From the NCBI GenBank assembly GCA_015680685.1, contig MNCI01001868.1, positions 21,621-85,620 on the forward strand: DNA of 64,000 nucleotides, given 5' to 3'. Shown piece by piece: positions 1-64,000 of this stretch. Each line of letters opens with the position of its first letter. Within the stretch, counting starts at the first letter, position 1. This DNA is from Gnetum montanum (lineage: Eukaryota; Plantae; Gnetophyta). The position numbers and the translations under genes are program-made. Under the pieces are notes generated by a model. That model saw nothing but the letters and a program-made list of their open reading frames with translations, was not told where the DNA came from and ran no database searches.

Positions 1-980
1 AGGGAATGTTTTCTGAAATTGATTATAAGGATGAAAACTTGAAAGGGCATCCCAAAATCATTGGGTTTTTTCTTTAAACTCTCTTTTTAATGATCCAATG
101 TACTCTAAATCTTTTAAATATTATTATTCCCTTTTTAGGGTCATCATTAGAAGGAGGCTCTAATGCCTAATTTTATACAATAGATAGAATAAATTAAAAA
201 AAAACATTTTGGATATGATAAATTATGGAAATGAATAAGGTTTCATATCATTAAAAAAACTAAAAATAGTTTTCCCACATCATTGGATAAGCATGAACAT
301 AAATGATATTTTTATCTAGGATTAGGATGATGTTTTTCTATGGTGTTCAATCTTGGATTAGACATTTACATACTTCTAAATATTACTAGGTCATGGTGAA
401 CATAAGTTGTTCATCAATTGGTTAGCTTGCATTGCTTTGCATCCAAAGGTATTAGGTTCAAAATTTGGTATTAGCACCTTATCCTAGAGGTAGGCATATT
501 GAATTGCCTTACCTTTGAAAGAAAGAAGAGAAAAGAGTAGATATAGGTTTTTTAACCATTGTGAAGAATTTTTACAAATTTTTATATGATAGATTATAGA
601 AGTGAATAAGGTTATGTATAAAAAAAATAAAGATGGTTTTGCCACATTATTGGGTAAGTATGCAAATTTTAGGTAAATTGAGCTTTGGAAATAAATGCTA
701 TTGTTATTTTGAATTCTAAGAATGTTTTCATATTATGTTCAATCTTTGTTTTAAGTTGCAATGATATTTTATTTTATAAGGAAACTTATGATATTATTAA
801 CCATTGCAAAAAACTTTTAAGAAATTTAACACAAACTTTAAGTCAATACCTTTTCCCACTATTTTATTGAAACACGTGATATTAAAAAGATTGTTGCTTT
901 ATTAATACATGTTTTTTGAGGTTAAGGTGAGTTGCCTAGGGTGTTGGGAAAAAGCTTAACCAATATCTTTTTATGTTGCA

Positions 981-1064
981 TCATTTACAATTTTACATCT
1001 TCATGGGATATAAAACCATATCATTTACAATTTTACATCTTCATGGGATATAAAACCATATCAT
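981..1064. repeat. Perfect tandem duplication of a 40-bp unit
   Basis: TCATTTACAATTTTACATCTTCATGGGATATAAAACCATA at 981-1020 and 1021-1060, followed by TCAT. Confidence 0.9.
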
Positions 1065-1902
1065 GTAGATACATTATTAGACATGAATATATGTTACATC
1101 ATTAAAGATATGCATTACTTTATGATTTTGATGAGTACCCTTACATTTATAAGCATTCATAATGAAAGTTCAATATCTATTGGATAACTTTATAATTATT
1201 GATGGATAAGCAATAAGTAATGATTTAAGTGATTTCATTGTGAGAAAGGATGGAAAATTGTGCAAGTAAAAGGTTAATGGTTAAAATCCCACTAAGCACT
1301 TTTAAATGATGAAATGTTAGCTTAGTATTAATACTCTTTCTCGAAAGTTTCAACCTAATGTTGTTGTTTTCCCTTTTTTTTTTCTTAAGTTTTAAGTCCC
1401 CCACTGATCATCCCGGACATGTCTCCCCAATTATTCATACATAAAAGTAAAATTTTAAAAACATTTGCTAATTTCATTCGTTGGAAATTTCTTGTATAGT
1501 GCTGCACCGCACATTTTTTTAATATCGCAGTATAATCCGCTAAACCTAAAATCACAACCCCATCATTCGTGCATGAAACTTGTCGGTGGTTTCTGCGTTA
1601 AGATTTCCATTCGTTCGAGTCAGTTCTGTGGCACCTTTTGGAAGTGGAGAAATTTTGGTCATTTTGGTTCATGCAACCTCATCAAAGGCGACTTGCAAAC
1701 CACGACGAATATTGGTGCCATAATTACGCCAAGATAAAGCACAACACAACGAACCATCCAAGCTGTAACAGGAAAGGAGAGGGAACATGGAAATGGAAAT
1801 GGGCGTTACTCTCATCAATAAATACGCCGGCCCGCCCTCTGTCCAGGGATACGTACCATGCATGATGTGCTGTGCAATACAACATTTCCGTCTTTTATGC
1901 CC

Positions 1903-1924
1903 CTCTCTCTCTCTCTCTCTCTCT
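1903..1924. repeat. (CT)n microsatellite upstream of the DUF3339 gene
   Basis: Uninterrupted CT run visible directly. Confidence 0.9.
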
Positions 1925-2489
1925 GGATGTATCGAAGCCAATTCAGTTTCAGTCATTCTCCGTGGTTCCATTTCATTTCATTCCGCTCCATTGTGGATGG
2001 AACATGGAGGGAGTTGCTGCTGCTGCTGCATCGTGGACAACGAACAAGCAACCTAAACGACACGAAAAACAAATGCCTCCCTCAACATGCTTTTCAAAAG
2101 ACAGAGAGAGAGTGATGGATAACGCGCGCTTTGGGACAAATACGAAATGAAAGACACAGAAGCCCTAACTAACCTTGGAGCAAGGACGAAGCGTCTGCTG
2201 TGCATTGTGCGGTTGCATACAAGTCCGTCCGTCTACAAGAAAGCATCATTCCCGAGCCTTTACAGCGTGGCTGCATGCATGACGTTTCATATTCCACAGC
2301 GTAGGGCCCGCAGCTTGACAGGCAGCAATGAATGAATGAATCACGGGGATAAGGCAAGGCTAAGTTCACTTAGCCTTGCAGTGGAGCACGTAGCAGCAGC
2401 GACAATATAACCAGGGTTAGGGCAAGGGCAATCGCAAGCGCGGCGTGGCGAGTGAGTGCGGCAACAATAGCTTAGCTGTGTGAGTTTTC

Positions 2490-2699
2490 ATGGCGGACTG
2501 GGGGCCAGTGCTGATTGGAGTGATTCTGTTCGTGCTGCTGACTCCGGGGCTGTTTTTTCAGTTTCCTGGCAACGGCCGCAAAATAGAGTTCAGCTCCTTC
2601 CACACCAGCGGCATCTCCATCCTGGTGCACGGCCTTATCTTCTTCGGCCTCTACGCCATCTTCGTTATCGCCATTGGCATTCACATATATTTTGGCTGA
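2490..2699 (+). CDS. DUF3339 family small hydrophobic membrane protein (69 aa, intronless)
   Basis: MADWGPVLIGVILFVLLTPGLFFQFPG...HTSGISILVHGLIFFGLYAIFVIAIGIHIY matches the plant DUF3339 signature (MADWGPV...LFxLLxPGLLFQxPG...TSxxSIxVH). GC-rich coding composition; TATA-like CAATATAA at about 2403. Confidence 0.92.
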   Translation: MADWGPVLIGVILFVLLTPGLFFQFPGNGRKIEFSSFHTSGISILVHGLIFFGLYAIFVIAIGIHIYFG

Positions 2700-3737
2700 T
2701 CGATCTAGGGCTTTCATTCCTCATTCCTCTTCATGCTTGCTCAATAACGCACAACAATGAGGTGTTAACCTTCGCCGGATATCCCAGTGCATCACAGGTT
2801 CGATTCTACAAAATCTCAGTGGATCTGAAAATTTTCAGCTTCAGTTTCAGCAATTTGTTGAAAGCCCATCTTCGTACATGTTGTTTTCTTCTGTATCATA
2901 GTGTTGCGATGCACGAATAATTTCGTTTTCGAATGTCAGAAGTGTTCAGCTCGTAGGGCACCCTTGCCATTGACAAGATTTGGCAACTTAATATTTCTCC
3001 ATTTATCTCTTTATGAAGGTTTTTGGCAAATAGTTTTTTACTACGCTACGCTACTTTTACAATTTTTGGCAAAACAGTGTTTTTCCAGAACGGCAACCTT
3101 CACGAATAATGATTATTCGGCAAAAGAATTCGGTTAATAATTACTCTCAAATTTTCGAAACGAGGCCGTTGCATTTGCTTTTTCTTTGCTGGTGATTTCA
3201 TGCCACATTCTATGTGCAATTTTTAACAAATTTAAAATAATAAATAAACAGTTTCTATTTACATCTGTTGAAGGGTGTTATCATCTCCATATCGAACATA
3301 TCGAACTTCATTTTTAAGCAAAGGAAAAAGACACTTATTCAAAAAAAATTTTGGTTCCTCTATTTCAAGGTAGGATGCATAATAAAAGGTATTGCGTTGC
3401 GTTAAGAGTGTTAAAAGAGAATTTTTCATCAGTGTACATATTATAAATATACATTATAAATTTGGCTAATAATACTAATATTAATGGTGGCATTTGTTTT
3501 TTAATTTATAAGCCTTAGCTTCCTGTATGACTTGAAAAGTAGTTAGGGCTTTCATTCATCATTTCACTTACCTACCAGGATGAGGATGAGCATTCGGCTT
3601 CCAAATTCAAATATGATGAGATAGTATGATAAAAGAAGTTTTTGCTTGAATTTATGGAATTGTATGATGTTTGAAATTTTGAAAATTAATTGTAAATTGC
3701 TTCTTCCAAGTGGCTGCGTAAGTCTTATGATTTAAGA

Positions 3738-3857
3738 AACAACATCTTATCATTACTTTTTAAGTGGTGGTCCCAAAAACAACATAACAACATCTTATCA
3801 TTACTTTTAAGTGGTGGTCCCAAAAACATCTTATTGTTACTTCAAGTAGTGGTCCCT
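3738..3857. repeat. Degenerate tandem repeat, about 3 units (AACATCTTATCATTACTTTTAAGTGGTGGTCCC)
   Basis: The motif recurs three times in tandem with small indels. Confidence 0.75.
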
Positions 3858-5957
3858 TATATGTTGGGTGTTGGGTAAAATAAAGGTTCAATGTTCATCT
3901 CGTGAAGGTGGAATCTTAAAAGGGTGATGGATGAGTAAAAACCTACCCTTTTTCAAATGATTCCAAAGTTCTAACTAATGCCACTAGGTATGAAAACTTT
4001 TTTATTATTTTCAAATAAGAATTACTATTAGGAACTTGACTCTTTGGTAACGTCAACATAAGATGATTGTAGCTTCTTAACCCAACTAACTCTAATTGTT
4101 AGCTATGTTTGTGTACATCTTGTTTGTACATCTTGCGTGTTGCTAGATGTAGGGAGCTTTCTTGATGCACCATGATTTAATAGGAAGAATAATTTGTTCT
4201 AAGGCAAATTCTTATGTGATTGTATTGAATATTCTACGAGCACCAAGTGATCATAATTTAAGTATTATGACATTTTTTAAATTTTTAATGTTCATTAGAT
4301 ACTATATACATAAAGAATCATTTCAAAATACTAATCCATAAAAACCCAAGCGGTTAGTTTTGTATTACAAGACACTATTTCAAGTTTTAACTAATAACTA
4401 CTACACTTAGTTTTTTTGTCCCTTGAAAGGTTGGATGATTCTTTTCTGCCTGAAATTCAAAGATCTTGTAAAAATACAAAATTTATGAATATGACATTCA
4501 CACATGGACATTATACGTTTTTTTAATATCTGATCCTAGAAATTTTTCAAATTAAGAATTATAAGTGCTGATATGAACACTGCCTGCCTGAATTTATTTA
4601 ATAGCTAATAACATGAAATTGTCAAAGTTTCCTCGCTCTTAGAGATGACTTTTATTATATTAGTGCTTAAAGACACATGGATAAATACTATTACAAATCT
4701 TAGCCTTAATAGTTATTACTTTTTAATTTCAATAGCATTTTTAGTACCTTCATAACACAATAATATTAAAAGCAACTTATTTATCAGTTCCTATATCCTA
4801 TCATCTACCATGTCAAATTAGCCTAGCAAAATTAGGCTCTTATCATTTTAGCCTAGCAAGATTGGGCTCTTATTATTTTAGAATTGAAGCATATAGATGG
4901 GTCCAAATTCCACGAGAAGAAAGCCCCAATCATTTATAACCATTACATATTCTTGGATTGTCCTATTTTAAAAAAGGTCACCTTAAATGGCATATTTTAG
5001 CTAATGGTTTAATTGAGCTTTTTGAAATAGCACCAAACTTGGTAACTTTATTGATGACATGTTTGCAACACATACTATGCATATTTCTTCTATTCAATAA
5101 ATCTTGAGTGTCTCTAGATCTAATAAAAAGCATTTTAGTTTTAGTTTTAAAAGAATAACCTTGGTATGCTATTTGAAAATTTCAATGTAATGTGGTTTAT
5201 TGCATAGATTCTCTGGCTAATGTTCTCCCTCTATAGGCACAAGGTATCACCAGCCTACACTTTGGCTACAACCTTAAATGTATCCCTTTTCAGTTGTTTC
5301 CTTTTTTGTTTAGAAGGAAGAGTTTTTCAAGATTGGTTGTAAGAATGAAAACCTAAGAAGTCATCACTGATCCCAAAACGTTGGGCCTTGTGCTGTCAAT
5401 GGTATATTTTTAAGGCGCTCCTAACTTGCAAACCACAAGCTAAATGCTCCATGTCAATTAAAAATGTTAATTAAAAATGTTAAAAAAAAATAAAGAAGGA
5501 AAATATATATGGTTGTACTGCTTTAGTTAACATGGATCAGAAGATCCCAGAATACGTCAAATGCATTTAGGGAGCGGGCCAGCAAAAAACCAAGATGAAG
5601 GATGATAGGAGATGACGCTGTTCTAAAAAAGTTTCTCACTTTGCTAATAAGTAATCCTTGTATGCGTCCTTTTTCTATGGGAGGATTACTTCGTCCACTT
5701 TCCCAAAATTGCTAATACAGCTGTGTTTTTTAATAGATGTGCTGCTCATCAAAGGGCATGCTGGCCTTCCGTTATACAAAAAAACCCCAGAAGATTGAAA
5801 ACAATAAACACAAAAGATACACGCACATCAAATTCAAAATGTGCCAAAGGGATAGGACGCACTTAACACACGCATATCGCAGATTACTACTACAATATGC
5901 ACGTCTACGTTACAAGAAAGTTATCAGAAACAGAGACTTCAGCTGTAACTCAACCCC

Positions 5958-6047
5958 TTACAGATCAATGGGGCATCCAGGCCATTTTAACTCTTCAATG
6001 CTACTATCATTTAAACTTCCGTGGACAAATACTTTTGGCTCAGTAAT
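5958..6047 (-). CDS. ALG12: ALG12 terminal exon ([29 protein letters not shown])
   Basis: CAG acceptor; TAA stop at 5960-5958. Confidence 0.88.
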   Translation of the reverse strand: MTEPKVFVHGSLNDSSIEELKWPGCPIDL

Positions 6048-9000
6048 CTGTCAGTGCAACGTTTGAAGCATCAGGCATCAGGTATTTTAAAATAGCTATG
6101 CTTCAAAACAAGCACAACACAAAATGTCAAACGGGTACAATAGAGATATGAGAGAACTTATTATGCACTCACTAGCTGGACAGACGGAATCGAATACTTA
6201 ATTGCTACTCTTGAAAATCCAGATACAGCAAGCAAGCATTTATAACCAGGTATAACTCTGTGCTCACTGTTAGAAAATTAAACTACTTGGAGATTAGAGC
6301 CAAGTAACACAGAAAAACAAGAGTTCAACTGTCAGAATATTACCTACCAGCAAAAACGTTTACAGCTTTATTCGTTATTGTGAGTGGTGGTAAAGTATTG
6401 TGTACATTACTGAAGATCATGGTTGCAGTCGTGTTCAACTATAAATATTTATAAATGTGTAAAATATGCATAATCAAGTCATCCTGACTGTTGGAACTTG
6501 AAGCAAAGGTTTGAAAATCGTACATTCTTGAACGGTGTAAGAAAAGAATATGCTCAGATTAATCCATATCAACTATATACCGTAAAATAATTAAAAGCAA
6601 TATTTCATATATTATAAAGTTAAATCTCACCTCAGAAGATATGTGAAATTTTTTGTACTTAGTTCTTCCATGGGAAGATGCTCTTCCTTTGAATAACTAT
6701 AATTTTTGAAAAAAGTGCAGGTTATAATCAGGCGACTACAAACTTAAGAAAATTCAGATAAAGAATTAATCAGAATTGGAGTGCCTAGAAACTGTCTAAA
6801 GTATTTGACAGGATCAACATGGGTATCAGAAGACCACATTTTATGGGAAATGTACTGCAACTATATAACCATACCTCCAAGGATAATTTCTTTCACAAAA
6901 GCGAGAAATTCCATTCATTGCAGAAAAGGAATCAATGTGGACTATACTTGGAGAACTTCTGCTTGAATCTGTATATTTGAAACATAAAATTTACATGGTC
7001 AAAGTTCTATTTACAAACAGAATCACACTAAGATATCACTTTTCACATGTGAAGCAACATTTATCTGAAACAATTGCAAATGAACAAGGATCTAGATCTT
7101 TATAAAGGTAAATGGCAAAAGAAAACTCATTTAGCTGACCCCATTTTGTTTGGACAAGTTTAAGATGATGGCGATAACAACATTGGAAGCAACATTTATA
7201 TTAGAATAATAGTGTATTGCCCATTTTATGATGAACAATATCTCTGATTTCTTTGAAAACATGTATGATGTTGCAAGTCTTGCAGTTCAGCTTCTTCCAC
7301 CAAGTAGGAAATGGTCAATTTGAGCCATGGTGGTTCCATCTCACTGGTAGACACCATCTTTGCTTAATAGATTGTGCATTTGCTACATTTTTTGTAACTT
7401 CACCGAGTGAGCTCCAAATTCCTTCTTAGTCTTCTCATCTAGTGCAACTTGAGGTGCATATCCACAAATGATGTTGGTGTCTTCTTTCACCAGTACAAGG
7501 TGAAGTGACCTCAAATTCGACAGTAAATTAAACAATAATAGTTAAGTGCCAGTTTTCGTGGGAAAACAGAGAACCTCACCTGTTTCATGAAGAGCAAACA
7601 GTGCATGACCGGCAGGGTAGTTTGCATACGAAGCACCACTCATGAGAACTGTAAAGCCAATGCTGAAAAACATAAAAATAATTACAAGAGCCAACATGAG
7701 GAAATATTAACAGAATATATACCTAAAGCAGCATTAGTAATAAATGCTTCTGACCTTGCAAACAGTGACACAATAACGGCAAAATATAACCACTTCCACG
7801 TGTTTTTCTTCCTGTTATTATAGCTGCACATCAAAAAGTTTTTTTAAAAAAGATCTTGAGGTAAGTATATGTAAACATGTATAAATTTTATAATATTATG
7901 AAATTTTAGCAGAGGATTTCCAATACTTAGCAGATAGGAAAGGGAGAATGACATTGCAATTTGAATAGCAAAAAAACCTTGCATGTGCACACACACTGAT
8001 GCATTTCAGTCATCTATTAATGGAGATTAATGGGATCATAAAAAAAAACAAAAAGAATCCAACCCAGTTAGCACGTATGTTTCACATTGGTTGAGAACGT
8101 GGGAGTGTGGGAGCATGTACACAAACAAGTTTGGGAACAAGGGCTGTCTTATGGGAGCAAAGTCAGATGCATGTGGAACATGACTAAAATAATAAATTAA
8201 AACTATAAAAAAAATTCTTCTCTAAACTCAGTTGAGATTTTTTAGGAAATCTAAACATTAAAACTGGAATTTAATGAAATCATATCTATCAAAATACATT
8301 GATACAATAAATCTAAAAATAGAAAAGATGTTGGTAGAAATGTTCATTTTATTATTTATGAAAGTTTTATCATTGTTATTCATTTCTATAAATATGTTGT
8401 TCACTACAGCTTTATATCATTTTTACTATCAGATGTATTATCTGAACATTAACAAAATTGGGGTGACCAAAGTCTGGGTGGAGTTCTCGTTCAGTTGGGA
8501 ATGCATTTAAGTACCTAAAATGCAGGGAATGAGAAAATTTTTGTGAGAGAGAGCTCTCATGAAACACTGGTTAGGACAGAAGTGTTGAATCTTTTAAGAA
8601 ACATGATTGTAAGCACTACACAAAATTAGATTTGTTCAAATGCTTTTTGAATTTCCATTTTGAAATGTAGAATGATCCTGTGGCGGATTTGGGAGAGGGG
8701 CCTGCTTAGACTAGGAATGATCCCATGGAGTTGGAGGTGCAACTGGGTTTGGCTCGGAGGAGGCAGCTAGGGCTGAGGAGTGTCGTGTTTGGGAGGCTAA
8801 GTTGGTTGCGTGTGAGGAGTTCTTCCAGTGTCATCTTCATGAGACAGAACTGCAACACAGGGAGGAGCTGGAGGAGTTCTGTTGGCAAAGGCTTGCCAAG
8901 GATGCCAAGGCATAGGCTGCTCTCAAAGAGCAACTTAGAAAGGACATCCAGGAGGAGATGTAGAAGGATATCACAAGGTGCTGGAGCAGGAAGCTGATGA

Positions 9001-12000
9001 GCACTAAGCTTGAGTCCCAAGAAGACGTCGAATGATAGAAACAATTAATGTGGGCTCATAAGATCAATACCGTTGCTTGGCTACATGTGGGGAAATGCCC
9101 GTATATAAGGATGCAAATCAATCAGGAGGTTTCTTGGCAGGAGCTTCACCACCATATCAGGCTTGCCTTGGCGAAACTGCATCCTAATGGGGTTGGGTCG
9201 ATTGTATCCTAGGCTAGGAAGGCAGAGGCCTTTAAGCTTTTCTAGGAGGGGGCTACCTTAGTGGACTCCAAGGAGCATCATGCACAGCTGGATGCTCTGC
9301 ACTCTTGGCTGTTTCTGCATTGTCGCTGTGATTAGATGCCCCACCACCCTTGGGGGTGCGAGGGGCGTGAGCCTTTCAATTTTCCCTTTTGTTTTTTTTG
9401 GTTTGTTGTTTCTGTGTCTTGCTGTTGTTGGTCATCGGGGTTGTGGCTTTTGGCTGTTTTCTCTTTTTTCTTTTCTTCAGGTCGATCTATGTATAGTTTG
9501 CCTTGCTACTGGGTGGGATTTGTTTGGAAGCTGCTACTGTGGACATGCAGCCAAGGGCAATTTTGATTCTCAAGGGGAGTGTCCCTGGTTTTGGGGTGTT
9601 CGGTGTCTATTTTCTTAGGGATGGCCTCTCTGCCTCCCTTCTGTCTGTAAATATGTTTTCTTTGAGATGATAGAGTTTTTCCTGAAAGTTTTTCAAAAAA
9701 AGAAAAAAAAAAAGATTGAGGCAGAATAGTCAAAATCAAAATAGGCTAGTGGTGTTTTATGTATTAAATGAATCTCAATAACACTAGAGGGAAAATTTTA
9801 CAGAACAATAATCAGGTGCTAAATGTTGGACTGTAAAAAAGGCATGACTAACTACTCAATGTGGCAGAAATGCAAATAGTTAGATGGATGCTGGATGTTA
9901 CAAGAAGAGATAAACTACACAATACAGATGTCAAAGGAAGGTTTGGAGTCGCTTTTATTTTAGATAATGGTATCTTAAATGGTTTGGCCATGTCCAAAGA
10001 AAATCAGATAATGAGTCTGTCAAAAAAGCTTGCCACATCACAATCCCAGAAAAGCTGCCAAAAGGAAAACAAAATCAAAATTAGAAGCAACAACTCTGAA
10101 GTTTCAAAAAATGTATATTTCCATTAAGGCATTTACTAACAAGTAATTTAATTTTCCTTCCACGGTATGGGAGAGACAGCCATGCATAGTAAATCATCCT
10201 TAGGTCCTTCACCTACCTTGGCGAGTTGCCTGTGTTCCTATGTTGATGGGAAAAAAGCACCAAGATGATGCTATCAGAGATAAGCCTATGCCTGTTTTTA
10301 AATAACCTTGTTATCAATATAAATAAAAACCTATTGGCCCAAATCCAAGAACATTAAGTTGTATAATCCTGAACAAAAAATCAGATAAAATAATATCATG
10401 CAATTCAATTATATTTCAGAGTTGAATAATAACATAAAATAAGAAGAGCTGCATAGAAACCAAAATTACCATACGAGTTATTTAAAAACATAATTGTTTT
10501 ATAAAAAACATACATTCTTGCTGCTGCAGCTGCTGCAGAAATATTTAACATAGGAATCACAAGGATTATAAAACGAAGTTCCTGAACAAAATGAATAAAA
10601 GAATTAGTAATCTTGAATAGAATGCTTTTCATAAAGTAATAACTTAACAGGAAATTTAGTAAAGGAAAGGCAGATAACATACCTTGTGCGGGAGCTTGGA
10701 ATATACAATTACGAAAGTTAAAACAGGAAGCACATATTGAAGTAACCTTCTTTCAAGCACCATGCCCAACTACCAAAAGATGCAACAACAATTTTCGGAA
10801 TAGTTTTATGTTAATACAGTGAATGTCAACATGCAACTCCCAATATACCTTTTTTAAAACATAACTCAAAATGACAGCAAGAGAATTAGCAGGATATTTG
10901 GTAAAAATGGAAAGGTATAAACGAAAGTAATGGCATTCAATATCTATCCCTACAAATTCTAGAAATGAGGAGAAACAAACAAAACAACTTTTTATCTGGT
11001 TGAACAACTATCGTTCTGCAATTAATATCGTTATTCAAATATTTGCTACGGAAACTTTTCAAAAAATTAGCAATGTCTGTTTGCATCTTCCTGGTTAAAG
11101 AACCGTCTCCCTTTTCATTCTCAATTTAGTAAAATTCCACATCAAATGAGGTGCCGCCACCAGGATAGAAACGAATGAGAAATCCCAGTGAAAATTTTCT
11201 GGAAACCTCTGTTCTTATGAATACACAAGACATTTAACAGATACATTCGAGTTGTAAACAATTTAAAGTCCTCCTTGACAACAACCAAGAAAAACTTACA
11301 AAGAAAAAGAAAATATCACAATAACAGATAAATTCTCAATTATCATTTGCATTTGGGCAGCTAGTAGTCGAGTAATTCTAGTAAGCAGATTGCTAATATC
11401 TTCATCATGCAAACTGAAAACAGATAGTATATTTTATAAGCCTACTATCTGGTTTAAACTTTAATTGTGATAAGGAAGACTCCACTGATATCAAGAAGAA
11501 TTCATGCAGAAAGATACATTCCTTGTCTTTGGGAATTGAATGTTTTCTTACAATGGTTAAATGTGAATGTAAAATGTATTTTAATGCCTTAACATGTATA
11601 TTTGTATATAATTTATCATTACAGACTTCCAGAAAAACAAAATTTAATGTTTTCTTTTATATTTAATTTTGGCTATCCAACTGTTGACTGATACATGACT
11701 TACTTTTTTCTGACTCACTGGCTAGCCAGTTTTTGCTAGCATGTCATCTTGCCTACTCTACCAAACTTTGAAAAAAACATAATCCACAAAAATAATTTTA
11801 ATTAATCTACACTAATTCCTCTTTCCTATGGCTACAAAAATGTTTATTTCACTAATGAATCTCTAAAAACAATTTAAAGCTCAAATATATAAAGATGAAT
11901 ACGGTTAGATATACCATTTTAATAATTCTGCAGTTAACAAAAATACAATGCAATGAACAAAGTTGGAAAGTTGGTAACTTACAAAGCATAGGGGAAATGC

Positions 12001-15000
12001 TGCCAACATAGACCGTGGAAGTGCTGAAGTAAAATACCAATGTACTGGAGCGACCTAACAGCAACATTCCAACATTGATAAAAGGATAACAAGAGGTGAA
12101 AGCTATTCAGTATAATTTCTTGAACCAAATATCTACCATAGTCTTTTGAATATTGTGCTAGGCCTGATATTACAATCGTGAAATAATTCATAAACACAAG
12201 TGCTTAGTCAGCATGTTTAATATATCATTGTATAGAGAAGCATATATTTTGTATATTAAGGAGCGTGTTAAATTTGAGCACACATGCACATAATGATCAC
12301 TACAACCACCTTGGCCCTATTAAAATGGGAATGACCCATTAGGTTCGGCAGGCGATGTGATGATTATTGTTTATGACCGGCTGTTTACATGAAACCACCC
12401 TCAACAAATAGTTTTACCATATCCCTGGTTGCCACATTGACCTTGAACCATCAAGTTCTTGGCCACAACAAAAGTGCCCTAACCGTGCACATATGCACAT
12501 TTATTCCCTAAAAGAAAACTGTACAGTTAATCTCCATATCTTCACATAAAAAAGGACTCTCACCTTCATTGAAACATTTTCAGTTATTTGGTCATGGAGT
12601 TTCCTAGTTTTCCAGTAAATGTCACCAACTTCTTAAATCCTTATTCACATTGTCATACTGATGATTGCAATACTTACAATACCTGGAAATAACGTATCTC
12701 AAGGAGTTTTTACAGTACAGGCAAAATATATAGCTTATATTGTATCATAGCAAGCTTCCCCCAAGCAACTAGTACAGAATCCATTAAGCAAATCTTAGAA
12801 ATTTGGTTTGGAGACTGGAGGCTGTGTCAGTGGTCCAGTGCAGACAAACACTCCCATAACTTCCACAAACCTCACCTTGTCTCTCAAAATTCTGCTTCAA
12901 CCACCTTTGCAGACAGCTTTTAGTTCTCTGTGTTTGATTGCTGAATGATATGCATATTATAGTTTTAATGTTTCATTTTAATTTTTTACGTTTCATTTGT
13001 TAACAGGGGCAAGCTCCTGTACATTCAAAGTGTGCTCCTACGTAGTTGAAACTTGCTTACAGAACACATACTTGCAGTTGCATCCAAAATGTGCTCTTAC
13101 AGCGCATTTGAAGTTTCCCACTTCCATGATGCAGAAAGTGTGAAACATTCTTTCCACTCTAACATAACACTCAAAATATCTCCATTACAAAACAATATAA
13201 TTGAGAGTATTTCTGGTTAATTCGACTAAGAGAGAAAGTAACTATCAACACTTTTGCATGTTTTGTTATGAATTAACATGTATTATGTTAGGGCATTCAT
13301 AGCGATACATGACTGACTTCATATATTCCTAAAATGAAACTACATAGGACAATGCAAATTTAGATTTAGCAGATCTGACAAACAGCATGAAAGTAAAAAT
13401 ATGAAACAGAAAGACGAACAAAAATAAAAAGGTTTCTTATTAAATAGTATCATTGCAATATAAAAAAAATGCTTTTAGGATACACCCCACTCAGAGCTAC
13501 GGTTCAAAACAGAATTGAACCAGAAGACCTCCATCTCTGGCCATATGATTCTTTTCCACATTAGCGAGTCAACACACATTGTTAAAGCTGGATAACATAG
13601 CATGGAAAGAATCAATTTTTAGTAATCTGAACTAAATGAATATTGAAATCAAAACAGATAAAAAACCAATGCTAAACCTATAGACAAAATAGCTGCAATG
13701 GTGCAATATTTGAAAGCATCCCAGAATTTTATCTTCTTGCTCTGTTATCAAAGAAAGAAACAGAATGAGAACTAAATATTTTGTGTTTTAGATTGGAGTA
13801 TTACACTAATCTAATTCTATAATAATGGAACCCAGAAGAAAGCACAAACTGTGAAAGAGCATTTCAATATGACCAGACAATAACATTAAAATATCAATTA
13901 TTGCTAAACCACAATCATTGAGATTCTCGGCAAATTCAACAAGAACATTAAATCTGAGATCTGGAAGTAAATATGACTAGAACATACAAGCACCATATTC
14001 CAATAAATTTCATAATTCCATCACGAAAATTTTAAAACAAAAATTATCCTAGGAAACTAGGGGAGCACATACACAGGACTGAACCTGATTTCCTTAATAT
14101 AAGAAAATAAATTTTTTTTTTGACAAAATATTCGGGAGTATATTACTGAAAAAAGAAATATAGTACAGGGAATTACAAATCGTGGGTCATCAGTAATGGC
14201 CCTCAGTCACAAAGAAAGTGGAGGCTATTTGGAGATGCTACTCTTCAAATCAAGACCCTAAGGATTTTCTTGAGGAAGGTCTAAGATAGGTGAACCAATG
14301 TATTAAGAGGTGGTCGTCTATATAGTGTTTTCCCTTTTAAGTATATCAAGCAAGATTGGCAGTGGCACCTTTAAGAAGTTTAATCAGAGCAGGAATCAAA
14401 GATCTTGAAAGAACTGCAGGAAATTTATGCAGATAAGGAGATTTATTAGAGACAATGATCCCAAATTAATTGGCTGAGAGAAGGGGACTGTAATACTAAG
14501 TTTTCTCATGCTGCAACTAAGGCTCACAAGAACTTGAATCACATTCGTATGCTTAAGCTCAGGGGCAGGGTCACCATGGATGAGGATGAGATTGCCACTA
14601 TTTTGAAGAACTTCCGATGGAATATTTGAAAGAAGAAGAATACTAAGAGTTTACCAGTGCAGGTTAGAACAGTTCTACATGAGCAGGATAACAGTAATCT
14701 TTTAGCACCAATTACCAGTCAAGAGATTTGGACTACCATTGCTTGAGGACAATGTTGTTGATGCTTTCAACCTCATGTTGATGTGGGGGCAGGTCCATCA
14801 AGAGGTAAACTACTCTAGGATGATTTTCATTCTCAAGAGAGAGGATCTTAGTACACCAACTAACTATAGATCTACTGGGGTGTGTAATTCCTTGATGAGG
14901 GTGTTTTTTAAGATTCTGGTTAGCCGCTTTTCTCCTTTACTATACAAGCTAGTGGGGAAACACTACACAAGGTTTGTTCTAAGATGCTTTATTTAGGATC

Positions 15001-18000
15001 AGATTATTACTTTAAATCAGGAGTTGATTCATTTACTTTCCAAACACAAGTTCCCAAATATGTTCCTTAAACTTGATATTGCCAAGGCATATGACTCTCT
15101 TTGAGAGGATGCTTTGAGGACTATGATGTTGAGGAAGGGATTCCATCTCCATATTGCTAAATTATACATTAATATCCAATAGAGTAGGTCTATCTCCATG
15201 GATATCAACAGTGAATTAAGGGGTTTCTTCACTACTCAAAGGGGCCTCCAACAAGGGGACCCCGTATCCCGGTATCTTTTTATTATTGTCATGGACACAA
15301 TACAAGATTATTTGCAGATGGTGGGGGCTAGAGGGATACACATTGCTAGGATTCGAAGTTTGATGAACCATTACGCAAATGAAACCATGCTTACTTCCAA
15401 AGTGTCCATTCCAAAGGCCAAAGCCGTTAAGGCTACCTTGAAGATGTTTGCAGAGGAATTGGGTTTAGTTGTTAATTAGGGCAAATTAGTTGTGAACTTC
15501 TTTAATACTCTTCCGGTGTTGAAAAGTGCTATATGTAGAAGTTTAGAGAATAGGGAAGGGAGTCAAAAGATGCTATCTTGGCACCCTGTTGTTTAATTGG
15601 AAAAGAATTCACACTTGGAGAGGGTTCATTCAAAAGCTCCACTATCACATGTAAGGATGAGCAACTCATTATCTTTCAAGCAAAGGTAGAATTATTCATG
15701 TGTCCTCTATTTTGGCTGCCATTGCTAGACATGTTGCCTCTATTTGTGTCCCCAAAAAGCAATGATCCATAAAGCGAATAGTATCATTAATTAGTTTATC
15801 TAGTCCAAGGGTAAGCATGGCCCAAAAAGACACCTAGTTAACTAGGATACTATTTCTAGACTACAATAATAGTGACTTGGGATCCCAAATTTGAAGATAG
15901 TATTTTAGTAGGTCAATCATGACTAATCTAAAGGATACTAAATAATGATGATGCCATTTGGGTTCAAGTCATCGTGGGAAAATATATACAATGGTCGATG
16001 CATGTGATGAGCGGCGAGTAGTCCCTACGCCCAACCATAAGAATCACAAGCATTGCACTAGTGATCCAGTTGAATTCTATGGACTTTAGCTCTTTAAATG
16101 CACAATAGCCAAGGTAGTGACTTAAGGACATGATAGTTGTCTTTTTGGCTTCACTTGTGTAAGTGCAAGTGTATGGTTAACTGTAAGCCAAGGCACATGA
16201 TTTTTATTGATTTTATATTTTATTTGATTTAATCTAAGTGTGAAACAAAAGTAATTAATTATGGATTAACGAATTAACCATCTAATGTCTTAATCTAATT
16301 ATCCTAACGTAAGCATCTAGGCCCACCTTCTGTGCACATCCTAAACTCATTATGAATGCTACTGGGTTACTAAGTGTTAGGCTACTGAGCAAACCAAGCA
16401 ATAACACCACTAGGATTACCAAGTATTAATGATATGTTTGAGGCGGTTGTACTTATGTGTGATTATCAAGCGTATTAATTAAGGACATGAATATAAAATG
16501 CATAATGATAAAGTGCATAAATGAAAACATTAAACTATTCTTAGGTGCTGCAAGGAGTTCTAAGAATCTCATCTTAATTGTCGACACATCAAAGTGTTCA
16601 GGTACAATGATGCTCGAATAAGGATCCATACAATCCTTGAAATCCTACTGCGAACACTTAGAAAATATTCTAACTTTGACGGAATAAAACTACAAGAACT
16701 TGGCTACTCTATTGACTTAACGGTGCCATAAATACGGTGCGTATGCACATTTATATAGGCAGAGACAAACATTGCATTGATGCATATGTGTCAACACATC
16801 AACCCATGTGTCGACGGGGATGCATCAACGCATGCCCGTTGACGCAGCCCATTGAATGATTTATCAGCATGGAACAAACTTGCATGTTTGGCAAGTGATT
16901 TGTAATTATCATTCTATTATCCCAAACCTACACCTAGATAGGAATAGTACAACAAAGGATTTGATGATGGAAAAATATGCCAAAGTTGAGGGTTGGTGGA
17001 AGATTTGGAAATGTCACATTCTAGAGAAGATTAAAATGTTCACCTAGTCATTATTGCGTCAAGCTATCCTAACGTGTGTCATTCTTCGACATCACAATTT
17101 GAATGTACCTGAGCATTGCATGCTTTGCTCTAATTGTTCATTTGAAACAACAGAACAGTTAATGTAGAATTGTTATGTCAATCACCAAGTGTGGATGCTA
17201 GTAGGCATTTCTCTCCCATAGCTTCACTAGTAATTGTTTCTCTACAATTTTGACCTAGAACATCTTTAAGGGCAAAAACCATCAAATTTTTCAGGTTAAG
17301 CCTCTTCCTTTTTTACAATTTTTACTACTTCTTGTCCAACGCCATTGGAAGGAGATTGTTGATGCCATGGGTCAGACCCCTACCTTTCAACTGAACTAGG
17401 CATGGTTCATGTAGAACCAGCCTTTATGGGACCTTCTTGCAAATGTGGGATGGGATGTGGTGATGCCCCATCTCCAAGGGGAATGAGATATGAATGTTGC
17501 AACATTCTTTTAGCATTGGACAGGGGATGAAACAAAGTTTAGGAGGGAGGGGGACAAGGGATCACTCTAGAAGTGTCTAAACATGTTATGTCAAAGGCAC
17601 TTGGCATTCCTACTAAAGGGGAGATCGTGCTACCAATGGTGAAGGACTTGAGGGATGTTGTTGACTTTTGCTCCAACCTGGGTTTCTACTATTGTCAATG
17701 GCTAGGTGCTTCATTCCTCTTTGATGGTTAAAGTAAAGTTATGGAGAGGTTTCTAATATAGTTTGGTAATGGCTCCAAGGTCATCAATGTGCACTTTGCA
17801 TTTCTTAAATGCCTTTATAGGAAAACATGCCTTGGTGGATCGAAGGTTGTTTCCCTCTGAAACAAGGGTTGAAGAAGTGTGGAGATCTTTATGGGATCTA
17901 TACTATCTTAACCATCATCAAAGAACTACATAGGATTGATTCCTTGTGAACATTGTCACAAGCATATGTAGACTTGTTGAGGAGGCTTTACCTCTCTAGC

Positions 18001-21000
18001 TCGGGCCACCGCCCCACTCTATGGAGCACGAGTTTGAACTAGTTGTGGATAGCCTAGGATTGGCCATTTTATGGTGTCTTAGTCATGTGCTTGATGGTGT
18101 GTTATGCATGTGTATATGTGGTTATCTTGGATCTTAAAATGTGTGCATTGTCTAAGGCATTCTTGCTATGCTTGTAACCATCTTCTAATGGGTGTCATGA
18201 CTTCTTCTATGCTTGTAGGTACTGTAAGCATTGAGGTGTAGACCACCTTAAGCCTGTCCTCCTTTCATAGGAGATTCAAGACTCTTGGGTGGTGTCGTAT
18301 GGTGCTTTTCAAGGGAAGCACTTTAACACTTGGTATCAAAGTTGTGGTTCATAGTTCAAGGCTAGTGGTGGTTCATGGTTCATTAATGTGGTTTGTTGCT
18401 TGTGATTCATGTGTTGTTATGGCACACAAGAAGAAGAGCAAAGGGGGCCAAAATTCCAACGATGTTGCTCCTAGATTCACTCCTCTCAATGGAGCAACTG
18501 GGGATGACAATCTAGGAGAATGGGTGCACAAGGAAGTACCCAAGGATGTACATGACAATGAATGCTTAGATTACAACGAGGGCATGCCTTGTGAGAGGAA
18601 TAATGATGACCCTCTTAGAAAGGTGCAACAACCATGAAGCCAACTATTAGAGGTTGATAGTGTGGTTTTTAGTCGTTCGCCTATTGCTAAGTGGGTGAAA
18701 ATGATTCATGACATTGTGGTCAAAATGGACATGCCATACTTGTGATCACTAAATTCGAGTGTCAAGAACAAGCTCTTCATGGCCCAAAATTTTGTGCTAT
18801 GGAACCATGTGGGGCAAATGTGGGATCTTGTTGATGACATCCAAGTCTCTATATGGGACATCCTACAAAGGTTAATGACCCTGGAGACAAGGAATGAGAA
18901 GCTCAAGACGAGAGGTGAGAAACTTTAGGACCAATTGGCTATACAAGCAAAAGCAATCACATCTAGTTCTAGGCAGACAACACCCAAATTCTAGGCCAAA
19001 TAACCCAAAGCTTACAAAGGAGATCAAAATGATAAGCTTATAGATGCCTTCCTCTATGAAATGGAGCAGTTCTTGGAGATGAACAAGTATCATGAGAAGT
19101 CCAAAGTTATCATTGCTTCCCAATTCCTAGGGTGAGTTTCTCAAACCTGGTGGCTTGGCATCATCTGGGATATGAGCTCCAAGACAGCTTAGAGGTTGGT
19201 AGAGATATGGGAAGAATTCAAAATTGCCTTAATCAAAACCTTCCACCCAAGTACTTCCATTGACAAAGCTTAGGCAAAGTTTAAAGAAATCCAATAGTTT
19301 GGGAAGCTAGAAGATTACCTCAAGGAGTACTAGGAAGTGGTGTTGCAAATCCCTGTTACAGATGATGAGATCATGTTCCAACTATTTCAATGGCATAAAA
19401 CCTTGGGCTCAATGGAAGATCAAACCTTGCAAGATCATAGAGTACAAGGAAGCACTTGAGTTGGCTACCAACTTAGTGGTTGATTCTAAGCCCCAAAAGC
19501 AAGAAAAGAATGGTGCACATGCACCCCAAAACAAAAAGAAGCTTGGTGGTAGATCCGGTGGGCCTGGAGGAAAGAACTTTATTAGTGGCTTTGGGGTCCA
19601 CATTTTACTATTACCCCTGGTATTCAAGCTTCTTACCAAGGTAATGGAAAGCATTGGGCTCTCAAAGATCACAATAGGTTCAAGGACAAGCACCCATGCT
19701 TTGGGAAACCTACAAACAATGCTCCAAGGCATCCTAGTGTAAGATGCTTCATTTGCTGAAGAAATCATGTCGCTCAAGATTTTCCTCAAAACCCCAATTG
19801 GCATCCCACTAGAAGGGTTCCAAATGATGACCAATGGTTAAACACTCCTGAGTACTTCGCACATGCTCAATTGCAAGTGACCAAGGTGAATGAAAATGGG
19901 CAAGAGATTGAGACCCTTTGGGTGATGGAGTGGAATTCTTAGAACGTTCAAGGAGAGTTGCCAAAGCAAGAGACCAACTTGCATTCAATATAGATGGTTC
20001 TAATGCAGCTTCCTTTAAAGATAGTGGATGCCTTAGTTGACACAAATGCCAACCATAACTTTCTTTCATTGGAAATTGCTTGCATCCTCAATTAGCAAGT
20101 CAAACTACTTTCGACATCCTAAAGTTAGCCAAGTTCCACCTAATCAAATGTATGAGAGTGGTGAAGGGCATGAAAGTGAAGATTGAGGAGTGAAGTGGGA
20201 AGCTGGATTTTTTTGGTTTTGGACATTGACTCTTTCCAAGTCATCCTTAGACAAGAGTTTTTCAAGAAGGCAAAGGTGCTAGTTGCCTTGTATCTCAATG
20301 TTCTTTACATTTCGCATGAAGAATCACCCTGTGGTGAAGACCTCGTTGTCAAGAGCAACTAGTACACTGCATGAGGTCCAAATTTTCTCTCCAATGGTGA
20401 TGAAAAGGGTTGCCCAAGATCCAATCCAACAAATGTTTCTGGTAGTCTTGAGGGGGACAAAAGCAAAAGGCACAACTCATGTGAATAGGTAGATCAAGAA
20501 AGTGCTAGGAAGGTATAAGGATTTGATGTCAATGGAGTTGTTGGATGAATTGCCAGAAAGACAAGTGGTGGATCACAAAATTGAATTGTTGCCAGAAACT
20601 GCCCCTCCTAGGCAATGACCTTATCAAATAACTACGTCTAAATTAGAAGAGCCATAAAAGTAGTTGGCAAGCTTGGTTACAAAGGGTTACATTCGAACCT
20701 CCAAATCTTCATATGGAGACCCACTATTGTTTACTAAATAGGAGAATGACACATTGAAATTGAGCTATGATTTTAAGTTTTTGAATAAGTAGATCATTAA
20801 GAATAGGTACCCTTGGTTTCAGACCTATTTGACCAACTAGCAGGGGCTCAATTTTTCTCTCGACTTGACCTTCGCTAGTTGGTCAAGTGTAGAGTGCAAA
20901 ATGGGATAAAAAGAAGACAACATGTGTTACTTATTACAGCTTGTACAAGTGGACAATCATGTCTTTTGGATTGTGCATTGCTCCTACCCCCTTTTGCACA

Positions 21001-24000
21001 CTTATAAATGAGGTGCTCCACCTGTACCTAGACAAATTCATGGTGATATATCTTGATGACATCCTTATGTACTCTCACTCTATGAAGGAGCACTTTAAGC
21101 ACTTGAACCCTATGTTCTATGAATTACATAAACACGAGTTGTATGTCAAGTAGGAGACGTGGGAATTTAGGAAGGTAGAGTTCAAGTTCTTGGGCCACAT
21201 CATTGGTGAAGGCAAGGAGAAGCTAGATTCGAAGAAGGTGGATGTCATTGCAACAATGTATTGTTCCAAACGACGTGCATGAATTGCACCAATTCTTAGG
21301 ATATTACAAGAGTTTGTTCGTCGGTTCTATACTGTGACAACAGCCTTAACCAATTTATAAAAGAAAGATGTCCATTGTGTATGAAGTGATAAGCATTAGG
21401 AAGTTTTTGACAAGATTAGGACAACCCTCACAACCCAACCCATGTTGGCCCTTCCTAACTTATCAAAGTCATTCAAAGTTTACATTGATACTTCAAAAGA
21501 GGCAATTGGAGGAGTGCTCTTGCACAAGAATCATTTGGTTGCATTCAAGTCAAAGAAGTTGAACCTAATAAAACAATCGTGGTCAGTGCATAAAAAAGAT
21601 GGATTATGCAAGGGAAATGAGACCAAAATATGGGACAAGTAAGAAGTTGTTAAGGTGCTATGATGGACCTTTCAAAGTTCTTGCTTGTGTAAACCTTGTT
21701 ACATACAAGCTGCAATTGTTAGTGTATTTGGCAAAATATCATCTAGTATTCCATATTTTCATGCTGAAAAAGTTCAACCTAGGAGATGCTAATCTAGCAA
21801 CATTGAGGTCTTGAGGGCCTCCAAACATTGAGGTTGTGAAAGGATGACAAATTCATTCCATCATCAATATGTGCACCACTGGTTGTGCTCCTAATCAAAG
21901 GGTGGAATTCTTGATACATTAGCACAACACATCTATAGAGGACACCTAGGAGGAGTGGCATATTCTTAAGCACAAGCAATCATTGTGAAGAACCACATTA
22001 AATTACCTTTGTAAATGTATGGGAGTGGCCAGTCCAACACTGCCAGTTCCCAACAAAAGTCATCATGTTTGGGAGTTATAGTGTTGCCAAGTGGATTCGA
22101 GATGAATCACTTTTGACGGATGGAGAATCACTATGTCTCCCCCTTCAATTTAGGGGGCCTAAGTCCCAAAGATCCCTATACATGATAGTGTCAAACTACC
22201 ACTCGGCATAGGGAGTTGTTCCCCCAAGGTACAAAGTAATCTTCCCTTGGTCATAGAGGAGGATCAACTTTACACTCTCGTATCACTGCCAAAGGTAGAG
22301 GATTGGCTAGCATAGCAAGCGAGCAGATTTCACTTTGTGTAAAAAGGTTGGTACAGTTTGCATGAAAAAAAGTAAACCTTTTCTTTCTTAATCCAAGCTG
22401 CGCAAGTATCTCTTGGCCCTAATATCCAATGTGCTCTCCATGCTTAGAAAAGCCTTTGTTGGATGTCAAATTGAGTTCAGCATTTGTGCTTTGTGGTTGA
22501 ATGACCCTAGCTATTGGACCTTCTTGTCTACAACTATTAAAAAAGATTTTACTTTACTATCCTTTGATATCCAGTGTACTTTTCACATTTCAAAAAGCAT
22601 ATGGACAAGACTTAAGCTTTGAGGACAATGATTCTTTCAAGTAGGGATGAGTGTAGGAAAATATGCCTAGTTGGTGGATCAAAGGTTGTTTCCCTCTAGA
22701 ACGAGGGATGGAGAAGTATGGAAATCCTTATAGATTCTATACCATCTTAACTATCACTCAAGAACTACATGGCATTGATTTCTTGTGAACCTCATCACAA
22801 GGATATGTAGGCTTGTTGGGGAGGCTTTGCCTCTCTAGCTTGGGCCACCATGGGGAGGCCCTGCCTCTCTAGCTCAGGCCACTGCTTCATTCTATGAAGC
22901 AGGGTTTAGGGCTAGTTTTGTGTAGCCTAGGATCAGTCGATAAATGATGTCTTGGTCATCTACATGATGGTGTACTGTGCATGTCGATATGTAGTTATCC
23001 TAGGTCTTCATGCATGTGCATTGCCTAAGGCATTCTCGTTACTCTTCTAACCATCTTCTAATGGGTGCCATGAATTCTACTATGCTTGCAGGTGCTGTGA
23101 CCATGAACGTGTAGTCCACCTTGAGTTTGCCCTTATTTTGTAGTTGAATCGGGACTCTTAGGTGGTGTCGTGTGTGCTTTTCAAGAGCGGCACTATAACA
23201 GCAAGTACTTCCTAGCTTGTTTGGAGTAGCACTGGCTGAACCAGCACTCTAGTCCTATATTGGCATTGTTGACTATTGCTAACCAGCAAGGTAGACAACA
23301 AGAGGACTTTAGACAATAGTTGCAAGAGGAAAGATGACAATAGAACATCCTTGTACATAGCAAGACACTTATGCTCAATGACAACAAAAGGAGATTTGAT
23401 GACAAGATGTTACCAAGAGAAGGCTCCAAACCAAGCAAGTTCAAAATGACTATAGGAATGGTTTCAAGGAGGCCCAAAGGGAGAATGTGAAGACCTAGTT
23501 TAGATCTCAGAAGTGTGCCCATACCTAGTGTTGGGTGTCAACTTTCAAGCACCAAGTTAGGACATAAATAGTTTGGTGAAAAAGCATTCACAATAGCTAC
23601 ATTTGAAAAAAGTGTGCAACCAAACTCAAGAAGAACAGCTACAACGTGCTAAAGAGCTGAAGACTCAGAATGAAGCACATTGCTTCATTAAATTGGAGAA
23701 TTGGAGAAGGACAAGATGTGACTAGATACCCTCCACATGGAGTTAAAGAAATTCTGCAAGTGTTCCTTCTTACCTTTTCCCATGTTATAAATTGTAGATT
23801 TTTTCATGTTATCCATGGTGTTGGTCAGTGGTTTATAGGATTTAAGCTAGTTTTGGATTTCTGGAATGATGTTGTTTCTAGTGACTGGGTGGCCACTTTG
23901 GCCCAATTGTTTTTAGTCTATCTTTGGTTCTGTTTGTATATTGTTGTTTCAGGGTTGATCCCCACACTTGGGCTTTTGGATGCTTTGTGAGCTCTTTGCT

Positions 24001-27000
24001 CACATTTTGATGTATATTTTCTTTTGCAGCTAATGATATCCTGAACTATTCGTTAAAAAGAAAAAGTACATCTTAGTTATTTAAAATCAAAGATAAAGCT
24101 CACAACTTGCAAGATGAATTCTTCGTCAGATAGATTCCCTCATATTGAATGTCAATACAATACATTCACGCAAATTGCAAGATTTCTAAGCACAATATAA
24201 TGTAACTGTAAGCAGTGTCTAACAGATCAAAAAACTCCATGAATATTAATATAGCATTTGGTTAAAAGTAGCTCTTACCAGAAGAAAATATATACCAATT
24301 GGTCCTGTGAGCAAAATGGTGTCACATCTAAATACAGTTGTTGCAAAAGTCTGCACCAAAGTAATGCAATTCTTGAGAAAGATAATATAATAAATACAAA
24401 TTCAAGTTTAATTAATTATAAAACAAATTGAACAAACATGAATCAACCTAAAGAGGCACAAACAATACAACCTGCATGGCAATGTGCATCATTTTACTGC
24501 TAATTTTCCATTTAAAAACAGCACAGCAAAGCACATGGACAGAAAATGAAAATATGCAAAAGAAAACATTGAGATAACAGTGGAAAATTCTGGAGATAAT
24601 GAACAAAACGCAAAACCTAAACTAAAACCAAAACATCTTATACAAAACAGCAGATAAGAAACACAAGATTTACAAGGTAAAAGCCTCATGAATGAAGAGA
24701 AACGTCTACAGGAGAAGCCCAGCTCTTATTGCTTAATTGATCTAGATGAGATGTTCACACAATGACCAAGGATATAGCCAAAACCATGTTACACACTCTA
24801 GTTTAAAAATATCTTAAAGTTATCCTTCTCGAATAATCTCAACAATGTAGAACATTCTAGAGAATCACTTCTAAATTAAAACATAGACACATAGAACCAT
24901 CTAGAAAGAACACATTAACTAACAATAGCTTGATAATTGAAAACGTCTGTTACAACAATTTTGAAAAATGTGGAGTTTGAATTTGAAATGGGCACTGGAA
25001 CAAGAGCAAGAGTTGGAGTAGGAGTGGGCACAAGAGAGAGGCAGGTGGCCTACACTATGGAGCATATGCGGTTTGCCTAGTTCTGTGTTTGGAGGTTGTT
25101 GTCAGCCAAGGACCTTGTTAACGAAGTGGTTTTGGATTTATTGTCTGGGGAAGAAAAAGTCCTTGTGAAATACAAGAATCATTTGCTCAACAAGCCTCCT
25201 GCAACTCAATCAACTATTGTGCCCCACTATATGATTTGTGAAAAAGCCAATCATCAAGCTATGGCTTGCAGGGTTAGCACCCACATAGGAGGGGTCTGGG
25301 TGGATGTTGGTTGGGCATCATGGTCACCCCATTTCCAAGCCCAGGGAGATTGGTGGTCTTGTTGGTTGTGGGGGTGGGGGGGTGCGTTGTTTGGGGATCA
25401 ACTCCATAGCCACCCTGAAGATTGATGCCACTATTAGACAAAGGGGGTCGGGGGTGGCCCCCTTGAGGGAATGGGGGATGGGGGCTCTAACTATCTTGTC
25501 TCAAACCCAAATGAGAAGGGGAGATTTGCCCCCGCTAGGGGATTGGGTATCTATGGTGTGTGGTTCCTCAATGTCACATATGGCAGAGGTTCCATGGGCG
25601 ACAGTGAAGTCTCTTGGTAGGTTCCCAATCTTGCCGAACTCTAGGAAAATTAGCAAGCTGCCAACACCACTTGCTTGCAATAAGAAGACACAATTGGAAA
25701 TCGATTTGGGTATTCAAATGACCTTGAAAGAGGTCTACGCAAAACAGTGTACTGGTAAACCATGAAAATTATGTCTTGGAACTATAAGGGTCAGGGTATG
25801 CCCTATAAAAGAAATACCTTGAAGGATATTGTGCGTAGGGAAAACTGCAACATTGTTTGTTTGCAAGAGACAAAGTTGTAGTACAAAGAATTGCAAGTGC
25901 TGCAGTGGGATGGGTGGTAGATGTAGTTTGTTCCTAGTCATGGTGGGGTTGGGGGTTTGGCGGTTCTTTCCAAGTTGCCCTTCATTTTTGTGGATTCTTC
26001 TCCATGGAGCATCTCTATTCGATTGGTTTCATTGAGTTTCTAGCTTACCAACTTTTATGGAGCTCAATGTTGGGAGGAGCAGCTAGCTAAGCTCAAGTGG
26101 ATATCTTTGGTGATTTTAGATAGATGCAAATGGATCATGGTTGGGGATTTCAACCAATGATTACATACCTAGTAGAAATCTAGTGGGGAGGTTACCAAAC
26201 CTCCTTGCAGCAATCAATTCATACAATTTTTGCATGCCAATGATCTTGTGGACAAGAAGACAAAAGACTGCATGTTCATTTGGAGTAACGGGCGTTGGGG
26301 ACAAGATCAAGTTTTATCTTGAATTGACAAAGTTTGGGTCAGCTCTGATATCCTGATGGATCATGACGTTCAGGTCTTAGAAAAAGAAAGACAGGCTTTG
26401 GACCATAGGTCACTGATCTGCCAAATTGGTAGGACATCACACCTTGCCTTCTTGCCATTTTGTTTTGGGAGGTCATGGCTTTCCAAGCCCTAGCTAAGAC
26501 TATTAGTCTCGGAAATTTGGGCTTAATACCCTACTTGGGGGGATCCTCAAGGGGATCCACGAGACTTTCTCAAATACAGCCTAAACACACTAAAGGGAGA
26601 TTTGCTCAAAGAAGAAGGAGAAAAAAATACACTTTTTGTACTCACTGAGAGGTCTTACAAACCAAACTAGCTAACATATAGGCCTGACAAGAGCTCAGGA
26701 GTCTCTTGAAGAGATTGCGTAGGTTGCTTTTAAAGATCTTTGGGCATTAGCGGAGGAGGAGACCACCTACTTAGGTTGCTTTTAAAGATCTTTGGGCATT
26801 AGCGGAGGAGGAGACCACCTACTGGCAATAGCAATCTAGGGTCAAATCGTTGAAGGATGGAGACATACCTACTCATTTTTTCTTTATGGTGGAAAAATCC
26901 AATGGCCAATCCAAGAAGATTCATTACTTGGTGCACGAAGGAACCACTCTAACCCAAATCGACAAAATTGCCCAGGTACTTCAAACCTATTGGGCTAATG

Positions 27001-30000
27001 TTTGGTGTCACCATTACACACTACTGCTTTCTGTCCCTATGCAAAGAGTGCTCAATATGGAAGATAACTGTTGCCTACTTGAACCCTTCACCTAGGTTGA
27101 GTTGGAGGCTACCGTAGCTACTCTGAAGGCCGATAAGGCTCCTAGGCCAGATGGTTGAGCTATTGAATTCTTTAGGGTGTTTGCAAATGTGCTTGGGCAA
27201 AATATGCTAGATGCTTTCAATTCTATGCTCTGATGGTAGCAAGTGCACTACAAAATCAATTGCTCTAGGGTTGTGCTCATCCCCAAGACGGTGAACCCCA
27301 CAGATCTATCTCAATTCAGACCCATTGGTGTCTATAATACCTTACTTAGGTTGTTTACCAAGATGCTAGGCGGCAATTGTCTCCTCTTATGCCAATGCTT
27401 GTGAGAGGACATCAATTGGGTTTGTTAAGGGCCATTTCCTTCAGGACTAGGTGATTCTGTTTCAAGAGATTAGTCACTCACTCCAGCTATCTAGATACCT
27501 TGGTAAGTGTCTCAATTAGATATTATGAAAGCATATGACTTGGCTAGCTAGGATGCCTTGAGAGAAATTATGCTTCGTAAGGGAATTCACCCCAATTTTA
27601 TTAACCTTTGCATACATCTTCAGTCTTCCACTGCATATTCTTTTGACATTGATGGGAAGCTTTGGGGGTTTTCCTCCCTTGAACAAGGTCTAAGACAAGG
27701 AGATCCTCTATCCCCTGATTTGTTTATCATGGTAATGGATACCATGCAAGAGTATTGTAAAAGAGAAAGGGTGAAAGGGCTTAACATTGCGAGGGTGGAT
27801 TGCTTAATAGAGCATTACACAAACAACATGATTTTGTTCACACAAGTCATAGTGCCATAGGCGATTGCGGTAAACAAAGCGCTTGACATGATGGCAAAGG
27901 AAATTGGGTTAGAAGTCAACAAAGGAAAGTTTGCGCTTCACCTCATTAATGTTGATGGGCATGTGTGGGGGAGGATAACCCAGGTGTTGGACATACCGCC
28001 GAGCACAAATCATGATTTTTACCTTGGCATGCCCATCTTTGCTTGGCATAGGAAGAAAGCTTGATTGAAGTTGGTTTAGAGGTTGTAGCAATGGCTTGGA
28101 CACTAGACAATGTGTTTCCTTACTAGGTAGGGAAGAATTGTCCTTGTGACGTCTGTTCTTTTGGCTATTGCTAGGTTCATAGCTTCAATGGTTGTGCCTC
28201 CCAAAGACATTATCCTCAAGGTGTATCAATTAACTAGGGATTTCATCTGGTCAGGGGGTAATGAGGATGAGCATATGCATCTAGTTTGTTGGGATTCTGT
28301 GGCTGAGCCTAGGGAGGCCAGTGAGCTCGGGGTGCTTAAGTTTTCTGATGTGATTGATATGGGGTATCAAGTGCTTACTAATCAGTTGTTGCATGTGGAA
28401 GACAAGCCAGCCCAATGAATTTAGATAATGAATAACAAATACCACAAATGGATGGTGGGTAACTGGGACTTGCTCATTTGGAAAACTCTGTGCAGCCATG
28501 TTCATAAGGTGGAGCAAGGAGGGATGCTAGGGGAACAACTACATTGAATCATTAAGCATAAGTACCCCAAGATTGAGGGTTGGAGGCTGATTTGGAAACG
28601 TAGGCTTCCCAAAAATATAAAGGCCTTCATCTGGTTGGTGAATCATGTTGTGCTCCCTATGCAAGCTACGCTTAGGGGGTTAAACATTAATGATGCTTGC
28701 CCACTTTATACAGGGAAACTTGAAACGTTGAATCATTTTATTTGGTGTTGCCCATTCATGACTGCCACTTGGCAGGCTGCCGCAATCCCACCATTACTTA
28801 AATTGAATGGTGACTCCAAAGTAACCATTGTGCTATGAAGCATCTAGTGGGCACGTAGCAATCGGCTTTTTCAAGGTCTACTGCTTCCTTGGCCTGCATA
28901 GACTACTGCTAATGGGTTGAGGTTGTGGTAGGTGTCAACAGCTATGGGAGCTACTCCTACTTTTGAGCCATCGTGTGCAACATTTCAACAAATGTTGTTG
29001 TTATGGGCTGACCTTCTACCCACGCTTGTGGGGGACTTGGAGCTCATTGACAATTCTTTCTTCAGGAATTGGTGTGTGAACTCCACCATGTTTAGAGGGG
29101 CATGGATTGAGCTTATGAAGGAGGCACTGGTGTAGCTTCTGTGGACTCTAGCTAGTGGGAAGGTAATTCTCCCGACAAAGAGGGGGCTGCGGGATGTTGA
29201 GGATTTCTTTCCCAACCTTGTACCAAAAACAGGTAGTGGGCAAGTGCCCAAATGGCCCTGCTACAGCTCTGGCAAGATGCCATTGAGCTTATNAGGAGTG
29301 GATGAAGCTGTGTGGATGAAGCTGTGGGGAGGTTTCCTCCCTTGAATGAGTTGGATCGTGTGGTACAATAGGCGGCTAAACCTAAGGAGAGCAATCTAGT
29401 GGAAGCGGCTAAATGTGCTCGTGGAGAGGAGTAGGCCCTTCAGGAGGCTAAGTGGTAGGCATGTGAAGACGAGTTCCAGCATCAACTAGCTCAATCTGAG
29501 TTACGCCATCAGGAGATTGCTAGAGACCATATGGCTAAGGGAGAATGTTGAGGCGGCAAATAGGGTTGTGCTCGAAGATGAGATTCACAAGCAGCTTAGA
29601 GAGGAGATTTTACAGGAGGAATAGAACAGGATCATCTAGGAAAAGGAGTAGTAGGAGCATAGAGAATAAGATCAGATGGAAGCCATGCAACTACAGAAAC
29701 AATAGGATCAAGAAGACAAAACCAACGTCAAATCTTGGCTTTGCGAGGGCAAATGCCCTTATGTTATAATGAATATTAATCGTAATTCCTCCTAGATGCT
29801 TTGACATTTCATAAGGAGAACATTTGCTAAACTACATTCGGATGGAAAAGGGGATGCGGCTACTTGTGCTCAGGAAGCAAATTTCAAAAAATTCTAGGAG
29901 GTTGTTGCTTTTGTGGACATGGAACAACATCAAGCTATGCTGGACACCATCCACGCATAGGAATGTGCCACTTGCAAGTGTGTTTGGTTGCCTTAACACC

Positions 30001-33000
30001 TCTGAGGAGGTCTTTGCCTCTAGGGGTTTTGACGGTTGTTTGGTTTCTGTTGGTTTTCTTGTTTAGGTTGCTTCTTCTGAGAGTTGGGGCCTTCTTTTGG
30101 TACAATTTTGGTTGGCCGTGGATATGCCCAACGTGTTGAATTTTCTCTGTGTTTGGGTTTTGGTTGGCCGTGGATATGCCCAACATGCTGAATTTTCTCT
30201 GTGTTTGGGTGTCTGTGGGTACGTGGGAATTTCTTTGGCTAGGAATGTTGGCTTCGACAAGGGCCCACTGCATCTAGCTAAGGTGGACGTTTGCCTTACT
30301 AGTCAAGCCGTTTTTGGCTTGTTCTAGCTTGGGTAGTTGGCGAACCCGTCCTTTTTTTATTGTACATAAGCTCTAAGGATTTTAATTTGATAACCCAAAC
30401 TTTTCTCAAAAAGAAAAAAAAAAAGCTAACAATAACTCATCCATACATTCAAAATGTGGATCAAATCATGGATCGCCTTTTCAAGCAACAGATTTTGAAT
30501 CACAAATTACTTGGAATCACAACCAAAATCAAAAAAAATTTGCAATAAACAAGCACTTCTAGTAACAAAAATATTTAAGAAAACATATAGTACATTCACA
30601 CAAGCAAGGGAGGTAAGGATTTTTATTTTCATGCTACTTGTTTTTGCTATTGGGCAGCCTTATTTGGAATGTGGCACTCATTATGAGGCACAAGCATGGG
30701 TAGGCATGGGCAGGGTATACACAAATTGCATTAATAATTATGGCAAGCTAGCAATAGTGATGTTGAATACTTCTATTGGGTTTCCAACTAAAGGCTTCAT
30801 CATTGTTGGCAGTCATAGTCATGCTAATATTGCATTGCTTATGAATGCTCAAACTGCCAAGGAAGAATACATAGACTATCACTAATGCAGTTGAAAATGG
30901 TGTCAAAACCACTAATGCACCACTTGAAGCACCACTACCACCATGTTGTGATAGGTCCCCTGTCCCACCAAAGGCACTGCAAGAACGTCTATAAGTCACA
31001 TACATGTCTCACTTAATTTGGTTGGTTTTGTTGGATGAACCCAATTGCAGGAGGATACAGATGTAGATAGGTCATGATAACAAAGTACAGAATTGTGGAA
31101 TCCTGCAAGTCTGTTTCAAAACTTATGATTTTAAAGCACATATTTTTCTATGGATCGCTATACACTTGGGATTGTTATTCTAACCTGCATTTTTAATCTA
31201 TGAACTCATCCCTTACAAAAAGGTCATATTTATCGATTAAACAATAAAGCTACAAGACTTAGCTTCACATCCATAACAATTTTAACATATTAAAATGAAT
31301 GCATTCAAAAAGATAAAAAATTTGAGCTAAACTAATAATCAGCATACCACAGAACAAATTGTCGTTCATTTAAGTTAAATTGTAACAAGGGCTTCAAGAA
31401 ACATTTATTTGCAAACGATGCTTTCTTCTAGAAATAACGCCTGAAATTATTTTTTTCATCCAATGAGAAACTGAAGACCATCTGAAGTTGATGCATTTTT
31501 CTGTTTCTACTGTACACCCTGGGTGATGTCTACCTGATTTACCAGAACCACTGATATGATGAGTATTATTTCCATATCGGCCACTGCAAAAAACTCTTAG
31601 AAGGTTTCAAGTAGTCCCAAACGTGCTTTTGTTATTAGCATGGAAAATTCTTTATGTGGCTTTCCAGAAGCCGAAGACCAACTTTGCGTATCTTTAAAAA
31701 GAACTGCAAAAATTACTTGGATAATTTCAACATAAGGAAGAAATTAAACCAAACGTTGTGAAGGCCAGTGGATTCTGTTCACTTCTACAAACAAATTAAC
31801 ACTTACCAACAATCCTAATGTTACAAGGGGCTTCTCCTTTATCCAAAATGCATATGCCAAATTTACTGAAAATGCAGAATGCATAAATGTAAGAGCATAT
31901 CAAATATCAGTCATTAACAGCAAGCTATAAAAACTTACATAGATAAGTGAACAACGAGCTATAATAACCCAACCACAGAATAAACATCCAAACAGAGATC
32001 CGACTATGGCAGATGATAACAATTGAATTTTAACTAAATATTTTAAGAAGAAAAATGGTACATGTTGATAGCAGACACACAGTAAAGCCCATACTTAATA
32101 AAATAAGCAATAGCTACTTAGATTTCAAAAACATAATTATGTAAAATATTAACCCAATTTTTAGGCCTTTCGTATTAACCCGATAAGAAATGAAAAGTGT
32201 CCTTCCACATAAGCATTGCACATAAGCAAAAAGCATTACACATAAATGATTAGTGTTTTATGAGTTTTGAACACAACATTAATGAAACACGACTACATAG
32301 GTTGATGTAGTTCACAGTAAATGTTGGAAGCAACATGACATATAGTATTAAGTTTTAAATTGGAGATAGAAACAAATACAAAAATTCTGCATAACAATTC
32401 TTTCAGTTGTTTGAAAAGTATGGGAAACATTTGGGTTGAAGTTCATGGAAACTACTAGCTTAGTTATATATTTATAATATATATCTATAAGTTGGCCAAA
32501 GGAGGAATCTTTTACTGACAAGGAACACAAGTTGCTCACGTTTCCCTGTCAAGTTGAGCTTAAGCCTAATTCTGCAACATCATCATGCTTTGGTAATGAT
32601 GGCTGAGAATTCTCTTGCTATATTTTAGTTTCCTATTTTGCAGTTGTGTGTCTGGGTGGCAATGATGGCTGAGAATTATTTAGTTACATTTTAATTCCCT
32701 TGATTTGCAGTTGTTGGGGATCTAGCTATATCTGAATTATCTCCAAACCTTTCTCTTGCATAACCAACATTTTGTTCAGGGTTTGTGGATTCATATCCTT
32801 CTATCCAATGTTTGATATGTTGGTTAAGAAGAAACACAAAAATTGCATAAAGAACTTGACAATGTAAGCTTTCTTAGAAAAGAAATTGCACTAGTATATA
32901 CTTCTCAACTAAGCAATTCCGGGTGGATACTATTTTTCTGAATAAACATACCTGACTTTTGTTATGGATTTAAATATTTGTTTTGTCTTACATAAACCAG

Positions 33001-34906
33001 CCCGTACAGTGCTATGGGCACAATATTGTTTACTGTTACTAAATAGCATCTTAGAGCATTATAGATGGAATATTATTCAGCATTACCTATGGGCTCTCCT
33101 AGAGTGTTATGGACATAAACAAGCCGTTAGAGTGCTGTGGACACAATATTATTTACTGTTACCAAATAGCATCCTAGAACATTATAGATGGAATATTATT
33201 CAGTGTTACTTTCCTAGAGTGTTATGGACAAAATATTATTTAGCATTACCTACGGGCTTCCCTAGAGCATTATGGACAAAATATTATTATTTAGCGTTAC
33301 TGATATATGATTGGTAGTTGGCCTCTCAGCCAAAATCAATGTATAAAATGAAACCTTCTAAAGAATTCTGACTGCAAATGATATGGATGCAAAAACAAAA
33401 ATTAAAAAAAAAAAGATTAAAAACTACATCAGCATAATGTGACACGTACAAAATTCTTCCCTCCCCAATAACATATCTCCCTCAACATTTTACTAATGCC
33501 AAGTACCACGATATTCTATTTAAGCATGACCTGTACTTCCTGTCAACACAATGCTCATACCATGAAAACCTACAATTCTTTATGCCCTATGTTAACATTT
33601 TAATTAAAGCCATTAACAGCAAAATTCAACCAAATTTCGACCGCCAAAGATTAAAAAGCAACCTGAAGCATTGCAACAGTTAATATTTATATACTGACAG
33701 CAGTCATCACTACACAAACAATCTGAGCAACATCATTCAACATGCCAATATTAATTCGTCAATTTGGCTATTATGCTATTGCTTTTATCAGGTTTCAAAT
33801 TGAGAATCTTTTCATTATTTCGTTTTCTTTTTCTTTTTCTTTCATTCTTATTTTTTCCCGCCTAATGCAATTTAGTAAAAAGGTTTTGGCAAAAGAATGT
33901 TAACTTCTTCAAAAAAAAGTAAACTGAAAACCACTAAGTACCAGATCAAAATTGGGCTATTGTTCACTGACGTGGTTGAAACCACAGATTTTGTTTATCA
34001 TTAATTAGGAATGGGCTGGCAGAATAAGGTGATTATTCTGTTTACTTTAGTTTTTTTTTATAAGAATCCTTGATAATTTTTCATGTTTGATGTTTATGAT
34101 CCCAATGAATTCCTGTGTCACATGATAATCCTATCTACTGGGCAGAACAAATGTGGAGTGAAATCAGCTAAAGGCCAAAAGGAAAGCTCGGAAAAAGAGC
34201 CAAAATATTAGCAACTATTCCGTGTTCCTTTGAAAAGGACCGTTGTAGTTGAGGTTTTTGTCCTCAATTTTACAATAATTTCGTATGTATCTGACTGCAT
34301 TAAATGAATTTCATTTACGCTGAATAGGAAAGTTCTGTCCAATTTTTGGTATGCAACCTATGAATTTAATGCATGACTGTATATGCATTGTCCTTCCACA
34401 TTTCCTTGGACAGTATCATCTGAAGCATTTATTTTATGGAATCTATCTTTGTATTACATGAGTTGTGTACAACTTCTGTCTAATAGATTCTTTGGGTCTT
34501 CAGCCACAATAAAATACTCGGTTTAAGTTTTGTATTTTAGGGCATCATAGTTACTACAATTCTACGAAGATGAAGAAGAAATATGTAAATCTTATAATTG
34601 ATAGCAATTCATGATACATATAAAACTTAAACGTCAATTTGTGGCACTATTTATAGCACTTTCTGTCGAGTGAGCATAAGCTACAAAAGTACCTGTCTGA
34701 AAACATCTAGAAACCATGAAATAAAGTTTATTAATAACAAAAAAATATTAAAGCAACAAACTTATGATTAGTCTTTTAAATACAATACCTATAGCAAGAG
34801 CAAAAATGTTAGGAAGTGGTCGGGTGCAATAAAATAAAAGATGAAATTGAACAGCCAGCATAATAGCAAAGAAAGCAGAGACTTCCTGACCAAACTTTCT
34901 CCTTAC
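5958..34906 (-). CDS. ALG12: Dol-P-Man:Man7GlcNAc2-PP-Dol alpha-1,6-mannosyltransferase ALG12 (EBS4 orthologue), 5'-partial, 14 exons
   Basis: Exons (minus): 34789-34906, 31807-31865, 24279-24350, 13678-13741, 13484-13587, 11983-12054, 10683-10769, 10514-10581, 7755-7823, 7580-7662, 6875-6968, 6631-6696, 6173-6266, 5958-6047. All introns are GT-AG and phases are compatible; 1140 nt = 379 aa + TAA. Contains the ALG12 (GT22) motifs [90 protein letters not shown] and KWPGC. About 120 N-terminal aa were not located. Confidence 0.95.
6173..6266 (-). CDS. ALG12: ALG12 exon ([31 protein letters not shown])
   Basis: CAG acceptor / GTGAGT donor, in phase. Confidence 0.9.
6631..6696 (-). CDS. ALG12: ALG12 exon ([21 protein letters not shown])
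   Basis: TAG acceptor / GTGAGA donor. Confidence 0.9.
6875..6968 (-). CDS. ALG12: ALG12 exon ([31 protein letters not shown])
   Basis: CAG acceptor / GTATGG donor. Confidence 0.92.
7265..7510 (-). mobile_element. RTE-clade LINE remnant (AP-endonuclease fragments) in an ALG12 intron
   Basis: Minus strand reads [21 protein letters not shown] and QIDHFLL, matching the RTE endonuclease motifs 'xISAYAPQVGLDEExKxxFW' and 'SQIDYFL'. Confidence 0.6.
7580..7662 (-). CDS. ALG12: ALG12 exon ([27 protein letters not shown])
   Basis: CAG acceptor / GTGAGG donor. Confidence 0.92.
7755..7823 (-). CDS. ALG12: ALG12 exon ([22 protein letters not shown])
   Basis: CAG acceptor / GTCAGA donor. Confidence 0.92.
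8670..9713 (+). mobile_element. LINE copy A: 5'-truncated 3' fragment (coiled coil + J-domain remnant + 3' UTR + poly-A)
   Basis: E/Q/R-rich segment, then [38 protein letters not shown] (9078-9191), homologous to the tails of copies F and H. G/T-rich 3' UTR and A-tail at about 9695-9713. 5' boundary approximate. Confidence 0.8.
9815..10070 (+). mobile_element. RTE-clade LINE remnant (RT C-terminal region)
   Basis: [23 protein letters not shown]...LKWFGHVQR matches the RTE consensus AEMRMLRWMxGxTRxDRIRN...RLRWFGHVxR. Confidence 0.75.
10514..10581 (-). CDS. ALG12: ALG12 exon ([22 protein letters not shown])
   Basis: CAG acceptor / GTATGT donor. Confidence 0.93.
10683..10769 (-). CDS. ALG12: ALG12 exon ([29 protein letters not shown])
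   Basis: TAG acceptor / GTATG donor. Confidence 0.93.
11983..12054 (-). CDS. ALG12: ALG12 exon ([24 protein letters not shown])
   Basis: TAG acceptor / GTAAGT donor. Confidence 0.93.
13484..13587 (-). CDS. ALG12: ALG12 exon ([35 protein letters not shown])
   Basis: CAG acceptor / GTATCC donor. Confidence 0.93.
13678..13741 (-). CDS. ALG12: ALG12 exon ([21 protein letters not shown])
   Basis: CAG acceptor / GTTTAG donor. Confidence 0.92.
16005..16866 (-). mobile_element. Solo LTR (862 bp) inserted in LINE B
   Basis: Starts TGAT and ends ATCA; flanked by a perfect 5-bp TSD GCATG (16000-16004 and 16867-16871). The LINE frame resumes across it. TATA box CCTATATAAAT on the minus strand at about 16749-16759 gives the orientation. 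Confidence 0.85.
17816..18328 (+). repeat. 5' LTR of the gypsy element
   Basis: Direct repeat of 22652-23200; followed by the PBS. Confidence 0.85.
22652..23200 (+). repeat. 3' LTR of the gypsy element
   Basis: TG...CA, preceded by the PPT; carries an extra internal tandem duplication of about 34 bp (GGGGAGGCYYTGCCTCTCTAGCT...) that the 5' LTR lacks. Confidence 0.85.
24279..24350 (-). CDS. ALG12: ALG12 exon ([24 protein letters not shown])
   Basis: CAG acceptor / GTAAG donor. Confidence 0.93.
24480..24924 (-). mobile_element. Possible LTR remnant (copia-like)
   Basis: Minus strand starts TGTTAG and contains AATAAG...GCTTCTCCTGTAGACGT...GTAAATCTTGTGT, resembling plant copia LTR R/U5 motifs. 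3' end and TSD not found. Confidence 0.35.
26720..26823. repeat. Tandem duplication of about 52 bp inside LINE C ORF2
   Basis: TAGGTTGCTTTTAAAGATCTTTGGGCATTAGCGGAGGAGGAGACCACCTACT twice. Confidence 0.85.
30106..30210. repeat. Tandem duplication of about 52 bp in the LINE C 3' UTR
   Basis: TTTTGGTTGGCCGTGGATATGCCCAACRTGYTGAATTTTCTCTGTGTTTGGGT twice. Confidence 0.85.
31807..31865 (-). CDS. ALG12: ALG12 exon ([20 protein letters not shown])
   Basis: CAG acceptor / GTAAGT donor. Confidence 0.92.
33005..33300. repeat. Degenerate tandem repeat array (AGAGCATTATGGAC.AATATTATTTA-type units with a higher-order duplication)
   Basis: Recurrent CTAGAG(C/T)(A/G)TTAT and AATATTATT motifs; 33005-33090 is largely repeated at 33128-33210. 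Confidence 0.7.
34789..34906 (-). CDS. ALG12: ALG12 exon ([39 protein letters not shown]), the most 5' exon found
   Basis: CAG acceptor at 34907-34909, GT donor at 34788-34787. Confidence 0.94.
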
Positions 34907-35218
34907 CTGATAAACACAAACAAAAGCTTCAATGACAGTACAGTGGAAAAAACAAAGGAAACAATTGATAACCCACATCAGTTGCATCATTTTCATATAA
35001 GGTTCTGATAGTCAACTGCTAACCATATTATTCGAGTCATATTACCACTATGTTCCATAAGGTTGGCAAACACATAGACATGGGAGCATGTCCCCAAATG
35101 TGTTAACCATATTATTCGAGTCACATCATCGCTACGTTTCATAAGTTTTGGAACACAGAAACACGGGAATTGAAAACATGTCCCCAGATATGTTTCAGGC
35201 AGTTAATTTTTTAAAGGA

Positions 35219-35393
35219 AAATGCTGGGAATGCAAGAGGAATTTGAGTTTTGTCTTGACGTTTATGAAAGTGTTTCTGAGTGTGTTTTGCTTTGTTATGA
35301 TGATGGGAATGCTGGGAATGCAAGAGGAATTTGAGTTTTGTCTTGACGTTCATGGAAGTGGTTCTGAGTGTGCTTTGCTTTGTTATGATGATG
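35219..35393. repeat. Tandem duplication of about 88 bp
   Basis: AATGCTGGGAATGCAAGAGGAATTTGAGTTTTGTCTTGACGTT...TTTGTTATGATGATG twice with few substitutions. Confidence 0.85.
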
Positions 35394-35787
35394 TGTATAG
35401 CTTTGTTCCAATATGCAGATTTACCTATGATTTCACAATTATGATGGACTTGAGTGGTGATGATCAAGCACTAATGATTTATATGTTTTGGTGTTGATGT
35501 GCTTGTGTTCACAATTTGTATGCGTTGTTATAGATTTGGTGATTTATCTACAATTTGATGATGATGATGGATTTTGAGTGTTGTTGATATGCATGTGTTC
35601 ATGATTTGTATGATTTCATGATGACTTGTCAATATATCTATGATTTCATAGTTGTCATAGCTTGCCAATGAGAGGTGGCTCAAGTGGTTAGCTCAATATT
35701 TGACAAAGATTTGCAAGCAATAGGTTGCTAGGTAAAGTCACACTTGAGGCATCATAATGCTTTTCTTAAGTTCTTCTAATGTATCAT

Positions 35788-36318
35788 AATGTTTTTTTTC
35801 CCCTCGATGTATGAAAGGGGTGAGATGGGCAGGAAAACAAGCACTGGAAACACAAGTGATGGGAGTGACGGTGATGATGGCACAACCGAGGCTACTAGCT
35901 TTCCGAGGGGTGGAGTGAGGCAAGGGCCGTAGGATGGTCTTTCCGGCAGCCTAGTTAGGCCTGTAGGGACTGACGATGGCGTGGCCAGGACAACGATGGA
36001 TCTATCGGGAGGATCCATTGGGCGGGGGTGTGGGGAGATGGGTTTCAAGGCATGCTCACAAGAAGGGGGGATGATGTGCTTAAAGGTGGGATGGCCACCA
36101 AAGGAGGTAGTTCAAGCGTTGAAACTGTGCCAATTGGGCAAATTTGTGTTGGAGGTCATGTACCCTAGAATGGACCTCATCTGACGATGGGCCAAGGTGG
36201 CCTTGGGTTTAGAGAATGTGAAAGTGTGCAGCCTCTCGAATGATAGGCTCCTCTTTGCATTCAAGACAAAGGCGGATAGAGAACGTGTNNNNNNNNNNNN
36301 NNNNNNNNNNNNNNNNNG

Positions 36319-36350
<32 letters not shown>

Positions 36351-39300
36351 CATGGTTTTACAAGGCCCAAGGTTTGGCACTTTTGCCATGGCGGTCGGGT
36401 GCCCACCTAGATGCAAACCTTTTTAATCAGCTGTCGATCTGGGTCAGGATCTTGGACCTGCCCTTGGAGTTCTAGACGCTTGGATTTCTTAAGTCATTGG
36501 CCGGTTTATTTGGTGAATTCATCAAGTTCGACGCTTTCATTGCATCGATGGACAAGATGGGGTATGCTTGTTTTTGTGTGTGGCGCTCGCTAGGGTCAAA
36601 AGATCGAGTTAGTGAAGTGATCCAGCAAGTAAGAGTGCAATTTGAAAACCTGCCATTACCGAATCAAGGGTAGAAGGCTATGCCTGCAATGACATGCTCA
36701 ACCTGTGGGAAGGGGCATCCGACGAAGGATTGCCAAGTCAAAACGAAAGAGGTGCTACCCAAGTCATAGGGTGGATTGAACCTGATTAGGAAAAAAGGAA
36801 GGGTTGTAAAAACAATGACACAAGGCAAGCAAATGAAGGCAGGATTCAAAGCATCCACATCAAACGGGGGCACCATGGAGCCACCCCAATATGCTCGAAA
36901 GGAGCTTCTAGTTTAGGAGCTAGTGGAGGGGACAAAGAGACAGTGATCGGGAGCGGAGAGCCCAACTAACAAGGTGACTGGTGGGGAGATAGGGTCTAGT
37001 GTGGGGGCAGAGGTGGTCTAGTTTCCTCCCTCCAGGGACACCCTAATGCACACACCAAACAGGTAGCATTTGGAGTTGCTCCCTTTGGGGGATTGGATCA
37101 CGCTTGGTAGAGGGTCCTCCAAGCCAAAAGTTGCAGATTTGGCTATGACCCGATCAAGACAGGAAGGTGATGTGGAATGCCCATGGGGAGGCAAGGTGGG
37201 CCAGCTAAATGCATCGATAGTAAGAAAGTGGCTTACATAATTCGATATTGATCTTGGGGTGCGAAGGACTCTGAAGGAAGTATATCACAAACATACATCT
37301 ATTTCTCCATGAAGATCCTCTCTTAGAATTGTAGGGGACAGGGTACCCCATACAAGTGTAATACCTTGAAAATGATTGTTCAGAAAGAGGGATGTGACAT
37401 CATCTACTTGCAAGAAACGAAGCTACAAGCGGCTGAAGTCGACCTATTGTGATGGGAGCACTGGAATCTGATGAGCATCCCATGTAGGGGACACACTAAG
37501 GGGCTTGCTATTTTGTCAAAATTCCCTGTTGTCTAGGGGGATGACTCAAGATGGACCTAGGCTATACACCTGCCCCAAGAACGAATCTGGTTAAACAACG
37601 TCCATGAGGCACAAGGCTGGGAAGTGAGAATGCAGTGGCTAAAGAGGGTGGCGCAAGTGATCCCAGACACAGATAGATGGCTACTGGTGGGTGACTTCAA
37701 CCAACACCTGTACCCATGGGAAAAACTAGGAAAAAACAACACGAATTCGCCTAATAGTGCAAAGTTCACTGAATTTCTTCAGGAGAATAGCCTGTCGGAT
37801 TTGGACATCGAAGGCTGTAGATTTACTTGGAGTAATAGAAGATGGGGGCCCATTCAGGTTCAATCTAGGATTAACAGGGTCTAGGTGAGTACGCAACTAT
37901 TGCTAGAGCTAAACATACAGGTGACGGGGCAAGAGAGACAGGCCTCTAACCATAGGTCAATTTTGTGCTGGCTCAACTAGGGATAGAATTTGGCACCCAA
38001 ACCTTTTCGTTTCAAGCAAACCTGGTTGAGCAAGCCTTTTCTATGCTCATTGGTGTAGGGAATATGGCAAGATTATTCCTAGGCTCAAGAACCAAGAGAA
38101 TTTCTAAAAAGGGGGCTAAGATTACTAAAACAAAAAAATCAAGGCTAGGACCGCAGAGGAGAAATATGGATTTAGGGCCTACAAGGAGCGATTATAGACC
38201 GGCCTATGGGGCGTGCAAGAGCAGCAGGAAGCAAGAGCCAACCTGGCATATGAGGAGCGGGAACTACTCCAAGAATTACAGAAGTTGGACGAGGAAGAAG
38301 CGTATTGGTGGCAATGGGCTCAGGTTTCCTGGCTATGAGATGGGGACCAAAATACCCGCTTTTTCTTTGCCACAACTAAAAGTAGGGGGACTATTAAGCA
38401 TAAGCTTCATATGCTAGTGACTGGCAATGCTACGACGACATATTGGGGCAACGTCCTGCGCAAGAGGGAGACAAGGCAAATTTCAGTGCCAATGTAACAA
38501 GCAATAACTGGAGAGGATAATCAACACCTTCTACAACCTTTCACTTGGCTAGAGCTGGACATGGCGTTGTGGTCAATGTGGATGAACAAGGCTTTGGGGC
38601 CCAATGGATGGCTGGTCAAATTTTTTAGGGAATTTGATGATATCTTGGGGGAGAACCTACTGGTTGCTTTCAATAAGATGCTCGGTTGGCAAAAGGTGTG
38701 CAAGGAAATCAACTACTCATGAATTGTGCTACTGCCAAAAGTGCCCGTCGCATCGGGAGCCAGCACACTTTAGGCCCATAAGTGTATGTAACACACTGCT
38801 ACGCTTATTCTCTAAATTGCTAGTCATGCGACTAGCCCCATTAGTAACAAAAATTGTGGGGGAGCACCTTGCGGGGTTCATCAAGGACCATTTCTTACAT
38901 GATCAAGTCATGTTGTTGCAAGAGATTCTACACTCGTTGCGAAGATCAGGGTTCCCAAATATGTGTATTAAATTAGACATCGCCATGGCCTATGACACTG
39001 TGAGCTGGGAGGCCTTGCAACAAATCATGCTCCTCAACGGATTTAGTCTTGGATTTGTTAAGCTTTGTATCTAGATACAAAGTTCCAATAGACTCTCTGG
39101 ATATTGAAGGCAAGCTATGGGGATTCTAGGCCTCGGGCAAGGGGTTAAGGCAGGGGGATCCGCTCTCTCCTCTACTATTTCTCCTAGTCATGGACTTGCT
39201 GCAATCATATTGTATTGCCAAGGGGATGCAGGGTCGGACAATTGCTGAAGCACAATGCCTCGTCACCCATTATGCTGATGATACAATTTTGTTCTCTAGG

Positions 39301-41790
39301 GCCATGGTGTCACAAGTGGAAGCATTAACAAGGGCTCTTCATAGGATGGAGTTAGAGTTGGGGCTAGCAATTAACAAGGGAAAATCTACTTTACATTTCA
39401 CCAACACCACAGGGCTGGTAAGCAGAAAAATCGTGCAAGTGCTGGGCATTTTGCCTGGTAGGCAACACGATTCTTACTTAGGGATGCCAATTTTTTATTA
39501 GCATTGGAAGAATGCATGGATGGGGCTGCTAGAGAGGTTGCGTTCAAAGACAACACATTGGGGTAACTGGTTTCTATCCCAGAAGGGTAAAATGTTGCTA
39601 GCCTCAATGGTGCTACTGGCTACGGCCCACAACATCTATGACTATCCTGTCGGTCGAAGTCCTCCAGAAGTTGATCAAATCATTAGACACTTCATCTAGT
39701 CCAAGGGAAAAGGGGGAAAAAACTTCACTTGGTCTATTGGAAATTGATAGTGTGCCCACGGGTGGCAGGAGAAATTGGGATCCTAACCTTTTTGGATGAG
39801 ATCATGCTCGACATGCAACACTTGGTGAATAGATTGTTGATGCAGGCCAAGGGACAAGCTTTGTGGATGAGGATACTGCAATAGAAATACCATAGATGGG
39901 AGGCTAATGCTAGGAGTTCGCACTTATGGAAGAATATCTACGAACATGTGAGAAAAATGGAGGCCAAGGGACTACTAGACAAAGCCCCGTCCAAGGTGAT
40001 CAAGTGTCTACACCTGACAAAGGTGGGGTGGAAAGAGCTATGGAGAGGAAGACTACCGGACAAGGTGAAGGCTTTCAGTTTGCTTATTAGACATAATGCC
40101 CTACCAGTATGGGCAACCTTAAGGATGCGGGGAATCATCATTAACCTTACTTGCCCCCTTTGTAATGTGGCAGTTGAAACATTAGCACACTTTATTAACC
40201 AATGTCCATTCATGCAGGAGGTCTGCAGAACAGCTCAAATTGATCCCCCAATAACCCCCTGTGGTGACTCCCAAGCATTGGCTATATTATGGTCCTCTTG
40301 GAAATGCAAGAACCATTATATCTTCAGAGGGCAATGGCTGTTGGTGCCTTTTGCGATTGTTAGGGCTAGGTTTTTGTTGTGGGCAAAAGTGACGCATGCC
40401 ATGGGATGGGGGCCAACTCACGACCCAACAGTCACTAAATTCACAGGAGATGTACAACTTTGGTTGCTAATTGCAAGAATGGGATGGGAGAGCATGCTCT
40501 AGCGCATGGAAGGGGAGCTAGGGTTACCAACTGACAATTTCTTTGTGAACTGGGTGGGGGATGAAACCTAGTTCAGGGGCAAAAGGATAAGGATCACCAA
40601 GACAGTGCTGGAGGAGGTTTTGGGGGTGCCAACAGAAGGGGAACTTATTGCTCCGGCAATCCACTCTCACATGTTTGTTGTAGAATTTTGCCGGGGCGCC
40701 ATTCCGCAGACTGCTAGGGGCCACATCTGCAAAAACAAATTGACAAGGATTTGGAAAAATGCAACTATTTTTGTCGACCTGTATTTCGTTCAATCGGAGT
40801 CACCGCACAGGCTCGTGGTGGTTCACTTCATGTTCCTCCAATGCATCAGGCACAGTATTCGAGTCAACATCCTTTTGTTTTTTCATTGACTCCCTCAAAT
40901 GAAAATGACCTAAAAGACATTCTGGGGTAATCTTGGCTCTATGGAGGGCAAGGCAAATGGAAATACCAATACAAGTGAGGACAATGCTGGCCTTGGTGTA
41001 TTAGCAGAGGCATCAGAAACAAGAGCAGGGGACTTAGTTGCTAGAGGTACAAGGGGGATTGACGGAAATGGGACAAGCATCTTGTAGCAACATGCAAACT
41101 GCAGGGACTAACGTTTCAGAGGGAGGGCAGCCTACTCTAAATGAGCGCTCACTAGAAAGAATGGTTGTAGTGTGTCAATCCACAACTGAGCAGTTGAGGA
41201 GAGAAGAAAGGATAGCATGGTAGTCCCACTAGGAGGCAATGCAGGCAACAATTCAGAGGGAGGCGAATGTGCAAAGGATGAAGGATCTACAGGTCATGGA
41301 AGATCTGTTTGAGTGCCACATCGCCAAGTATGCTCATATGGTAGAAACATAAGCAGTGGTGGGAGAGTTGCAAGGGTGGAAACATGGGCACAACAGGCTA
41401 CAGCTAGGATTGTGAATTAGGATGAGACACCTGAGCAAACAAGGATAAAGTGAATGGCGGCTTTGGACGTGTCACAGGTTGTGACCTCGAGCATTGAGAA
41501 AGGATTGATGGGAGCCAACCTAGCAAAGGATGCAAAAGGCTAATTTCTGGTTAAGGCCAAGTTAGTTTGAGGGATTGGGGCAGATGTTGGGACTGTGATG
41601 GCGATGGCTGTATGCTTTTTGGCTTGACATCTAGCAAGCTCTTCTTTTTTTGTGCATGCGGAAAGGCTTGGGGTTGTGGGCTAGGACAAGGGGCACTTTC
41701 AATTCCTTGGTGGATTCTAGCATGAGTTGATGCCATTGTAAATTATTTCTCTCTCCATTTTAATTTATCTCAAAACTTTCTCAAAAAAAA
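35788..41790 (+). mobile_element. LINE copy D: near full-length, degenerate, no recognisable J-domain
   Basis: ORF1 DUF4283-like (LGKF...APWFYKAQGLALLPW...IWVRILDLPLEF) and knuckle CSTCGKGHPTKDC; ATGA at 37309-37312; APE, RT (HYADDT), zf-RVT (CPLC...HFINQC), PF20167-like domain, coiled coil; ends CTTTCTC(A)8. Putative TSD AATGTATCAT at 35778-35787 and 41789-41798. Confidence 0.9.
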
Positions 41791-42577
41791 TGTATCATTT
41801 GGCTATATGTTTTGGGTGTACCTATAGGCATTGTTTTGGTTTCCAATAGCCCCAATCATTGTTATAGATTTGACTGGTGTTGATCTGACAATCACTAGAA
41901 TAATGAATAGCAACTCTTGTATACATTGGTGAGACGATGTGTTGGTGATTGGCCAAATACTCAAATGATCGATATTTTTTTTCTTTATGATTAATTTGAG
42001 TTACACTGCTTTAGCATCTATTAATGAAATGAATGAACAGAATGTTGAATAGAGATGAAGCTGAAATGTTCTATTGTTTGTGAGGTTGCTACTATGCTTT
42101 AACTGTTCATCTGTTCTATGACCTATATGCATCAGAATGCTTTCTTAAACCGATTAAAATGCTTCATTGTGAACTGTATGTATTAGTGTAGGTATCTCAT
42201 GTACATGTTTTATTATGTGATTATACAAGTTTTGAATCCGTTATCTCTAGGTGCTACTTTGGGGATATTAACTATTGAGCAATCAAATCAGGGAAGAACA
42301 GAAAAAGATTCTAATGTTTTCCTTGGCATGAATGATTCTTTTAAAACATACACACAATGTTGCAGAACATGACTTATGAATCAGGAACATTAAGTATATC
42401 ATGGTTGTGTTATTTTTAAACAATGAGCATCTGGAATATTGTTTATGTTTTTGATGCACTGATTTTTGAAGTTTTACTATTTAAAAGAAAACAAATATCC
42501 CTTTCATGATGACCTTTCAAGGTATTATAAGACAACGCAATAATAATTCATGAGCATAAAATTGAAAATTTTACATT

Positions 42578-43125
42578 ATTTTTTTTTTTTTGAGAGGTCA
42601 GGAGATTGTATCATATATAAAAAGAAGTACACAAGTTGGTCCAAAAAGTAGAAAGAGTGGAGCAACTCTCCCCAGAGAGTGGAGGTGAGGATCCCCCATT
42701 ACAAGTGAAAGAAAAACAAGGGATTAAAACAGAGACATCAGCTGAGAGGCTATAGTAAAAAACAAGATAATGGCCCCATGACCCTGAAAACCCCAAGAAC
42801 CAACAACAAAGACCGCTGACATAATGATAGAGTTGAAAACTCATCATCTTGGAAAGAGAAGGAACTTGCAACTGCAAACCAATCTTTCCTCAATGTGGAC
42901 CCTATCCACAATACTCCTTTTAGCCTTGGACTTGATAAAACTGTAGGCTTCCTGAAATCTCTAAAATTCACTTTGGCACTTATCCTTTTGTTGAGGTGTA
43001 ACATATCCCTTGACTTTTGTAACACCCATTCATAAGGAGCAAGAGCTAGCACCCGAAGCCCCCTAAAAAGAAGAAAGTTGAAAGAAGAAAATGCCCAGGT
43101 GGCTTTCTTTCTACAACCATCAAAC
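42578..43125 (-). mobile_element. Short 5'-truncated LINE-like 3' remnant
   Basis: Minus strand ends ...AATCTCCTGACCTCTC(A)n (T-run at about 42578-42591), resembling the 3' termini of the other LINE copies, with a T/G-rich UTR-like body. No domain recognised. Confidence 0.45.
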
Positions 43126-43431
43126 TAACGTTATCCTATAAAATTAAAATGAAATCAACAATGCCTAGATCTAGCTCAAAAACAGGTCAATCAATATTAA
43201 TTTAAGAATTAAGAGAGAATTATTTATAAAAAAATAGGCATAGTAAAATATCTGTGCAAGATTCATTAGATTTAAAAAAAATCAAACTTTTTATTATTCA
43301 ACCTAAAAAGCAATATTTAATCAGGATCATTTGCACATTTGAAAACCAAAGAAATTACCACAAAAGCAAATAAATAAATTAATAATCTCCTATTTGTTCA
43401 ATCACATAATAATATTTTATAATTTCCAGCN

Positions 43432-45640
43432 CCCAGCTCTGCCCAAGGAGGGGTGCATCTGGGTATTCCACCCGGTCCAGTGGAGGAAATCTGCCTCTGT
43501 TGCCTGTAGCTTTGTCTCCTGGAGGCAGACAATATCACAGTTCTCGACTTGAATAATCCTGCGCAGGGTATTTCTTTTGTACGGGGTACCCTGTCCCCTA
43601 CAATTCCAGTTGAGCAACTTCATGGGTGACTGGGGGCACGGCGTTGATAGACCTCCCGGAGGGTCTGTTGTAAACCCAGGTCGATGTTCCTCTGCGTCTG
43701 TTTTCCTCGGGTTTGGTTCTCACTAGGCCTTCCTGGGTGGCGGTCTCCCCCGAGCGGTCCCGGGTTGCCGGCCTGAGCGACAGGGGAGGCTGTCGGCTCC
43801 GGAGCTTTGCACGTTGAGCTCCCCCGGACCACGTTTACCCAGTCGCCAAGGGGAGGAAGCTCGAGCTCAGTCGCNNNNNNNNNNNNNNNNNNNNNNNNNN
43901 NNNNNNNNNNNNNNNNNNNNNNNNNNNNNNNNNNNNNNNNNNNNNNNNNNNNNNNNNNNNNNNNNNNNNNNNNNNNNNNNNNNNNNNNNNNNNNNNNNNN
44001 NNNNNNNNNNNNNNNNNNNNNNNNNNNNNNNNNNNNNNNNNNNNNNNNNNNNNNNNNNNNNNNNNNNNNNNNNNNNNNNNNNNNNNNNNNNNNNNNNNNN
44101 NNNNNNNNNNNNNNNNNNNNNNNNNNNNNNNNNNNNNNNNNNNNNNNNNNNNNNNNNNNNNNNNNNNNNNNNNNNNNNNNNNNNNNNNNNNNNNNNNNNN
44201 NNNNNNNNNNNNNNNNNNNNNNNNNNNNNNNNNNNNNNNNNNNNNNNNNNNNNNNNNNNNNNNNNNNNNNNNNNNNNNNNNNNNNNNNNNNNNNNNNNNN
44301 NNNNNNNNNNNNNNNNNNNNNNNNNNNNNNNNNNNNNNNNNNNNNNNNNNNNNNNNNNNNNNNNNNNNNNNNNNNNNNNNNNNNNNNNNNNNNNNNNNNN
44401 NNNNNNNNNNNNNNNNNNNNNNNNNNNNNNNNNNNNNNNNNNNNNNNNNNNNNNNNNNNNNNNNNNNNNNNNNNNNNNNNNNNNNNNNNNNNNNNNNNNN
44501 NNNNNNNNNNNNNNNNNNNNNNNNNNNNNNNNNNNNNNNNNNNNNNNNNNNNNNNNNNNNNNNNNNNNNNNNNNNNNNNNNNNNNNNNNNNNNNNNNNNN
44601 NNNNNNNNNNNNNNNNNNNNNNNNNNNNNNNNNNNNNAAGAGCTGTCGGGGTTGGGGTCTTTGCTGCGCCCGGCCTGGCAAGCGACAAGCGGCCACCAGG
44701 TGCCCCGGTTTGCCGCATCTCACGCACCCAGCCCGAAGGGGTCCTTGGGTGGCCGGGCGGCTCTGTGGGCCGTCCGCCGTCTCCAAATTGTCAAAAGTCA
44801 CCTCGAGTTTCTCCTCCCCTCCAAGGAGCTCCAGAATCACCTCCCGGATGAGGTTCTCTTTCGTCAACGGGCGCCAAACGCAGAATCGGGCGAAGCCCAT
44901 GCACTCCATGGACATGGTGACCCGGTCAAAAGCAATGAACTCCCCGAAGAAATCCGCGACTTGTCGCAGAAACTCAAGGTTCCACAGCTCCCAAGGGAGG
45001 CGGGAGACCCGGACCCAGACCGGCGCTTTAGCAAATATGTCTGTCTCCCGATGGGCCCCCGGTCTCCAGGGGGTCAACGCCAGGCCCCTCGCACCGTAGA
45101 ACCACGGGCCCCCCAGCAGGACCGAGTCCCGGGCTTGCCGAGAGGGAAGGATGAACAGCATGAGGTCGGGGGTCAGGCTCCTCACCCCGACCTCTCCCAC
45201 CTGCCACTGTTCTCGGGCCCAGCGCCTGACCAGGTCCAATCGTGGCCGCGCACCCCGTGACACGAAGCGACCAATGAGGCTCCATTGCAAGGTGCGGACC
45301 CCCTCAGGGGGGGGGCTGGGTGACCCGGAGGTGTAAGGTGTCTGCGGCCCGAGAGTGGGCCGCAATGCAACCCCCGGGGAGGGCGGTGGCCTGGTGTGGT
45401 CCCCCGTCGGTCGGCGGTTCTTGTTGGCCACGTGGTTCGTCCACCCGCGGAGGTTGCTGCGGGTCTTCTGCGGTGTCCTCCTGCTGGCGTGCGTGCATCC
45501 GCTGGTCCTGCTCCTGCTCCTCCATCCGCTCTTGTGTCAGCGCTTGTCGGTGCTCCGGCTGCTCCTGCTGTGGCCCCGCCGTCGGCGTCGGCGTCTGCGT
45601 CTGCTCCTGCACGGTCTGCGTCTGCTCCTGCATCTTGAAG
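43432..45640 (-). mobile_element. LINE copy E: young GC-rich 5' half (ORF1 + start of ORF2), cut at a single-N gap
   Basis: ORF1 from about 45633 (MQEQTQTVQEQTQT...) through a C9 homopolymer frameshift to DUF4283-like SLIGRF...GGPWFY...PVWVRVSRLPWELW and CCHC knuckle CVRCGKPGHLVAAC; ATGA at 43623-43620; ORF2 MKLLNWNCRGQG...CLQETK. Near-identical to copy F. Confidence 0.92.
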
Positions 45641-46616
45641 TTGACCTATCGACCTCTGTAATGATGGTCTTTCATCTCCTATTTGTTCAATCACATAATA
45701 ATATTTTATAATTTCCAGCCACACACAAAAACAAGATCTGAATTTAACTCTTGTAACCATTTTACCAATAATCATTTAATCAGGAAATTCATATGTTCAA
45801 TAGCAGAGAATAGATAGATCACAACCATAAATTAACATCCTAGGTTTTCCCCCACTCCATCAACTTATAAAAAGATATTAAAATCAAACTTCAGAAGGTA
45901 TAAGAAAAAAAATAAGTATAATTCAAGATTGAGATCCAAGATTTATGCATTCAAAAGGGGAAGGTTCATCAACCAAATTCCAAGANNNNNNNNNNNNNNN
46001 NNNNNNNNNNNNNNNNNNNNNNNNNNNNNNNNNNNNNNNNNNNNNNNNNNNNNNNNNNNNNNNNNNNNNNNNNNNNNNNNNNNNNNNNNNNNNNNNNNNN
46101 NNNNNNNNNNNNNNNNNNNNNNNNNNNNNNNNNNNNNNNNNNNNNNNNNNNNNNNNNNNNNNNNNNNNNNNNNNNNNNNNNNNNNNNNNNNNNNNNNNNN
46201 NNNNNNNNNNNNNNNNNNNNNNNNNNNNNNNNNNNNNNNNNNNNNNNNNNNNNNNNNNNNNNNNNNNNNNNNNNNNNNNNNNNNNNNNNNNNNNNNNNNN
46301 NNNNNNNNNNNNNNNNNNNNNNNNNNNNNNNNNNNNNNNNNNNNNNNNNNNNNNNNNNNNNNNNNNNNNNNNNNNNNNNNNNNNNNNNNNNNNNNNNNNN
46401 NNNNNNNNNNNNNNNNNNNNNNNNNNNNNNNNNNNNNNNNNNNNNNNNNNNNNNNNNNNNNNNNNNNNNNNNNNNNNNNNNNNNNNNNNNNNNNNNNNNN
46501 NNNNNNNNNNNNNNNNNNNNNNNNNNNNNNNNNNNNNNNNNNNNNNNNNNNNNNNNNNNNNNNNNNNNNNNNNNNNNNNNNNNNNNNNNNNNNNNNNNNN
46601 NNNNNNNNNNNNNNNN

Positions 46617-46840
46617 GGGGTGGGTCAGCAAGTGACGGCAGGCGCATTGCAGACGTTCAAGCTCATGGAGCAGGTCCAAAGTGTTACGATGCTCCTTAGT
46701 ATTCATGAAGTTCGCCGCTTGTTGGATGCCTTGCATGGCAGATTCCCGTCTGCTCCAATCCACCGGTGAGTCGCCCGCATCCGGATGACAACGCGTTGAG
46801 GTTCGCCGGATATGTCTCCGAAGCTCCCCCCAGGAATTAT
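46617..46840 (-). mobile_element. LINE 3' fragment encoding a J-domain with intact HPD, head-to-head with copy F
   Basis: Minus strand reads [75 protein letters not shown]; HPD at 46787-46779; runs into the N gap. Confidence 0.85.
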
Positions 46841-48410
46841 TCAGACGCAGACCATGCAGGAGCAGACGTAGACGCAGACGCCGACGGAGGGGCCACCGCA
46901 GGAGCAGCCGGAGCACTGACAGGCGCTGACACAGGAGCAGACGGAGGAGCAGAAGCAGGACCAGCGGGTGCGCGCACACCAGCAGGAGGACACTGTAGAA
47001 GACCCGCAGCAACCTCCGCGGGCGGACGAACCACGTGGCCAACAAGAACCGCCGACCGACGGGGGACCACACCAGCCCACCGCCCTCACCGGGGGTTGCA
47101 TTGCGGCCCACTCTCGGGCCGTAGACACTTTGCGCCTCCGGGTCACCCAGCCCCCCCCCCCTGAGGGGGTCCGCACCTTGCAACGGAGCCTCATTGGCCG
47201 TTTTGTGTCACGGGGTGCGCGGCCACGATTGGACCTGGTCAAGCGCTAGGCCCGTGAACAGTGGTAGGTGGGAGAGGTCGGGGTGAGGAGCCTGACCCCC
47301 GACCTCATGCTGTTCATCCTTCCCTCCCGACAAGCCTGGGACTTGGTCCTACTGGGGGGCCCATGGTTCTACGGTGCGAGGGGCTTGGCGTTGACCCCCT
47401 GGAGACCGGGGGCCCATCGGGAGACCGACCTATTTGCTAAAGCGCCGGTCTAGGTACAGGTCTCCCGCCTCCCTTGGGAGCTGTGGAACCTTGAGTTTCT
47501 GCGACAAGTCGCGGATTTTTTCGGGGAGTTCATTGCTTTTGACAGGGTCACCATGTCCATGGAGTGCATGGGCTTCGCCTGATTCTGCGTTTGGCGCCCG
47601 TTGACGAAAGAGAACCTCATCCGGGAGGTGATTCTGGAGCTCCCTGGAGGGGGAGTAGAAACTTGAGGTGACTTTCGAGAATCTGGAGACGGTGGACGGC
47701 CCACAGAGCCGCCCGGCCACCCAAGGACCACTCCGGGCTGGTTGCGCGAGATGCGGCAAACCTGGGCACCAGGTGGCCGCTTGTCGCTTGCCAGGCCGGG
47801 CGCAGCAAAGACCCCAACCCCGACAGCTCTTTGAAGGTGGCGAATGGGTCACCATGGGACGCAAAGGCCGTTTACGACCGACCCCCAATGCGCCACCCCA
47901 CCAGAACACCCCCCCCAGAAACTCGACACCAACAGGCNNNNNNNNNNNNNNNNNNNNNNNNNNNNNNNNNNNNNNNNNNNNNNNNNNNNNNNNNNNNNNN
48001 NNNNNNNNNNNNNNNNNNNNNNNNNNNNNNNNNNNNNNNNNNNNNNNNNNNNNNNNNNNNNNNNNNNNNNNNNNNNNNNNNNNNNNNNNNNNNNNNNNNN
48101 NNTAGACAACCCACTACACCCCCCTGTCACCCTTACCAACCATCACCCCCGAAGCGGCGACTGAGCTCGAGCTTCCCCCCCTTGGCGACTAGGTAAACGT
48201 GGTCCGGGGGAGCTCAAAGACGCGCAAAGCTCCGAAGTCGACAGCCACACCTGTCGCTCAGGGCAGCAACCTGGGACCGCTCGGGGGAGACCGCCGCCCA
48301 GGAAGGCCTAGTGAGAACCAAACCCGAGGAAAACAGACGCAGAGGAACATCGACTTGGGTTTACAACAGACCCTTCGGGAGGTCTATCAACGTCGTACCC
48401 CCAGTCACCC

Positions 48411-51400
48411 ATGAAGTTGCTCAGCTGGAATTGTAGGGGACAGGGTACCCCGTACAAAAGAAATACCCTGCGCAGGATCGTTCAGGCCGAGAACTGTGAT
48501 ATTGTCTGCCTCCAAGAGACAAAGCTATAGGCAACGGAGGCAGACTTCCTCCACTGGACCGGGTGGAATACCCAGATGCAACCCTCCTTTGGCAGAGCTG
48601 GTGGCATGGCTACCATTGCCCAGTACACCATGAATCTCGTGGACGCTTCCCATTGGGCCCTCACTGTTCAGCTCCCCTCACAGGGGGTCTGGCTGACCAA
48701 TTTCTACGGTGCCCAGAATTGGGAGCAGCGCATCCAAGAGTTGGCGCGGGTGGCACGGCTGATTCCAGACCACAGGTCTTGGATTTTGGCTGGAGACTTC
48801 AACCAGCGCCTGCACCCGTGGGAGAAGTTGGGGGGAGCTGCCCCCCCACCACCTGGTGCTGCTGAGTTCCAGGATTTCCTGTCAACTTTCTCTTTGGTCG
48901 ACCTGCCCATTGAGAATTGTCGTTTCACGTGGAGCAACCGACAGAAGGGCCCGAATCAGGTCCTCACCCGTATTGATCGGATTTGCATCAGCACGGACAT
49001 GATGCTTCGTTCCTCGGTACGGGTGACCAGGCATGAACGGGTGGCTTCTGATCACCGCTCGCTGACAGTTCCCATTGGACCGGCTAGGCCAGGCACCCCG
49101 CGCCCCTTTCGCTTCGAGGCGTCATGATTGACCAAACCATGGTTGAAGCCGATGGTGGAGGCAATCTGGACGGACTATCAGCCCGGTAGGGAGGACCCCT
49201 GGAACTTCCTGCGGGAAGCGTTACTCTGGCTGAAGTGGGCTATCAAGGCCCGCCCAATGGCGGACAAGTTTTCCTTCCGCACTGGTCAGCGTGAACTCTG
49301 GGACCTGCTCGGCAGGATTCAAACTCGGCAGGAGGCGGGGGAGGATCTCCATGCGGAGGAGCAGCGGACGCTGAGGCAGCTGCAGGCCCTGGATCAGGAG
49401 GAGGAAACATACTGGCGGCAGCGCTCCCTGGTGCGCTCGTTTCGGGACGGTGACCGGCAGACCAGATTCTTCTTTGCCATGGCCAAGTCGCGGGGAGGCG
49501 GCATGCCTAAAAGTCTCTGAAACCAGGACGGAGACATCGTTGATGACCCGCAGCGCATGGCACAGATGCTAGCGCAGTATTGGGGGGGGATTTGGGCTAA
49601 ACGTCCTATCAGGCCGGTCTCGGTTCCAGTCCCACGAGTGCTGTGCGCGCAAGATAATGCGCGGCTGTTGGCTCCTTTCTCCTGGCANNNNNNNNNNNNN
49701 NNNNNNNNNNNNNNNNNNNNNNNNNNNNNNNNNNNNNNNNNNNNNNNNNNNNNNNNNNNNNNNNNNNNNNNNNNNNNNNNNNNNNNNNNNNNNNNNNNNN
49801 NNNNNNNNNNNNNNNNNNNNNNNNNNNNNNNNNNNNNNNNNNNNNNNNNNNNNNNNNNNNNNNNNNNNNNNNNNNNNNNNNNNNNNNNNNNNNNNNNNNN
49901 NNNNNNNNNNNNNNNNNNNNNNNNNNNNNNNNNNNNNNNNNNNNNNNNNNNNNNNNNNNNNNNNNNNNNNNNNNNNNNNNNNNNNNNNNNNNNNNNNNNN
50001 NNNNNNNNNNNNNNNNNNNNNNNNNNNNNNNNNNNNNNNNNNNNNNNNNNNNNNNNNNNNNNNNNNNNNNNNNNNNNNNNNNNNNNNNNNNNNNNNNNNN
50101 NNNNNNNNNNNNNNNNNNNNNNNNNNNNNNNNNNNNNNNNNNNNNNNNNNNNNNNNNNNNNNNNNNNNNNNNNNNNNNNNNNNNNNNNNNNNNNNNNNNN
50201 NNNNNNNNNNNNNNNNNNNNNNNNNNNNNNNNNNNNNNNNNNNNNNNNNNNNNNNNNNNNTGTTGCATGAGGTCCATGGCAATGATGAAGAGGAGGGGAG
50301 AGAGTGGGTCCCCTTGCCTCAGCCCCCTCCCAGGGGACNGCTGAACATTGCGGGGGTGACCTGTCGGGCGGAGCATTATGCGGATGACACGATGCTGCTT
50401 AGCAAGGCGGCGGTCCCGCAAGCCCGATGCATTAATTTGGCGTTGGATCGGTTGGCTGCGGAGCTGGGGTTGGCAGTCAACAGGGCGAAGTTCGCAGTCT
50501 ATTTCGTGAACGTGGACAAGCAGGTCCAAACGAGGGTGACGCAAACGTTGGACATTAGGCCAGGGATTCCCACCGACATTTACCTTGGCATCCCCCTTTT
50601 TCGGTGGGGGCGGTCCACGACGTGGGGCCCCCTGNNNNNNNNNNNNNNNNNNNNNNNNNNNNNNNNNNNNNNNNNNNNNNNNNNNNNNNNNNNNNNNNNN
50701 NNNNNNNNNNNNNNNNNNNNNNNNNNNNNNNNNNNNNNNNNNNNNNNNNNNNNNNNNNNNNNNNNNNNNNNNNNNNNNNNNNNNNNNNNNNNNNNNNNNN
50801 NNNNNNNNNNNNNNNNNNNNNNNNNNNNNNNNNNNNNNNNNNNNNNNNNNNNNNNNNNNNNNNNNNNNNNNNNNNNNNNNNNNNNNNNNNNNNNNNNNNN
50901 NNNNNNNNNNATAATAAATACGTCCGCTGGGAGGCGACGACGCGGGACTCCAAGTCCTGGCAGGTGGCGGCCCGGCACGCGCGCGACATGCAGACCTCGG
51001 GCTGGGCGCATCTTGAGCCAAGAGCCATCATGGCGGCGAAATACCCCCGATGCAACACGTGGCGGAAGATTTGGAAAGGAAGGCTGCCAGAAAAAATTAA
51101 ATTCTTTCTCTGGCTGCTGCAGCACGAAGCGCTGCCAGTCCGAAATTTATTGAGGCGGCAGGGGGTGATCGAGGCGGACACGTGTCCGACATGCGGGGGT
51201 GCGGGGGAGACTGTCGCACACTTTGTACGCGACTATCCCCGCACGCGCGACGTGTGGCGCGCAGCCGCTGTGCCCCCCCCCCCCCCCCCCCCCCGAGGCA
51301 TGCGACTGGGGATTCATGGGCCGCCCTACTTCTGTGGACGGTATGGAAGGCCCGCAACAATCTTATCTTTTGGCAGCAGCGGCGCCCCCCTCCACAGCGG

Positions 51401-52690
51401 CTGGTCTGGCAGGCGTCCTGCGCGTGGAAGGAAATCGAGAACGCCATGGGACAAACGCCCACATACGAGCCTGACTGCACCGTTTTTCAGTAATTCGAGG
51501 AGCTCTGGCAGCTGGTGATTCAATGTGGATGGGATGTTCCTCTGCAGCGGCTTGGTGGGGACCCAGATTTGGCTGATGATGCCTTCTTTTCCAACTGGGT
51601 CAACGACTGCACCTTCTTCAGGGGGCGGGAAATCAGGGTCACGGAGGCGGCTATCGCCAGCTGTCTGGGGACCCCCATCGCTGGGGAAACCATCCTACCA
51701 TCAACCCACGGCCTCCAGGACGCAGAGATGTTCTTCAGTGGGACCATCCCCAGGACCAAAAGTCGGCAGGTGCCTAGATCTGCTCTCCCCNNNNNNNNNN
51801 NNNNNNNNNNNNNNNNNNNNNNNNNNNNNNNNNNNNNNNNNNNNNNNNNNNNNNNNNNNNNNNNNNNNNNNNNNNNNNNNNNNNNNNNNNNNNNNNNNNN
51901 NNNNNNNNNNNNNNNNNNNNNNNNNNNNNNNNNNNNNNNNNNNNNNNNNNNNNNNNNNNNNNNNNNNNNNNNNNNNNNNNNNNNNNNNNNNNNNNNNNNN
52001 NNNNNNNNNNNNNNNNNNNNNNNNNNNNNNNNNNNNNNNNNNNNNNNNNNNNNNNNNNNNNNNNNNNNNNNNNNNNNNNNNNNNNNNNNNNNNNNNNNNN
52101 NNNNNNNNNNNNNNNNNNNNNNNNNNNNNNNNNNNNNNNNNNNNNNNNNNNNNNNNNNNNNNNNNNNNNNNNNNNNNNNNNNNNNNNNNNNNNNNNNNNN
52201 NNNNNNNNNNNNNNNNNNNNNNNNNNNNNNNNNNNNNNNNNNNNNNNNNNNNNNNNNNNNNNNNNNNNNNNNNNNNNNNNNNNNNNNNNNNNNNNNNNNN
52301 NNNNNNNNNNGACAGCGGCAGCAGGCGGAACAGGAGGAACATGCCCGACTTAGGGAGGAGGAAGAGCAAAGACAGCGGCAGCTCGACCGCGCTCACGAAC
52401 ATAGCGCCCGGCAGTGGCTACGGGGGGGACGTTGCCCATACCTCATGTTAGGTATTAGCAGCGAAAGTTCCTGGGGTAGCCTTCGAAGGCACGTCCGCCG
52501 AACCTCGGCACAATGCCACCCCGACGCGAGCACTTCCACGAATGACAGAAATAGAAGGCAGGCAGCCATGCAGGGTCTCCAGCAGGCTACCAGTTTCATG
52601 GACACGGAGGAGCACCGCAATACCTTGGACCTCCTGCATGAGCTGATTCAGCCGGATTGTGCCTGTAAACAGCTCCCCACCAACCCCTAA
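48411..52690 (+). pseudogene. LINE ORF2 polyprotein of copy F: APE - RT - zf-RVT - plant-transposon-like domain - coiled coil - J-domain
   Basis: Assembled from ORF-track pieces 48576-49127, 49128-49520, 50341-50634, 50911-51493 and 51515-52690, with isolated premature stops and gaps. Confidence 0.8.
52433..52636 (+). other. DnaJ-type J-domain at the C-terminus of LINE ORF2
   Basis: [31 protein letters not shown]...[22 protein letters not shown] aligns to DnaJ [31 protein letters not shown]...[22 protein letters not shown] with identical 28-residue spacing to the His; HPD at 52517-52525. Confidence 0.8.
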
Positions 52691-55509
52691 GGTGGTGGGG
52701 GGTCATCGGTCGTCGGGGGGGGGGGGCCCCCCAGTCTCCAATTTCTGTTTTGAGTTTGCTGAGTTTTGCTGTTTCTTCCGGGGGGGGGCCCCCCCCCCCC
52801 CCCCCCCGCCCGGTGGGGCCGCCGCTGGCGACCCTGGTTGTAATCTTATGTAACATAATTTGATCTTTCATAATAGAATCCCGAATACTTTCTCAAAAAA
52901 AAAAAAGATATTTCATAATTCAATTTTTGCTAGATCTTAGGTTCAATTCCTCTTGATAATTACAAAACATTCTAGAATAATATTTATCTCTTTATCATTC
53001 AGAATTGTCATAAGATGCATGGAAAGAGTTTTCAAATAGATTCATGATAAGGGCAGTTCAAGATACATAATCAAATAAGGCACCTTCTTTTTCAGGTCAT
53101 CAGCGATGTGAATTTTCCCATCGTCTTACGAGCCTTGAAAGGTCATCACGTGACCTTTCTACAGCAATGGAGAGGGTACTTATACTTTAATATTTTAAAC
53201 TAAAAAGAGCAATGCATCACATTTAGATAAAATAAAATATAAAGCTACAGTATTTGCAAACAATATCCCTAATTCATGAGTCGGGTTCCTCCAACTTGAT
53301 TCATAGGTCAAGTTCCTCAATATGAGCATTCTTTTGCATCTCAACATACCTGTTTTAGCTCTTGAGGCACACCTTAGAGCATTGTCCTCTGTTTTTCTTT
53401 TGTTTCTCAGCATCTCTATTGAAATAGAACAGAAAATATTTTGTTTTCCCATATATTATTTATTATTACTATTTTAAAACATTCCTAGTATGTATATTAA
53501 ATCATATTTCTTATGCATAAAGTATTTAAACATTGAATCATAATACATATAAAAATTTGGTCAACAAATTTATTACTATTCCAATTAGCCATTTCCACCA
53601 TAGTCCAAATAGAGCACACACACAAGTTGTCAACAAAACATGCACACAAACACACAGAAAGACTATTACAATTGTTAACACAAAAACTCAAGGAGAAGTG
53701 GTTCATTACAAGTTCACTCCACAAGGTCATCTGATGAATCCCAAGTTCAACATACATAACACTTGCTAGATCTAAACCAAAGCCTTCACAATGCTCTACA
53801 AATTATCAAGAAATCGTTGTTAAACTTCCCCCTACTACTGCTCATCCTGGATCTTCTTTGCTTGTTGTCTTTTGGCCTCCTACTATGTCAAACGCTCCTC
53901 TCAATGTCTATCCTGTTCTTCATCCCAAAGAATCTCCTACTGCCTTAGTTTCTCCTCCCACCTAATACGCTCCTGCTCAGCCTCTTCCTCAAGTTGGTGT
54001 TGAACCTGCTTGCAAATCTAATCCAGCTCAATCTGCTGACAACGTTGAGCCTCCCATTTCAGATGCAACTCAATATCTCCTGTGGCCCTTACAATCTCCT
54101 CTGCCACCGTAGCATCCACCTCCTTGATGACTTCCTCAAGCTCTCTGAGCCAAACTTCTAACCTGGACTGAAACTCTGTTTGTAATTCCTCCCAGACCTA
54201 TGGAGAAATTTGGCTCCTTAAGCAGTCCTCAATCCTTGGGGAAGCTCTATGTAACACCTCATTCTAGAAACATTGAACTAACTCCTAAAGCCCCCGAAAT
54301 GTTGCCTGAAATGCAAGGCTGAAATTTTTTTTCAAATGTTAATCAATCAACAAAAATCCAATCTTCCATTCAGACCAGCATAGACAACAGTCAGCTCAAC
54401 GTAAAAAGACTAGAGCATAACATAGAAAATTATATGACACAAACAGTAGCCCTGGGATCTAGCAAGAAGAGAATGCCAATATGACGATTGACATCTCTTA
54501 AGATACACTAAGCATCCAGGGTACAATACAGCATCAAAACAACTAAATTTGAAATCATATTATTCATAGCTATCCAACTCAGCAACAAGCCAATAAACTC
54601 TACCAATTCACCTTAGCAATTTTAAATTATGCACAGTCGACATAATCAGCCATATGGAAGGTGAAACTATAGGAAAGCACCATATCCATGAGCCTAAAAA
54701 ATTGCAAAGTGGAATACAATAATAGTATAGCAACTGAGAAACCATCTCCCTATCTATTCACTATATCATAAATGATGACACAATATTCACAGTTCAGCAA
54801 GTACAAAAATTAGAAACCAAACTGTACACATTGATGATCTTGCTTAAATGAATAATTGGCCAACAAGAAGAATAATCACATGAAATAATAATTCATGAAT
54901 CAGATTAATAAAAATCTAACAGACAATCAAGGCAACCACAACTAGCAACAACAAACAAACTACAATGTATAATGATATCAAATAAGTGGCCAACACAGTC
55001 TGATATTAGTACACGTATATCATGTGTAGGTGTTAGAGAGAATCCAATGCTAGCTACGTTGGTTTCTTGCTTGCAGTAGTGATACAAAACCTTAAATTTC
55101 TGTACAAAATATAATTTAGGCAAAAGCTAAAGATCCATAATAGAAGATTGTATTCCAATTCTTCCAACAAATTGTGTACATCTCAGATTTTGGTTTCAAC
55201 CGATGCCAATTTCCTGAAATAAAAGATGAATATAAAAAGAAAAAATCTGCTGTAAAAATCTTATGCAAGATTCTTCTGATACAGTGCACAAATCTGATTT
55301 TCTTTTATTCACAAATCAAATTCTAATTTTCTTGAACCATAAAAGAAATATCTCTGAATACAATTCATCAACTAATTTGCTCAACCTAACTGTTGCCCAC
55401 AAGAAACATAAGAAACAATAATTACAAATCATAGGTATAACGATACGCAAATCACAAGTGCATGGTTAACAAATCACGCAGTATAACTTGTGCATGGTTA
55501 ACAAATCCA

Positions 55510-58500
55510 AGTGCATGGTTAACAAATCATGGCTGGGTGAGCTTGTGCAGTCTATCTGGTCAAGGTATAACGATACGCAGGAACCATGTGATTTCCTCAA
55601 AAACAGCCTCCAGACACTCAAACGTCAAATTAAGGCCCTAGCCGCAAAGGACAGGTACAACTTCAAGGGGTATAGGACACAACTGCAATCACACCTACAG
55701 GACATCCAGAACCAACAAGAGTGTGGCACCAATTTCGCTCAAGAGGAACTCGCCCTCTTAGTGGAGCTGCAGACCTTAGACTAGGAAGAGGAGGAATACT
55801 AGCGTCAAAGAGCTCAGATACAATGGCTCAAGGCTGGCGACAGACATACGAAATTCTTCTTTGCCGCTGCTAAGGCACACCGGGGGACCCGCCACCAATT
55901 GCAACGCTTGATTCACGACCTGGGTAATGGGGAACAACGTAAATCATCTTATGGCCCGGACACCCTGCTGCACTACTGGCAGCAGGTCTAGAAATGGCAA
56001 AACACGGACCCCATCTCCCTCTCCATCCCGCATATCCTCACCCCATCCGACAACCAGTGCCTCATGCAACCTTTCTCCCGCGCCGAACTCCATGCCACTA
56101 TGCAGGCCATGTCGGCAGATAAAGCCCTAGGACCGGATGGGCCCGCGCCGAACTCCATGCCACTATGCAAGCCATGTCGGCGGATAAAGCCCTAGGACCG
56201 GATGGGTGGCCCATTGAATTCTTCCGCGAATTCAAAGACTTGATTGGGCAAAATCTGCTTGATGCCTTTAACTGGATGCTGGCCTGGCAACAGGTTCGTA
56301 AGGAAATCAACTGCTCCCGCGTGGTCCTGCTTCCGAAGACGGCCAACCCCACATCTCCAGGACATTTCTGCCCCATTGGAGTTTGTAACTCCATCCTAAG
56401 ACTTTTCTCGCAGATGGTGCTTGCCAGGATGGTGCCCCTCATGCCACGCTTGGTCGGGCAGCACCAGGCTGGGTTCGTCAAAGGCCGTCATCTCCAAGAT
56501 CAAGTGCTGCTCCTACAGGAAATCCAGCACTCTCTCAAAATCGCCAAATTCCCCAAACTTTGCATCAAATTAGACATCACAAAAGCTTATGACTTCGTAA
56601 GCTGGACCGCCCTCAAGACTGTAATGCAAGCAAAAGGGTTTACGAAACCTTTTGTGGACTTGTGCCTCCAAATTCAAAAGGGAGGACGTTATTCGCTAAA
56701 CATTGACGGCCACCTCTGGGGCTTCCAAGGCACGGGTTGCAGGCTGCGCCAAGGAGACCCCCTGTCCCCGCTCCTGTTTCTCCTGGTGATGGACCTCCTA
56801 CACACATACTGCGCGGAGGAAGGCGTGCATGGTCTGGACATCCACGGAATCATATGGTTAACCGCCCACTACGCTGACGATACAATGATCTTCACCCGTG
56901 CCGCCATGCCCCAAGCTCGGGCGCTCTTGCGGGCAATGGACAGGATGAAGTGGGAAGTGGGGTTGACCACCAACACAGGCAAGTCTGCGATATACCTAAC
57001 CCATACCCATCCCAGTGTCTGCACTAAGATCATCTAGATCTTGGGGATTCTCCTAGGGAGCGAGGAGGACACGTACCTGGGAATGCCAATGCACAACTGG
57101 CACAAACAGCGAACCTGGCAGGCGCTCATAATGAAACTTCAAACACACACAACTCACTGGGCGAACAAGTTCCTGTCTTGCAAAGGGAAGATCATACTGG
57201 CAACTACTGTGCTGGCGACCATGGCAAGATTCGCCGCCTCCATGGCCACACCACCATCTGGTGTCATGCAGCACACTGACACGCTCACTCATGATTTCGT
57301 GTGGTCTTGGGGTAAGGGCGGACAGAAGATGCAACTGGTTTCTTGGGAGAAGACCACACACCCCCGCCAAGTGGGAGGTGTCAGCATCCTTCAATTTGCC
57401 GTCGAGGCTGCCTTGGGCAAGCAGCGGCTTCTCCACAGAATCTCCAGGCAATCCAACTACCCCCCCCCCCCCCCCGGTGGGTGCAACTCCTAGTACGGAA
57501 ATACCGACCCTGGGAGGCTACCGCGTCTAACTCCTTGGTCTAGCACCAACTCTATGCGCATGTCCACACCCTCACCCATGAAGACGAGACCGCATTGCAC
57601 CCCCGTGAATTGCTCAAACGCCAATTCCCGGAGGATCCTCGTTGGAAGCGCCTATGGAAAGGCCGCCTATTGGAAAAAATTAAGGCTTTTGGGTGGCTAG
57701 TCTTGAACAAGGTGCTTCCCGTACAGACGCGTTTGCAAGCACATGGCATGCATATTAACACCATCTGCCCGATGTGCAATCAACGCGATGAGACGCACCA
57801 ACACTTCGTGCATGAGTGCCACGTCGCTAGGAACTTCTAGAGTACGGCCAGCCTCCCCCTGCTCGAATGTTACGGCAATTCACAGACACTTGCAGCCTTA
57901 TGGACCATCTGGCATGCCAGGAACGATCGAGTCTTCAAAGGGACAGCTATCCCCTCGCCTGCCGCGCTGGCTCACCAGTTCAGAAGATAGTGGGACGAAA
58001 TTACTGCACTAATGGGACCGCGTGCCTGTCTCGAGCCGCCAACTACCGACATTCAAAAACAAACTGATCTCTGGCATATGGTTTCGCGGATGGGTTGGAC
58101 TACCTTGCTCCAATGCATCGCAGCAGACTCGAAGATGGACGTCCAACCATTCTATGCAAACTGGAACAGGGAGTACACGGTGTTTCGCATACGCCAAATC
58201 CAAGTTACGGTTGACGCTTTGGCTGAGGCCATTGGTGCCCCCGCAACGGGGGACCTAATTCCCCCTGTGGCTCGGTCCCAGGCGGATGCCATCAAGTTCT
58301 TCCAGGGCTCCATCCCCTGGACGACCAACGGCCACATCCGGGGGTTGGCCCTCTCGCCAACCTGGCGGGCCGTGGTCGCGATGGTGGAGCGTTACTTCAT
58401 TCAGTCGGGTTCCCACCACAGACTCAACGGGGTGCACTTCATGTTTCTCAAGCACATACGTGTCGAGACTCCTATTAACCTCCCCCACTTCCTCTGGGAG

Positions 58501-59244
58501 TCTCTACAACGACGCCGGCCTGGCTGACACCTAGGGGTGATCTGTGCTCTTTGGCGGTTTGGCACTCTGGTTCCACTGCTCAAGCCTACGCTGGTGTATC
58601 AAAGGCGGAGGGGGAGCAGAGGCCATCCGGCGGGGGGTGACGTGGTCTCGGCTGAGCCTACGGCCGTGTCCTCCCAGGACCTTGCAGGTGGGGGTTGCGT
58701 GCAAGGCAGGCCAGCCCAGGCCCCGCTACAGGATTCGTGGGCTACGGATACCGACCCCAGAGCGATCACAACTGGGTAGGCGAGCAATGACAAGGGGCTA
58801 GTTCGGGTTGTTGGGGGAGCGCTCTCTAGGAAACAGACCCTGCCCCCACACTCTCACAGCCAGATGCTGCAATGGATTGAGAGCCTCATCAACGACCACA
58901 TGACAAGTATTGCCCAGCTAATTGAAGAGAATCGCCATCGCCTAGCTGCTGGCCCAAGCACATAGTTCCCGGACCTCCAAACCCTCGAGGAGAGTTGGAG
59001 CTCTAACCATGACCACCCCAAAAGCCCCTAACGTGGGGTGGGGCACTGGGGCATGCCCAGCTCAGTCCGAAATACTATTTCAAGGTCCAGGGTTGGGACC
59101 TTTAACCCGCTAACGGGAATGCCCTGATGCGGTCGAGACTCACAAGGGGCCCAGGGGTTTGGGTCCCATTGTCAATGTGGGGTCAGCTGCCCTGGCCTAC
59201 GCTATACCTTTGTATAGTCGTTCTTTTTGGGAATAAATTTCACT
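55510..59244 (+). mobile_element. LINE copy G: 5'-truncated ORF2 (RT, zf-RVT, PF20167-like), divergent tail without a J-domain
   Basis: RT 56165-57037 ([24 protein letters not shown]); zf-RVT CPMC...HFVHEC; extra domain 58012-58527; ends ...AATAAATTTCACTC with no A-tail. Confidence 0.92.
56077..56206. repeat. 65-bp tandem duplication in LINE G ORF2
   Basis: CCCGCGCCGAACTCC...GGACCGGATGGG at 56077-56141 and 56142-56206, with 2 mismatches. Confidence 0.85.
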
Positions 59245-62200
59245 CGACAAATTTACATTGTCGATGGAGCACATGGCTTTTGCTCAATTCTGTGTTTGGC
59301 GAGCCTTGTCATCCAAGGACCTAGTCAAAGAAGTTGTGCTTGAATTACTAGGGGGCAAGGAATAGCTCTGGGCAGAATTTGAAAACTTGGAGGAGGAGAA
59401 GCTGGCGAAGATAATCACGCTTGCCAAGAAGGGATGCTCCCTATGCGGGAAAAATGGCCATAGCAAGGTTGAGTACCGATTTTAGGGGTAGGGATGGAGG
59501 CAAGCCAAGGTGCCTACGCAACATCCCATGATCGATCCCAAAGGCGAGGAATGGCCCCTGGCGGGGCAATGGGGCCAGGTGCCATTGACTATTGACCCTC
59601 GTGTGCCCAAGGTGGTGCCTGCAAGGGAGCACAGCATCTCTCGCTACCCTGCCTTCAGTCATAGCCACAAAAGTGAGGGTCGAGCTCCCCCTGTTGGGTG
59701 AGTGGGTTAATGTGGCTTGGGGGAGTTCTAGGCCACAGATGCCAGTTTCAACTCCTCTGCTTATGGAAGATTCTGGTAGTTTTCCGGTATCGTCAAAGGT
59801 GGGTAGGCTGGGTTGCCCATCCGATCTACTTTAGCGGGACAAACAGACAAGGAGGAGTATCAACTTGGGAATATAGCAAACCCTAAAAGAGGTCTACCAG
59901 TGATGATCCACCAATAAAGCATGAAGATCCTCTTACGGAACTATAGGGGACAAGGCATGCCCTATAAAAGAAATACCTTGTGGGAGATTGTGCATAGTGA
60001 GGAATGTGACATTGTTTGCATGCAAGAAACTAGGCTACAGGCTTCAGAAACATTCCACCTGCGATGGGTGGGTTGGAATCTGCACCTAAGGCTGTGTCAG
60101 GGGCATCACAATGGAGCATTACCATATATGTGCTGTCCCAAAGCCTTTCGTTGACGAATTTCTATGGGGCCCAAGCCTAGGAGCTTCGGTTGCAAGAGCT
60201 GGAGAGGGTAGCAGTGTTGATTCCAAATCAACAGACTTGGCTCATTTGTGGATGATTTCAATCAACGGTTGTACCCCTGGGAAAAGTCGGGAGGGGACTG
60301 CACCAATCCTCAAGGGGCCTAGGAGTTTCAAAACTTTTTGGTGTCGCACTCACTAGTTGACTTCGAGATTGCGAATTGTCAATTTACATGGAGTAATAAG
60401 TGTAGGGGGGCCGAACGGGTTTTCTCTAGGATCGATTGGGTTTGGGTCAGCTCGGAGCTTCTGTCAATTAGACGTACAAGTTTCCGATAAAGAGCAGAAG
60501 GCTTCAAATCACAAGTCAATCCCCAGAATCGGTTGCCTCGATCCTTCAGGTTCGAAGTTTCATGGCTGATCAAGCCATGGTTGCACCCTTTGGTAGAATC
60601 TGGGCAGATTATCAAGGGGATAGGTAGGACCCTCAAAACTTTTTGCAAGATGGGCCTCCTCTACTTGAAGTGGGCTATCCGATCACAAGTCATGCAATAT
60701 AAATTCTCTTTCCGTTTTGGACACCAAGACCTCCAATCCTGGCTGAATTCAATTCAAGCTCGGCAAGAGTCAGGAGGGGACCTGCAGGATGAGGAAGCAC
60801 GGGTCTTTGAGCAATTGCAAGCACTAGACTTGGAAGAGAAAACTTATTTGCAGTAGCAGTCGCAAGTCAAATGGCTTAGGGAAGGTGACCAACAAACAAG
60901 ATTCTTCTTTGCGACTACTAAATCTAGACGACTACACAAGCACCACCTTAGTATGACGATTGACGAATCCCTGGTGGATGATCCTAAAAAGGTCGCTCGG
61001 ATACTAGTTGACTATTGGGGCATGATTTGGGCAAAGCAAACTACATCACCGATATTGGTGCAGGACCCACAGGTGTTGGATGAAGGGGACAATGCTCATC
61101 TGTTGGGCTCATTCACTCTGCAAGAGTTAACGATGGCTATCTATGCTTTTGTGGGGGGGGGGGGGGGGGGGGGAGGGGAGCAAGTCACTTGGGCCAGATG
61201 GTTGGAAAGTCAAATTCTTTAAGGAGTTTATTGATATAGTGGGGCCCAATGTGCTCAATGCATTCAACCTAATGTTGGCTAGATGCCAGGTACGCCGAGA
61301 GATTAATTGCTCTAGAATTGTCTGCATCCCCAATTGGGCTAACGCTTCCTCCCTTGCTCATTTCAGACCCATTGGGGTCTATAACATTTTGATCAGAATC
61401 TTCTCTAAGATGATCATCCATCGATTGGTCCCCATCATGCCCAAAGTTGTCAACGATAACCAAACAGGGTTTGTTCAAGGGCGTTTCTTGCAGGACCAAG
61501 TGATACTTATGCAAGAAATTTTGCATTCCCTACACATCTCGAAATTCCCTGGACTGTGTCTAAAACTGGACATTACAAAGGTGTATGATACCATCAATTG
61601 GGAGGCCATTGCTAACATTATGTTACAGAAGGGCTTCGATCCTGCATTCGTGCACCTATGCATCCAAATGTAGGAGTTGGCCGCTTTGTCCTCTGATGTG
61701 GGGGATTGGCTATGGGGATTTTCCTCCCCCGGTAGGGGGTTAAGGCAAGGGGACCCCTTGTCACCATTGCTTTTTATCATCACCATGGACCTCTTAAAAT
61801 ACTATTGCAAGGTTGCAAGGGTGCAGGGGCTGGAAATCATGGGGGTGAAGTGCTTGGTCAAGCACTACATGGATGACACGTTGCTTCATGGTTGGGCTAG
61901 GGTGCCCCAAGCACTTACCTCTATGGTGGAGGATATTGACGTAGTGATCAATCGGGAGAAGTCCTTGGCCCACTTTATCAATGTGGACTCAAAAATAAGG
62001 AGTCAGATCACACAGGTGCTGGGGATTCTCCCAGGATCCTCCTAGGATTCATACCTTGGGATCCCACTATTTGCATGGGGGCAACAAGCTTCATGGATTG
62101 ATGTGCTTTGGAAAATTGAGGGTTGGGTGGGCCATTGGGTTAACCGGTTTCTATCTAGGAAGGGGAGACTTTTGTTGGCATCGGGGGTGCTTTCGATGAT

Positions 62201-64000
62201 GGCATGTTTTGTGGTTGTTGTGGCTAACCCCCCTACCTCACGCCGTAATTCAGAATATCAACTAGCTAATTCGAAATTTCATATGGTTGAGGGGTAGAGG
62301 GGGAAGTAAATTGCATTTAGTCAAATGGGATAAGATTGCCTACCCTTGGGAGGCAAGGGGCCTCAGCATTTTCAAATTTGAAGACAAATTATGATGGGAA
62401 GACAAATTATAGGGTTTCCCAGGCTCAAAGCATGTGGAAAGAGATCAAGGCGGCAATGGGTGTCACGCCAACATACAAGCCTAACTACACCACGTTCCAG
62501 GTAGAGGAAGAGCTTTGACAAATGGTGGAACAGTGCAGCTGGAGTGGTGCCCTGCAACGGCTAGTTGGTGACCCGGACCTATCAGATGACACTTTCTTCA
62601 CCAATTGGCACAACGATCGAACCTACTTTCGGGGGGGGGGGAGGAGAGAGAGAGATCATCATCACATAAGCTTCGATTGCCAGGTGTCTGGGGGCCCAGC
62701 CCGATGACGAAGTCATCTTACCATCTGCGAGCACACTACAGGACGCAAAACTATTCTTCAATGGGCCAGTGCCACGCACGCAGAGCAAACAAGTGCCCAG
62801 ATCCTCCCTGCCCTGAATTTGGGCCCAGGCGGTGAATCTCGTGGACAGATATTTTATCCAGTCTGGCAACGAATCTAAACTCCAAGGCATCCACTTCGCC
62901 TTCCTCAAATGCCTTAAGTTAGGACATAGGGTTCACTTGCCTCGGTTTTTTCTGACGACCCTACAACTACAGAGGCGAGGCCGTCACTCAAGGCTCATCC
63001 TAGCCCTATGGCGGGGGGCAGCGAGGGGCAAAACTCATCGAAGTCGCAGAGTGCACCCCCCCCCCATCGGGGAGGTCCCTCACCTAGTCCATCTTCTTCG
63101 GCCAGCCAAGAAAGCCTCTGGACCCAGCCAATGTGGAAAAGACGCAGCCAACAAGGACGGAGACCCCCAAACCCCACGGCGGAGCCGAAGACGTGGTCGC
63201 CCGAAACCTCGAGGCGCAACGAAAGCAGGGACAAGGAGCTACAGCAAGTGGCACAGGAGGCCGTAGCCACGGCATGTGATGCTAAGTGTTGGGAATGGGA
63301 GGCACAATGGTAGGAAGCCCTTGCGTAGGCCCAGGCCGAGCTGGAAACCCAGTTCCAGGAAAGGGAACATGAGAGAGTTAGACAACAAACCCTCCTAGCC
63401 AATGCAGCCTGGGCCAGGCTAGTGGACAAGATTCGGGCCCAAGTGAGAGACAAATTACTTCAGGAGGAAATTGCCCGAAGGGAGCACGAGGAGGTTGAAT
63501 GAGCTCAGCGCGAGCGAGAACAAGAGGAAGAGACACTGAGGTAGCGCCAGCTGGACCGAGCACACGAACATAGTGTGCGCCAATGGCTGAGGGCTGGACA
63601 GTGTCCATACCTCATCCTTGGCATCAATTGTGACAGCACTTGGGGGGAACTCAGGCGCCACATCCGTCGAACCTCGGCATGTTTCCATCTAGATGGGGGG
63701 ACGTCGACGACGGATAGGAATCAACGGGAATTGGCCATGCAAGGAATCCAGCAAGCCGCCAGTTTTGTGGACACGGAGCTCCACCGTAACACGCTGGACA
63801 TCCTTCATGCACTGGAGCGGCCACACTGTGCCTGCCATAGGCTACCAATGAGCCCATAGTGGGGTTGCAGTTTTCGGCCCCCCCCACCTCCCTCTTTCCT
63901 AGGGTTGAGTTGCCCCCTATTGTTTTTGGCTTTCAGCGTCTTGAGGTAACAGTTTTGGCATGTTGATTTTGGGTTGTAACCACACCCCACATGGGCCAAC
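59245..64000 (+). mobile_element. LINE copy H: 3' part of ORF1 + ORF2 with J-domain remnant (HLD); 3' end beyond the window
   Basis: ORF1 tail (FCVW, CSLCGKNGH), ATGA at 59921-59924, APE, RT ([15 protein letters not shown]), zf-RVT deleted at about 62390, PF20167-like domain, coiled coil, J-domain CPYLILGIN...HLDG at 63602-63697, stop at 63859. Confidence 0.92.

Follow-up and report, generated by a model that had tools for sequence, protein, structure and literature searches.

The window, by which we mean the whole 64-kb stretch of DNA analysed here, carries copies of a LINE retrotransposon, and one of them, copy F, ends in a tail of 85 codons that is predicted to fold as a J-domain. Read from 5' to 3', the features of copy F are as follows.

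47268..47937, plus strand: ORF1 remnants (DUF4283-like stretch at 47268-47450; CX2CX4HX4C knuckle within 47659-47937)
48315..49124, plus strand: apurinic-type endonuclease of ORF2 (Exo_endo_phos, two pieces, E = 1.4e-7 and 2.4e-7)
49573..51150, plus strand: reverse transcriptase (RT) region, partly masked as N (50341-50634 aligns to the ORFs of copies G and H)
51033..51257, plus strand: zf-RVT following the RT (PF13966, E = 1.3e-14)
51494..51790, plus strand: start of the Transposase_32-like domain (by homology to copies G, H, D and C; the adjoining 51791-52310 is masked)
52313..52432, plus strand: E/R/Q-rich predicted coiled coil and linker (from translation)
52436..52630, plus strand: predicted J-domain, helices I-IV (Pfam DnaJ, AF2, Foldseek, VIA-align, BFVD, ESM Atlas)
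52637..52666, plus strand: terminal H-x6-C-x-C motif (regular-expression scan of seven tails)
52688..52906, plus strand: stop, 3' UTR and A12 tract (sequence reading)

Judged by its domains, the carrier is a plant-type L1 LINE, the clade assignment resting on the domain set. ORF1 of copy F is decayed, and its matches to DUF4283 (E = 2e-4) and zf-CCHC (E = 0.0034) both fall below the curated cut-offs; DUF4283 joined to a zinc knuckle is the ORF1 signature of plant L1 elements (PMC5203782). The RT is recognized by Pfam in copies G and H (RVT_1, E = 6e-24 and 1e-12, respectively) and zf-RVT in copies C, D, F and G (PF13966, E from 1e-12 to 6e-17). The domain that follows has homologues in copies G (58066-58353), H (62507-62813), D (40455-40742) and C (29004-29252). 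In copy G its match to Transposase_32, a Pfam family named "putative plant transposon protein," is faint in Pfam (E = 0.007) and clear in the ESM Atlas (0.93, with 178 shared features). The charged stretch that lies in frame upstream of the tail is also present in copies H, A and C. Compared with the L1 survey in PMC5203782, the element thus combines the domain set of a plant L1 with a three-part C-terminal extension.

The tail itself occupies 52433-52687 on the plus strand, running from CPYLMLGI to PTNP, and is closed by a TAA stop at 52688-52690. Translation of 52433-52690 is identical to the last 85 amino acids of ORF2 as given in the first-pass annotation of this DNA. The HPD tripeptide (CAC CCC GAC, 52517-52525), with its histidine at tail residue 29, sits where that annotation had placed it, in the canonical position and in register with the PF00226 profile. 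The 3' UTR and poly(A) described beyond the tail are also there: 204 bases of UTR, which carry G12, G9 and C19 runs, lead to an A12 tract at 52895-52906, past which G+C falls from about 60% to 35%. The UTR, the A12 tract and the drop in G+C that follow the tail place the segment inside the polyadenylated element. The 3' terminal motif of copy F, TCTCAAAAA, is common to copies C and D and to the minus-strand copy.

At the sequence level, the only Pfam match of the copy F tail was DnaJ (PF00226; E = 2.7e-6), which covers positions 2-63 of the 63 in the profile, so the J-domain resemblance claimed earlier extends over the whole profile; the score of 27.8 bits is exactly equal to the curated cut-off of 27.8 bits and is therefore borderline. 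The partial tail M, which represents a second lineage and in which HPD is intact, also matched DnaJ (E = 0.0041, 17.6 bits), whereas tail H, which reads HLD, gave no DnaJ match in Pfam on its own; the sequence signal therefore leans on HPD. A phmmer search of the copy F tail against all PDB sequences returned eight weak matches (E from 0.13 to 2), every one of them a J-domain. When a profile of the window's own tails was used, the best PDB match was DNAJC8, its E value moving from 0.14 to 0.0023, and alignment of the three clean tails to a J-domain protein with hhalign spanned 61 columns (E = 7e-4). On reading the sequence, helix II of copy F appears strongly basic, with R/H kept in H and M. 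The sequence signal for a J-domain is real but modest.

Structure prediction adds a second line of evidence. The AF2 model, built from a 13-row alignment consisting solely of this window's tails and tail pieces, reached a pLDDT of 76 with helices at residues 12-16, 24-37, 46-65 and 69-85, and HPD (residues 39-41 of the model) falls directly after helix II. A model of the tail predicted from the single sequence was dropped, as its pLDDT was 58 and its Foldseek matches were meaningless. When the family-alignment model was searched against the PDB with Foldseek, the best approximately 50 matches were all J-domains, with a probability of 1.00 for the top ones, an rmsd of 2 to 2.5 Å over 65 to 70 residues and a TM score to the target of up to 0.80; they include CbpA, Tid1, the DNAJB family, Sis1, Ydj1 and the DnaJ chain of the DnaK complex 5nro. 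VIA-align, which is independent of Foldseek, placed mostly J-domains in the top 13 of 48,161 chains (Z from 8.5 to 6.8). Among viral structures (BFVD), the named matches to the tail model were nearly all J-domain proteins, and in the ESM Atlas the DnaJ cluster came first for the tail (0.92, 22 of 30 hits). Foldseek E values of 0.02 to 1 and VIA Z scores of at most 8.5 lie in the range that small helical models reach by chance, so the fold argument rests on the ranking of J-domains and not on the size of the scores. By that ranking, the top neighbors of the predicted model are almost all J-domains in three structure libraries, which upholds the earlier claim on structural grounds. Combining the profile match with the predicted fold, we consider that the tail very probably is a J-domain.

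The tail of copy F has company. Using tblastn and a family HMM, we found seven tails in the window, F included, among them all five that had been named as homologous (A, B, C, the minus-strand tail M and H). The other six are as follows.

63545..63856, plus strand: tail H, coiled-coil end and predicted J-domain (tblastn, 69% amino acid identity to F)
46617..46853, minus strand: tail M, 5'-truncated fragment adjoining a masked run (tblastn, family HMM)
9042..9350, plus strand: tail A, decayed, with three stops (family HMM, 62.5 bits, E = 1e-20)
29700..29999, plus strand: tail C, decayed, with six stops (family HMM, 49.4 bits, E = 1e-16)
23516..23775, plus strand: tail B, heavily decayed (family HMM, two pieces, E = 2.6e-4 and 0.021)
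42856..42993, minus strand: C-terminal half of a tail in a divergent copy (family HMM, E = 7.9e-6; poly(A) at 42579-42591)

At the site of HPD, tail M keeps the motif intact (CAT CCG GAT), tail H has HLD (CAT CTA GAT), tail A has HPN (CAT CCT AAT), tail C has HSD (CAT TCG GAT) and tail B has HLK (CAT TTG AAA). Tail H is free of stops across its 104 codons, with stops just upstream, and tail B can still be read to start with CPYLVLGV and to end with H-x6-C-x-C. The H-x6-C-x-C motif is invariant in all seven tails and the cysteine of CPY is kept in every tail that covers that site; judging from these residues, the CPY cysteine and H-x6-C-x-C may together bind zinc. Runs of poly(A) lie downstream of six copies (e.g., at 9695-9713 for A and 30408-30424 for C); the stop and the poly(A) are about 200 bases apart in F and some 410 bases apart in C. 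Tail M keeps little beyond the tail, as expected of the 3'-most coding part of a LINE. Copy D has kept its 3' end (CTTTCTCAAAAAAAA at 41776-41790), and the family HMM recognized no J-domain in it; the trait is perhaps widespread among copies without being universal. A search for target-site duplications gave a single weak candidate of nine bases, in copy C (CTAACAATA at 24919 and 30426), and an Rfam scan of the window gave no match.

Beyond the window, HMMER found no relatives of the tail in 1.84 billion protein representatives. Three matches from that search were set aside: P0001 and P0003 are repeat artefacts, and P0002 is a protein with six J-domains that is not a relative of the family. 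Searches with the 125-amino-acid tail and with the 398-amino-acid frame at 51494-52687 recovered no protein homologues, within a length window that excluded full-length ORF2 proteins, and no related loci were found in viral or bacterial/archaeal contigs. Metagenome contigs yielded one locus, L001, which was rejected: it lies within a bacterial gene cluster of conjugation type and matches by chance through the word AMQGLQQ. Because plant repeats are scarce in all these protein and contig collections, the absence of relatives there says little about the range of the family.

Within the window, comparison of the three tails F, H and M suggests how the family has evolved. They are 64 to 67% identical in DNA and 61 to 69% identical in protein, and the differences between F and H at codon positions 1, 2 and 3 number 24/19/59 (21/12/47 and 20/18/42 for the other two pairs). 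Synonymous divergence is saturated (pS of 0.79 to 0.82) against a pN of 0.19 to 0.22, a contrast that remains significant in the 67 J-domain codons alone (Fisher p = 1e-13). Saturated pS together with low pN indicates that the tail has been held under purifying selection, and a protein kept over the long divergence of co-existing lineages excludes both a one-off 3' transduction and neutral drift. With dN/dS far below 1 in the tail of F, H and M, and with seven insertions from at least three lineages at saturated synonymous divergence, the view of the first-pass annotation that the tail is a family trait and not a single transduction event is well founded.

We therefore propose, with a probability of roughly 0.6, that the window samples an old, diversified group of plant-type L1 elements whose ORF2 has been extended by a Transposase_32-like domain, a coiled coil and an Hsp70-docking J-domain. 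J-domains stimulate ATP hydrolysis by Hsp70 through HPD. By analogy with this established mechanism, the tail probably recruits Hsp70 in cis. The HPD loop and the basic helix II would dock host Hsp70 onto the ORF2 protein of which they are part, and the docked J-domain would trigger ATP hydrolysis by Hsp70, which could then clamp adjacent stretches of the large ORF2 protein or of its RNP. The window itself contains no host Hsp70. Hsp70 clamped in this way might aid folding of the ORF2 protein, binding of its own RNA or remodelling for target-primed reverse transcription. In this way the element would carry its own Hsp40 activity, for which other reverse transcriptases depend on the cell. A precedent for the logic is the hepadnaviral RT (P protein), which binds its RNA only once Hsp70 and Hsp40 have activated it (PMC2094093). 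As proposed for the LINE, an RT is there made competent for RNA binding by the Hsp70 system; the difference is that the hepadnaviral protein is served by a host Hsp40 in trans, whereas here the J-domain would be part of the RT protein. Should the domain function in the usual J-domain manner, a mobile element's own gene would have come to encode the dependence of an RT on Hsp70/Hsp40, and this would offer a handle on the folding of a large ORF2 protein, on its binding of RNA in cis and on its remodelling.

The state of HPD across the family bears directly on this proposal, and it is here that an alternative has to be weighed: the tail could have the fold of a J-domain without acting on Hsp70, serving instead as a structural or nucleic-acid-binding end of the ORF2 protein, maybe held by zinc, that replaces the Cys-rich end of L1. 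A conserved HPD, as the first-pass annotation had expected, is only partly what the window holds. HPD is intact in F and M alone, that is, in two of the six tails that cover the site, while H-x6-C-x-C and the CPY cysteine are kept even in badly decayed tails, and the very basic helix II would be compatible with RNA binding too. There are also known J-like domains that lack HPD function, one of them, the "pseudo DnaJ" 2cug, being among the Foldseek matches. However, F and M, the tails that are free of stops and frameshifts and keep the loop proline, do have HPD, and each of H, A and C is a single C>T or G>A transition away from it, so that this part of the expectation stands; tail B differs at more positions. 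Such single transitions are typical of methylated DNA, and they occur in decaying company: in H, stops lie just upstream of the tail, and A, C and B all combine stops within the tail with CpG depletion. Purifying selection, moreover, spans the whole J-domain and is not confined to the Cys and His sites. We therefore regard a J-fold divorced from Hsp70 as unlikely, at about one chance in a handful, and retain Hsp70 docking as the preferred reading.

A second alternative concerns how the domain is delivered. The coiled coil and the J-domain could constitute a separate small protein (an ORF3) that acts in trans on the RNP, and the window does hold no copy with an unbroken frame from the RT to the J-domain and no intact copy of the element. 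Copy F is interrupted by in-frame stops at 49125-49127 and 49518-49520 and changes frame at least three times. Parts of the window are masked as N (36289-36317, 43875-44637, 45986-46616, 47938-48102, 49688-50260, 50635-50910 and 51791-52310, with single Ns at 29293, 43431 and 50339), and masked content was left uninterpreted. Against a separate protein, copy F has a single open frame from the Transposase_32-like domain to the stop (51494-52687), which joins that domain to the J-domain and crosses the 520 masked bases at 51791-52310. In copies D and G, zf-RVT and the Transposase_32-like domain share one frame, and in H, A and C the coiled coil enters the J-domain in frame and without a conserved start codon. 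Continuity from the RT to the J-domain is thus demonstrated piecewise across copies and not in a single copy, and the placement of the tail in the frame of the ORF2 end is supported. Of the earlier description of copy F, the position of the tail at the end of the ORF2 frame holds; the ORF2 of this copy is not intact. A protein acting in trans is accordingly improbable, and we prefer the fusion to ORF2.

That the likeness of a short helical tail to J-domains is due to chance or convergence, or that a host exon was caught once by 3' transduction and has no family-wide meaning, is highly improbable and largely refuted: none of the scores is high (Pfam at the cut-off, Foldseek E of at least 0.02, VIA Z of at most 8.5) and the search of 1.84 billion representatives with HMMER gave no J-protein above threshold except the one with six repeats, but four independent kinds of search point to J-domains and to nothing else, the whole domain is matched with HPD in register, and seven insertions from at least three lineages at saturated synonymous divergence exclude a one-off capture.

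How the proposed ORF2 compares with other J-domain carriers can be judged from viruses and from cellular proteins. The large and small T antigens of polyomaviruses carry J-domains at their N termini. Like these, and like the J-proteins of giant viruses, phages and baculoviruses found in BFVD, the tail would be a selfish element's own J-domain with HPD, and the folds match. Unlike these, which belong to DNA viruses, it lies at the C terminus of a retrotransposon RT polyprotein, and no sequence kinship between the tail and viral J-domains was found beyond the level of the family. Among cellular proteins, the closest parallel is with class C (type III) J-proteins such as DNAJC8, in which the J-domain is likewise the sole chaperone part and is joined to unrelated domains and a coiled coil; here, however, the tail comes without a Gly/Phe region, a zinc-finger client-binding domain or a DnaJ C-terminal domain. 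The similarity of the tail to DNAJC8 is too weak for a donor gene to be named.

The LINE domains known to us are endonuclease, RT, RNase H, zinc knuckles, RRM and esterase, and we know of no chaperone-recruiting module among them. Full-text searching of about 8.4 million papers brought up no J-domain in a LINE or any other retrotransposon, and a survey of L1 elements in 503 genomes (125 of them from plants) reports RNase H as the sole extra ORF2 domain and makes no mention of DnaJ (PMC5203782). The RNase H in question is an archaeal-like enzyme that certain plant L1s carry on ORF2 (Smyshlyaev et al. 2013, as summarized in PMC5203782). Those elements resemble the one described here in their endonuclease, RT and zf-RVT, probably also in their ORF1 (DUF4283 and a knuckle, of which copy F keeps putative remnants), and in having gained a further module at the C terminus of ORF2. 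Instead of RNase H, the element described here has added a Transposase_32-like domain, a coiled coil and a predicted J-domain. We tentatively suggest, at slightly worse than even odds, that this could be the first retrotransposon with its own Hsp70 co-chaperone: a J-domain fused in cis to an RT, needed for retrotransposition, long kept in a number of L1 lineages that co-exist in a single plant genome and stapled by a family-specific C...H-x6-C-x-C site that is absent from cellular J-domains.

Extension of ORF2 by captured domains is also seen in insect R1 LINEs, where an SF1 helicase domain has been added at the ORF2 C terminus (PMC4686597). The two cases are alike in that a captured foreign domain extends the C-terminal end of ORF2, and they differ in LINE clade, in host kingdom and in the domain captured. 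The family in the window would illustrate clearly how a LINE can capture domains from its host or from transposons and retain them under selection. In the coiled coil, the 19 unmasked codons that can be aligned between F and H have a pN of 0.08 and a pS of 0.82.

The tail of ORF2, its C-terminal end carrying the J-domain with the HPD motif, closes with a further conserved element. An invariant H-x6-C-x-C motif terminates all seven tails in the window, including the most decayed (copy F, 52637-52666), and together with the conserved Cys of CPY, the motif at residues 1-3 of the tail in copy F, it might constitute a putative zinc site stapling both ends of the J-domain.

Upstream, the part of ORF2 lying between zf-RVT and the coiled coil is a domain of ~200-250 aa resembling Transposase_32. 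To our knowledge, this annotation is found elsewhere in other plant transposon proteins, not in LINEs. The family (PF20167) is described in Pfam as a "putative plant transposon protein," and the likeness is given by a Pfam match (E = 0.007) and by ESM Atlas (0.93, 178 shared features). The domain was located in L1 copies G, F, D, and H:

57991-58524, Transposase_32-like domain, copy G (Pfam and ESM Atlas)
51494-51790, Transposase_32-like domain, copy F
40455-40886, Transposase_32-like domain, copy D
62507-63263, Transposase_32-like domain, copy H

In copy D (37109-41790), the conserved motif at the 3' end is retained, as are the endonuclease, zf-RVT, the Transposase_32-like domain, and the charged coil; no J-domain is recognizable within 37109-41790, where faint traces are limited to an AMQ...Q stretch and H-x-E. 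Copy D represents either a lineage that lost the J-domain or a decayed lineage carrying deletions. Copy G has no tail because it ends at ~58530, at the start of the 5' part of copy H, whose ORF1 carries a decayed zinc knuckle near 59440 (region 58400-59900); this junction is a nested or abutting LINE insertion.

Directly before the poly(A), copies of different lineages share a 3' terminal motif, (C)TTTCTCAAAAA, which may serve as a putative recognition end for the RT:

41776-41790, (C)TTTCTCAAAAA terminal motif
52888-52906, (C)TTTCTCAAAAA terminal motif
30404-30424, (C)TTTCTCAAAAA terminal motif
42579-42600, (C)TTTCTCAAAAA terminal motif

The 3' UTR of copy F (52715-52807) contains homopolymer runs of G12, G9, and C19, which are absent from older copies; G9 adjoins C19, and pairing of this adjacent G9/C19 with the G runs could form a hairpin. 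Copy C is flanked by a 9-base match, CTAACAATA (24919-24927 and 30426-34), a possible target-site duplication, although a 9-mer is weak evidence; if so, copy C would be a full-length insertion of 5.5 kb.

Ten N runs, totaling 2,960 bases, fall between 29293 and 52310. The seven multi-base runs all lie within copies D, E, and F, which are rich in G+C, or close to them (36289-52310), and copy H (59805-63856) is free of masking. A masked run also sits, with the 5'-truncated minus-strand tail fragment M (46617-46853), in the 1.2-kb center of an inverted repeat whose arms (43433-45624 and 46842-48601; 92-95% identical) are arranged head to head. Each arm corresponds to the 5' part of an F-type element (ORF1 plus the beginning of the endonuclease). 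The structure may have arisen by recent inverted duplication or by a process resembling twin priming, or it may be an artifact of assembly.
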